This document shows, piece after piece, positions 1 through 41,302 of a DNA stretch of 41,302 nt. Every line of letters begins with the position of its first letter. Positions within the stretch are counted from its first letter, which is position 1. The notes under the pieces were generated by a model. The model was not told the origin of the DNA and did no database searches. It saw nothing but the letters and a program-made list of their open reading frames with translations. The translations under genes were made by a program, and so were the position numbers. Origin of the DNA: an archaeon (GTDB lineage: Archaea > Iainarchaeota > Iainarchaeia > Iainarchaeales > 1-14-0-10-31-34); contig JBDRIL010000061.1 in the NCBI GenBank assembly GCA_043815885.1, forward strand, positions 1 to 41,302. The letters run 5' to 3'.

Positions 1-2
1 CT

Positions 3-278
3 CCCGCTATCCCGCTTCACTTTTCAAGATTTTATCCCCTAAATAAACTGGATTACCTTCCCCCAACTCCAACAGAAAAACTATTCAAGGCAAAGGAAAC
101 AGCTGAAGAAACAGGAATGAAGTATGTCTATATTGGAAATATTGGTGAAGGAGAAGACACTCATTGCCCTGAATGCAGGAATATTTTAGTCAAAAGAATT
201 GCTTATTCTACAGATTTAGTCGGAGTAAAAGACAAAAAATGCAGTAAGTGCGGGCAAAAAACAGAATTGATTCTATAA
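3..278 (+). CDS. AmmeMemoRadiSam-type radical SAM enzyme, C-terminal part (runs off the left edge)
   Basis: Manual translation of frame 3: PAIPLHFSRFYP..PPTP..KYVYIGNI..THCPEC..CSKCG..LIL*. The PLHFSRF.P, YVYxGN and two CxxC motifs match the C-terminus of this family. Stop TAA at 276-278. Confidence 0.85.
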   Translation, partial: PAIPLHFSRFYPLNKLDYLPPTPTEKLFKAKETAEETGMKYVYIGNIGEGEDTHCPECRNILVKRIAYSTDLVGVKDKKCSKCGQKTELIL

Positions 279-283
279 TTCCA

Positions 284-595
284 CTACATTATCCCCAAAA
301 ATCTCAGTACCAGCATTACCCCTATTCCCGCTAAACCAAATATTGCTGTAACCAATAAGGTTGGAAGCAGAGGCAGAGAGATATGGAATACAAAGTGAAT
401 TATCCCCCATACAATCAGTCCTACTACTGAATTAATTATTATTTTTTTCAGGAAAAAAATGATTGCAATTGTTGCAACAATCAATACAATTCCAATCAAT
501 AAAAGCAATGGATTTCCCACTAAAGTTGAAGCAGCCCCCACAGCCACGTCCTTTGCAGTATTTGCTCCAAGAGACTCAAAACCAGCCAAAATCAT
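284..595 (-). CDS. Small multi-pass membrane protein, BofA-like (pro-sigmaK processing inhibitor family)
   Basis: Three hydrophobic segments; the IINSVVGL...AIFGLAGIGVMLVL pattern resembles the BofA family. ATG at 595 follows an SD-like GGTTGA (the ORF track starts at 607). Confidence 0.55.
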   Translation of the reverse strand: MILAGFESLGANTAKDVAVGAASTLVGNPLLLLIGIVLIVATIAIIFFLKKIIINSVVGLIVWGIIHFVFHISLPLLPTLLVTAIFGLAGIGVMLVLRFLGIM

Positions 596-706
596 TCTCT
601 CAACCAATAAATCCCTTTCTGAATGTCCTTTTATTTTTATTCTTTTTTTTTTGCTTCCAGCAAAAGCTTTACTATTTAAATCCTTTTGTATTCACAAGAA
701 GTTATA

Positions 707-1345
707 ATGATTAAGTATACTGACACACAGAAAAGGATTGCGGTATTGCTCTTGCATGAATCAAAAACCATTGATGAATTACACAATCAACTCAATATTC
801 CTTACGATGAATTAATGCGGGAACTAAAACCAATGCTGAAACTGGACCTGATTTACAGGGAACAGGGGTTTCCACCAAAATATAAACTGAAGAGAGAGAT
901 AAGCGATACAGTAAAGAGGCGAAAGAAAATGGCGGAAGAAGACAAAAACAAGATTAGATTGAATGCAATAATTGAAGTGCAGGCAATAGAAGAAAATTTA
1001 CTGAAAAAACAATTGAAGGAAATAAGAGAAGCGCTGGAAAAGGAAGAATTCTTCCAGGTCTATGATGTAATGGAAGCAGAAATAGCAGAGCAGGATGAAC
1101 ATTATTCCTCCTACCTGGAAGTAAGTCTTTCAGCAAAAAACCTTATGGCTCTAATGAGACTGATGTTTCTTTACGGCCCAACCAGCGTAGAAGTACTGAA
1201 ACCAGAAAAATTTGAAGTAGAGATGGGAGAATTACAGGAAGCATTAATGGCAATGGCAGACGTGGTTCATTCCTACACAGAATACATTGCAAAAAAATTA
1301 AGCAGAGAAGAGCTGGAAAACTTCAATAAACAGCTTTTTGGCTGA
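707..1345 (+). CDS. Winged-HTH (ArsR/MarR-like) N-terminal domain fused to an uncharacterised archaeal C-terminal domain
   Basis: N-terminal TDTQKRIAVLLLHESKTIDELHNQLNIPYDELMRELKPMLKLDLI has a wHTH pattern. First ATG at 707. Confidence 0.55.
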   Translation: MIKYTDTQKRIAVLLLHESKTIDELHNQLNIPYDELMRELKPMLKLDLIYREQGFPPKYKLKREISDTVKRRKKMAEEDKNKIRLNAIIEVQAIEENLLKKQLKEIREALEKEEFFQVYDVMEAEIAEQDEHYSSYLEVSLSAKNLMALMRLMFLYGPTSVEVLKPEKFEVEMGELQEALMAMADVVHSYTEYIAKKLSREELENFNKQLFG

Positions 1346-1447
1346 ATAAAGGCAAAAAAAAAGGGTTCCGGCAATTGTCTTAATTTCCTTCAACAATAAG
1401 CCAAAATTTTCCCTTATTGCAGCCTTTATGCCTATAAGTTAGCAATT

Positions 1448-1468
1448 CAAAAGCGATACTTATATAAA
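1448..1468 (+). promoter_or_regulatory. BRE + TATA promoter of the S-layer gene
   Basis: Purine-rich CAAAAGCGA followed by TTATATAA (1460-1467); predicted transcription start near 1490. Confidence 0.55.
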
Positions 1469-1561
1469 TAAAACATTATAATCAATATTAGAGCCTTTTG
1501 GGGTGAGATATATCCAAGGGGTTCTATTTTTCGTGTAAATTTTTGAGAGGTGAAAAAAAAC

Positions 1562-4471
1562 ATGAGAAATTTTAACATAAAGAAACTAGCTGCAGTAGCT
1601 GCAGGAGCAGTTCTTGTAGGAACTGCACTAGCACCAATAGTAGCAGCAGACATGCCAACCAAAAGTGACTTGGTTGCAAGCGACGGTTCAATGAACGTAG
1701 ACATAGTAGTAGGTTCTAAGGCAAAGGCTTCAGACGTAGTATGGGCAGGAAACATTGCCGCAGTACTGGCTCAAAAAGCCTATGTTGAAAAGGACGTCAT
1801 GACAGGCGGAGGAGAATGCATTGGAGCAACTCCATCAATTGAAGGACTAAAAGCAACAGTAACAGTCGGAGGAACAGTAACAGTAAGCGGAGGAAAGGTA
1901 TTCTACAACGACATGTATTCAACACCAGTGGGAGGATCAGCACAACAAGAGGCAAACTTCAATTCACAGATGGTTACCAATTCAAACATTCCAAGCCTAA
2001 AGTACTTTTCATCCAAATCATATCTCTACAACGGAACAAGCTACACTACAACAATGCAGGAAAGACTAGTATTCACAGCAGACGTTATGTTTGACTACCA
2101 AGGAGAAAACGAAATGATTACAGAGTTTGGGGCAGGAGGATTAAGGTTTAATTTGAACCTTGGTTCAGGAGTTCCAAGATATGAGTCATTGAGTTCAACC
2201 TTAAAGTTCAGCGACGATGCAAACGATAATGTAAGGATTCCATGGTTTGGAGAACTCTACCTGGTAAAACAGGTTGATTCAGCAAACAACTACCTTGAAT
2301 TAATCAAGGGTTCAGCAGAAAAATCCTATTCAGAAGGAGACAAGCTAACAGGATTGGTAGGAAAGAACGGAGAAAACTTCTACATCGTAGTAGGACCAGG
2401 AGGAACAGTAGGAACAGCAAGCACTCAAAAAGTAACAATGACTCTGTACAGCGAAGACGGAACACAGATTGTTTCAGACGACTTTGGAGCAGAAGATGTA
2501 ACCTTTTACTGGCCTGACGACTATGCTGATGCAGGAGAAGTAATTCTGCAGACACTGGTAACTATTACTGAAATAAAGAAAACAGTACTGGCAGACGCAG
2601 AAATCTATTATCCAACAATACTGACAGGAACAGACAGACTTGAATTTTACAACGACAAAGGATATCCATATGATTCAACAAAAACATCAGAAGAGTACGA
2701 CTGGGAAAGCAAGTTATTCTTTGACGGAAACTACCTGAAAGACGTAAACATCCAGAATACTTCACAAAACAGGTATACTTCAAGCAAAGCACTGAGACCA
2801 GGAGACGAAGCCGCATTTCCAAGCGACTGGGGAACAGTTAAGTTTTTGGGTTTGCAGTTACCTGAATTCTCAACAAACGGGATATCCAAAACAGAGAGAA
2901 CTACTACCATTGAATTAAAAGACGAAGCACTCTACTACAGAGACAATACTTACGAGGCAGACCATGTAGTACCATTCTATGTAGGTCCAGGCGGCGTAGG
3001 AGACTTAAGAGGCTATGACGATGACAGTACAGGGACATTCACAATCGACGGAAAGACAATCTGGTTCAAGATTGACACAACTGATAAAAACATACTTGCA
3101 AGCACATCTGCAACAGGCACAAGCATAACAGCACCAGGAAGCAATCAGTGTATTGGAGACGGAAACTACATTAACGGAGAACCAGTAAAACTTGAAACCT
3201 TTACTGATGCAACCAGTGTTGTAGTCAATGGAACCGCTGTCAACCAAGGAGCCAGAGCAGACATAAACGGAATGCAGTTCCTTGTAAGCAAAGTAGACAA
3301 CACAAACAGCTGTGCCCATTTTGCAGCAGACGGAAACATTGCATTCAGGAAAGATACTTCAACAGGAGAACTAATCCAGGAAGCCTGGTTTGTTGACGAG
3401 AACGCAGCAAACGATAACAGCGGAAATGAAGCCCCCATAAGTTTCGAGGGAGCAAGTGGACTTACACACGATTACATCCTAATGGTGAATAGATCAGGAA
3501 CAAGCGGCCAAGATGCAGATATTTACCTGTTGCTTGACGACCAAGTATTAACCACACAGTACAATAAGAAAGTAGGATTGGTCGGAGTGGATGCAGGGGA
3601 AGACGCATTTAACGCAGGATCAGGAGATGCAGACTTCTACGTTCCACACAACAGCTATCTCCCAGCAGAGTGGCAATCAGATGGTTCTAATTTCAATGTT
3701 GCTGGTACAACATACAGCCTAAACAACTACGTTATTGCAAAATTCAAGATAGACGAAGATGAAAGTACAGTTTCAGCAACAGCAGAAGCAAACTGGGACT
3801 TTAATGTGTTCATTGACACATCAACAGGACAAGTGCCAGTACTAGCAAACTCTAACCTAGACATCTACACATGGGAAGCAGACTGGAACCAAGGAGGCAA
3901 GCTTTTAACTGAAAGCACTACCAACCCAACCGCTCCAAGTGTGGCTTACTCAGACTTTGGTACAAAAATGAGTCTGGTTGACCACAAGTACAAGGCAGTA
4001 ATCCCAGAGAACAGGCCACAGGCAGAAATGCTTGTAGCAGGAACAGGAACAGCCACTGAAATGTCCGGAGGAGAAACATCTGAAGCTCTCGGAGAAGGAG
4101 ATACCTTCACTACTTCAGGCGGAACAATAGTATCCATTGAATCACTAACCTATGACAGTGCTGTCTGTACTGGAGAAGGCGGAGACATAGCTTGTGACCC
4201 AACTCCAAGCACCTACAAATCAATGAAGGCAGTTTCAACTCCATTCGTGGTATTCGACACTGACGCAGGAAACGTCCTAAACCACATCATAATAGGTGGA
4301 TGGAAGGTAAACACCTTCGCAAAAGGACTGGGCTTGGAAGAAAAGCTAACCTCATCAGGAGACTACGTAGTTGAAGTAACAGCCGACGGAGATGTAGTGG
4401 TAGCAGGTTATAAAGGACCTGATACAGGCGCAGCAGCTAGAGCATTAATCGACGAAATAGAGACATGGTAA
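1562..4471 (+). CDS. S-layer protein (Methanococcales/Thermococcales-type N- and C-terminal S-layer domains)
   Basis: Signal peptide IKKLAAVAAGAVLVGTALA; DIVVGSKAKASDVVWAGNIAA N-domain; C-terminal IIIGGWKVN...VVVAGYKGPDTGAAA; acidic and T/G/S-rich with several N-x-S/T sequons. SD GAGGTGA precedes the ATG at 1562. Confidence 0.9.
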   Translation: MRNFNIKKLAAVAAGAVLVGTALAPIVAADMPTKSDLVASDGSMNVDIVVGSKAKASDVVWAGNIAAVLAQKAYVEKDVMTGGGECIGATPSIEGLKATVTVGGTVTVSGGKVFYNDMYSTPVGGSAQQEANFNSQMVTNSNIPSLKYFSSKSYLYNGTSYTTTMQERLVFTADVMFDYQGENEMITEFGAGGLRFNLNLGSGVPRYESLSSTLKFSDDANDNVRIPWFGELYLVKQVDSANNYLELIKGSAEKSYSEGDKLTGLVGKNGENFYIVVGPGGTVGTASTQKVTMTLYSEDGTQIVSDDFGAEDVTFYWPDDYADAGEVILQTLVTITEIKKTVLADAEIYYPTILTGTDRLEFYNDKGYPYDSTKTSEEYDWESKLFFDGNYLKDVNIQNTSQNRYTSSKALRPGDEAAFPSDWGTVKFLGLQLPEFSTNGISKTERTTTIELKDEALYYRDNTYEADHVVPFYVGPGGVGDLRGYDDDSTGTFTIDGKTIWFKIDTTDKNILASTSATGTSITAPGSNQCIGDGNYINGEPVKLETFTDATSVVVNGTAVNQGARADINGMQFLVSKVDNTNSCAHFAADGNIAFRKDTSTGELIQEAWFVDENAANDNSGNEAPISFEGASGLTHDYILMVNRSGTSGQDADIYLLLDDQVLTTQYNKKVGLVGVDAGEDAFNAGSGDADFYVPHNSYLPAEWQSDGSNFNVAGTTYSLNNYVIAKFKIDEDESTVSATAEANWDFNVFIDTSTGQVPVLANSNLDIYTWEADWNQGGKLLTESTTNPTAPSVAYSDFGTKMSLVDHKYKAVIPENRPQAEMLVAGTGTATEMSGGETSEALGEGDTFTTSGGTIVSIESLTYDSAVCTGEGGDIACDPTPSTYKSMKAVSTPFVVFDTDAGNVLNHIIIGGWKVNTFAKGLGLEEKLTSSGDYVVEVTADGDVVVAGYKGPDTGAAARALIDEIETW

Positions 4472-4474
4472 ATT

Positions 4475-4518
4475 TAGGTTGAATCATTCAACCTACCTTT
4501 TTTTCTTTTTTTTCTTTT
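4475..4518 (+). terminator. Inverted repeat plus poly-T terminator after the S-layer gene
   Basis: TAGGTTGAAT-C-ATTCAACCTA (4475-4495), a perfect 10-bp inverted repeat, followed by long T tracts. Confidence 0.75.
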
Positions 4519-4595
4519 GCCCTTGAATTAAAGCTATTTTTTTATTATCTTCCCTTAAAAAAACATTTATCTTATTTTTGGCTGGAGTATTTTGT

Positions 4596-5213
4596 ATGGC
4601 TGGAAGAAATGAATTGATTGCAGCAGTATTACTTATCATGATAATTGCTTTAGTGTTTCTTTATTTTTCTTTTTCAGAGGAAAAATACCAGTATGAAGTG
4701 CAATTAGAAAATATTGCGTTTAAATCTAACACTTATCCTGATCCCAAAGTATTCTTAAAGGAAATAAAGGAAAGATATTATTTCATTGTCTCTCCTGAAT
4801 TAGATTATGAGAGCAAAAACAATAACTCTGTTAATTCAATAAACACTCTTTTTGTAGGCGTACTTAGCGGGCTGGACAAGAATGTAGTCACTCTTATAAG
4901 AGTATTAGATGAAAGGAATGACTTGAATTACTGCCAGACCAATTACGGAAACATTGAAGTAAATGAAAGGATTTCAGTGCAAGAGTGCATGGTTCTGCTT
5001 GAAGACAAAAGCGCAGTAAAAATAAAAGCCTCCCTTCCAAATGATTCCTTAAGACTTTCAGAGGTAATCCTTTCAAGGAATTCCATTGAGATAAAACCAA
5101 AAACTGTTTCAGAGGGAACAAGGATTTCAACCTTATTATTGAGAGCGATGTATGAGGAGACAGAGGAAATAATTGAACTAATAAACAGGCTGGCGAAGAA
5201 ACTGAGTGATTAA
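4596..5213 (+). CDS. Hypothetical protein with N-terminal membrane anchor
   Basis: Long ORF with hydrophobic ELIAAVLLIMIIALVFLYFSF; abuts the next gene (TAA-ATG). Confidence 0.7.
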   Translation: MAGRNELIAAVLLIMIIALVFLYFSFSEEKYQYEVQLENIAFKSNTYPDPKVFLKEIKERYYFIVSPELDYESKNNNSVNSINTLFVGVLSGLDKNVVTLIRVLDERNDLNYCQTNYGNIEVNERISVQECMVLLEDKSAVKIKASLPNDSLRLSEVILSRNSIEIKPKTVSEGTRISTLLLRAMYEETEEIIELINRLAKKLSD

Positions 5214-6260
5214 ATGAAGGACCTGATTCAAAAGAGTTTAATTTCCCTGATTCTTGTATTCGTTGTAATAGGAATTATTGCCATCTACACTAGAGGCCAT
5301 GAGGCGTTACTTGCAATAAGTCCTATGGGCTTAATTAATTTCATACTGGCATGCATTTTTTTCTTGTTAGGAGTGCTTTTATGGATTCTTTCTTGGGCGT
5401 ATCTAATAAGAAAAGAAGCCAACATACCTTATTCAAGCCTTATCCTTGTCGGGTTTGCTTCATTGTATGGAGCTCTTACCCCCATACAGTTGGGAACAGA
5501 AGCACTGCGCTCATTAACCCTTAAAAAAAGATTCAGTGTTCCTTACTCTAAATCCATTTCTGCAAGCATGATAGTGAAAGGAACAAAGTTCCTGATCCTT
5601 GCAGTAATATTTTCTTTAATAATACTGATGTTTCTTTCCAGCACAAGACTTGATTCCTTTGCATTCTTTGCATTGCTTAGCGGTTTTTTAGTAATTGTTT
5701 TAGCCTGCCTCTTATTCCTCCTGCCTTTAAGCAAGAGAATAGGCTTAATGATTTCACGCTTCTTTAACTTTCTTGCAAGAGACATTCCCTTGTTTGGATA
5801 CTTAAGTGAATTCTTTTACAATTACTCCTATTACCTAAAGACTATTTCAGTTAAATCATTTTTACTCATTTTATTTCTCTCTTTTCTTTCCTTTATATTT
5901 GAATTCCTTGCCCTAAGGTTTGCCTTTATTTCAATAGAAAAAGACATAGGGATTTTTGCTCTTCTAGTGCTTTTTTCATTGGTTTCAGTTCTTGAAAGAA
6001 TTCCATTGCTTCCGAGAGGCATTGGTGCAGTGGAATTCATTGGCTTCACTTACTTGAATATGGTTTCAAGGCTTGAAAAGGTTTCAAGGCTAACTGTAAG
6101 CCAGATAGGGGCAGTACTGATAATCTATGATGTAGTGAGACTGATCATTCCAACAATAATCAGTCTAATAATTGCCTTTATTTTAAGGATAAGAGTGGAA
6201 GAAGAAAATAATTCTAAAAGGAAATCCTTTGGAATAAAAACAGCCATAAAAGACAATTAA
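5214..6260 (+). CDS. Lysylphosphatidylglycerol synthase TM / UPF0104 flippase-like membrane protein
   Basis: About 8 TM segments; motifs LTPIQLGTEALR and PLLPRGIGAVE match the TP...GE..R and P..PGG.G..E signatures of this family. Confidence 0.8.
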   Translation: MKDLIQKSLISLILVFVVIGIIAIYTRGHEALLAISPMGLINFILACIFFLLGVLLWILSWAYLIRKEANIPYSSLILVGFASLYGALTPIQLGTEALRSLTLKKRFSVPYSKSISASMIVKGTKFLILAVIFSLIILMFLSSTRLDSFAFFALLSGFLVIVLACLLFLLPLSKRIGLMISRFFNFLARDIPLFGYLSEFFYNYSYYLKTISVKSFLLILFLSFLSFIFEFLALRFAFISIEKDIGIFALLVLFSLVSVLERIPLLPRGIGAVEFIGFTYLNMVSRLEKVSRLTVSQIGAVLIIYDVVRLIIPTIISLIIAFILRIRVEEENNSKRKSFGIKTAIKDN

Positions 6261-7170
6261 TAACCACAATTAGCCAAATAATTAAAACAATCTTCCATTC
6301 CTTTAATGGACCGAAAACCCTTATTACTAATTTAGCGAAATCATACCTCGCTCCATCCTTATAATCAGGCATAGCCAATTTTCCATCCCCCAATAATTTA
6401 TATGGTCTTATCTTTGTCTGGGAAGGATCTTTTGCATTAGTAAGCATTTTCAAGAAAACAAAATCAATTATGTGGGGAATGTAGAACATTCCCCCCAATA
6501 AAATCAGCTGAATGTCTTTAGTCATTACAAGTATTCCTGCAATCCCTGCCCCAATTAATAGCGTTCCAGAATCCCCTGGAAACACCTTTGCAGGATAAAG
6601 ATTGAAGAGAAGTAAAGCGAGAATTATCCCGCTGAGTATTAATGCAAGAAACAGAAATCCGCTTGAAACAGCCAAAAAAATTACTGCCAGGCTAATAATG
6701 TAACTGCTCCCAATCTCCCATCCATTCAGTCCAGCAAAGGTATTATGAAAGGAAGCAATGAATGCAATAAACAAAGCCAATGGAACAAACAATAAAATGG
6801 AGTCAGAAAAAAAGAATGCAAAACCCATTGAAGCCAAAGCAATAGGAACAGCCCTTATTTTCCATGAAAGAGGCTTCTTTGTCCATTTATGCCGTGTGTC
6901 ATCAAAAAAACCAATAAAAGAAAAAACACTTAACAGCACTAACCAACCCAGAAAAGAAGGATTAAATCCTTCCAATAAAAAGTAAACAACCCCAATTAAC
7001 CACAGAGAACCTAAAAGCACTATTCCTGTTGCTTCCGGAACCTTTCTCTGATCCAGTTTATTGATATCTATCCCTAAAGCAAATTCCTTTTTCTCACTCC
7101 ATTTCTTAAAGAAATAAATTCCAATAAGGCAGATAATGAAAGAAGAAATAAACCAAACCAATTCATTCAT
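6214..7170 (-). CDS. Glycosyl transferase family 4 (MraY/GPT-like) polyprenyl-phosphate sugar-1-phosphate transferase, AglH-like
   Basis: GIDINK..VPEATG, IGFFDD, NTFAGLNGWE, FNLYPAKVFPGDSGT motifs; multi-pass membrane protein. Confidence 0.88.
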   Translation of the reverse strand: MNELVWFISSFIICLIGIYFFKKWSEKKEFALGIDINKLDQRKVPEATGIVLLGSLWLIGVVYFLLEGFNPSFLGWLVLLSVFSFIGFFDDTRHKWTKKPLSWKIRAVPIALASMGFAFFFSDSILLFVPLALFIAFIASFHNTFAGLNGWEIGSSYIISLAVIFLAVSSGFLFLALILSGIILALLLFNLYPAKVFPGDSGTLLIGAGIAGILVMTKDIQLILLGGMFYIPHIIDFVFLKMLTNAKDPSQTKIRPYKLLGDGKLAMPDYKDGARYDFAKLVIRVFGPLKEWKIVLIIWLIVVINCLLWLFLFQRISF

Positions 7171-7172
7171 TA

Positions 7173-8420
7173 TTAATCAGCCTTCATTAATTCTCTCAGC
7201 ACTATTGTAGCATAATCTCCTTTTGGCAACCCGAAGGAAAGCATTGCCTTTAATTTTCCTTCATTGAATTCATCTTTTGCTACTGATAATAATTCCAGCC
7301 TTTCTGGAATTAAAACTATCTTTTTTCTCGCTCCCTTTGAACTCATTTCCTTCATTTTTTTAACATAAAAATCCTTTAATTCAATTCCCTCTTTCTCTAA
7401 AACCATTTTCTCTATTTTCCCTGTTTTTCCTCCAGCAAACTCACTCTCAAACCCATAAAGTGGCGCAGTAGGAATTCCATCAATCAAAACATCTCCTTTA
7501 ACTCCCTTCAATCCAATTCCTTTACTTATTCTTTCATTTATTACTTCATTGAATAAATGCGACTGATATGCATGAACAAACAAATACCTTAATTTTTTTG
7601 GCAGAGCCCTGAAAGCTCCAATAAAGTCCTCTTCATTCTTTATTAAGTGATTCAGTATTGCTCTCTCGTACCTGACTTTATTTGGAAACTCCTTTATTGC
7701 TTTAGAAAAATCATTGCTTTTCTTTAAATTATTTCTTGCATTCCTCACTTCCTCTTCTTCCCTTTCATTTGATTCAGTTAGATAAAGCATTACTCCTTTC
7801 TTGAAGTCTCCCTTAACGAATTCCTTTCCAACCAAATGCGTTATTCCTCTGATTCCTCCAAACCTTTGTTCCCCAAAATAATTAGCAATTCCTTTCTTCA
7901 TTTCCTTGGAGCATTCCTTTACCCTCCTTTCAATTTCTTTTTCCTCTAACTCTATATCCCTAATTGTTATCTCAAACTCATTTCCCTTTAGTTCCCCTAG
8001 ATCTATTCCTTTTCCACTCCATTCAGCTTCCCTCAGCCTGATAAACCTTGAATTGAATTCCCTCATTCTTTCGGGAAGAGGATTATAAATAGAAATTCTT
8101 TGAGAGCTTATTGCCCTCTTATCCTTTATTCCTGCATAAGAAATCCTTTTCCTGCTGAAGTGGTTGAATCTTGCAATCCTTCTGATTGCTTCATTAATGT
8201 CAAGATTGAATTTCTCCATTACCACAATCAAATACTTATATTCATCCCTGTTTTCAGGAACCACTAATTCATTTGAATCAGATAAATTCTTTTCATTCAG
8301 AGTAATTTCACAGATTTTCCCTTCTGGAGTGATTTCCCTAACATTAAAATCACTTATTCTCTGCTTTATCCTCCCTCCAATTCCCTTGGAAGGGGTCGAG
8401 TAATAACTAGCTTTCTTCAT
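7173..8420 (-). CDS. truD: tRNA pseudouridine(13) synthase TruD
   Basis: DFNVRE, YAGIKDKRA (catalytic Asp), LKGNEFEI, NYFGEQRFG, HAYQSHLFN, LPKGDYATIVLRE. Confidence 0.95.
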   Translation of the reverse strand: MKKASYYSTPSKGIGGRIKQRISDFNVREITPEGKICEITLNEKNLSDSNELVVPENRDEYKYLIVVMEKFNLDINEAIRRIARFNHFSRKRISYAGIKDKRAISSQRISIYNPLPERMREFNSRFIRLREAEWSGKGIDLGELKGNEFEITIRDIELEEKEIERRVKECSKEMKKGIANYFGEQRFGGIRGITHLVGKEFVKGDFKKGVMLYLTESNEREEEEVRNARNNLKKSNDFSKAIKEFPNKVRYERAILNHLIKNEEDFIGAFRALPKKLRYLFVHAYQSHLFNEVINERISKGIGLKGVKGDVLIDGIPTAPLYGFESEFAGGKTGKIEKMVLEKEGIELKDFYVKKMKEMSSKGARKKIVLIPERLELLSVAKDEFNEGKLKAMLSFGLPKGDYATIVLRELMKAD

Positions 8421-8436
8421 TTAAACCCTTAAAAAA

Positions 8437-9660
8437 TTACTTGTATCTAAGGAAGGCTCCAATCCCTCCAAACCCCTTAAAGAATTGCTCTCCCTCTGGC
8501 GTCTCAGTTGAAACGATTCTTGTTTCTGCTCCAGTATCCTTTGCTTTTTCCATTAAAAAATCAATGTAATCCACTTCCTCCAATATCTCTATCTGAGTTG
8601 ATTTCCCGCATTTAGAGCACTTCAATGATTTTTCATCAAAATTCCTTGGATCCTTAATCACTATTTCTTCTGAGTGATTGCATGCATTGCACTGAATTTT
8701 ATACGCAATCCATTCAATTCCCTCTGACAAAAGCAAGGTCTTCACTTTCCCAATGTTTAATACTTCCTCCACTTCCTTCTGTCCATAAGCCACTAATTCA
8801 CTCTTCACTATTCCTTCAAGGAATTGATTCATCAACTTCTTTTCCTTCATTATCTCTGTGTCTTTCAGTATTTCCTCTGACTTAAAGAACAATTCCCTTA
8901 TCCCTGATTCATCAGTATAAGAGGCATCAACTACCCCAATTATTTTTTGCTTTAACCTGTGGTCTATTGCCTCCTTTGAGAGAAAATCATTCTTTGTTAT
9001 TCCCGGGCCTCCAACAATGACTCCATTTAATGTATCCCCATACTCGACAAAAATAGAATTTATTTTCTCGCTTACCCTCTTAAAGAATTCTTCAGCTGCT
9101 TCTTCCCTCAGTCTTTCAAAACGATGAGCGCTCTGGCCTCCGGCCCTTGTCTTTCCAGCCACCCCTGAAGTGTAATGCCCTGCAATCTCATATCTCTTTC
9201 CTTTAAGTACTGCAACAGTCGCCTCTCTTTTATCAATAACCAGTAAGGCAAAGGTTTCACTTGGCTTAATCATTTCCTCCAAAGGATTTAAATGGAATTC
9301 ACTGTCACACCAATACAGCTTCACTTTCAATCTCTTGGAAGGCTTTACTACAAACATTCGTATATCGCTTCTTCCCTCCACTTCAGAGACATTCCCGCAG
9401 AAAAGCACTAATCCATTCTCCGGAATCTTGAAGTCAATCTGCTTCAATAAATTATTTATCTTCCTTAACGCTCCCTGCACATTCTTTCTAGTGCTAGGGC
9501 TCTTTATGTTCGATGACTGGCTCATTTCTTCTGTAATTTGCCCCATTACATTGCTTCTGTCTGCATCAGGAGGAATGTAGAGACTAATCAATTCAGTTCC
9601 CTTTCCCTTGAATTCCTTCAATTTCTTTAATTTCTTTTTCAGAAGCGCGTCTTCTTCCAT
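8437..9660 (-). CDS. prf1: Peptide chain release factor aRF1
   Basis: GTELISLYIPP, NIKS, YWCDSEF, RAGGQSAHRFER, Zn-ribbon CxxC pair, FGGIGAFLRY. Confidence 0.97.
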   Translation of the reverse strand: MEEDALLKKKLKKLKEFKGKGTELISLYIPPDADRSNVMGQITEEMSQSSNIKSPSTRKNVQGALRKINNLLKQIDFKIPENGLVLFCGNVSEVEGRSDIRMFVVKPSKRLKVKLYWCDSEFHLNPLEEMIKPSETFALLVIDKREATVAVLKGKRYEIAGHYTSGVAGKTRAGGQSAHRFERLREEAAEEFFKRVSEKINSIFVEYGDTLNGVIVGGPGITKNDFLSKEAIDHRLKQKIIGVVDASYTDESGIRELFFKSEEILKDTEIMKEKKLMNQFLEGIVKSELVAYGQKEVEEVLNIGKVKTLLLSEGIEWIAYKIQCNACNHSEEIVIKDPRNFDEKSLKCSKCGKSTQIEILEEVDYIDFLMEKAKDTGAETRIVSTETPEGEQFFKGFGGIGAFLRYK

Positions 9661-9812
9661 TTTTAATTCACCTTCAGAAGAATTAGTTAATCAGCCCTAT
9701 GGCTATGCAGAATAAGAATTCATTGAAATATAATGTTCTGCCATTGTTATTATTTTTTGTTTAATAAAGCTTTTAAATTACTTTGTATTAAGTTTAATTG
9801 GAGAGAGAAAAA

Positions 9813-10604
9813 ATGTTTGATTTATTCGAGAAAATGGCTGAAAGCAATGAAACAACTCCGACCTCTACTTCCTCTGCCCCAGGCAATGTATTCGTGGTTT
9901 CAATTGGTGGTTCAATTCTTGTAAAGGATAAAATTAATTCCACTTTGATTGCAAAGATAGCTGAATCAATAAATAATCTAAGAAGAGAAGGATACAAATT
10001 CGTGGTAGTAGTGGGAGGGGGAAAGACCGCCAGAGACTATATTGCTGCAGCAAGAACCTTAGGAACAGAAAACAATTATTTATTGGATAAAATTGCAATT
10101 AATGTCACCCGCCTGAATGCCTCTATCTTGATTCATTCAATTGATGACTCTCATCCTGAGGTACTCACTAGAATTGATGACGCAAAAAAGATTTTGGAGG
10201 AAGGTAAGGTTCCAGTTTACGGCGGTTTAGTTCCTGGATTTACAACTGACACTGTTTCAGCATTACTCTCTGAATTCCTTGAAGGAACTTTTGTTAACCT
10301 CACAAACCAAGAAGGAATTTATACTGCAGACCCTGCTACAACCAAGAGAGCCACCTTAATCGAAAAAATGGACCACAAAAGACTCCTCAGAATAATTCAA
10401 AGAATTGACTCCAGAAACCCTGGCGAGAATGTAATTCTTGACTCCATCACCTGCATGCTATTAAACAGAAGCAGCATAAGGTCAATCGTCCTAAGCGTAG
10501 ACGATCTGGCGAACTTTGAAAACGCTGTCAGAGGTAATGAATTCAAAGGCACCCTCATCGAAACCCTTACCACAGAAACAGAAGACGACATCGAAAGCAT
10601 CTGA
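9813..10604 (+). CDS. pyrH: UMP kinase (archaeal type)
   Basis: VVSIGGS, VVVGGGKTARDYI, PGFTTDTVSA, GIYTADP, GTLI motifs; first ATG at 9813. Confidence 0.9.
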   Translation: MFDLFEKMAESNETTPTSTSSAPGNVFVVSIGGSILVKDKINSTLIAKIAESINNLRREGYKFVVVVGGGKTARDYIAAARTLGTENNYLLDKIAINVTRLNASILIHSIDDSHPEVLTRIDDAKKILEEGKVPVYGGLVPGFTTDTVSALLSEFLEGTFVNLTNQEGIYTADPATTKRATLIEKMDHKRLLRIIQRIDSRNPGENVILDSITCMLLNRSSIRSIVLSVDDLANFENAVRGNEFKGTLIETLTTETEDDIESI

Positions 10605-10609
10605 AAAAT

Positions 10610-11572
10610 CTATCCCAAAACAAGCCCTAATTCCTTTACACTGATTATTGGTTTGCTGAAGGATTCCTGATCCTCAGTTATCCTTGGGCAGGCAGTATTA
10701 ACCAGGCAATCCACTTTCACTCCCATTAAATACTCTTCTTTAACTGTATCCATTGCGAGAAGGAATGCCTTCTTTCCTTTTCCCTCAATTTCCTTTTTTG
10801 CCTTCAAGGCAATTCCTTTATTCAGTTGCCCTTTCTTTGTACTCAAAATTATTCCAAAAATTTCAGCATTCTTTGCTCTAGCAATTACCCCAAACCTCTT
10901 TCTTTCAAACCTTTCCTTTTTTTCCTTCATTTCCTTTATCTCTAAATTCAATGGATTAAATGAAATAACCTCTTTTTCAGTATTAAAAGCAATCCCAAGA
11001 GGATGAAATGCTCCATCCCCAATAAACACTGTCGCCTTCACTTTTCCTTCTACTTCCCTTACAGCAGAATAATTGCATCCCAAAACTACTCCGTCCCTTG
11101 CAATCCTTTTATCCCCTTTTCCAACAAAAACAGAAAAATTATTTTTCTCTAACTCCTTTTTTATTTTTTTTAAGGTATTTGAAAATTGAATTGTTGAAGC
11201 TAAAGCAATTTTATCCCATTTTTTGTTTTTTAAAAAATCAATTAATTTCTTTACTCCCTCTCTTAACTCATTTTCATCAATTCTATACTCCAGTGGAACA
11301 TAAACTGTCTTCACTCCTGAATCCAGGAATTTCTCATGACCAAAATGGATAATTAAATCAGCTTCAAGCAGTTTGGCTTCTTCTTCAGCCAAATCACACG
11401 CTCCAAAACAAGGGTCCAACAATACAATTACTTCTGTATTGCTCTTCTTCTTTATTTCTTCAATTAATTCTGTTGTTCTCTGTTTTAATCCTTCTGGAAA
11501 CTGTAAAAGAATCAGTTTAGGTTTAACTCTATTTATTTCTTCAAATGCCTTCTTTAAATTGAATTCAAGCAT
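10610..11572 (-). CDS. dph2: 2-(3-amino-3-carboxypropyl)histidine synthase (diphthamide biosynthesis)
   Basis: LQFPEGLK, GACDL, HFGH, VLGC, GAFHP, STKKGQ, TACPRI: the three Fe-S cysteines are present. Confidence 0.95.
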   Translation of the reverse strand: MLEFNLKKAFEEINRVKPKLILLQFPEGLKQRTTELIEEIKKKSNTEVIVLLDPCFGACDLAEEEAKLLEADLIIHFGHEKFLDSGVKTVYVPLEYRIDENELREGVKKLIDFLKNKKWDKIALASTIQFSNTLKKIKKELEKNNFSVFVGKGDKRIARDGVVLGCNYSAVREVEGKVKATVFIGDGAFHPLGIAFNTEKEVISFNPLNLEIKEMKEKKERFERKRFGVIARAKNAEIFGIILSTKKGQLNKGIALKAKKEIEGKGKKAFLLAMDTVKEEYLMGVKVDCLVNTACPRITEDQESFSKPIISVKELGLVLG

Positions 11573-11601
11573 TAAAAAAAGTAGGGTGAAAAGCTTTTTC
11601 T

Positions 11602-13997
11602 TTACTTCTTTTTCCTCATTTTGGCTTCTTTTTTTGCAATAACCAGCTTCATTTTCACTATTGAATCAGGATTCAATGAAATTGAATCAATCCCCTGCCC
11701 AACTAAAAATTCCGCAAATTCAGGGAAATCGCTTGGCGCCTGCCCGCAAATCCCAATCTTTTTTTTCTTCTTTTTTGCTGCCTTTATGGTCATTTCAATT
11801 AATTTCTTTACTGCCTCATTTCTTTCATCGTATATATGTGAAACCAGGCTTGAATCCCTGTCCAAACCCAAAGTCAATTGAGTTAAATCATTCGAACCAA
11901 TAGAAAACCCGTCAAAGATATCAGCAAACTCTTCCGCCAGAAGTGAGTTGGAAGGAATTTCGCACATAACATATACCTCCAATCCATTTCTTCCTTGAAC
12001 CAATCCATTCTTCTTCATTTCTGCTATTGATTTCTTCCCTTCTTCCACTGTCCTGCAGAATGGAATCATTACTGTTACATTAACTAAACCCATTTCCTCT
12101 CTCACTTTCTTTATTGCAGCACACTCTAAAGCAAACCCCTCTCTAAAGGCAGGAGAATAATACCTTGAAGCGCCTCTCCAGCCGATCATTGGGTTTTCTT
12201 CCTTTGGTTCTGAACTCCTCCCCCAACAAGGTTAGCGTATTCGTTGGTTTTGAAATCAGACAGCCTAATGATTACGTCTTTTGGATAAAAGGCAGCAGCA
12301 ATCATAGACACTCCCTCAGCAAGCTTATCAATAAAGAACTGCTTTTTATCCTTATAACCTTTAGTGATTTCCTCAATCTCTTTTTTTACTTTCTTGTCTT
12401 TCAATTTATTGAAATTAATTAATGCAATCGGATGCACTTTAATGTAGGAACTGATAATGAATTCCTCTCTCGCTAACCCTACCCCGTCATTCGGAATAAA
12501 GCTTAACTCAAACACCTTTTCGGGATTGCCTATATTCATCATTATCTTTGTTCTTGTTTTAGCTAATTTCTTTAAATCAGTCCTCCTTATACTGAAATCA
12601 AGCAATCTATCATAAATAATCCCTTCCTTTCCTCCACTGCAATCAACAGTAACATTTCTTCCATTAGGAATGGCTCTCGTTCCATTATTAGTTCCAACAA
12701 CACACGGAATTCCCAGCTCTCTACTTATGATTGCGGAATGGCAGGTGCGGCCGCCTTTATTTGTTACAATTGCTGAAGCAATCTTCATTATTGGTTCCCA
12801 GTCTGGATCAGTGATATCAGTAACCAGTACTTCGCCTTTCCTGAATAAACCTATTTCTTTTGGGCTCTTAATTATATGTGACTTTCCTTTTCCAATCTTT
12901 TCTCCAACGCTAATGCCTCTTGCAAGCACCTTCCCTTTTGCCTTTAAACGATATTCTTCCAGTAAATTCTCGCTCTTCGCTGCCTGAACTGTTTCAGGCC
13001 TTGCCTGAACAATGAATAATTCTCCATTCTTTCCATTCTTTGCCCACTCGATATCCATTGGCTTTCCATAGTGTTCCTCAATAACACAGGCCCATTTTGC
13101 AAGCAAAGTTATTTCTTTATCATTTAAGGAAAATTTTTCCCTATCTTTTTTCCCTACTTCAACTTTCTTTGTCGGTTTAGTGGATTTATTTGAATAAATG
13201 ATTTTTGTTTTCTTTTCTCCAAGAGTCTTCTTCAAAATAGGTTTCTTTCCTTTTTTCAGTGTCGGCTTGAATACAATGAATTCATCTGGGTTAACGCTTC
13301 CCTGAACAACACTTTCTCCCAGCCCCCAGGAAGAATTAATCAGCACCACATTCCTGAAACCAGTTTCAGTATCAATTGAAAACATGACCCCGCTTGAAGC
13401 AAGGTCAGATCTAACCATTTTCTGCACTCCAACAGAAAGATAAACAGAAAAATGACCAAAGCCCTTATCTGTCCTGTAAGAAATGGCCCTGTTTGTGAAA
13501 AGCGAAGCAAAACACTTCTTCACAGCTTTCAGTAATTCTTTCTCTCCCCTTATATTCAGAAAGCTTTCCTGCTGCCCGGCAAAACTCGCTTCAGGCAAGT
13601 CCTCAGCTGTAGCCGAACTCCTTACAGCAACATCTGTATTCTTTCCATATTCTTTCTCCAATTTATTGTATGCATTTACTATCGCTTTCTCTAAGTCGTT
13701 CGGAAGCTTTTCTTTCAGAATCATTGTTCTAACGCTTTGCCCTTTTTTCGTTAAGTCTTTCATTTTATGCGTATTCAATCCCTTTAATTCCTTTTTAGCT
13801 TTATTCCATAAACCAGTTTTATTCATAAAATAATTATAAGAATAAGCAGTTACAGCAAAACCATTAGGAACCTTTATTCCCTTAGAGGAAAGCTTTCTGT
13901 ACATCTCTCCGAGAGATGCATTCTTTCCTCCAACCATTCCTACGTCCTTGATTCCAAGCTGATTAAACCATAGAATGAATTCTTTTTTCTTGCTTAT
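11602..13997 (-). pseudogene. ppsA: Phosphoenolpyruvate synthase, disrupted (frameshift at about 12210-12232; conserved N-terminus lacks a canonical start codon)
   Basis: ORF 12186-13937 carries [56 protein letters not shown]. The -1 frame resumes [17 protein letters not shown]...GSNDLTQ...ICGQ (11602-12210). The repaired gene would be about 798 aa. Could be an assembly error. Confidence 0.85.
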
Positions 13998-14066
13998 TTT
14001 TAGCCCCCCTTCTTTACCACATAAACAAGAATGCTTTTAAAAACCTAATGTTAAAGTTATGAATTT

Positions 14067-15284
14067 TTATGAATTTTTTCCTTTATTCCTCAGCACATAA
14101 ATCAGCCTTTCAATCCTGTTTTTCTCATCCTTATACACTAACGGAACAGCATTCCTTTTTACTTCCTTTAATGGATTAATTATTTCAAAACCATTCTTTC
14201 GGAACACATTTTCGCTTACTGCAAACTTCTTTCCTTTTTTGGATGGAATCACCGGAAAAATAATTGAAACAATCCTTCCTTCCTTCATTAATTTCCTTAA
14301 TTCCCTAAAGAATTTCTCATACATTTCCTCCAATGCCTTAATAGTGCGTCTAGCCTGTTCTTCTGAAGGAAGTTCTTTCATTAAAGGCCCCAAATAAGGT
14401 TCTGTTGCAACTGTATCAAAGTCTCCTTTATTCAATAATTTGCTTAATTGAGTTGCATTTCCATTAATTATTTTCCAGGAATTATTGCAGACATATTTAT
14501 TCGAATACCACCCCAGGTTTTCTCTTGCCTTTTTTGCTGTGGAAGAATCAATCTCCACTCCAATTGTATTCAATCCATTACTCAATGATTCCATTGAAAT
14601 CGTCCCTATCCCGCAGAAAGGATCAAGAACTGTTTCTTTGGCCTTGCACTGAGATAGATTAACCAGTATTTTTCCCAACCTCAAAGAAATTGCTTCCAAG
14701 GACCTTTTATGAGGCCTTCCTTCATCCCTTTTCCTTACCTCGAATGGATTAAAGCACGCAACACTCCTTCCAATAAAATAATTATCCTTAAAGGAATAAA
14801 CCACTAAATCCATTCCCTCTCCAATAAGCCTCCATTTAATTACTTCGGATGGGTTTATCTGTTTGGAGCCTTTCTCTGTTAAAACAAATTTCGGTCTCTT
14901 TAATACTGCTTTTGCCTTCATTTCCTTGAATTTTTTTTTCAGCAGATTTTCAATGAATTCTGGTTTTTCTCTTTCTCCAGTAAAATAATTTATTCCGTAA
15001 AAGAATTTCCTCGGGAAGAAGATTGAATCAATTTTTTTCTCAATAGCGTTTTCCATTTCTTTTTTTCCAGTGCCTTCAAAGAACACTTCAGCAATCTTTA
15101 CAGTTCCTCCCAATTCCCTTATCACTCTAAGCAAATCAATCTCTTCACTTCCCTCCACCAGTGCAACATCTTCATTGAAGTTAATTAACCTGTATTTGAA
15201 GTTCCTTGCCTTAAAATAAGAAATTAATTCAGCTAAAGAAAGCAGGTAGTCTCTTCCCAATACAAATAAGTACTTATTATTCAT
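14067..15284 (-). CDS. THUMP-like + class I SAM methyltransferase, Trm11/TrmG10-like tRNA methyltransferase
   Basis: LGGTVKI, RDEGRP, LGKILVNLS, LDPFCGIGTI (motif I), ATEPYLG (motif IV-like). Confidence 0.75.
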   Translation of the reverse strand: MNNKYLFVLGRDYLLSLAELISYFKARNFKYRLINFNEDVALVEGSEEIDLLRVIRELGGTVKIAEVFFEGTGKKEMENAIEKKIDSIFFPRKFFYGINYFTGEREKPEFIENLLKKKFKEMKAKAVLKRPKFVLTEKGSKQINPSEVIKWRLIGEGMDLVVYSFKDNYFIGRSVACFNPFEVRKRDEGRPHKRSLEAISLRLGKILVNLSQCKAKETVLDPFCGIGTISMESLSNGLNTIGVEIDSSTAKKARENLGWYSNKYVCNNSWKIINGNATQLSKLLNKGDFDTVATEPYLGPLMKELPSEEQARRTIKALEEMYEKFFRELRKLMKEGRIVSIIFPVIPSKKGKKFAVSENVFRKNGFEIINPLKEVKRNAVPLVYKDEKNRIERLIYVLRNKGKNS

Positions 15285-15323
15285 TTCAATTAAAATAGAA
15301 AAAGAAAAAATAGTTAAAACGAA

Positions 15324-16055
15324 TCACTTTTCTCCGCTTAATTTTTCCTTTAGTTTTTCTTTCTGCAGTTCCTTCTTTAATTCTGCTTTCTTGTCTGTCT
15401 TGCTTTCCTTCTTTTCTTCTCCCTCTTTTCCTTCCACTTTCTTTTCTTCTTCTTTTGTCTCTTCTTCCGCTTCCTCTTTCTTCTCTGCCTCAACTACCTT
15501 TATCTTTCTTGGCTTTGTTCCAATTAATTTAACGTCAGTTCCTATATTCACATGAACCTTTGATGTAAGCTTTGGTTTAGCCTTCATTAATGCCTTTTTT
15601 GCTGCCTCAATATGTTCTTCATCCACCAAAATACTTACAATCTTCTGTCCTTTCCTTACCCTTGCTGCTCTCCCAATGGGTTTTCCATACGGATGACTCA
15701 TTCCCTTCGTCACCCTATCTGCTCCTGCGCCTTGAGCCTGCTTGTTTTCCCTTAAAATCTGATAGGGATAGATTCGAACCTTCATGAAGAAACCGTCTTT
15801 TCCAGCGATCTTAACGATTTCCCTGTTTATAGCCACTCTTATTGCTTCAATGGAATTATCCCTTAATTGAACGTCTTCATCCACAACCAAGTCAAGTATA
15901 TGAGTGAATTCCTTTATCGGGTTACCCATATTGAACTGCCTTGTTCTAACGAATGGCGTTGAACCAATATAATTCTTTTTATGGACTGTAACTGCAACCC
16001 TGCTGAAGGCTCTCTTTTTCCTGCTCCTATAACATCTTCCCGGCCTTAAACCCAT
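15324..16055 (-). CDS. rpl10e: 50S ribosomal protein L10e (uL16) with a charged C-terminal extension
   Basis: MGLRPGRCYR, QLRDNSIEAIR, YPYQILRENK, AGADRVTKGMSHPYGKPIGRAARV. Confidence 0.95.
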   Translation of the reverse strand: MGLRPGRCYRSRKKRAFSRVAVTVHKKNYIGSTPFVRTRQFNMGNPIKEFTHILDLVVDEDVQLRDNSIEAIRVAINREIVKIAGKDGFFMKVRIYPYQILRENKQAQGAGADRVTKGMSHPYGKPIGRAARVRKGQKIVSILVDEEHIEAAKKALMKAKPKLTSKVHVNIGTDVKLIGTKPRKIKVVEAEKKEEAEEETKEEEKKVEGKEGEEKKESKTDKKAELKKELQKEKLKEKLSGEK

Positions 16056-16175
16056 AAAAATACACCAATACTTTTATACAAAAAAGAAAAAGGCTTTAAC
16101 CTTAAATAGTATTTTACTGTAATTCTTTATAATACTTTTCTTTCACTGGTTTTATAAAAATAAAGGAGTTTTTTT

Positions 16176-16409
16176 ATGAATGTGACAATCTATTCCACTA
16201 GAACCTGCCCTTACTGTGTAATGGCAAAACAGTTCTTCAAGGAAAAAGGAATTGAATTCAAGGACTATGATGTGAGTGAAGACCACTCAAAGGCAAAGGA
16301 AATGATGGATAAGACCGGGCAAATGGGAGTCCCAGTAATAGACATCAACGGAAAGGTAATTGTCGGCTTCGACAAACCAAAGATTGAAGCCTTACTGAAT
16401 CTAAAATAA
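16176..16409 (+). CDS. Glutaredoxin/NrdH-like protein (YruB type)
   Basis: YSTRTCPYC, GQMGVPVIDING, VGFD; SD AGGAG. Confidence 0.9.
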   Translation: MNVTIYSTRTCPYCVMAKQFFKEKGIEFKDYDVSEDHSKAKEMMDKTGQMGVPVIDINGKVIVGFDKPKIEALLNLK

Positions 16410-16509
16410 AGCCATTTTTCCATTGTTTAGAAAACAACCCAGATAATTATTTTTCCTTTCGGATTTTAAACCAGATAAAATTAAATATTTCGGCTGCAGC
16501 AATATTACT

Positions 16510-16583
16510 GTGCTGGAAGGGCTATCTAAAAAAAGGCTTCTTCGGAAGTTCGATTTTAGACTTCGATTCCGGCACGCTTTTTT
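16510..16583 (+). ncRNA. Candidate ~66-nt stem-loop small RNA with C(UUCG)G tetraloop
   Basis: Nested stems GTGCTGGAA/TTCCGGCAC, TCTAAAA/TTTTAGA and GGCTTC-TTCG-GAAGTT with G-U pairs on the + strand; upstream TTAAATA (16481-16487) and downstream T6. Confidence 0.45.
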
Positions 16584-16717
16584 CTGATTCTATTCAATTT
16601 CCTTTAAATTATTTCCCTTAAATAAATCTTATCATCTGTTTTCCGAGCTTTAGCGAGGAAATCCTATTACCGAACGAAAGTGAGGCAATAGTATAAAGCG
16701 TCAACCGATTTTCGGTT

Positions 16718-16889
16718 GCTGGGGTGGCAGAGAGGCTATGCATCCGCCTGCAGATCAGAACCTGCCCGCTTTTAAAAAAAGCAGGCGCGCAAAATGGGTT
16801 CCGATACCTTTTCCTCACGAGAGAAGGTGTTTTTCTAAAGAAAACGGGCCGTGAGCGGAAGATCGAGGGTTCGATTCCCTCCCTCAGCT
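16718..16889 (+). tRNA. tRNA-Cys(GCA) with a 100-nt intron at the canonical 37/38 position (intron 16754-16853)
   Basis: Acceptor GCTGGGG/CCTCAGC, discriminator U (16889), anticodon stem TCCGC/GCGGA, loop CT-GCA-G|A, T-arm GAGGG-TTCGATT-CCCTC; no encoded CCA; T-rich terminator follows. Confidence 0.93.
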
Positions 16890-16988
16890 TTTTCTTTTTT
16901 TACTGTTTTTTCCGCCTGAAAACAGAAAGAATTAAAAAGGTGGATTGATTACTAATAGTAACTGAATTAATTTGGAGGGAAGAATAAG

Positions 16989-17174
16989 ATGATGGCTAAC
17001 ATTAAGTTCGGCGGAATAATCTTTGGAGTACTGATGATCATTCTAGGGTTTGCCTGGCTGTTTGATTCATTTGGATACTTTTATCCAAACAGTTATCCTT
17101 GGGCACAGCTCATAGTGGTATGGATTGGCTTAGGCGCACTGGGATTCAGTTTCTCAAAAAAGTTTTGCCCATAG
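16989..17174 (+). CDS. Small two-TM membrane protein
   Basis: 61 aa with two hydrophobic helices; SD GGAGG upstream. Confidence 0.65.
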   Translation: MMANIKFGGIIFGVLMIILGFAWLFDSFGYFYPNSYPWAQLIVVWIGLGALGFSFSKKFCP

Positions 17175-17241
17175 ATGACAATCAATTTTTTTCAATAAAT
17201 AACAATATTCCTATAAATTTCTCTTCCCCATATTTATTTAT

Positions 17242-18138
17242 ATGGGGGAAATTCTTTTACTTTTAAGGCCTGCATCAGAGATCTCTCTAAAGAGTTATTT
17301 CGTTAAAACCTTTTTTCTGAAAAAACTCCTTAACTCCATTAAAACCACGGCAAAACATAACAGCCTGAAGATAAAAGTCCTGAAAAGAACTCCCGGAATG
17401 ATCTTAATTCAAAGTCCCGACCCAAAAAAAGCAGTTAAATTGCTTAAGAGGATTTTTGGAATTGCCTCTGTCTCAGTAGCTGAAAAAACCAATGCCAAAA
17501 ACATGGAAGAAATAAAGAACCTTGTTTTGGTTTACGCTAAAAAAGAATTAGGAAAAGGAGATTCCTTTGCTTTAAGGGTAAACAGATTAGGAGAACATGA
17601 ATTCACTTCTCAAGAAATTGCAGTTGAATGCGGCAATGAAATAATGCAGAAGATGAATGGATTAAGGGTTGACTTAAAGAACCCGAAAAAAGAGTTATTC
17701 ATTGAATTAAACAAGGAACAATTATTCCTTTATTCAGGGAAATTGCCTGGAGCAAAAGGCCTTCCATTGGGGGTGGAAGGAAGAGTTGGAGTAATAATGA
17801 ATGGAGAAAGAAATGAATTGATTGCTTCCTGGTTAATGATGAAGCGCGGCTGCAACATCTTTCCTATAGTAAATAAAATGAATAAAAAAATCAAGGAAAA
17901 CCTTGAAATCCTGAAGAAATGGAATTCATTCCGGGACTTCAAACCAATTCCTTTCAATGAATTAAAAAACCAGAGAGAGTTCCTTGAAGCAATAGTATTA
18001 AGCAAAGAAAAAGTGAATGAAAAAAACCTTCAGGAAATAAATTCTTTAAGTAAAAAAACCTCTTTCCCGGTATTTGTTCCCTTAATGCTTTACCCAAAGG
18101 AATTCATAAAAGAACAATTAAAGCAGATTAAAGAATGA
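17242..18138 (+). CDS. ThiI-like THUMP-domain protein with a degenerate, truncated adenylation domain
   Basis: SEISLKS, IFGIASVS, SFALRVNRLGEHEFTSQEIA, VDLKNP, GAKGLPLGVEGR and WLMMKRG match ThiI, but SGGxDS is replaced by NGERNE. Confidence 0.75.
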   Translation: MGEILLLLRPASEISLKSYFVKTFFLKKLLNSIKTTAKHNSLKIKVLKRTPGMILIQSPDPKKAVKLLKRIFGIASVSVAEKTNAKNMEEIKNLVLVYAKKELGKGDSFALRVNRLGEHEFTSQEIAVECGNEIMQKMNGLRVDLKNPKKELFIELNKEQLFLYSGKLPGAKGLPLGVEGRVGVIMNGERNELIASWLMMKRGCNIFPIVNKMNKKIKENLEILKKWNSFRDFKPIPFNELKNQREFLEAIVLSKEKVNEKNLQEINSLSKKTSFPVFVPLMLYPKEFIKEQLKQIKE

Positions 18139-18144
18139 ATTTAA

Positions 18145-18234
18145 TATCAAAGGACAAAAATATAGAAACAAAATTTGTCCTTTGATAGCTATCAAAAGAC
18201 ATTAAAAAAGTTTCATAATTAATGTCTTTTGATA
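18145..18234. repeat. Two tandem inverted repeats built from a TATCAAA(A/G)GACA unit
   Basis: TATCAAAGGACAAA/TTTGTCCTTTGATA (18145-18187) and TATCAAAAGACATTAA/TTAATGTCTTTTGATA (18190-18234). Confidence 0.9.
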
Positions 18235-18262
18235 TAAAGTAATTTGGGGGAGAGTTATTTTT

Positions 18263-19573
18263 ATGAAGATAGCGATTTTTTCAGACTTTCACTTGGGTTT
18301 TGGAGCAAGAACTGAAAGAAGGGAAGAAGCATTCAATAACGCAAAACAAGCAGTAGAATTAGCCAAGGAAATAAAACCTGACTTAATATTGCATGCAGGA
18401 GACCTCTTTGATTCAACCATTCCATCCAGTGAATCTCTTTACGAGGCAATAGAGTTATGCCATCTGCTTAAAGAGGGAAAATCAAAAGTAAAAATTCTTA
18501 AAGAAAACAAACCCATTCCATTTGAGGGAATTCCAGTTATTGCTATTTCTGGCACGCATGAATACAGGGGAAAGGACTACAAGAATGCATTGCAGTTATT
18601 AGAAAAAGCAGGTTGCCTGATTTATCTTCATGCATCTACTGCAGTAATAGAAAAGGAAGGAGAAAAAATCGCGGTTCATGGATTGAGCGGGATTCCGGAG
18701 CGAAAGGCACTTGATGTATTAAAGCTATGGAATCCTTCTCCATTAAAGGAAGCAAAAAACATTCTTCTATTCCATCAATCCATTAAAGAATTCCTTCCCT
18801 CAGACGATCCCATGAATGTAACCATTTCTTTGGAGGACCTTCCAAAAGAATTTGACTACTTTATTGACGGCCACTTACACTGGTTCAATGAAACAGAACT
18901 GGAGAAAGGAGCCCTTCTCATTCCTGGTTCAACAATTATAACCCAAATGAAGAAACTGGAATCAGAAAAAGAAAAAGGAATTATTTTATTGGATACTTCC
19001 TCCAATAAAACTGAATTCATTCCATTAAAGAACCAAAGAAAATTATTCTATGAAAAACTCTCCTTTGAAAATTCCTCACTGGAAGAAGTAAGAGAAAAAG
19101 CAAGAGCAAAAATTGAAGAATTCATGAAAGAAAATAAGCAGGAATTAATTCCTTTAATCCGCCTTAAACTGGTTGGAACCCTCTCCAAGGGGGTTAATCC
19201 AAGCGATCTGGAATTAACTGAATTGATTAAGGGCTTTGAGGGAAAAGCCATTTTTTCCATTGAAAAAGACTTTTCCATGATTTCATTCAAGAAAAAAATA
19301 AAGGAATTGCGGGAACTCCAGAAAAGCAAGCAATCAATTACTCTCTTAGGAATAAATTTACTGGAAAAAAATCTGGAAGCCACCAGCTTCAACAAAGCCT
19401 TTGACGTAAAACACGTATTTGATTTGCTCGCAGAAAACGAAACAGAAAAAGCAATGGAATTACTCTCAGAACCAAAAAAAGGAGAAAAAGAAACAGAAAA
19501 TAACGAAAATACTGCCTTTGAAAAAATCAGCAGCATAAAAAAAGAAGAACCAAAACTCAGCGATTACATTTAA
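18263..19573 (+). CDS. mre11: DNA repair nuclease Mre11 (SbcD family)
   Basis: SDFHLG, AGDLFD, ISGTHE, LLFHQ and DGHLH metallophosphoesterase motifs, PGS, capping domain. Confidence 0.85.
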   Translation: MKIAIFSDFHLGFGARTERREEAFNNAKQAVELAKEIKPDLILHAGDLFDSTIPSSESLYEAIELCHLLKEGKSKVKILKENKPIPFEGIPVIAISGTHEYRGKDYKNALQLLEKAGCLIYLHASTAVIEKEGEKIAVHGLSGIPERKALDVLKLWNPSPLKEAKNILLFHQSIKEFLPSDDPMNVTISLEDLPKEFDYFIDGHLHWFNETELEKGALLIPGSTIITQMKKLESEKEKGIILLDTSSNKTEFIPLKNQRKLFYEKLSFENSSLEEVREKARAKIEEFMKENKQELIPLIRLKLVGTLSKGVNPSDLELTELIKGFEGKAIFSIEKDFSMISFKKKIKELRELQKSKQSITLLGINLLEKNLEATSFNKAFDVKHVFDLLAENETEKAMELLSEPKKGEKETENNENTAFEKISSIKKEEPKLSDYI

Positions 19574-19581
19574 TCTTCTGT

Positions 19582-21546
19582 TTATTTTGCCTTCAATAAT
19601 CCTTCCAATGAATCAGGGTTGCTTAGAGTGGAAGTGTCCTTTATTTCTTCTCCTAATACCTTTGCCTTAATCAGCCTTCGCATGATTTTTCCACTTCTGG
19701 TTTTGGGAAGGTCATCCACAAACCATATTTCATCTGGGCGAGCAATCTTTCCGATTTCTTTTCCCACATGCTCTCTCAGTTCCTTCTTCAATTCATCACT
19801 TTCTTCAATTCCTTTCTTTAATACAACAAATCCAACCAAGCACTCTCCCTTTATTTCATGCTTTTTTCCGATTACTGCTGCCTCTGCCACTTTTGGGTGG
19901 CTTACTAAAGCAGATTCAACTTCTGCATTTCCAATCCTGTGGCCGGCAACATTCAGTACATCGTCACTCCTTCCCTGAATCCAGAAATAGCCGTCATCAT
20001 CAATCCTTCCCATGTCTCCAGTGAGGTAAACTCCTTTATACTCACTCCAATATGTTTTCATGTATCTCTCCGGGTTCTTCCAGAGGCCTCTAAGCATTGC
20101 AGGCCAGGGCTTCAGTAATACAACCTTGCCTCCGGCATTCCTTATTGGTTTTCTGTCCTTATTGAATACGTCTCCGGTAATTCCTGGAAATGGTTTAGTT
20201 GCTGAACCAGGCTTTAATGGAGTAATAGGCAAAGGGCTAATACAGAAATTGCCTGTCTCTGTCTGCCACCAGGTATCCATTATCTGGCATTTCTCTTTTC
20301 CAATATACTTGTAATACCACACCCATGCCTCTGGGTTGATTGGTTCTCCCACAGATCCAAGCAATCTCAAAGAACCTAAATCGTGTTTTTCCGGCCATTC
20401 CTCTCCTAGCTTCATAAACATTCTGATTACTGTAGGGGCAGTGTAAAGCAATGAAACCTTATACCTGTCAATTATGCCCCATATCCTGTCAGGCTGAGGA
20501 TAATCTGGAACGCCTTCATACATTACGCTTGTGGTTCCTAAAATAAGCGGGGCATAAACAATATAGCTGTGCCCAGTAATCCATCCAATATCAGCAGTGC
20601 ACCACCATATATCTTCCTTCTTTACATCAAAAACCCATTTTAAGGTAAGAGCTATCCCTACAGCATAACCTCCATGGCAATGCAGAACTCCTTTTGGTTT
20701 TCCTGTAGTCCCAGAGGTATAAAGAATAAATAAAGTATCATTTGCATCCATTGCTTCTGTCTTGCATTCCTCTTTCTCTCCATTAATTACTTCATTCCAC
20801 CATAAATCTCTCTTTTCATTCCAGGCAATCTTTTCTCCAATTCTCTTAAACACTATTACCTTTTTTACAGAAGGGGCTTCCTTTAATGCCTCATCTAACT
20901 GGCTCTTTAAATCAACTACTTTTCCTCTCCTGTAATACCCGTCACACGTAATTGCAATCTTTGATTCTGCATCATTCACCCTGCCCCTGAAAGCCTTTGC
21001 ACTGAAAGCAGAAAAAACAACTGAATGAATTGCTCCGATTTTTGCGCATGCAAGCATTGCAATAGGCAGTTCAGGAATCATTGGAAGATAAATGCTTACC
21101 CTGTCTCCCTTCTTCAACCCCAGTTTCTTCAATGCATTAGCCAGTTTATTTACCTGTACAGAGAGCTCCCTGAAAGTAATCTTTCTTACCTCTCCTGGTT
21201 CTCCTTCCCAGATATATGCAATCTTATCCTTGTTTTCATTCACTGCATGCCTGTCCAGTGCGTCTCTTACAATATTGTATTTCCCTCCAACAAACCATTT
21301 AGAGTAAGGCTCTTTCCATTCAAGTACGCTTTTGTATGGTTTGATCCAGTTCACTGTTTCTTTTGCTGCCTCTCCCCAAAACCATTCAATATCCCTGGCC
21401 TTCTCCAATAATTCATCATAGCTCTTTATTCCTTTCTCCTTCATCCACTTCATCACATTGCTCTCTTCCACCAACTCAATTGAAGGAGTGAAGATTCTTT
21501 TCTCTTTAAGCAAAACCTCTAATTCCCTGTCAATTCCTTCGTTCAT
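19582..21546 (-). CDS. acs: Acetate--CoA ligase (AMP-forming acetyl-CoA synthetase)
   Basis: [61 protein letters not shown]. Confidence 0.96.
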
Positions 21547-21854
21547 GACTGATTCCTTCTAACCTTTATTTCTCTTCCCAAAAACACAAAAACACATGCC
21601 AGTAGATACCATATAATTAAATTAATAAAAAAGTTTGCCCATGAAAGACTCATTCCTTCCATACAGCCCCATATCCCAAGACAGTAAATCCTTCCAACAG
21701 GATAAAACTCTAAAGGCCATCCCACAAGAATCATTCCAAATAAAGCAAAAGTTTTCTTAATCAGGAAATAATTTACTGCAGCAAAAACCAGGAAAACCAA
21801 AACCTTGAATAAACCCGGCTTAAAAAAATTCTTCCAGTCCATTCTTTCACTCAA
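21543..21854 (-). CDS. Small membrane protein, translationally coupled to acs
   Basis: Hydrophobic segments, GWP motif and a Cys pair; stop overlaps the acs start (ATGA). Confidence 0.65.
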
Positions 21855-22202
21855 TTAACCTTCTTTCAGGAACCTCTTCCAAACCCCAATCTCGAGTTCT
21901 TCCTTCAGATAATTACTGTATTCCTTGTTCAGTTTATCAACTTTGAATGCAATAATGCATGGTTTGGTGTAGGAATGCAGTTTCCTTATTCTTTCCACTA
22001 CCCTCTTGTGATTCTTTTCAATTGTCTTTGCAATCATTACTACTTCCCTGTCTTCCTCTATTTTCCCTTTCCACCAGTACATTGAATCGATTGGAAAGAA
22101 GTTCGCACAAGCAATCAAGCTCCTCTTCAATAAATCCCTTGCGATCTTTTTCGCTTCCTTCAAATCCTGGCACGGAACATAAAACAACAGCATTTTAGGC
22201 AT
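21855..22202 (-). CDS. cutA: Divalent-cation tolerance protein CutA
   Basis: EAKKIA..LL..LIACAN, SMYWWKGKIE, E..MIAKT, LHSY..PCII; SD GGAGGT before the ATG at 22202. Confidence 0.92.
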   Translation of the reverse strand: MPKMLLFYVPCQDLKEAKKIARDLLKRSLIACANFFPIDSMYWWKGKIEEDREVVMIAKTIEKNHKRVVERIRKLHSYTKPCIIAFKVDKLNKEYSNYLKEELEIGVWKRFLKEG

Positions 22203-22320
22203 TAAATGATTACCTCCAAAAACAAACAATTACAATAAAGAAAGAAAGAAGTATAAATAAATTGCTGTTTTCCTGAAAAAACAAAAGCCTTTTATTTAGG
22301 AATTCCATTATTATTTTATT

Positions 22321-22986
22321 ATGTGGACTGCAAAGATGAAGTTCTGGCATGCTTATTCATTGGTTATTAATAGGGCAAAGAAATTTAACCTAACTATCCT
22401 GGCTTTTCCGATGAATACCTATGTAAAGGGAAAGAAGGCGCATTTAACTACCGGGCACTTGGTGATTGGAGAGGAAAAAGCAAAACAAGCCTACTTTGAT
22501 TCACTGAAAAAAGACAAGAGAATAAAGAATTTAGAGATTGAAGGAGACTTTGCTGCTTACTCCTTTGAAGCCTCAATGAAAGAAAGCCATCTGCAGATGT
22601 ATTTCACTCCAGAAATAATGTTCATTAAACCAGTCGTAATAAAGCCAGACGGATTTGAGTACATAGAGATTGCTTCCTGGAACAAGGAAAACCTGACTAA
22701 CTTCTTCAAAAAGGTAAAGAAATGGCTGAAGATTGAATCCTTTAGCATTAAAAATGAAAAAATAACTGATATTTACATTCCTCACTTAATGCCAAAACTC
22801 ACAGAAAAACAAAAGAAAGCAGTTCTCTTGGCTTTTCAGAACGGCTACTACGATTACCCAAAAAAAGTAAATATAGGAAAACTAGCAAAGGCAATGAAGC
22901 TTTCCCCCTCTACTTTTCAGGAGCATTTAAGGAGAGCAGAAGAAAAACTAATGCCTTTCCTGCTTGAAAACCTTCTCTCACGATAA
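22321..22986 (+). CDS. HTH_10 (bacterio-opsin activator-type C-terminal HTH) transcriptional regulator
   Basis: C-terminal LTEKQKKAVLLAFQNGYYDYPKKV..LAKAMKLSPSTFQEHLRRAEEKL is the HTH_10 signature. Probably leaderless (TATA-like TTTTATTT about 30 nt upstream). Confidence 0.9.
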   Translation: MWTAKMKFWHAYSLVINRAKKFNLTILAFPMNTYVKGKKAHLTTGHLVIGEEKAKQAYFDSLKKDKRIKNLEIEGDFAAYSFEASMKESHLQMYFTPEIMFIKPVVIKPDGFEYIEIASWNKENLTNFFKKVKKWLKIESFSIKNEKITDIYIPHLMPKLTEKQKKAVLLAFQNGYYDYPKKVNIGKLAKAMKLSPSTFQEHLRRAEEKLMPFLLENLLSR

Positions 22987-22993
22987 GCTAAAA

Positions 22994-23028
22994 TACCCCG
23001 TTATTCATCGGGTAAATTTCTTTAAATA
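22994..23028 (+). promoter_or_regulatory. Palindromic operator TACCC-N11-GGGTA immediately upstream of TATA box TTTAAATA
   Basis: TACCC (22994-22998), GGGTA (23010-23014), TATA at 23021-23028; directly downstream of the HTH_10 gene. Confidence 0.6.
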
Positions 23029-23090
23029 CCAAAGCCCCCAATTATATTAACAAGTTAACTCAAACGAGTTAATTTGTCGGTGGGGAAATA

Positions 23091-23432
23091 ATGGCAGCTC
23101 CTTTGAAGCTTGTTGAAGCAAAAAACATTGAACTTACAGTTGAACCAGATAAACTACAGTACCAGACAAGGAAAGAACTAGGAAGAGAGTACTTTAAATG
23201 GCTTGCAAGAATAGAAGGCCTTAAAGCAAAGTACTATGGTTTTGTTGCAATTGACGCATTAGTTTTATTTGCCGCATTCATAATTGATTTATCACTAATG
23301 TTTGCACTTATTGTGCTTATTCCAATGACTTTAAAGGCACAGTTTGATTATGGAGACAAGCTTGATGACAAACAAATTTGGGAAGGAAAATATGTTACAA
23401 GGGTTGACTGCTTTGAGTCAAGCCCTGAATAA
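23091..23432 (+). CDS. Small membrane protein A (paralog of 23452-23838)
   Basis: Hydrophobic hairpin; shares P..LQ..R..GR.YFK and KA.F.Y...K.V.R.D with the next ORF; SD GGTGGGG. Confidence 0.75.
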   Translation: MAAPLKLVEAKNIELTVEPDKLQYQTRKELGREYFKWLARIEGLKAKYYGFVAIDALVLFAAFIIDLSLMFALIVLIPMTLKAQFDYGDKLDDKQIWEGKYVTRVDCFESSPE

Positions 23433-23451
23433 ATAGGAGGTGAATCTATAA

Positions 23452-23838
23452 ATGGCCTACGTGATGATTCATGGAGAAACCACCGATATTAACTTTGACC
23501 CAAAACAGCTTCAGAGATGGAAGAGGGATAAAGTTGGAAGAGACTACTTTAAAATGAAGTCCACTGAGTTATTCAGATGGATTGTGTTCTGGATAATTCT
23601 AGCAGGATTTGCCTTTTTTGCATTGCTTTCCTTTGCTGAAACAGCATTTATGATTCCTGCCATTATATTGTTTTTTGCCATGGTTAAGGCTCATTTCTGG
23701 TATTTGAAGGCGTGGAGTAAATGGAACAAATTTGCAAGAAAAAGTGTAGTGAGAATGGATCTCCCGAAAGAGGACAGGGTGATCGTTCCTCCAAAAATGC
23801 CTTGGGTTCCCTTAAAGGGAGTAAGAAAAGGATTATAG
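23452..23838 (+). CDS. Small membrane protein B (paralog of 23091-23432)
   Basis: Strong SD GGAGGTGA; hydrophobic hairpin; motifs shared with the previous ORF. Confidence 0.8.
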   Translation: MAYVMIHGETTDINFDPKQLQRWKRDKVGRDYFKMKSTELFRWIVFWIILAGFAFFALLSFAETAFMIPAIILFFAMVKAHFWYLKAWSKWNKFARKSVVRMDLPKEDRVIVPPKMPWVPLKGVRKGL

Positions 23839-23864
23839 TAAAGGATTCAGTCTTTCAGGTAAAG

Positions 23865-23880
23865 GCAAAACCTTTATTTA
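23865..23880 (+). promoter_or_regulatory. Possible internal BRE/TATA promoter for the phospho-His gene array
   Basis: GCAAAACC-TTTATTTA (TATA-like 23873-23880), similar in style to the promoter before 22321. Confidence 0.4.
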
Positions 23881-23933
23881 TCCCAAGGCCTTATATTCAA
23901 AGTATTGGATAGTTATAGTTAGGTTGAATTAAA

Positions 23934-25451
23934 ATGAAGCTAAGCGTTCTCGCGAAAGATATAGGTTCCCCTTTAATGCATCCGGCTGCTTATGCTATAG
24001 GAGAAAACCATTCAAAACTGGAAAAACTGCTTGGAATCAAGATTGCAAAAAGCTTTGAACAGTACAGGAACAGGGACCTAAGGTTTCTTTTCACTGAAAA
24101 AGCATTCTTAAGGGAAGAAAAAAGAACAGCGCAGTTATTGCAGAGCAAGGCATTCTTCAATAAAGTGGAAAAAAATAGCCTTCACTCAATTAATAATTTA
24201 TTGGCTGAAGCAATGAAAGCAGGAAAAAATCCAGAAAGACTCTCAAACAAGCAGATTGCAACTCAATTCAATAAATTATTTAATTCATGGATTGAAATGA
24301 ATTTCTGGGGCCATGTGGTAAATCTTTCTGATTTCCACTTCAATGTATTAAGCGATAAATTAATCAATGCACTTGAAGAAATAAAGAAAGAAAAAAACAT
24401 TAAGCTTTCAGTTGGAAAGACTTTCTCTAAATTAATAGTAATGAAGAAAAAAACAGAAATCCAGAAACAGGACATTAATTTCTTTAAACTCCTTTCCATG
24501 ATTCAAAAAAACCAGGAATCCATTGATTTATTTAAATCAGGCTTGAATGAAATACAATCCAAATTAAAGCATTTCCCAAAAATAGAAAAGGCAATAAAAA
24601 GCCACACAAAAAAATACGACTGGATGCAGTATCATTATGATAGCCAAATAATCCTTGATGAAAACCATTTCATTGAACTGTTCTCTGGTAATGTAAAGAA
24701 GGGATTGAAGGGAGAAAAGAAATTAAGGGAATTCAGGGAACACGATAAAAAATCCTTGAGTGAAAGAAAAAAATTGATTAAAGAACTTGAACTGGATAAG
24801 GAATTTCTTTACTGGCTGGAAGTTGCCCAGAGCTTTATGTACTTAAAGGCCTTAAGAAAAGAAGTATCCTTCCAATCAAACAGGCTTGCCCATCCACTTA
24901 TTTGCGAAACATCCAAAAGGCTTTCAATAAGCCCAACCCAGTTAAGGCATTTAACTATAGAGGAATTAATTGAAGCCTTGGAGAAGAATAAAGTAAATGT
25001 TAATTTATTGAATGAAAGGATTAAGCACTGCATTGTTTCAGCCGAAAAAGACAGGCTGGTTATTATTTCAGGAGATAAAGCAGAAAAATTCAGCAAGAAA
25101 ATCAAGGGAACTGTGTTAAAAAGAATAAATGAAATCTACGGTACAGTAGCCTACCCTGGTTTTACTCAGGGAATTATAAAAATAATTGAAAAACCCGAAG
25201 ACATGGCTAAAATGAATAAAAAAGACATTCTTGTTTCTTCTGCCACAAACCCCAACCTTCTTCCAGCAATAAGGAAGGCAGCAGCAATAATTACAGATGA
25301 AGGAGGAATCACCTGCCATGCAGCAATTGTAAGCAGGGAATTAAAAATCCCCTGTGTAATTGGCACAAAGATTGCAACAGAAGTCCTTAAGGATGGTTCA
25401 TTGGTTGAAGTGAACGCAACCCATGGAAAAATAAAAATATTAAAAAAGTGA
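23934..25451 (+). CDS. Dikinase substrate-binding + phospho-His swivel subunit, paralog 1
   Basis: About 390-aa helical N-region plus C-terminal PEP-utilizer mobile domain: TNP..AAAIITDEGGITCHAAIVSRELKIPCVIGT. Confidence 0.85.
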   Translation: MKLSVLAKDIGSPLMHPAAYAIGENHSKLEKLLGIKIAKSFEQYRNRDLRFLFTEKAFLREEKRTAQLLQSKAFFNKVEKNSLHSINNLLAEAMKAGKNPERLSNKQIATQFNKLFNSWIEMNFWGHVVNLSDFHFNVLSDKLINALEEIKKEKNIKLSVGKTFSKLIVMKKKTEIQKQDINFFKLLSMIQKNQESIDLFKSGLNEIQSKLKHFPKIEKAIKSHTKKYDWMQYHYDSQIILDENHFIELFSGNVKKGLKGEKKLREFREHDKKSLSERKKLIKELELDKEFLYWLEVAQSFMYLKALRKEVSFQSNRLAHPLICETSKRLSISPTQLRHLTIEELIEALEKNKVNVNLLNERIKHCIVSAEKDRLVIISGDKAEKFSKKIKGTVLKRINEIYGTVAYPGFTQGIIKIIEKPEDMAKMNKKDILVSSATNPNLLPAIRKAAAIITDEGGITCHAAIVSRELKIPCVIGTKIATEVLKDGSLVEVNATHGKIKILKK

Positions 25452-26980
25452 CTCTTATGAAATGGGTTAAAATAAATGAAGACCACAATGTATATGTTTT
25501 TCCTTATTATTTGTTCGCGAGATGCTGGGGAAAGAGAATAAAGCCAATGCTGGGGGAGAACTATGACAACATTCAATTGGTTTTTAAGGGTTCAACCTGC
25601 TGGTACTACGGAGAACCAACCCAATATGAAAGGTTAGGAAAGAAGGTTTTCGAAAAAATACTGAAAGAAAAATTCGATTATAAATTCGATGCAGAGACAA
25701 GAAAGCACTTGGAAAAAGTAATAAAAAAATCTGATTCTCTCTTAAAGACTGACTTCAGCAAAAAAAGCAATAACGAATTGGGAAGAATTTATTTAGATTT
25801 CTCTAATTTAATTGAGGAATTAAATTCCTGGGGGCAGATGGTAAGCATAATGGAGTATGGCCATAACAACTTTGTTTCAGGCGGTTTGGAAGAATACCTG
25901 GCAGAACAGGCAAAGAAACTGGATTTAAGCACTTCTTTCGCTAAAGACACATCTGTAATGATCACCCCCACAGAAGAAACCTTTATGAGAAAGGAAAGAA
26001 GGGAAATTCTGGATTTAGCCAAAAAAATTTCTTCCAGAAACAATGCATTCAATGAATTCACTAAAAAACCGGAAGAAATACTGAAGAACCTAAAAAAATA
26101 CCCTAGAATAAAGAAAAAAATCGAAGAAATAAACAAGAAGTATTGCTGGATTGCTTTTGGTTACATTGGTCCAGCATTAACTGAAATCAATTTCATCAGA
26201 GAACTCCAATCAGTTCTTGCCTCAAAGAAAACCGTTGCAGAACAGAAAAAAGAATTTGAGAATGAATTCAAGGAGATAGAATCTCTTCAGCATGAATTAG
26301 AAGAAGGGTACAAGGTAAATAAGGAATTCAGGAGAAGGTTTGAGGTTGCAAGAAAATGCATGTTCTTGAAGGAATACAGGAAACAGGGATTATTCAAAGC
26401 CTTTTATTCCCTGGAAAAACCCCAGAAAGAAATTGCAAGGAGATTATCCATTTCATTGGAACAACTCAGAACCCTTCTTCCGGAAGAAGCATTTGAAGCA
26501 TTAAAGAAAGGAAAAATTTCTGCAAGTGAATTGAATTCAAGGCTGAATCTGTGTGTTTTTGTGGTTAAAAATGGAAATACCTTTGTTGCTTCGGGAAAAA
26601 AGGCAGAAAAACTGGCAAACAAATTCCTAAGCGAACAGAAAAAATTTGCAAAAATAAAGGAATTAAAAGGCAATTGTGCTTCTCCAGGAAACGCAATAGG
26701 AAAAGCAAAAATCGTTCTAGGAACTTCTCACCTCTACAAACTAAAACAAGGAGACATTCTTGTATCAATCCAGACAAACCCGCAAATGGTTCCCTCTCTT
26801 AAAAAGGTTGCAGCCATTGTAACAGATCAGGGAGGAATAATCTGCCATGCAGCAATAATCAGCAGGGAACTAAAGATTCCCTGTGTAATCGGAACCAAAG
26901 TAGCCACAAGCGTAATAAAGGACAACCAGATTGTAGAGGTAAATGCAACTGACGGAATCGTAAAGGTACTGAGGAAGTGA
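25448..26980 (+). CDS. Dikinase substrate-binding + phospho-His swivel subunit, paralog 2
   Basis: TDQGGIICHAAIISRELKIPCVIGT; GTGA overlap with paralog 1 (alternative ATG at 25457). Confidence 0.85.
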   Translation: MTLMKWVKINEDHNVYVFPYYLFARCWGKRIKPMLGENYDNIQLVFKGSTCWYYGEPTQYERLGKKVFEKILKEKFDYKFDAETRKHLEKVIKKSDSLLKTDFSKKSNNELGRIYLDFSNLIEELNSWGQMVSIMEYGHNNFVSGGLEEYLAEQAKKLDLSTSFAKDTSVMITPTEETFMRKERREILDLAKKISSRNNAFNEFTKKPEEILKNLKKYPRIKKKIEEINKKYCWIAFGYIGPALTEINFIRELQSVLASKKTVAEQKKEFENEFKEIESLQHELEEGYKVNKEFRRRFEVARKCMFLKEYRKQGLFKAFYSLEKPQKEIARRLSISLEQLRTLLPEEAFEALKKGKISASELNSRLNLCVFVVKNGNTFVASGKKAEKLANKFLSEQKKFAKIKELKGNCASPGNAIGKAKIVLGTSHLYKLKQGDILVSIQTNPQMVPSLKKVAAIVTDQGGIICHAAIISRELKIPCVIGTKVATSVIKDNQIVEVNATDGIVKVLRK

Positions 26981-26987
26981 AAGAAAA

Positions 26988-28439
26988 ATGGAATGGATTG
27001 AATTAACCAGAAAGGGGAAACCACTTCCTATATTATTGATTGATGCAGCAGCAATGGGCTTCAATAACCATTTCTCAGAATTCCACGACAAAAAAACCAG
27101 AATAACTAATTTCAGGCAGGCATTTGGAGCAAGGTGGATGCCAAAAAAAGACTGGAATAATTACGTAAGGGTTTACAGAGCGAACGAAGACAAGATTATT
27201 TTTTGGATGGATTTATGGCTAAAGCAATTCCTTGAATTAAAGAGATTCACTGAAAAAGTAAACAAAATGAATTTAACAAATAAATCCAGCAATCAATTGA
27301 AGCAGTTATTCAAAAAATACTTTGAATTGAATTCTAAGGCGTGTTCTTTTGCATACGATTACAGGGCGGTGGGGGAAGTCTATCCGGAAAAAATAAATTC
27401 ATTCCTGAAAGAAAAAGCAAAAGACTCTAAGGAATTGAATGAGTGCATTAAAACAATCTTCTCTTTGGATAAACCAATTGAAATGCACAGAGAAAAAATG
27501 AATTTACTGAAGATTGCAATAAAATCAAAGAGAGTAATGCTTAAAGGCAAAGGAATTGAAAATGCATTGGAAAACCATTCCAAAAGATTCGGTTTTTTGG
27601 GGACGTATATTTTTTACGGGGAACCAATTGAAGCAAAGGATTTTAAGAAAAAATTAAAGAACTTGGCTAAAAAACCTCTCTCCAAATTAGAAAAAGATCG
27701 GCTCAAGGAAAAGAACCGCTTTAAGGAAAACAAAAAAGAAACAAAGGAAATAATTAAAAAATTCAGGCTCTCAAAAAGCGAGGCAAGAAAGATAAGAGAC
27801 ATTAAGGTTTCACTTCACACTTCAATGATCTGCGATGAATACTATACCTACACTTCTTTCAAGATAAGGCCATTGCTTTTTGAAATAGGAAAACGCTTCA
27901 GCCTTTCATATAACCAATTAATTGAAATGAGGAATGAAGAAATTCTTTCCTTGTTTGAACGCAAGCTGAATAAAAGGGAATTAAATGAAATTAATTCCAG
28001 ATTCAAGGATGCTGCAATAATCCTTGAAAAAGGGAAAACCAAAGTCATTACAGGAAAAGAGCTTGAATTGTACTCCAAACCTTATCTAGCTGAAATGAAA
28101 AAAATAAAGGGATTAAATGAAATTAAAGGGGAAACAGCTTTTCCGGGAAAAGTAAAGGGAAGGGTAAACATTATTGGAAGAGTCACAGACCTTCCCTCAT
28201 TCAGGAAAGGAAATATTCTGGTTACTGGGTCTACTCTCCCCCAGTATGTTCCTGCAATGAAGAAAGCATTGGCTATAATTACAGACGAGGGGGGAATGCT
28301 GAGCCATGCAGCAATAATGAGCAGGGAATTCAAAAAACCCTGCATAATAGGGACAAAAATTGCAACAAGAGTATTGAGAAATGGAGATTTTATTGAGGTA
28401 AATGCTTCTGGAGGAATTGTCAGGAGGATAAACAAATGA
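26988..28439 (+). CDS. Dikinase substrate-binding + phospho-His swivel subunit, paralog 3 (most divergent)
   Basis: TDEGGMLSHAAIMSREFKKPCIIGT; 483 aa. Confidence 0.85.
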   Translation: MEWIELTRKGKPLPILLIDAAAMGFNNHFSEFHDKKTRITNFRQAFGARWMPKKDWNNYVRVYRANEDKIIFWMDLWLKQFLELKRFTEKVNKMNLTNKSSNQLKQLFKKYFELNSKACSFAYDYRAVGEVYPEKINSFLKEKAKDSKELNECIKTIFSLDKPIEMHREKMNLLKIAIKSKRVMLKGKGIENALENHSKRFGFLGTYIFYGEPIEAKDFKKKLKNLAKKPLSKLEKDRLKEKNRFKENKKETKEIIKKFRLSKSEARKIRDIKVSLHTSMICDEYYTYTSFKIRPLLFEIGKRFSLSYNQLIEMRNEEILSLFERKLNKRELNEINSRFKDAAIILEKGKTKVITGKELELYSKPYLAEMKKIKGLNEIKGETAFPGKVKGRVNIIGRVTDLPSFRKGNILVTGSTLPQYVPAMKKALAIITDEGGMLSHAAIMSREFKKPCIIGTKIATRVLRNGDFIEVNASGGIVRRINK

Positions 28440-29968
28440 GTAAAAAACATGATTGGTTTATTGCTGAAGAAATTTCCAGAACGCACTATCATTTGCTTGA
28501 ACCAGTTTTAAATTATTGGGGGAACTACTTAGAAAAAGACATTGGGATAAAATTAAACGTAATGGCAGTTTTCAGGAAAGGAGACATGTGCATTATTTGG
28601 GGGAGAAAAAAATTCACGGAAGCCGGAAAAAGAATGTTAAAAAAAACTCTTGATAACCCAAAATGGTTTTTGAAAAAGGACAGCGACTTGGAAAAAACAG
28701 CAAAAGAACTAATTAAGTCTTCAAAAAAACTGCAAAAAACCGATTTCTCTAAATCATCAGATGAACAACTAGAAAAAATTTTTTCAAAACACATGGAAGT
28801 GCACTTCAAATGTCATGTATTGGGCATGCCCATGACAATCATTGAATGGGAGCATGAACTTTTGACAAATTACTTAACAAATTATTTGAATAAAAAAATC
28901 AAAGAAAAGAATATTCCATTAAAGGCAAGGGGGGCTTTTAGTTTATTGACAACCCCCATTAAAGATTCCTTTCAGTTAAAAGAAGAAAAAGAGGCCATTA
29001 AAGTGGCTTTAAAGATTTTAAAAGATAAAAAAATCAAACAACTTTTCATAAAAGAAAAACCAAAAGAAATAATTGAATTATTGCCTTCAACAAACAAAGA
29101 AATTGATAAAGAAATCCATTCCCTTCACAAAAATTATTCATGGTTGCCTTACATGTACATTGGTCCAGCATGGGAAAAGAGTTACTTTATTGAACAAATA
29201 AAAAATTTATTGAGAGATGAAAAAGAATTGCCAAGGCTATTGGAAAAAATGAATAATAGAGTGAAGGAAGTTAAACAAAAGCATAAAAACTTATTTAAGA
29301 AACTTTCAATTGATAAAAAGCATCAAATTCTTTTACGAATTTTAAGAGAGAATGTTTATTTAAAAGGATTAAGAAAAGACTCACTTTACTTCTCTTTTTA
29401 TTCCTATGAACCCTTACTTAAAGAGATTGGAAGAAGGCTTCATCTCTCCTTAAATCAATTAAGGTTTATGTGGCCAAGTGAATTCAGGGAAGCCATTTTA
29501 GAAAAAAAATTTGATCCAGATGAATTAAACGAGAGATACAAATTTAGCGTTTACGTTTGCATTAATGGAAAAGACAAAACAGTGACTGGGAAAAAAGCTG
29601 AATTTTACGAAAAACAAATCCCTAACCCAAAAGATTATAAAATAACTGAGTTGGAAGGAAGCACAGCTGTTCCGGGGATGGTTAAAGGGGTTGTTAAGAT
29701 TATTAATGTTCCAGAAGACGTATCTAAAATGAGAGAAGGAGATGTAATGGTCAGCCATTCAACTAACCCTAATTTAGTTCCTGCAATGAAAAAAGCTGGA
29801 GCAATCGTTACAGACATTGGGGGCATTACTTGTCATGCCGCAATCGTTAGCAGAGAGTTAAACATTCCCTGCGTAATAGGCACAAAGATTGCCACAAAGG
29901 TATTCAAGGACGGGGACCTAATTGATGTAAATGCAAATCACGGCATTGTAAAAAAGGTGAAGAAGTGA
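28436..29968 (+). CDS. Dikinase substrate-binding + phospho-His swivel subunit, paralog 4
   Basis: TDIGGITCHAAIVSRELNIPCVIGT; ATGA overlap with paralog 3. Confidence 0.85.
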   Translation: MSKKHDWFIAEEISRTHYHLLEPVLNYWGNYLEKDIGIKLNVMAVFRKGDMCIIWGRKKFTEAGKRMLKKTLDNPKWFLKKDSDLEKTAKELIKSSKKLQKTDFSKSSDEQLEKIFSKHMEVHFKCHVLGMPMTIIEWEHELLTNYLTNYLNKKIKEKNIPLKARGAFSLLTTPIKDSFQLKEEKEAIKVALKILKDKKIKQLFIKEKPKEIIELLPSTNKEIDKEIHSLHKNYSWLPYMYIGPAWEKSYFIEQIKNLLRDEKELPRLLEKMNNRVKEVKQKHKNLFKKLSIDKKHQILLRILRENVYLKGLRKDSLYFSFYSYEPLLKEIGRRLHLSLNQLRFMWPSEFREAILEKKFDPDELNERYKFSVYVCINGKDKTVTGKKAEFYEKQIPNPKDYKITELEGSTAVPGMVKGVVKIINVPEDVSKMREGDVMVSHSTNPNLVPAMKKAGAIVTDIGGITCHAAIVSRELNIPCVIGTKIATKVFKDGDLIDVNANHGIVKKVKK

Positions 29969-31500
29969 GCAGAGAAAATGACTGGTTTTCAATGGAGTCA
30001 CTTAGAAGAATTAGTCCATTCCATTTAGTCGGCTTTTTCAGGCACTGTTGCGTTGATTTGAATGAGCTTTATGGAATAAGGCTTGATGGGGCCTGCTCTT
30101 TTCACGGAAAGAACACCGAGCTTCTCTTCAACAAAAACCAATTCAATAGTGCAGCAAAAAAATCACTTAAAATAATAATTAAGAATCCAAAAATAATGGT
30201 TGATGAACACAATAAATTAATCAGGGCAGCCAACAGATACAAGAAAGCTGCACAGAGAATTCTTAGAACTGATTTAAAGAAGCTTTCAAAAAAAGGGCTT
30301 GCAGATTTATGCACTGAATACGCAAAAGCATATCATGCTTCCCATGGAAGGTATGGAGGCCACTTGCTTCAGCTAACGGAATTTGAGAACGAGTTATTTA
30401 CTAAATTCATTCATTCCATTTTAGAGAAAAAAATTAGGAAACACAATTTAACTGAATCTGTGGGAGAAGCTTTTGCGCTTGTTTCGACCCCAGAAAAACT
30501 CACAAACATTCAAAAACAGGAAATTGAATTATTCAATCTTTATTTAGAGTTACTGAAAAAACCTAAATCGCTTAAATTCTTCAGAAAGCATTCAGAAAAA
30601 GAAATAGAAAAAAAGCTCTCTTCTTTGGATTCATCTTTTTCAAGAAAAATTAACAGACACTGCAATAAATGGCTGTGGCTTCCCTATATGTATGAAGGCC
30701 CTCCCTGGGAAAAGAGTTACTTTATTGGAGTTCTTTCTTCCATGGCAAGACAGTACCTCACTGAATCAGAAGTAAACCTAAAAAAAGGGGAATCAAAGGA
30801 ATTAATTAAAAGAAAAAGGGGATTCATGAAAAAACTCCCTTTAAATGAAAAGGAAAAGATTTATTTCAAGTTATTGTCTGATTCTGTTTACCTCAAGAGC
30901 TATAGAAAGGATGTAATGTATTATGCGTGTTTTGCTTCAGAGAAATTATTTTCCGAGGTTGGAAGAAGGTTATTTCTTTCCTTAAACCAGGTAAGGCATT
31001 TCATTCCAGGAGAAATAAAACAAGCAATCCTCTCAAACAAATTTTCAATTCAAGAATTAAATAACAGGATTGATTTTACTGTAATTAAATGGATTAACGG
31101 AAAAGAAGAAATTTTAACCAAAGAAAAAGCAAGAGCTTTTTTCAACAAAGTATTCAAATCAATGAAGATAAAAAAAGTAAATAAATTAACTGGAAGCACT
31201 GCTGTTCCAGGCAAAGTTAAAGGAACAGTGAAAGTAGTCAATCATCCAAATGAAATCTATAAAATGAATAAAGGGGATGTAATGGTCAGCCATTCAACTA
31301 ACCCTAATTTAGTTCCTGCAATGAAGATTGCTTCAGCAATCATTACAGATGTAGGAGGAGTTACTTGTCATGCAGCAATTGTAAGCAGGGAATTAAACAT
31401 TCCATGCATTATCGGAACAAAGGTAGCCACAAAGATATTCAAGGATGGAGACAAAGTTGAAGTGAATGCGACAAAAGGAATAATAAGGAAATTGAAGTAA
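29965..31500 (+). CDS. Dikinase substrate-binding + phospho-His swivel subunit, paralog 5
   Basis: TDVGGVTCHAAIVSRELNIPCIIGT; GTGA overlap with paralog 4. Confidence 0.85.
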   Translation: MSRENDWFSMESLRRISPFHLVGFFRHCCVDLNELYGIRLDGACSFHGKNTELLFNKNQFNSAAKKSLKIIIKNPKIMVDEHNKLIRAANRYKKAAQRILRTDLKKLSKKGLADLCTEYAKAYHASHGRYGGHLLQLTEFENELFTKFIHSILEKKIRKHNLTESVGEAFALVSTPEKLTNIQKQEIELFNLYLELLKKPKSLKFFRKHSEKEIEKKLSSLDSSFSRKINRHCNKWLWLPYMYEGPPWEKSYFIGVLSSMARQYLTESEVNLKKGESKELIKRKRGFMKKLPLNEKEKIYFKLLSDSVYLKSYRKDVMYYACFASEKLFSEVGRRLFLSLNQVRHFIPGEIKQAILSNKFSIQELNNRIDFTVIKWINGKEEILTKEKARAFFNKVFKSMKIKKVNKLTGSTAVPGKVKGTVKVVNHPNEIYKMNKGDVMVSHSTNPNLVPAMKIASAIITDVGGVTCHAAIVSRELNIPCIIGTKVATKIFKDGDKVEVNATKGIIRKLK

Positions 31501-31516
31501 ATGTTTAGGAGGTATT

Positions 31517-32461
31517 ATGATGCAATTTGTTTCGCCTTTTAGTAAGCTGAACAGAAGCAGTGTGTCAATTGCCGGAGGAAAAGGAGCACAGTTGGGAGAG
31601 ATGTACAGTAAAAAAATTCCTGTTCCGAATGGTTTTGCTGTATTGACTGATTCATTCAATTTATTCTTAAAGGAAAATAAATTGGAGGAAGCAATAGAGA
31701 AAGAATTGAAGAAAGTAAATGCAAAGAAAACTGATTCAGTGAATAATGCCTCAAAAAAAATCCGTTCAATGATTGCAAGAGGAAAAGTCCCAAAAGAAGT
31801 GGAAAAAGCAATTCTCCAACAATTCAATGAATTGAAAGCAAAATATGTTGCTGTAAGGAGTTCTGCTACAGCAGAGGATGCAAAGGATGCTTCCTGGGCG
31901 GGAGAACTTGAAACATATACAAATGTAGTGAAAAAGGATTTAGTGGAAAAAGTAAAAACCTGCTGGGGTTCATTGTTTACCCCCAGAGCGATTTTTTACA
32001 GGATAGAGAAAAAACTGAAAGGAAAAGAAGTGAGTGTAGGGGTTGTTGTCCAGAAAATGATTGAATCAGAGGTAAGTGGTGTAGCATTTACAGTTAACCC
32101 AGTAACCAATAATGAAAATGAAATAATTATTGAGGCAGCCTATGGTTTGGGAGAGAGTGTTGTAGGAGGAACGGTAACCCCAGACAGATACACTGTAAAT
32201 AAAAAAGAGAATTTCATTGAAAACATTGAAATAAATGCACAGGAAAAAATGATTACATTAGTGAAGGGAAAAGAAAAAGAAATAAAGGTAAAGGATTCAG
32301 AGCAGGAAAACCAAAAGCTTTCAGGAGAGCAAATAATGAAGTTATCTGAAATGTGCAATAATATTGAAAGAATCTATAACTTCCCTCAGGACATTGAGTT
32401 TGCTTTGGAGAAAAATAAGTTCTTTATTCTCCAAACCCGCCCAATAACAACTCTTAAGTGA
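31517..32461 (+). CDS. Stand-alone PPDK/PEP-synthase N-terminal ATP-grasp subunit
   Basis: AGGKGAQLGEM, VPNGF, VAVRSSATAED, SWAGE, VVVQKM, SGVAFT, GLGESVVGG..PD, QDIEFA; ends LQTRPITTLK* with no His domain. SD AGGAGGT. Confidence 0.9.
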   Translation: MMQFVSPFSKLNRSSVSIAGGKGAQLGEMYSKKIPVPNGFAVLTDSFNLFLKENKLEEAIEKELKKVNAKKTDSVNNASKKIRSMIARGKVPKEVEKAILQQFNELKAKYVAVRSSATAEDAKDASWAGELETYTNVVKKDLVEKVKTCWGSLFTPRAIFYRIEKKLKGKEVSVGVVVQKMIESEVSGVAFTVNPVTNNENEIIIEAAYGLGESVVGGTVTPDRYTVNKKENFIENIEINAQEKMITLVKGKEKEIKVKDSEQENQKLSGEQIMKLSEMCNNIERIYNFPQDIEFALEKNKFFILQTRPITTLK

Positions 32462-32465
32462 ATTT

Positions 32466-33071
32466 TTAAATGAATCCAAGGCGCTTTAATTCTTCTCTCA
32501 ATTCAGGAACTGACCTGAATTGAATTGCGTGAATCCCTAGATTAGCTGCAGGAGGAAGGTTTTCTTCATGGTCGTCCACAAAAACACATTTATCTGCTTT
32601 TACTCTCAATTCCTTTAACATCATTTGATATATTTTTGCATTGGGTTTCGTTACTCCATATCTTCCGGAAACAGCCTTTACATCGAATATTTCATCCAAA
32701 CCGAATTTCCTTTCAAACAACTTATACGCTTCCCAGTTAAGGTTAGAGCACACGCCCACTAACCGATTCTTCCTTAATTCCCTTAATAATTCCTTGAAGC
32801 CAGGCCTCATAAATATTTCTTCTGTATAGAATTCCCCTGAAAAAACCACTCCTCCCAGATCAAATACCACTGCTGAATCCAGATAGAATTTCCTGTAACC
32901 TCTGACAATAATAACTACAAAAGAAGCAATAATATAGGTTGCAACCAGAATTACTGCCAATTCATATAAATTCTGAAAATTGAATCTTCCGGTTGAATAA
33001 AGAAAGGCTATAAAGACAAAAGTAAGCAGTACTCTCGACAATGAAAGCCTGAAAAAACTCCTTAACTGCAT
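32466..33071 (-). CDS. Membrane-anchored HAD-superfamily hydrolase (YihX-like motifs, little or no cap)
   Basis: Two N-terminal hydrophobic segments; FDLGGV (motif I), CSN (II), KP (III), FVDD..EN (IV). Confidence 0.8.
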   Translation of the reverse strand: MQLRSFFRLSLSRVLLTFVFIAFLYSTGRFNFQNLYELAVILVATYIIASFVVIIVRGYRKFYLDSAVVFDLGGVVFSGEFYTEEIFMRPGFKELLRELRKNRLVGVCSNLNWEAYKLFERKFGLDEIFDVKAVSGRYGVTKPNAKIYQMMLKELRVKADKCVFVDDHEENLPPAANLGIHAIQFRSVPELREELKRLGFI

Positions 33072-33127
33072 TTGAACTCAAAAGAATAATAGTAGAAGTG
33101 TTATTTTAAGTTTTACCTAAATCGCTC

Positions 33128-34237
33128 TTAAGGCAGGAAATCCTTTGATTTGATTTTTTCAGGGAGATACGTTTCAGTAATAAACCTTATTCCTTTCTTG
33201 CTTAAGGCTTCCAATTCCAGCTTTATTTCTCTTTCCTTCATTAACTTGAATTCCTGCTGCCATTCCTTTTTCTTGAACCATTCATATTCTTTCATTTCGT
33301 TTAATCTTTTTACATCCAGTTTATTTAATTTAATGGTTACTTCTTTTGGAATCTTGAATGTATCAACATCACTCACTGTCAATCCAATGTATTTAGTGCT
33401 GGGGGTAGCTAACTTTTCCTCAGAATAACTTAGAGAAATTGACCCTTGCTTTATTACAGAATAAATATACATCCCCCAAGGGTCAGCATCCATTAAGGCA
33501 TATACAGGCAATTTTTCTTCTCTGTTCAGTCTCTGCACAAACCTTCTTTCCGCCCTGGAAGGCTGGCCTCTTCCAGTAATAATAATGCATTTATTCTTCT
33601 TCCAGAACAAGTCTTCATTAAACCTCTTCCACACAGCATCCTTTTCAATGAACAACACATATTCAGCATCAATGTCCTTTATCTCTATCCTGTCAGGTTC
33701 AACATTTGACGGAACCCCCCATCCACCTGAACCCATTTTATTTAAATCAATTGTATCCTTTCCGTCCTTTATCTTCATATTCCCAGTAATAACTCCCTTG
33801 GAGGAAGCAGAAAGATGAAGTTCTTCCCTTAAAAGATTCAAAGAAGCTTCAATGTCCTCCACAATTGGATCACTTTCACTCTGATCTTCGAACGTGTTCT
33901 CATTTGTTCCCTCTATTGTATGCTTTAATGCATAATATAAATCCCTGATAGAAATCGTTGCTTTTTCATCAATCACTTTCCTTATCTCTGATGCAACAAG
34001 CATTGTCTGCATAAACTTTCTTGTATGAGCAATATTAAGGAACTGCCTTGAACTCTTCTTATCCCCAAGCTTGATTGTTTTACTGTTCTTATCAAAATAA
34101 ATATTTCCTAAAGTCCTTACAGGCAATTCATAGGATGGATTCTCCCCGTTCATTATCTGTTTATAGATTGATTTTCCCGCCCCAGCAAGTTTTTCCTGTA
34201 CTTCCTTGTCCTTATCCTTCCCCGACTTATTTGCCAT
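33128..34237 (-). CDS. top6A: DNA topoisomerase VI subunit A
   Basis: SIRDLYY (catalytic Tyr), FEDQSESD, IEKDA, GRGQP, DADPWG, KLELEAL. Confidence 0.96.
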   Translation of the reverse strand: MANKSGKDKDKEVQEKLAGAGKSIYKQIMNGENPSYELPVRTLGNIYFDKNSKTIKLGDKKSSRQFLNIAHTRKFMQTMLVASEIRKVIDEKATISIRDLYYALKHTIEGTNENTFEDQSESDPIVEDIEASLNLLREELHLSASSKGVITGNMKIKDGKDTIDLNKMGSGGWGVPSNVEPDRIEIKDIDAEYVLFIEKDAVWKRFNEDLFWKKNKCIIITGRGQPSRAERRFVQRLNREEKLPVYALMDADPWGMYIYSVIKQGSISLSYSEEKLATPSTKYIGLTVSDVDTFKIPKEVTIKLNKLDVKRLNEMKEYEWFKKKEWQQEFKLMKEREIKLELEALSKKGIRFITETYLPEKIKSKDFLP

Positions 34238-34244
34238 TCCTCAA

Positions 34245-35990
34245 TCACCCTTTCTTTTTTCCTTTTTTGGATTTCTTTTCCTTCTTTTTTTCCTCTTTCT
34301 TTACTTCTTTCTCTAATTGTTTTTCTATTTCTTCGTCGCTAACGTCATTCACTTTGTTTTCTTCTTCTTCTTCCTCTATCTTTAATCTTTTCATTACAAT
34401 ATTCAATAATTTTTTCTCTATCTCTGCCTTTGGTTTCCCTGTCATTTCAGAGACAGCTAATGCGACTTCTGTTGCATACTTCAAGTACATTCTCTTCTTT
34501 TCCAGTTTTTCTTTTTCCTTTCTCTTTCCGACAATGTGCCTTGCAATCCTTCTTGCGGCATCCATTAATGCAAGCCTTAATTCCTCCACTACCTCTTCTT
34601 CGTCCGCAATTGCCTGTTTTCCAGCAGAAGTGTAGGGCACATACACAGAAATAAAGTTAACGAAAATAGTCAGAGGGGCATTATCAATGTCCTGTACTCC
34701 ATACCTCTTCCATTCAATTGAATTCACTGCTTTGGTTATTGCGCAAGCGCCTCCATCAAACAATAATGGAGCCCTGTTTGCGAACCTCATTATCTCCATT
34801 CTCTTTAATTCTTCTATTCCCTCTTTCTTTTCGTTGTTTCCGTTTGTTGATCTTCCTGCCTCTCCTCCAAATGCAACAGCTACTTCTACCTGAAATGGAA
34901 ATCCCCCGGAATAAACCTGCGGTTTCCTTGTAATAACACTCAGAAATTCTGGTTTAACAATTGATTCAAGTGAAGTCTTGATTCTGTGCTCTCCAATAGG
35001 CCTTAATGCATCCACTCTTGGGGCAATGAACTGGATTTCCTTGAATGCTTTAACGATTTCCTCTGCCTCTTCCCATCCAATTTTCCTTGGATCCTTATTC
35101 ATGTCGAAAGTTATTTTCCTACTTATTTCTTCCACTGCCTTGTCTCCCATTCTATCAAATTCATTCTTCAGGAAAGAACCAACCTTCCTTGAATCAGAGT
35201 ACTTTGCAAGAGTAATTAATTCATCTACTGTTACACCTCTTGGATGAGGTTTGACTGGAGTAGGCTTTTCCGGTATGTCATTTAAACTTCTCTTGAAAAC
35301 AGTTTTCTCTCCAAAAGGATCAACAAAAGTAATCTGTGCATGAGGATTGGCTATTGCAGTCCTCCTCAAATACTCTAACGGGCCTTGTTCTGAAACCCTG
35401 TACAATACATCCTTGAATTTTGCCTGTATAGCCAAGCCCTGAAATTGTTTTTCTATGTCCTTCAAGTTAATTATTTTTGGTTCATTCTTTTTTGGGTCAA
35501 TAGTTAATTCCAAAGAAAAAGTCTTTCCCTTTCCTGTCCCACTGATTACCTTTACCGGCTTTCCAGTGGTAATCTGTGAAAAGAGTGTAACTCCAGCAGC
35601 TCCAATGCCTTGCTGGCCTCTTGATTGAACCATTCTGTGAAACTTGGTTCCAGCAAGAAGCATTCCCAATGCCTTTCCAACAGTTTCTTTTGTAAGTCCT
35701 GGGCCATTATCCTTTACTGTTAATTCATAGTACTCTGTTCCAAGTTCAGACATTTTTATTTCCAAGTCTGGGAGTATTTTTGCTTCCTCTGTTGCATCAA
35801 GTGAGTTTGTACAATACTCGTGTACAATTGTTGTTAGTGTCCTGATCTTTCCATACAATCCAAGCATCTGTCTGTTCTTCTTGAAGAATTCAGCCACACT
35901 GTGCTCTCGGAAATCCTTTGCTAACTCTTCTGCAGTAATCGGTCTCTCAACTTTCTTTTCCTCTGTTTTAACTTCTTTCTCTCCCGCCAT
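34245..35990 (-). CDS. top6B: DNA topoisomerase VI subunit B
   Basis: SVAEFF, HEYCTNSLDA, DNGPG, GTKF, SRGQQGIG, RFANRAPL, PYTSAGKQAI. Confidence 0.96.
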   Translation of the reverse strand: MAGEKEVKTEEKKVERPITAEELAKDFREHSVAEFFKKNRQMLGLYGKIRTLTTIVHEYCTNSLDATEEAKILPDLEIKMSELGTEYYELTVKDNGPGLTKETVGKALGMLLAGTKFHRMVQSRGQQGIGAAGVTLFSQITTGKPVKVISGTGKGKTFSLELTIDPKKNEPKIINLKDIEKQFQGLAIQAKFKDVLYRVSEQGPLEYLRRTAIANPHAQITFVDPFGEKTVFKRSLNDIPEKPTPVKPHPRGVTVDELITLAKYSDSRKVGSFLKNEFDRMGDKAVEEISRKITFDMNKDPRKIGWEEAEEIVKAFKEIQFIAPRVDALRPIGEHRIKTSLESIVKPEFLSVITRKPQVYSGGFPFQVEVAVAFGGEAGRSTNGNNEKKEGIEELKRMEIMRFANRAPLLFDGGACAITKAVNSIEWKRYGVQDIDNAPLTIFVNFISVYVPYTSAGKQAIADEEEVVEELRLALMDAARRIARHIVGKRKEKEKLEKKRMYLKYATEVALAVSEMTGKPKAEIEKKLLNIVMKRLKIEEEEEENKVNDVSDEEIEKQLEKEVKKEEKKKEKKSKKGKKKG

Positions 35991-36003
35991 TAAATCACTT
36001 CAA

Positions 36004-36534
36004 TTAAAGTTCAAATTTTTTTCTTTCTTTTCTTGCAAGAAATGCATGAGCTGTCTTGTGTGAAGCCCCTCCTAAAAGCAGGTCAACTGCCTTCCTTGCA
36101 TTTTCTATGTTATTCACCTTTCCTATTATTGCAATCGTTTTACCGTAAACAGAGACAAGGCAGTTGGTTTTTTCCTCTATTTCTTTTCTTGCTTTTCCCT
36201 TTCTTCCAATCACTCTTCCTCTCTTTGTCTTAAGCATTTTTTCTGATTTTCCCAGTTCTTCTTTTAAGTCAATTATCTCCAGTGTGTTTTCTTCGTTCTT
36301 CAATAAAAAAGCGTGTTCAGGGGAAAAACCCCTTCCAATAGCCTTAATAATATTCAGTGCAATATAAAAATTTATTGCATTCCCTTCCTCTGCCGAAACA
36401 TCAATGTCCCCATCTTCACTATCAACCTCAATTTTTGTATTGGTCAACTTTTCAATCTCTCTTTTTGTTTCTCCATTCGTTCCAATAACCACTGCAATCC
36501 TTTCCTTCGGGATTTTAAGGTATTCTTCAAGCAT
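36004..36534 (-). CDS. KH-domain RNA-processing protein (Dim2/Pno1/Krr1 family)
   Basis: IPKERIAVVIGTNGETK, AIGRGFSPE, GRVIGRKGKAR, VYGKTIAIIG, GASH; likely start MLEEYLKIP at 36534. Confidence 0.92.
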   Translation of the reverse strand: MLEEYLKIPKERIAVVIGTNGETKREIEKLTNTKIEVDSEDGDIDVSAEEGNAINFYIALNIIKAIGRGFSPEHAFLLKNEENTLEIIDLKEELGKSEKMLKTKRGRVIGRKGKARKEIEEKTNCLVSVYGKTIAIIGKVNNIENARKAVDLLLGGASHKTAHAFLARKERKKFEL

Positions 36535-36652
36535 CTTAGGATTCCCACAAGACAAAGCCATTAATCAATAAAAACCACTGTTTTTTTTCCTCAAAAAACA
36601 GGCAAATTCCACTAATATATATATTATAAAAGCAAAGGGTTTTTAAGATGAA

Positions 36653-37420
36653 TTACAGCCTTTCCTTTGCTTCCTTTATTTCTCTGTAAACTTCCTCGTA
36701 ATCCTTCTCCAATCCTTTTTTAGTGAAGTACTTGCTCACATTCCTTGCGTCTCTCTCAAAGAATTCCCTTGCCTTTGGATGAGTTGTAAGTACCCCTTGA
36801 CCTATATCAATCAATACTAATTCCTCTTCTCCTTCCTCTGTCTCATTAACCAGTACATTATACTCAGATAAATCTGAATGAATTAAATCAGTCTTATACA
36901 TTCTTGCAATCCATTCAATTATTGTTGAATAAGCTTTCTCCAAATTTCTCACACCAACTTCTTTCATTGTTTTTGCTGCTTCTCCTTCCTTGCTTCCAAT
37001 GAATTCCATTACCAATGCATTCTCTATATAACCTATTGCCAATGGAACCCTTACTCCTGCATTCCTTGCTTTCTCCAGGTTCTTTGATTCCTTTCTAGTC
37101 CAGGCAAAAACCAATCCCCTTCTGTCCTTTGGAACATGCTTGAATCTTTCATCTCCTGCAATATAATTAATCATGTGCTTGAAGTCAGTTGTAAGAGTCT
37201 TATAGATTTTTACTGCCCTAAAATTTCCTGCCCTGTCTCTCGCTCTAAAGACATGCGCTTCCTTTCCAGTGGAAATAACAAATTCAATATGGTCAATGAA
37301 TCCACGCAATGCAAGTTTATGCACTGCAGCAATGGTTGAAGAGTCAAAAACTTTGGCAAAAATTTTCTGGGTTCTCTCTTCAGGAACATACTTCTTTAGG
37401 GAAATAATTTCTTCTTTCAT
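36653..37420 (-). CDS. rio1: RIO1-family Ser/Thr kinase
   Basis: ISTGKEAHVF, AVKIY, LVMEFIG, IHSDLSEYNVL, IDIGQG, FFERD. Confidence 0.93.
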   Translation of the reverse strand: MKEEIISLKKYVPEERTQKIFAKVFDSSTIAAVHKLALRGFIDHIEFVISTGKEAHVFRARDRAGNFRAVKIYKTLTTDFKHMINYIAGDERFKHVPKDRRGLVFAWTRKESKNLEKARNAGVRVPLAIGYIENALVMEFIGSKEGEAAKTMKEVGVRNLEKAYSTIIEWIARMYKTDLIHSDLSEYNVLVNETEEGEEELVLIDIGQGVLTTHPKAREFFERDARNVSKYFTKKGLEKDYEEVYREIKEAKERL

Positions 37421-37448
37421 GGAAAAATAATTAGGTTACGAAGTCTTT

Positions 37449-40400
37449 TTATGATTGTGGGGCTGATTGAATGACTGACCGTTTTTTCTTTTTTATTTCA
37501 AACATTACGATTGATATTATGATTAGTGTGATTATTGTTGCCGTTATTATTGCTGTCCAGTTGAGTTCATTTGTTTTTAGAGGACAGTCTTGAGGGCAGA
37601 CTGAAGGACTTTCTTCTGTGTCGCATACATTGTTTCCACAAGAACTTTTTGGGGTTTCTTTTATTGTTTTTATTTCTTGTTTTTGTGTTTTGTATCCTTC
37701 TTTTAGTGCTATTATGTTTGTCAGGTTTTTTCTTGCTGTGAATAAGGTTATTCCTTTTTCGTTTGTTGTTCTTTCCAACAAACCGTATTTTATTCTAACG
37801 TCTTTCACTGGATTTCCTTTTCCGTCAACTACTTTTACTTCAAAGGTTTTTCCTTCAATTAGTTCCTCTGAAATAATTATTTTTAGTGTTATTTCTTTCG
37901 GTACTTCTGTCAAGCAGTCTTGCGGGCAGCTTTCAATTGTTTCTGTTGTATCGCATACATTGTTTCCGCATAAACTGGTTCCTGTTGGTTCTATTATTAC
38001 TTGAATTGTTTCTGTAATAAAACCTTGTTTGGTTACAGTAATGCTTGTTTCGTTTAATTTTGCCGTGAATGAAACTGTTCCGTTTGAGTCTGTTGCTTTT
38101 TTTTGTTTTGCGTATTCTGCTGTTGCGTTGTTTACTGGAATGCTTGTGCCTTTTCTTAGTATTGTTATTGTGAATTCTTTTCCGTCAATCAAGTAATCTG
38201 GAGTTTTTATTGTGAAGTTGTATTGGCTTCCTCCTCCGCCACCCCCTCCTCCCCCGTTTCCTCCAGGGCTTCCCCCGCAACCGGAAATTGGAGTGAAAAT
38301 GCAGGAACCATTAGAACAGGAATCAGTAGTGCAGTCATTGCTGTCATTGCATGTTATTCCACAGCAGGAATCATTTTTTGTGCAAGAACCCCAAATATTT
38401 TGGTCTGTGCAAGTTTGTGTTCCGGCACAACTTTCAATTGTGCATGAGCGTGTTTGGCTTGCATTACAGTCTCCGCAAGCTCTTGTTTCGGTTATAGTGT
38501 AATTGTTTGCATCGCAATAGTTTAAGTCATTGCAAGTTCTGTTTTGTGTTTCATTCAAGCATTGAGTCCATTCACTGCAATTCCAGTCTGAAATGCATGC
38601 ATTGTTTACATCCACTGTTATTGGAGTGCTTGTAGTGGTATTGTTTGCGTAGTCTCTTGCTACTACAGTCAAGTTATGATCTCCATTAGAAACCAAACCA
38701 GTGTTCCAAGAAACACTGTAAGGAGTTATACTGTCTTCTGTGCCTAGATTATTTCCGTCAACTTTAAACTGAACTCCAGCAACTGCATTATTGTCAGAAG
38801 CACTGGCAGTAATAGTTATAGTGCCAGAAACAACAGCTCCATCCAAAGGAAAATCAATGTTTACAGTTGGGGGAATGCTGTCTACTGCAGCTGTTGTAGT
38901 TCCGTTTGGCACATTGCTTAAGTCTGACCAGTTAGAGTTATCGTCAACTGTTTTTAAAGCAAAATAGTAAGTAGTGCTGGGATTCAAGTTATTGACAGTA
39001 ATTGATTGAACAGTTCCAGCTGCAAGAGGGACAGGCTCGCCAGAAACTTGAACCGCAGAGGACCAATTAGAAGAATTAATCACTGAAGTAGAATACCTTA
39101 AATCATACTGGAAAGCAGTTCCAATATTTCCATCATCTCCAGGAGCAGTCCACTTCAAAAAAATACTATTAAATGTAACACTAAAAACATTCAAGTCAGT
39201 CACATTACCAGGAGGAGTGGTATCACCAAAAATATTGTTCACATTCACCGTCACAGGGTTGCTTGTGGTTGTGTTTCCTGCGTAGTCTCTTGCTGTGGCT
39301 TTTAGAGTGTGATTTCCGTTTGATGTTGTGTTTGTGTTCCAGTTTGTACTGTAAGGGCTTGTTGTGTCTTCTGTTCCTGTATTGTTTCCGTCTATTTTGA
39401 ATTGTACTCCTGCTACTGCATTGTTGTCTGATGCTGAAGCCGAAATTGTAATGGTTCCTGATACTGTGGAGCCGTTTGCTGGGGAGGTGATTGATGCTGT
39501 GGGTGGAGTGTTGTCGGCGTTATTGACGTTGACTGTTATTGGATTGCTTGTGGTTGTGTTTCCTGCGTAGTCTCTTGCTGTGGCTGTTAGAGTGTGATTT
39601 CCGTTTGATGTTGTGTTTGTGTTCCAGTTTGTACTGTAAGGGCTTGTTGTGTCTTCTGTTCCTGTATTGTTTCCGTCTATTTTGAATTGTACTCCTGCTA
39701 CTGCATTGTTGTCGGAGGCATTGGCTGTGATTGTTATTGTGCCTGATACTGTGGAGCCGTTTGCTGGGGAGGTGATTGATGCTGTCGGGGGGTTTGTATC
39801 AGGCAAGGCAACAGAAAAGGAAATCAAGTAGTCGTCAGTGTTAGCGTTTCCTGCTTGATCAATGCATTTAACGTAATAGTTGTAAATGTTCCCATTTTGT
39901 AATCCAGTTACAAGAGTGGAGTGAGTTGTTCCTCCTGTAGTAGAAAATGCGTTGCTCATTGATGAATAAGAAATCCCAGGGGACATTGAATACTTGCAGG
40001 TTGCGTTCTCGTTGGTTGTTAAAGAAACTGTTGTTTGAGTGGTTCCTGCTGGGAGAGTTCCTGAAGGTTGGCCATTGTTTCTAACTGGAGGGGTAGTGTC
40101 TGATCCATTTGCTGTATAATTCACATACAATATTGGTTTGTAAGTATCAGTACCTATGTCCCAAGTATAAGTCTCAAATGTAGAACCAGACAAGCACTTA
40201 AAGAGAAACATTATTGCGTTTCCACTCTGCCAATTATCCCTGTTAACTATCTCTTGTATTAAAGTCTTAAGCTCAGGAGTGGAGTGCCTTATGTAAGGGT
40301 TAGCAAACTCTTCATCCCAAGATACAAGGGCAGTAGTTCTCCTATTCCATCTCTCACTCAAATCAAAACCATGTCCATTATAAGTACAGCCGCTTTGGAT

Positions 40401-40742
40401 GACAGTAGCATTATCTGCGTCCTCGCTTGCTATTTCAACTATAACATGATTGTATATCCCTCCCCATCCATGAAGACTTATGTATGCAGAATTTATTGTA
40501 GCTCCTTTAGGGATAGTTAAATTTGGGATTCTATATGCCCCGCCCCACCTGTACCACGGAAAACCAGCCTGTAATTCCACATAAGTATAATTGGTGTTAA
40601 CGCAACCTTCGCCGCCTGTAGCTTCTTGTCCATCGTCTTCACTTTGGCCGCCATATAATTGCAGTTGTACTGTGTCAGCATTCACTTGAATACAAAAATA
40701 GATGATTGTCAAGACTATAAATATAAAAACAATTTTTTTCAT
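37449..40742 (-). CDS. Large membrane-anchored surface protein: signal peptide, beta-sandwich N-domain, three bacterial Ig-like repeats, FN3-like domain, Cys-rich modules, poly-Gly linker, C-terminal TM
   Basis: Repeats of PPTASITSPANGSTVSG..ASDNNAVAGVQFKIDG..ARDYAGN; WTAPGDDG..Y.LRYS..YYFALK FN3-like segment; two CGNNVCD..E...CPQDC repeats; C-terminal TM followed by KKKKR. Confidence 0.85.
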   Translation of the reverse strand: MKKIVFIFIVLTIIYFCIQVNADTVQLQLYGGQSEDDGQEATGGEGCVNTNYTYVELQAGFPWYRWGGAYRIPNLTIPKGATINSAYISLHGWGGIYNHVIVEIASEDADNATVIQSGCTYNGHGFDLSERWNRRTTALVSWDEEFANPYIRHSTPELKTLIQEIVNRDNWQSGNAIMFLFKCLSGSTFETYTWDIGTDTYKPILYVNYTANGSDTTPPVRNNGQPSGTLPAGTTQTTVSLTTNENATCKYSMSPGISYSSMSNAFSTTGGTTHSTLVTGLQNGNIYNYYVKCIDQAGNANTDDYLISFSVALPDTNPPTASITSPANGSTVSGTITITANASDNNAVAGVQFKIDGNNTGTEDTTSPYSTNWNTNTTSNGNHTLTATARDYAGNTTTSNPITVNVNNADNTPPTASITSPANGSTVSGTITISASASDNNAVAGVQFKIDGNNTGTEDTTSPYSTNWNTNTTSNGNHTLKATARDYAGNTTTSNPVTVNVNNIFGDTTPPGNVTDLNVFSVTFNSIFLKWTAPGDDGNIGTAFQYDLRYSTSVINSSNWSSAVQVSGEPVPLAAGTVQSITVNNLNPSTTYYFALKTVDDNSNWSDLSNVPNGTTTAAVDSIPPTVNIDFPLDGAVVSGTITITASASDNNAVAGVQFKVDGNNLGTEDSITPYSVSWNTGLVSNGDHNLTVVARDYANNTTTSTPITVDVNNACISDWNCSEWTQCLNETQNRTCNDLNYCDANNYTITETRACGDCNASQTRSCTIESCAGTQTCTDQNIWGSCTKNDSCCGITCNDSNDCTTDSCSNGSCIFTPISGCGGSPGGNGGGGGGGGGSQYNFTIKTPDYLIDGKEFTITILRKGTSIPVNNATAEYAKQKKATDSNGTVSFTAKLNETSITVTKQGFITETIQVIIEPTGTSLCGNNVCDTTETIESCPQDCLTEVPKEITLKIIISEELIEGKTFEVKVVDGKGNPVKDVRIKYGLLERTTNEKGITLFTARKNLTNIIALKEGYKTQKQEIKTIKETPKSSCGNNVCDTEESPSVCPQDCPLKTNELNWTAIITATIITLIIISIVMFEIKKKKRSVIQSAPQS
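39259..39785. repeat. Near-identical 285-bp-period tandem duplication encoding two Ig-like domains
   Basis: 39259-39500 versus 39544-39785 are almost identical at DNA level (about 170 nt with a two-base difference, then a further 44-nt identical block). Confidence 0.92.
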
Positions 40743-40827
40743 TTAGCTATTGAATTAGGCATTGATTATTTATAAATCTTTTTAAAAATAGAACAAAACC
40801 ATTTAAAACCAAGTGATTACGAAAAAA

Positions 40828-41151
40828 TTAAATAGGAAGGTTTTTTAAGAGGCCTTTTTTCTCCAAATGGCTTTTCTGTACTCCCAGATATCTCCACACA
40901 ATGTCTGCCTTTATTGGCTGGAAATCCCATAACTTTATTACAATTAAGTCTCCTTCCCTTATCCACACCCTTTTCTTTAATTTTCCTGGAATCCTGCACA
41001 TTCTTTCCTGTTTGTCTTCACACAATGCCCTTATCTGGTTGGTTCCATGCAATTGAGTTGCAATTGCAAACATCTCTCCATCATTTCTTCTCGGCAGCCT
41101 AATCCTTGAAACAAGCTCTTCGTCACTTAACTGCACTCTTCTTTTATCCAA
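40828..41151 (-). CDS. eif1a: Translation initiation factor aIF-1A
   Basis: RLPR, CED..ERMCRIPGKLKKRVWIREGDLIVI..WDFQ..KADIVWRY; TTG start after SD AGGTG. Confidence 0.95.
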   Translation of the reverse strand: MDKRRVQLSDEELVSRIRLPRRNDGEMFAIATQLHGTNQIRALCEDKQERMCRIPGKLKKRVWIREGDLIVIKLWDFQPIKADIVWRYLGVQKSHLEKKGLLKNLPI

Positions 41152-41157
41152 TTATTT

Positions 41158-41301
41158 TTACACCTTGTATATTTGAACATGAGGAACATTTTTTATTCTA
41201 ATCACGTCTTCCTCTAAAACAATTCCTTCCCTTAAAGCAATTCCCACTGCCTTCTCTCCAATCAGGTTGGCGGAATCACTTTCCCTCAACAATTTTTTCA
41301 A
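41158..41301 (-). CDS. DUF424-family protein, C-terminal part (runs off the right edge)
   Basis: Manual translation LKKLLRESDSANLIGEKAVGIALREGIVLEEDVIRIKNVPHVQIYKV*; ANL.G..AV and VPH.Q motifs; usual neighbour of aIF-1A. Confidence 0.8.
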   Translation of the reverse strand: MKKLLRESDSANLIGEKAVGIALREGIVLEEDVIRIKNVPHVQIYKV

Positions 41302-41302
41302 T

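Follow-up and report, generated by a model that had tools for sequence, protein, structure and literature searches.

Between cutA and top6A in the genome of a small-genome archaeon (1.16 Mb) lies a block of genes that raises a simple question: do a regulator, two small membrane proteins, a row of kinase-like proteins and a phosphatase work as one unit, and if so, at what? The block falls within the 41,302-nt window (the whole stretch of DNA analysed here) and comprises nine co-oriented genes, for an HTH_10 regulator, M1, M2, K1-K5 and an ATP-grasp protein (GRASP), together with a convergent gene for a membrane-anchored HAD protein whose stop codon is separated by 4 nt from that of GRASP. The whole set is flanked by cutA (21855-22229, minus strand; PF03091) and top6A (33128-34237, minus strand), and the layout given in the earlier note was confirmed in each of these points, with ORFs as described. 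There are 4-nt overlaps at K1/K2, K3/K4 and K4/K5, with spacings of 7 nt between K2 and K3 and 16 nt between K5 and GRASP. An absence of visible integrases and terminal repeats, also claimed earlier, was borne out: Pfam and NCBIfam assign none of the block's proteins to an integrase family, and no prominent direct or inverted repeats flank it. The sole strong repeat is a 300-nt swivel-coding segment in five copies (60-77% identity), no tRNA genes occur within the window, and the GC content of the block (33-37%) is similar to that of its flanks.

The module is a conserved gene set with a conserved cis element, as seen in its content, homologies and co-occurrence. In 215 genomes from the phylum, the M family has 33 matches, 28 of which adjoin K genes, and 13 of the 14 closest relatives of HAD lie beside K or ATP-grasp genes, the fourteenth adjoining an M gene. 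Full-length HTH_10 homologues in 40 relatives adjoin M or K genes in 10 of 15 cases, with the other five next to different genes (e.g. PHO4/PhoU, periplasmic binding protein). In the family of this archaeon, the block is found at the cutA-top6A site in five genomes, and four others have no K, M or HAD orthologue; for HTH_10, three of these four have no match and the other only a partial one. In G174 and G170 the order is HTH_10-M1-M2-K(n)-GRASP-HAD, all in one direction. These comparisons uphold the proposal of the earlier note that the block is one functional unit, in which HAD, regulator and membrane pair travel with the kinase genes. Its description as an accessory block stood in part; the block is real, but not simply an insertion. 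Because a minimal version (HTH_10-M-HAD-K) occupies the same top6A/cutA-ACS site in four genomes of a second family (f20), the locus looks old, expanded in the present family and lost in four of its genomes. It is also scarcely credible that HAD, and perhaps the regulator too, is a chance neighbour of the array that belongs instead with top6BA upstream on the same strand. G000, G003 and G008 do have HAD 52-66 nt 3' of top6A and on its strand, but a HAD gene tied to top6A without the array, which the earlier note had named as evidence against the module, was not seen: the four array-less genomes of the family retain top6A, while the HAD orthologue is absent both there and genome-wide, and in G174, G170, G104, G016 and five f20 genomes HAD sits inside the M/K operon.

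The core of the module is its kinase array. K1 (23934-25451; 505 aa), K2 (25448-26980; 510 aa), K3 (26988-28439; 483 aa), K4 (28436-29968; 510 aa) and K5 (29965-31500; 511 aa), all on the plus strand, combine a RIF-binding-like N-domain with a C-terminal phospho-His swivel domain (PF00391) that is their sole Pfam match, at E about 1e-22 to 1e-23 (2.3e-23 for K1, 7e-23 for K2, 1.2e-22 for K3 and 3.8e-23 for K5). All five contain the histidine motif GGxT(C/S)HAAI.SRE (GGITCHAAIVSRE in K1), whose His is present in each of the 45 family members that were aligned. The AF2 model of K4 (pLDDT 93.6) finds RPH-Lm as its top Foldseek matches (5fbu, 5fbt and 5hv1; E 5e-14 to 3e-13, ~466 columns, 14-18% identity), a K-family profile aligns with RPH-Lm residues 445-866 (E 4e-34), and K2 aligns with RPH residues 607-864 by NCBIfam; for the swivel domains, the best-scoring matches are PEP synthases (8a8e, E 7e-52). 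GRASP (31517-32461, plus strand; 314 aa) consists of PPDK_N only (PF01326, E 2.5e-99) and is without a PF00391 swivel domain, as a separate ATP-grasp subunit should be. Judged by these matches and the predicted K4 fold, K1-K5 and GRASP are a split dikinase of the HpeHI/CreHI/PpsAB type, rifampin-phosphotransferase-like, and the split dikinase proposed earlier is supported by Pfam and NCBIfam matches, profile alignment to RPH-Lm and structure model alike.

Two other identities were considered and rejected. PEP synthase and pyruvate phosphate dikinase have ATP-grasp and swivel domains in common with K/GRASP, but the PEP/pyruvate-binding TIM barrel (PEP-utilizers_C, PF02896) is absent by Pfam from K1-K5 and GRASP, the swivel is C-terminal, and a separate, ordinary PpsA (11602-13937) does have PF02896. 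For RPH proper, the RIF-binding and swivel domains of RPH-Lm (5FBS, 5FBT, 5FBU, 5HV1) correspond to the modelled K fold (Foldseek E 5e-14) and the N-terminal domain of RPH to GRASP (NF041857 alignment 2-313); RPH is, however, a single three-domain chain where separate genes are found here, and against the NF041857 cut-off of 999 bits the K proteins score 50-73 and GRASP 264.5. In RPH, Arg666 and Lys670 hold phosphate (PMC4844700), and the basic residues of an LKxxRK motif align with both in most K-family members, the RK pair being present in 35 of 45. The position of RPH Glu667 is variable across the K family, which has no conserved counterpart of it. K3 is without the LKxxRK motif and without equivalents of Arg666, Glu667 and Lys670, the motif being replaced by S..CDE in 3/3 members of its orthogroup; a second orthogroup also lacks the basic motif.

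Identity among the five paralogues is 18-33% in the N-domains versus 48-72% in the swivel domains. The N-domain family numbers 6728 cluster representatives at 50% identity (E <= 0.001) and has no Pfam model of its own. K2, K3, K4 and K5 have orthologues in relatives with support of 100, with orthogroups that include G005 and G039 for K2 (100/100), G008 and G005 for K3 (100/100), and G008, G007, G005 and G039 for K5 (100/99), while K1 has no close orthologue in the relatives sampled; on these trees and alignments, the K paralogues appear to be old and retained. The genome encodes five K genes versus one stand-alone ATP-grasp, and its only PPDK_N domains are those of GRASP and PpsA. Fusion proteins in relatives join one PPDK_N to three or four swivel domains (K units). 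A single ATP-grasp probably charges five different K carrier enzymes with phosphate. A stand-alone ATP-grasp is missing from the four f20 genomes (72-88% complete) in which the minimal module occurs, their PPDK_N lying only in frames of 566-1393 aa, and because of this absence the K protein of f20 must be charged differently.

The two-component dikinase subfamily was not recognised until 2025, and then solely for aromatic catabolism in free-living bacteria; its members carry the catalytic His motif GGxT(S/C)HAA(I/V)(I/V)(A/S)R near the C terminus (PMC12167813). As here, the ATP-grasp subunit is separate in HpeHI (Rhodococcus), CreHI (Corynebacterium) and the phenylphosphate synthase PpsAB (Thauera), and the second subunit pairs a RIF-binding-like domain with a C-terminal swivel His in GGxT(C/S)HAA, as do the K proteins. 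These enzymes are presumed to convert ATP to AMP and Pi via a pyrophospho-His (PMC12167813), and by analogy the same may be presumed here. The differences are nonetheless substantial. HpeHI-type enzymes have one H-type per I-type subunit, whereas here there are five (elsewhere 1 to 8 or more), or fusions of three to four K units; the K proteins are ~500 aa against 71 kDa for HpeH; and the host is a small-genome archaeon whose module, without aromatic catabolic genes, adds a dedicated HTH_10 regulator, M proteins and a membrane-anchored HAD. Clustering of a dikinase with a HAD-type phosphatase has been published before, for HpeHI and HpeD; among characterised proteins NagD is the nearest homologue of HpeD, which dephosphorylates a later intermediate (PMC9618137). 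In the Hpe/Cre clusters the phosphohydrolase, HpeD or CreD, is soluble, whereas here it is membrane-anchored, and those clusters also encode transforming enzymes (carboxylase, P450, others), whereas no transforming enzyme is found in this module. A point against the phosphorylation-dephosphorylation cycle put forward in the earlier note is that, on a shared substrate, kinase and phosphatase would work to no effect if no step or compartment lay between them, and the module encodes no such step.

M1 (23091-23432, plus strand; 113 aa) and M2 (23452-23838, plus strand; 128 aa) each have one long hydrophobic stretch (residues 46-85 and 38-85, respectively) that is compatible with a two-helix hairpin. 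They are paralogous (BLASTP E 5e-7), their family has conserved end motifs, neither matches a Pfam or NCBIfam family, and an Atlas search with M2 gave no score >= 0.9. HAD (32466-33071, minus strand; 201 aa) is an HAD-IA phosphatase (PF00702, E 3.3e-17) whose residues 5-27 and 34-60 are hydrophobic and would form two N-terminal helices. Its scores exceed the cut-offs for PF00702, PF13419 and TIGR01509, it matches NF006991 (E 1.7e-10), and its best NCBIfam match, the epoxide-hydrolase N-terminal-like phosphatase group TIGR02247 (E 2e-19), scores 70 bits, below the 125-bit cut-off. Motifs I-IV (D71, S/T109-N110, K142, D166-D167) are conserved in 14 module-linked orthologues, in keeping with subfamily IA, and D71, N110, N112, S135, K142, D166 and D167 are invariant among them. 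The second Asp two residues past the nucleophile is not a conserved feature, 12/14 orthologues having Gly, one Asp and one Ser at this position; the active glucose-1-phosphatase YihX of E. coli likewise has Gly there. In line with a pairing of kinase and phosphatase, an HD-family phosphohydrolase, unrelated to HAD, lies directly 5' of a K gene in 7/7 matches in the phylum.

The regulator (22321-22986, plus strand; 221 aa) is the sole homologue of its kind in the genome and has an N-terminal alpha/beta domain of ~150 aa followed by a C-terminal HTH_10 domain (PF04967, E 5.6e-21, 74.5 bits against a cut-off of 23.1). In its structure model (pLDDT 86.8), residues 153-221 resemble the HTH domains of sigma region 4 and LuxR (Z 7-8). 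The N-domain (residues 1-154) has no Pfam family, and a structure search matched it to no known sensor fold such as GAF or PAS, only to Ta1207 (5m86; Z 8.4, rmsd 3.6 over 143 residues); the ligand-responsive control proposed in the earlier note is conjectural. A TATA/BRE-like element 5' of the regulator gene, AAAAGCCTTTTATTT (22283-22297, plus strand), is a candidate promoter; G007 and G008 have its words 5' of their HTH_10 genes too, and G003 has a similar one there. Between the regulator gene and M1 lies a palindromic operator candidate, CCGTTATTCATCGG (22998-23011), of the pattern CCGWT-N4-AWCGG, which matches once in the window (0.03 expected) and once in the entire 1.16-Mb genome, where the reversed control matches 0 times. 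Across 13 other loci, 17 more sites were found, every one directly 5' of an M or K gene, and the evidence lies in this position only, because many genomes of the phylum contain the degenerate pattern at a background rate. Abutting the palindrome is a BRE/TATA-like element, GGGTAAATTTCTTTAAATA (23010-23028, plus strand), the presumed promoter of the M1-M2-K operon; in 11/11 aligned intergenic regions, GGTAAA and then a TTTAAA-like word follow the palindrome. A further BRE/TATA-like word, GGTAAAACTTAAAATAA (33101-33117, minus strand), 30-46 nt 5' of the HAD start, suggests that in this genome HAD has its own promoter, without a palindrome. Because HAD in this family is convergent, with its own TATA-like word and no palindrome, it is possibly not co-regulated here.

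On balance, we favour the view that the block is one conserved module under transcriptional control whose centre is a two-component dikinase of the one-to-many kind, acting on the cytoplasmic side of the membrane. The HTH_10 protein would bind the palindrome at 22998-23011 beside the TATA-like box and so control the M1-M2-K1-K5-GRASP operon. GRASP would pyrophosphorylate the swivel His of every K from ATP, with loss of the gamma phosphate leaving AMP and Pi, as in PpsAB, HpeHI and RPH, and each K may then hand the His phosphate to a hydroxyl on the particular small molecule that its diverged RIF-binding-like domain binds. M1 and M2, as hairpins with conserved cytoplasmic ends, and HAD, with its two-helix anchor and its catalytic domain inside, would localise this chemistry at the membrane, where HAD may strip the phosphate again, either from what the K proteins make or from an intermediate further along. 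As its most likely role, the module would capture or handle several hydroxylated compounds, either membrane-permeant or membrane-bound. It is tempting to speculate, although we hold this only tentatively, that a symbiont uses the module as a capture machine driven by ATP, analogous to group translocation but built from soluble enzymes. Whatever compounds came in through the membrane or resided in it would encounter, at its inner face, a battery of K proteins docked to M1/M2, and phosphorylation by the dikinase would trap them irreversibly. Their release would then fall to the anchored HAD (in other lineages to the HD enzyme), and the HTH_10 protein would turn the system on once such compounds appear.

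A rather doubtful alternative is an inducible inactivation battery, in which K and GRASP disarm several antibiotics or other toxic compounds by phosphorylating them, as RPH does with rifampin, the regulator senses these compounds, and HAD and the M proteins either do another job at the membrane or recycle metabolites that were phosphorylated by mistake. Among solved structures RPH is the nearest relative, the RPH-like genes that ultra-small bacteria carry have been counted as rifamycin resistance genes (PMC8651080), paralogue sets vary among close relatives with four family members lacking the block, and a dedicated regulator with an operator candidate is present; yet a phosphatase conserved with the module would reverse the inactivation, no K reaches the cut-off of any RPH model (50-73 against 999 bits), Glu667 of the RPH site is not conserved, and PADLOC matches none. 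A phosphate cycle of membrane lipids or polyprenols, with K proteins phosphorylating lipid alcohols (polyprenols, archaeol-type cores) and HAD as the matching lipid-phosphate phosphatase, seems improbable. The HAD anchor and M proteins do locate the system at the membrane, and TIGR02247 includes animal members that hydrolyse lipid phosphates. The RIF-binding pocket of RPH is, in addition, mostly hydrophobic (PMC4844700). However, HAD falls short of that TIGR02247 cut-off (70 against 125 bits), at least five diverged paralogues are poorly explained by a few lipid species, and there is no obvious need for lipid salvage because the genome encodes PcrB, a CarS-like protein and two UbiA-type proteins. 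Catabolism of the Cre/Hpe kind, in which a phenolic growth substrate is phosphorylated, transformed and then dephosphorylated, would account for the clustering of the same kind of kinase with a HAD-type phosphatase, as in HpeHI/HpeD (PMC12167813; PMC9618137), but is very improbable in a genome of only 1.16 Mb and with no carboxylase, P450, dehydrogenase or CoA ligase in the conserved module at any mapped locus.

Genes of this sort carry the published labels of PEP synthase or rifamycin resistance genes (PMC8651080), and our literature search found no paper describing these arrays or their partners. New here are the regulator with its candidate operator, the M family and the membrane-anchored HAD, a partner set conserved over many families of the phylum and fixed around a two-component dikinase that, in a 1.16-Mb archaeal genome, takes the form of a one-to-many battery. 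If the favoured module does act as a capture machine, then the complement of K paralogues in a small-genome archaeon would decide which metabolites of its host or community it is able to harvest. With one operator, one regulator and five enzymes, the module offers an experimental entry to an abundant, unexplained trait of ultra-small microbes.

Two further elements lie in the non-coding parts of the operon. The M2-K1 spacer contains a TATA-like word, AAAACCTTTATTTATC (23867-23882, plus strand), a candidate promoter with similar words in the M2-K spacer of G008, G003 and G007. In the presumed M1 leader there is a second inverted repeat, GTTAACTC-N4-GAGTTAAT (23054-23073, plus strand), found in G000, G003, G039 and G174 only, and the RNA within 23040-23090 that includes it is predicted to fold at -14.0 kcal/mol.

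The interval between cutA (21855-22229, minus strand) and top6A (33128-34237, minus strand) is filled by ten genes (block, 22321-33071), on a contig (C61) of a 1.16-Mb genome in 62 contigs at 91.7% completeness. The host is an archaeon, since topoisomerase VI, eRF1, eIF-1A and an S-layer protein are encoded in the window; proteins 55-58% identical to K4 carry the label Candidatus Micrarchaeota archaeon in public records. On the plus strand lie the HTH_10 regulator, which is the first gene of the block; M1 and M2, small proteins for which Pfam and NCBIfam gave no family; the paralogues K1-K5 (483-511 aa), whose sole Pfam match is the C-terminal PEP-utilizers swivel domain; and GRASP (314 aa), which comprises a PPDK_N ATP-grasp domain and nothing else. 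From K1 to GRASP the genes overlap by 4 nt or are separated by 7-16 nt, and the stop codon of GRASP is 4 nt from that of a convergent HAD hydrolase gene (201 aa, minus strand). The earlier note's description of the block was correct throughout, in its ten open reading frames, their orientation, the 4-nt GRASP/HAD spacing and the cutA and top6A flanks. A mobile element was considered and rejected, the block being without integrase, flanking repeats or tRNA and the same site being occupied in two families. A PADLOC search for defence systems with all 10 block proteins returned zero matches, and a scan of this archaeal DNA for bacterial promoters and terminators found fewer sites than in shuffles and is hence uninformative here. 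In the gap between the acetyl-CoA synthetase gene and cutA, the window has an unrelated 103-aa open reading frame without a family (21543-21854, minus strand) and relatives have a CoA-ligase-like gene of ~470 aa.

We compared the cutA-top6A interval among nine genomes of the same family, the window's included. Three of them (G003, G007 and G008) share the order HTH_10-M1-M2-K-GRASP with five, two and five K genes, respectively, followed by the convergent HAD and then top6A-top6B-KH-RIO; cutA lies on the far side of the block in G007 and G008, as in the window, and does not adjoin it in G003. The fragmented genome G005 has cutA, HTH_10 and M1-M2 in this order at one contig end, and M2, four or five K genes and GRASP on two other contigs. 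The remaining four (G001, G002, G004 and G006) retain RIO-KH-top6B-top6A and cutA with the acetyl-CoA synthetase gene, with a different interval between them: one 81-aa open reading frame in G004, an AlkD-like gene and small open reading frames in G001 and G006, and six unrelated genes in G002. Genome searches of these four found no K N-domain, no M protein and no HAD orthologue (best E 1e-5 to 1e-9, with partial coverage and at other places); the HTH_10 search gave no match in G001, G004 and G006 and a partial match alone in G002. By the earlier note's reasoning, a HAD gene that stayed with top6A where the array is missing would speak against a single module. Because these four genomes keep top6A without a HAD orthologue, the HAD gene is not so tied, and it is with the array that it travels. 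The top6 genes themselves vary in size among relatives: top6B encodes 1086-1638 aa in several (L021:2349-5702, L023:16362-19838, L041:5803-9063, L040:10321-17943) versus 581 aa in the window, and top6A of G002 encodes 901 aa, with the query match in two pieces. The excess presumably consists of large insertions, possibly inteins.

The association extends across the phylum. Among 215 genomes surveyed, the K N-domain is present in 64, and the M family has 33 matches in 17 genomes, 28 of which are clustered with a K gene; of the other five, two are at a contig end, one adjoins a swivel-only fragment, one has a K gene 2.5 kb away and the last, a weak match that has stop codons, sits in a genome without K. 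Thirteen of the 14 best HAD matches besides the query (E <=1e-20) adjoin K or GRASP genes and one adjoins an M gene, while weaker HAD matches cover the catalytic core alone and are located elsewhere. Together with the regulator, found directly before M or K genes in 10 of 15 cases, these counts bear out the co-occurrence of HTH_10, M pair and HAD with the arrays that a single module, as proposed in the earlier note, implies. Gene order is variable: HTH_10-M1-M2-K-GRASP-HAD, all in one direction, in G174; the same with two K genes in G170; M-K-HAD-GRASP in G104; and M-HAD-K-K in G016. Four genomes of another family, f20, have a minimal module, HTH_10-M-HAD-K, between top6A and cutA or the acetyl-CoA synthetase gene, which is the window's site (loci L056 in G094, L057 in G103, L058 in G082 and L059 in G084), and a fifth (G091) has M-HAD-K alone visible on a 2.6-kb contig. 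Since this site is occupied in both the window's family and f20, the locus appears to be old there, expanded in the window's family, in which the HAD gene is inverted, and lost in four genomes of that family. Elsewhere in G008 and G007 are K-M1-M2 triads with no regulator, HAD or GRASP nearby (L065:3136-5133 on G008:C2 and L066:4240-6477 on G007:C60), both adjoining an AlaX-like (tRNA_SAD) gene.

The window's genome holds one homologue of the regulator. A search of 40 relatives found the 15 full-length homologues counted here; the ten linked to M or K include four regulator-K pairs without M, and the other five adjoin PHO4/PhoU, a periplasmic binding protein, an RFC-like ATPase or a thioredoxin-like gene, or lie three genes from K. 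The first of these, a paralogue of 38% identity, is followed immediately by genes for a PHO4 phosphate transporter and a PhoU-like protein (L048:6390-8724, G003:C12). The HTH_10-M1 spacer contains a palindrome, CCGTTATTCATCGG (22998-23011), with GGGTAAATTTCTTTAAATA directly after it, and the same arrangement recurs in 11/11 aligned spacers from seven families, with the palindrome in two copies in G174, G170, G008 and G005. Its degenerate form, CCGWT-N4-AWCGG, has one match in the window (0.03 expected) and one in the whole window genome (reversed control, 0); among 67 loci there are 17 further sites at 13 loci, all directly upstream of an M or K gene, including the K gene of two regulator-K pairs. 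In G005 two opposite-strand genes, one DUF6036 nucleotidyltransferase-like and one of 407 aa without known family, separate the regulator gene from the putative operator and M1 (L052:6000-7737, G005:C118), and the palindrome stays with M1 despite the insertion. We infer that the HTH_10 protein binds this palindrome. The palindrome was dropped as a genome-wide marker, since many genomes of the phylum contain the degenerate pattern no more often than its reversed control; the evidence lies in its conserved place, not in its count. Five genomes (G015, G169, G172, G173 and G214) have 7-12 matches against 0-1 in the reversed control, and none of the sites in G015 falls inside the sampled stretch of its K array (L035). 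The HAD gene of the window's family has a TATA-like word of its own and lacks the palindrome. A second inverted repeat, GTTAACTC-N4-GAGTTAAT (23054-23073), is found after the TATA-like box and ahead of the M1 start, where it may serve as an RNA hairpin or as a further operator; G003, G174 and G039 retain it, the last with both arms altered. The N-terminal domain of the regulator was modelled with a pLDDT of 86.8, and Foldseek and VIA-align searches matched it to no known sensor fold, its sole resemblance being to Ta1207 (Z 8.4, 143 residues), a protein without an assigned role, so that the match speaks neither for nor against ligand sensing.

The K proteins share the motif GG.(T/L)(C/S)HAAI.SRE, which is the catalytic-His motif of PEP synthase, rifampin phosphotransferase (RPH) and HpeH as given in PMC12167813. 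Their N-terminal 400 residues match no Pfam family. A profile of 45 K-family members aligned with RPH-Lm over residues 445-866 (E 4e-34), and an AlphaFold model of K4 made from the 45-member alignment (pLDDT 93.6) retrieved RPH-Lm structures first in a structure search (E 5e-14 to 3e-13, ~466 columns, TM 0.52-0.56 by query). For GRASP, the alignment to the N-terminal domain of PEP synthases and of RPH-type proteins runs from end to end. The architecture of K and GRASP is therefore that of two-component dikinases, the same as in HpeHI, CreHI and PpsAB as described in PMC12167813. In the profile alignment, the LKxxRK motif of the K family falls on Y-R666-E667-Y-P-K670 of RPH, placing basic residues opposite Arg666 and Lys670, which hold the phosphate of rifampin phosphate (PMC4844700). 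The RK pair is kept in 35/45 members; the K3 orthogroup and one further orthogroup have acidic residues at this position, conserved inside each group. While the two-component dikinase is an already known kind of enzyme, what is new here is the set of conserved partners: the HTH_10 regulator and its candidate operator, conserved in position; the small membrane proteins of the M family; the HAD subfamily with its anchor, or an HD enzyme in its stead; and the site shared by two families.

What sets the system apart from HpeHI, CreHI and PpsAB is the count: five K genes occur in the window's genome alongside a single stand-alone GRASP, PPDK_N being otherwise present only in an ordinary PpsA (11602-13937, minus strand). 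This PEP synthase is itself split into two open reading frames of 583 and 195 aa with a 4-nt overlap; a conserved 14-residue motif runs on in the second frame, upstream of the ATG of the second open reading frame, so the frame changes near a G run at ~12215-12225, which may reflect sequencing error, a pseudogene or a genuine frameshift. In family f10 of the same phylum, whole dikinase batteries are found in one chain (L062:2964-10130, L063:4576-10095, L064:3-5984): a 2388-aa protein combines one PPDK_N with four swivel domains, an 1839-aa protein combines one with three, and a 1994-aa protein has the order K-GRASP-K-K. An exhaustive N-domain profile search returned 6728 cluster representatives at E <=0.001 (2295 at E <=1e-30), many with two to four N-domains per protein. 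Such fusions speak for several K units being served by a single ATP-grasp domain. The literature search found no paper describing such a one-to-many layout; in ultra-small bacteria, RPH-like genes have been tallied as resistance genes (PMC8651080). The window's K paralogues are old, with pairwise identities of 18-33% between N-domains and 48-72% between swivel domains. A maximum-likelihood tree built from 45 K proteins joins each of K2, K3, K4 and K5 to orthologues of other genomes with support 100, and leaves K1 without a close partner. Array content and order vary, from two K genes in G007 to five in G008, with the K5-type ahead of the K4-type, and at least five in G005. An apparently broken K gene in G003 was rejected as such, the interruption being a run of N in the record with no visible frameshift.

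M1 and M2 are distantly related paralogues (E 5e-7); in each, conserved segments flank a hydrophobic hairpin, one of ~40 residues at the N-terminus and one ending R.D at the C-terminus. An Atlas search for M2 relatives gave no score >=0.9. All 14 module-linked HADs have an N-terminal hydrophobic anchor and keep D71, N110, N112, S135, K142, D166 and D167, and in 12 of the 14 a Gly stands two positions past the nucleophile. In the window's HAD, basic residues stand ahead of the first helix and behind the second, which by the positive-inside rule would place the catalytic domain in the cytoplasm; every soluble part of the system would then be on the cytoplasmic side. A second phosphohydrolase, an HD-domain family of ~185 aa, has 7 matches in the phylum, from five families, and each of them immediately precedes a K gene (L047:1504-2055, L045:7442-8035, L042:14394-14963 and four more places).

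These pairings recall the cycle of phosphorylation and dephosphorylation envisaged in the earlier note. A kinase and a phosphatase acting on one substrate nevertheless need a separating step, and none is encoded in the module: the Hpe pathway has a carboxylation step ahead of its phosphatase HpeD (PMC9618137), whereas the module here encodes no intermediate enzyme. A need for lipid salvage gains no support from gene loss, because PcrB, a CarS-like gene and two UbiA-type genes are present in the genome. Among f20 genomes, the four that have the minimal module (completeness 72-88%) yielded no stand-alone ATP-grasp gene, and PPDK_N occurs in them only within long PpsA- or PPDK-type frames. Charging of the f20 K protein may occur in trans; alternatively, the protein may by analogy be a phosphotransferase between small molecules, an activity of which HpeH alone is capable (PMC12167813).

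Follow-up and report, generated by a model that had tools for sequence, protein, structure and literature searches.

The window analysed here, a stretch of 41,302 nucleotides from the genome of a groundwater archaeon (1.16 Mb, 91.7% complete), carries five co-directional open reading frames followed by a sixth, shorter one, together with genes for a regulator, two small membrane proteins and a convergently transcribed hydrolase (Table 1). The array is tightly packed: modules 1/2, 3/4 and 4/5 overlap as GTGA, ATGA and GTGA, respectively, modules 2/3 are separated by 7 nt, and the 16-nt gap between module 5 and the ATP-grasp gene contains GGAGG. Module 2 has a second in-frame ATG 9 nt further on, the use of which would abolish the 1/2 overlap. 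Short contigs from the runs of two studies span junctions 1/2, 3/4, module 5/ATP-grasp and ATP-grasp/HAD. A search for RNA runs gave none.

Table 1 Genes of the array and its surroundings, with positions in the window.
Feature	Position	Strand	Basis
HTH_10 (Bat-type) regulator	22321..22986	+	Pfam PF04967, E 5.6e-21
Small protein, 113 aa, two-helix membrane hairpin	23091..23432	+	Translation
Small protein, 128 aa, two-helix membrane hairpin	23452..23838	+	Translation
Module 1, 505 aa, RPH-like acceptor-binding domain and phospho-His swivel	23934..25451	+	PF00391, residues 428-498
Module 2, 510 aa, RPH-like domain and swivel	25448..26980	+	PF00391, N-region HMM
Module 3, 483 aa, RPH-like fold family and swivel	26988..28439	+	PF00391, N-region HMM
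Module 4, 510 aa, RPH-like domain and swivel	28436..29968	+	AF2 model, RPH-Lm match
Module 5, 511 aa, RPH-like domain and swivel	29965..31500	+	PF00391, N-region HMM
Stand-alone ATP-grasp (PPDK_N), 314 aa	31517..32461	+	PF01326, E 2.5e-99
Membrane-anchored HAD-IA hydrolase	32466..33071	-	PF00702, E 3.3e-17

The sole Pfam domain in each of the five modules is a C-terminal PF00391 (PEP-utilizers mobile domain, E 2e-23 to 1e-22), custom HMMs for ATP-grasp and TIM-barrel domains match none of them, and the swivel motif GGxx[CS]HAAIxSRE is found in all five. Identity to paralog 1 over the whole length is 29–35%, and that of the N-regions (~400 aa) is 22–27%; module 1 matches a custom N-region HMM at 7e-155, and residues 250–508 of module 2 match positions 607–864 of the NCBIfam RPH model. 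The sixth product consists of PF01326 only (positions 2–312 of a 328-position profile), shares 41% identity with the N-domain of the PEP synthase encoded in the same genome and has GGK and VAVRSSATAED blocks that are invariant in all seven aligned ATP-grasp sequences. Its orthologs close arrays in genomes G012, G013 (two loci), G015, G017 and G157. The whole genome has two PPDK_N, six swivel and five N-region matches, and the ATP-grasp of the array is its sole PPDK_N besides that of the canonical PEP synthase, which has a TIM barrel and lies in the same window at 11602–13937 (minus strand), 10 kb upstream of the array. A preliminary description of this DNA had read it as five tandem paralogs with three of four junctions overlapping, divergent N-regions, an intact swivel motif and no ATP-binding domain, followed by one PPDK_N-only gene and lacking a TIM barrel, thus not a PEP synthase; the open reading frames, the junction sequences, Pfam and the custom models agree with all of this.

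As judged from structural modelling, the N-regions share the fold of the RPH rifampin-binding domain, a comparison that the preliminary description had suggested and that bears out its reading. The top Foldseek match of the AF2 model of module 4 (pLDDT 92.4) is RPH-Lm (5fbt, E 1.8e-13); VIA-align superposes model residues 1–509 on 5fbt 324–867 with a Z of 19.4 and an r.m.s.d. of 5.5 Å over 439 residues, and the N-region alone (1–397) on 5hv3 323–749 with a Z of 12.2 over 332. A profile of 41 modules aligns to RPH residues 563–866 (E 1.4e-32), and the swivel His is retained in all 74 modules of 21 loci. In RPH the block Arg666-Glu667...Lys670 is essential by mutagenesis, according to the relevant parts of PMC4844700. 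Aligned with it in paralogs 1, 2, 4 and 5 is K-x-x-R-K, more precisely K-[AEGS]-[LY]-R-K (K-A-L-R-K in module 1, K-E-Y-R-K in 2 and K-S-Y-R-K in 5), where Lys670 is retained throughout, Arg666 is replaced by Lys and Glu667 occurs in paralog 2 only. Module 3 has S-M-I-C-D instead, and its His motif reads GGMLSH; S-x-x-C-D recurs in all four rows of its orthogroup, compared to K-x-x-R-K elsewhere. The loss of the basic block from module 3 and its orthologs is a detail new here, and it implies that one module or more may work by a different chemistry or lack transferase activity.

Paralogs 2–5 each cluster with orthologs from other genomes (SH-aLRT 99–100): module 2 with rows from G013 and G045 (99–100), module 3 with G012 and G013 (clade support 100), module 4 with a core of G012, G013, G015 and G017 (seven-row clade, 100) and module 5 with a core of G012, G013 and G015 (five-row clade, 100). 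Module 1 has no close ortholog among the sampled relatives, with an end branch of 0.86 and no starred small clade. As four of the five paralogs have orthologs of their own in related genomes, the copies are old and have been kept apart. Module complements vary among close relatives: G015 has two modules, G012 and G013 have five each, and the members of these sets are not the same. In all four array-bearing genomes with both, module 4 stands next to module 5. This variation bears on a first alternative, that the five modules, rather than forming a panel for unrelated substrates, each supply a step of the same pathway on a common scaffold, phosphorylating or activating one polyol, glycan or lipid at several sites, or activating hydroxyls or carbonyls for condensation in a PigC/RedH-like manner. 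Such a pathway would suit the single tightly coupled operon, the constant adjacency of modules 4 and 5, the phosphohydrolase associated with the arrays and the alignment of PigC and RedH models to parts of the N-region, but the scores of these models are far under their cut-offs, the cassette has no other biosynthetic genes, and the variable complements, with paralog 1 lacking an ortholog, are better explained by modules being gained and lost independently than by a fixed pathway. We therefore regard it as unlikely.

For a panel of distinct modules, we propose that the 31517–32461 product is a shared ATP-binding ‘charger’. An ATP-grasp lies within the fetched stretch at 12 of the 18 multi-module loci of the phylum and a 13th locus has a fragment at a contig end, so that 13 of 18 carry one, stand-alone or fused, in a sample that is not independent because it is our own selection of best matches with four loci from one family. 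Three of the five loci without an ATP-grasp are cut by contig ends. The association of arrays with an ATP-grasp thus holds as the preliminary description assumed, and the copy ratios that it proposed to survey run in relatives from 2:1 up to 8:1 modules per ATP-grasp. At four of the 18 loci the ATP-grasp is fused to 2–4 modules in proteins of 1312–2388 aa, with four swivel modules in G124 (2388 aa; the following genes hold four more), three modules in G134 (1839 aa) and two each in G112 (1462 aa) and G162 (1312 aa). The best 150 of 3733 library matches include 11 proteins of 860–2309 aa with multiple N-region stretches, ten of which have 2–4 PF00391 stretches; in one (P0020), PPDK_N sits between the third and fourth modules of that protein.

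In some relatives, numerous modules occur without a stand-alone ATP-grasp, which counts against the reading of a shared charger. G189 has eight N-region matches and a single PPDK_N, inside a 787-aa fused protein, and G181 (86% complete) has seven N-region matches and no PPDK_N match. The system could accordingly run mainly in reverse or sideways: modules would draw phosphate from phosphorylated metabolites of host or environmental origin and either shuttle it among substrates or use it, by way of the ATP-grasp, to make ATP from AMP + Pi; HpeH alone does transfer phosphate between two phenolic substrates without its ATP-grasp subunit, as reported in part of PMC12167813. The module-rich relatives with few or no ATP-grasp genes and a 1.16-Mb genome, which suggests reliance on imported metabolites, point the same way. 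Ordinary phosphate esters, however, carry insufficient energy to form ATP from AMP + Pi, the ATP-grasp is retained or fused at 13 of the 18 loci, and nearby phosphatases would waste the phosphate, all of which makes this direction very improbable.

Complex modelling, also suggested in the preliminary description, supports a shared charger. The ATP-grasp with module 4 scores 0.70 compared to 0.01 for the best control. In the calibration, which holds only roughly here because our own alignments and riding ligands were used, 116 of 157 solved complexes attain this mark, as do 2 of 215 mismatched pairs. The runs have at least 86% of contacts in common and a partner pLDDT of at least 84, and the pass may stem from the model's memory of fused RPH structures. 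The ATP-grasp is predicted to dock on a single N-region stretch conserved by all five paralogs, with contacts at module residues 329–341 and 361–369. With an interface taken from a prediction that draws on conservation itself, mean pairwise identity among the five paralogs is 0.50 in these stretches compared to 0.23 in the other 327 ungapped N-region columns, 6 of 15 invariant N-region columns fall within them (hypergeometric p 1e-4), and 3 of 308 sliding windows of the same shape reach the observed value. All five modules have [KR]-R at the predicted contact, where the patch is basic; on the ATP-grasp side, the strand in contact is acidic (E-N-F-I-E-N-I-E) in the array gene and four orthologs but rich in Lys in the PEP synthase of the same genome. 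Conservation of the stretch could also have a different cause, for instance docking of the swivel of the same module.

Upstream of the array, the regulator has a BAT/GAF-like N-terminal domain, for which Atlas structure rows name HVO_2525_N/BAT-type N-domains, and it probably controls the cassette; its orthologs lie upstream of arrays in G012, G015 and G017 (family f1), G045 (f9) and G157 (f19). In the same five genomes, orthologs of the small proteins lie between regulator and array. The 113-aa protein is a paralog of the adjacent gene and cross-matches orf128; neither protein belongs to a Pfam or NCBIfam family, and the 128-aa one has no Atlas match of 0.9 or more. On the other side, the HAD gene is convergent with the operon, with 4 nt between stop codons, and its product has two hydrophobic helices at the N-terminus; its opposite orientation in this genome counts against the proposed reading. 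Its orthologs adjoin arrays in G012, G015, G017 and G157 (same strand) and in G019, where the gene lies on the same strand immediately upstream of a module; elsewhere arrays are adjoined by unrelated phosphatase types and, in one case (P0100), a module is fused to a HAD. The HAD motif I, D-x-G-G-V, retains the nucleophile Asp and has lost the Asp at +2, and D-x-[GS]-G-V, S/N, K-P and DD are kept in all seven HADs, including the HAD part of P0100. The recurrence of these genes as a cassette (HTH_10 regulator, the pair of small membrane proteins and HAD hydrolase) is a further detail new here, as are the phosphatase neighbours and the module–HAD fusion of other arrays. That the modules are instead sensors or phosphorelay proteins without small-molecule products, with a ligand-binding N-domain and a phospho-His that signals to a protein partner such as the small membrane proteins, HAD or regulator, would suit the conservation of regulator and small proteins with the array, the block-less paralog 3 and the HAD, in which we infer that the missing +2 Asp would favour a good-leaving-group substrate such as phospho-His, but it is hardly credible given that the R-K part, which RPH needs for small-molecule transfer (parts of PMC4844700), persists in four of five modules, that the relatives with this fold characterised in the parts of PMC12167813 and PMC4844700 concerned are all small-molecule kinases or ligases, and that the arrays of families f14, f21 and f32 have neither the small proteins nor the HTH_10 regulator.

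We conclude that the locus is likely to encode a small-molecule dikinase that is split in the manner of HpeHI, CreHI and PpsAB and multiplexed, with subunits shared at a ratio of 5:1. The 314-aa ATP-grasp subunit would bind ATP, the C-terminal swivel of any module would dock and its conserved His would receive the beta-phosphate, ATP yielding AMP + Pi in the manner of RPH, PpsAB and HpeHI; the swivel would then return to its own RPH-like N-domain and hand the phosphate to a hydroxyl-bearing acceptor held there. Given the fused multi-module proteins and the conserved docking patch, one ATP-grasp would be common to all five modules, each retaining the same basic patch for it, and, as the N-domains are old and separately conserved, their acceptors probably differ. 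The regulator, small membrane proteins and membrane-anchored HAD found with the array suggest that the system may sit at the membrane and that its products or phospho-His may later be dephosphorylated. If so, this would be a known two-part kinase in one-to-many form, in which one ATP-grasp serves five long-diverged partners, each probably directed to a different molecule; our literature search found no description of five modules sharing one ATP-grasp.

Among known systems, PEP synthase has an ATP-grasp and a swivel homologous to the array subunits, and archaeal PEP synthases are the best PDB sequence matches of the swivel part. No PEP/pyruvate TIM barrel (PF02896) occurs in any of the six genes, which rejects that reading, and the database labels ‘PEP-utilizing enzyme’ and ‘phosphoenolpyruvate synthase’ on relatives are probably misnomers. 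The prodigiosin ligases PigC, RedH and HapC are members of the same superfamily and combine the same three types of domain, but in fused single chains in which phosphorylation drives condensation; residues 185–506 of paralog 4 align with PigC 543–880, and the modules score 56–69 bits against PigC (cut-off 1300) and 48–71 against RedH (cut-off 1350). RPH-Lm (PDB 5FBS, 5FBT, 5FBU, 5HV1) has the same order of substrate domain and swivel as the modules, as described in part of PMC4844700, and shares the R-K part of its catalytic block with four of five. It is, however, one 867-aa chain with its own ATP-grasp, whereas the array splits these domains over separate genes. Identity between modules and RPH is 16–18%, the RPH equivalog model NF041857 (cut-off 999 bits) gives the modules 50–73 bits and the ATP-grasp 264.5, and nothing suggests rifamycin as a substrate of the array modules.

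The NCBIfam PRK08296 models (~600 aa), which we take to cover PpsA-like proteins, match only the last ~105–130 residues of the modules, at 57–103 bits compared to cut-offs of 578–730. In subunit make-up, the array resembles HpeHI (Rhodococcus), CreHI (Corynebacterium) and the phenylphosphate synthase PpsAB (Thauera), which in the accounts consulted from PMC12167813 have, as here, a separate ATP-grasp (HpeI in HpeHI) and a partner (HpeH) with an RPH-like substrate domain and a C-terminal swivel, its His in GGxxxH. That PigC and RPH are fused and PpsAB and CreHI split 1:1, as the preliminary description stated, is consistent with the same part of that paper, which also gives about 45% pairwise identity among HpeH, CreH and PpsA and reports that a change of the His abolishes HpeHI activity and that no stable HpeHI complex was observed; there, as in the array, electrostatic steering would be expected to bring the subunits together in a short-lived complex. 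The predicted polarity is reversed with respect to HpeHI, with an acidic ATP-grasp and a basic module here. Whereas those systems are 1:1 pairs of ~600-aa and ~350-aa subunits that act on phenolics in bacterial aromatic catabolism, the array, from a DPANN-type archaeon, pairs five ~500-aa modules with one ATP-grasp and has no aromatic pathway in its neighbourhood, and its relatives go as far as fusing 2–4 modules to the ATP-grasp.

The region at 23934–32461 carries five tandem paralogues followed by a lone PPDK_N gene, as a preliminary description of this DNA had read it, and a probable split dikinase array with a shared ATP-grasp subunit is its best-supported reading, judged by fold, gene fusions, distribution and a predicted interface. 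All six ORFs are tightly packed on one strand. A swivel (PEP-utilizers mobile) domain at the C terminus is the sole Pfam match in each paralogue (E value about 1e-23), all five of which (modules 1–5) keep the GGxx[CS]HAAIxSRE His motif, and PPDK_N is the sole match of the sixth gene (E value 2.5e-99). Junction sequences bear out the overlaps seen earlier, with 4 nt shared at three of the four paralogue junctions (GTGA, ATGA and GTGA); the fourth is a 7-nt gap, and 16 nt with a GGAGG lie between paralogue 5 and the ATP-grasp gene. The paralogues are 29–35% identical overall and 22–27% over their first ~400 residues. Neither Pfam nor our own HMMs found a PEP/pyruvate TIM barrel or an ATP-grasp domain in any of them, in agreement with the claim that the operon lacks the barrel; the second of the two PPDK_N domains in the genome belongs to a separate, canonical PEP synthase 10 kb upstream of the array.

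Features of the window discussed in the text
Feature	Coordinates	Strand	Content
Surface-type protein	1550-4471	+	973 aa; S-layer outer domain
PEP synthase, both ORFs	11602-13937	-	canonical; 4-nt overlap between ORFs
PEP synthase ORF 2	11602-12189	-	195 aa; remaining barrel, PF02896 positions 105-291
PEP synthase ORF 1	12186-13937	-	583 aa; ATP-grasp, swivel, first part of TIM barrel
TATA-like element	in 22987-23090		TTTAAATA; AT-rich, upstream of orf113
orf113	23091-23432		small membrane-hairpin protein
orf128	23452-23838		small membrane-hairpin protein
TATA-like element	in 23839-23933		TTTATTTAT; AT-rich, about 50 nt 5' of module 1 ATG
Module 1	23934-25451	+	505 aa
Module 2	25448-26980	+	510 aa
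Module 3	26988-28439	+	483 aa
Module 4	28436-29968	+	510 aa
Module 5	29965-31500	+	511 aa
ATP-grasp gene	31517-32461	+	314 aa
HAD-IA hydrolase	32466-33071	-	two N-terminal hydrophobic helices
Surface-type protein	37449-40742	-	1097 aa; Big_7 Ig-like repeats, fn3 domain

The genome (1.16 Mb in 62 contigs, 91.7% complete) encodes topoisomerase VI, aRF1 and a diphthamide synthesis gene and is therefore archaeal; close module homologues carry the name Micrarchaeota. A search of sequencing runs for this DNA returned three holders of groundwater DNA and none of RNA. Groundwater runs of two studies give contigs, short and of low depth, that match the array stretch and bridge several junctions. One contig of the X1 read set connects 25373 to 31447 with 21 foreign letters and a 21-letter side, most likely a cross-assembly between paralogue swivel domains. 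The two TATA-like elements may mark separate promoters, for the small membrane proteins and for the array respectively. The division of the PEP synthase into two ORFs could be genuine or could stem from a frameshift or an assembly error; in most relatives the frame is ~800 aa long, and canonical PEP synthases of that length made up most of the matches listed in a phylum-wide PPDK_N search.

NCBIfam models of rifampin phosphotransferase (RPH), PRK06241 and PigC extend past the swivel domain into the N-region with scores far below their cut-offs (paralogue 2 residues 250–508 against RPH model 607–864), and a profile of 41 module sequences matches Listeria RPH 563–866 with an E value of 1.4e-32. 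From N-region sequence, RPH is reachable by profiles only: a phmmer search of PDB sequences with the N-region of paralogue 4 alone gave 0 matches at E values up to 1. The AlphaFold model of paralogue 4 is confident (pLDDT 92.4, pTM 0.87), and its top full-length PDB match is the Listeria enzyme, RPH-Lm (Foldseek, E value 1.8e-13, 463 columns). VIA-align superposes model residues 1–509 on RPH-Lm chain residues 324–867 (Z 19.4, r.m.s.d. 5.5 Å, 439 aligned) and the N-region alone on RPH 323–749 (Z 12.2, 332 aligned). The fold thus matches that of the rifampin-binding domain, the comparison suggested in the preliminary description, and by profile and structure each paralogue corresponds to the RIF-binding-type domain plus the swivel domain of RPH.

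All 74 modules gathered from the window and from 20 related loci have the catalytic His. The Arg666-Glu667...Lys670 block of RPH is essential according to the available text of PMC4844700, and K-x-x-R-K in paralogues 1, 2, 4 and 5 aligns with it. At the same position, paralogue 3 and its three orthologues have S-x-x-C-D, and a subgroup neighbouring their orthogroup has R-x-x-E-[ED]. Acceptor-site chemistry has therefore probably changed in at least one orthogroup; the deviant block of the paralogue 3 orthogroup is a new observation. In the ATP-grasp subunit, the GGK and VAVRSSATAED blocks are invariant in seven of seven aligned sequences, PEP synthase included, and probably correspond to RPH Lys22 and Arg117, equated here by reading rather than by alignment.

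To place the copies in time, we use a tree of the 74 modules (IQ-TREE quick mode, LG+G4, SH-aLRT support only, midpoint root; 77 input rows, less three dropped for length, namely the PEP synthase swivel and two long rows). Paralogues 2, 3, 4 and 5 each cluster with their own orthologues from four related genomes of the phylum (G012, G013, G015 or G017) with 99–100% support, the next relatives of these orthogroups being sequences from other families; paralogue 1 has no close orthologue in this tree. Paralogue 4 precedes 5 in the window, the 5-like module precedes the 4-like one in relatives, and the module set varies from genome to genome. The copies are therefore old, have been kept distinct, and were gained or lost singly, which fits different specificities better than redundancy. 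The G013 bin holds two arrays (L040, G013:C101; L041, G013:C36) whose corresponding modules are near-identical (end branches 0.03–0.09); they could stem from recent duplication, or the bin, at 3% contamination, could mix two strains.

With a profile of the five N-regions, we found matches in 58 of the 215 sampled phylum genomes, a quarter of them, and in 17 of 58 high-quality genomes. Twenty loci chosen from the best matches were annotated with our own HMMs for N-region, swivel, ATP-grasp and TIM barrel; 18 loci, the window counted, have at least two modules. An ATP-grasp domain lies inside the stretch in 12 of these, and a thirteenth (G019) has a fragment at a contig end; the other five have none, three of them being cut by contig ends. 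The expected association thus holds in 13 of the 18 multi-module loci, as a stand-alone gene, a fusion or a fragment.

Within the window's own family the layout is that of the window, with the ATP-grasp gene last, after five modules in G012, five and four in the two G013 loci, five in G017 (one of them split) and two in G015. The split G017 module, of paralogue 4 type, lies in overlapping ORFs (L043:6265-8069; 229-aa N-part, 377-aa C-part) and is possibly a pseudogene or a frameshift. In other families the ATP-grasp domain is fused to the first modules: to four in a 2388-aa protein of G124 (four further modules in following genes), three in 1839 aa in G134 (three further, in following genes), two in 1462 aa in G112 (no further modules seen) and two in 1312 aa in G162 (one further, in the preceding gene). 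A library of 1.84 billion proteins gave 3733 N-region profile matches at E values up to 1e-3, 534 of them at 1e-30 or lower; some matches are named Woesearchaeota or Diapherotrites. Among the best 150 of the 3733, 11 proteins of 860–2309 aa have several N-region stretches, ten of them with 2–4 swivel domains; in one library match, P0020, PPDK_N sits between the third and fourth module. Four other library proteins (three of ~605 aa and an 829-aa fusion) reached no curated cut-off in an NCBIfam scan, PRK08296 models covering their swivel part only. Gene fusion is classical evidence that separate proteins work together, and the ATP-grasp–module fusions are such evidence for their stand-alone counterparts. 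Two genomes count against sharing: G189 has eight N-region matches and one PPDK_N only, inside a 787-aa RPH-like protein, and G181, at 86% completeness, has seven and no PPDK_N.

Several related genes have unusual structures. The stand-alone ATP-grasp of G157 (L049:4242-5060) is 272 aa long, its C-terminal part, with the DIEF...RPIT block, being absent. At G045:C11:20371-22890, two halves of one PPDK_N match lie about 1.5 kb apart in a single 1354-aa open frame. An ORF beside the G112 array (L047:2-2356) has an intein splicing domain and a LAGLIDADG domain; inteins seem common near array genes in the phylum.

We predicted the complex of ATP-grasp (7-row alignment), ATP and Mg with paralogue 4 (41-row alignment), which scored a median of 0.70; the best of three controls scored 0.01. 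That level was attained by 116 of the 157 solved complexes and by 2 of the 215 mismatched pairs, although own alignments and ligands fall outside the method's calibration and a pass may reflect the model's memory of a related solved structure, such as the single-chain structure of RPH. Runs share at least 86% of contacts, with partner pLDDT at least 84, and the confident predicted contacts join ATP-grasp 231–239 and 264–274 to module 329–341 and 361–369. The 22 contact residues are the best-conserved N-region part among the five paralogues (mean pairwise identity 0.50, against 0.23 for the other 327 ungapped N-region columns); the contact stretches contain 6 of 15 invariant columns (hypergeometric p 1e-4), and only 3 of 308 same-shape sliding windows match their conservation. 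All five modules have [KR]-R there, and the contacted ATP-grasp strand is acidic in the window gene and four orthologues and Lys-rich in the genome's own PEP synthase. Such a pattern would be expected if five diverged enzymes dock on one dedicated partner rather than on PEP synthase; this support is circumstantial, since some other constraint might explain the conservation of the stretch. The conserved basic patch predicted to face an ATP-grasp-specific acidic strand is a new observation.

A Bat-type HTH_10 regulator and the two paralogous small membrane-hairpin proteins lie upstream of the array, as they do in G012, G015, G017 and two other families (G045, G157). In Protein Atlas the best feature score for orf128 was 0.87, with no family named. 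The HAD-IA hydrolase gene is convergent with the operon, 4 nt downstream; its orthologues follow the arrays in G012, G015 and G017, are on the same strand in G157 and lie directly upstream of a module in G019, and a library protein of 721 aa (P0100, 7-member cluster) is a module fused to an array-type HAD. In seven of seven aligned HADs (window, orthologues in L039, L043, L048, L049 and L052, and P0100), motif I is D-x-[GS]-G-V: they keep the nucleophile Asp, S/N motif, Lys and DD but have lost the general acid/base Asp at +2, and such an enzyme may prefer substrates with good leaving groups. The two hydrophobic helices at the N terminus of the window HAD are shared within its family. Among the best PDB relatives of the HAD profile are the HAD domain of drimenol synthase, YihX and the N-terminal phosphatase of soluble epoxide hydrolase; these matches are generic HAD-IA and therefore give a weak lead only, toward lipid or isoprenoid phosphates. 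Elsewhere, a His_Phos_1 gene adjoins the G124 array and an HD-domain gene overlaps a module gene in G019; an MBL-fold hydrolase, its class not established, adjoins the G160 array. No phosphohydrolase neighbour was seen at the G134, G112, G162 and G189 arrays. Leaving the MBL-fold protein uncounted, HAD, His_Phos_1 or HD neighbours occur in seven loci of four families, same-family loci not being independent, and we infer that the function of the system includes removing phosphate from its products or from the phospho-enzyme. The cassette of regulator, membrane proteins and HAD is a new observation, as is the module–HAD fusion. A known anti-phage system finds no support, as PADLOC defence models assigned no family to any of the ten cassette proteins.

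If one ATP-binding subunit charges many phospho-His enzymes, this would be a new way to build substrate range, amounting to a kinase with exchangeable heads, at a genome cost of about 8.5 kb for six genes (0.7% of 1.16 Mb). A direct test would take six small soluble proteins, and acceptor identity could show what these uncultured symbionts draw from their environment or guard against there. An improbable wider reading is that a battery of one charger and many acceptors with a phosphohydrolase, joined in this lineage by membrane proteins, would serve ultra-small symbionts at large, both DPANN archaea and CPR bacteria, in handling molecules that they are unable to make themselves. One example would be a membrane-side phosphorylation/dephosphorylation cycle capturing or remodelling host-derived lipid, isoprenoid or cofactor alcohols, each module tuned to one scavenged class and modules gained, lost or fused as the host changes.

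Proteins with the N-domain number thousands in public data, some labelled PEP synthase or phenylphosphate synthase. In the available passages of PMC8091004, such DPANN genes are annotated as phenylphosphate synthase and the missing carboxylase is noted; those of PMC8651080 count rph-like genes in CPR, with nothing further, and in neither do these passages describe the layout. The array reading would correct metabolic reconstructions that take such genes for gluconeogenesis or phenol degradation, as in the part of PMC8091004 cited here. A literature search of main texts found no description of a one-to-many or fused multi-module form, and the terms looked up are absent from the main text of the DPANN genomics papers PMC8204110 and PMC12892359.

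The array would work like the two-component small-molecule dikinases HpeHI, CreHI and PpsAB and like their fused relative RPH; excerpts of PMC12167813 give HpeH, CreH and PpsA the same division into substrate and swivel domains as the paralogues. The array falls into none of the named families, approaching no NCBIfam cut-off. It differs from PEP synthase in being without the TIM barrel, from RPH in that its modules keep the catalytic block only partly, and from HpeHI, CreHI and PpsAB in breaking the 1:1 subunit rule. It appears to be a widespread version of a known kind of enzyme, undescribed in the literature searched.
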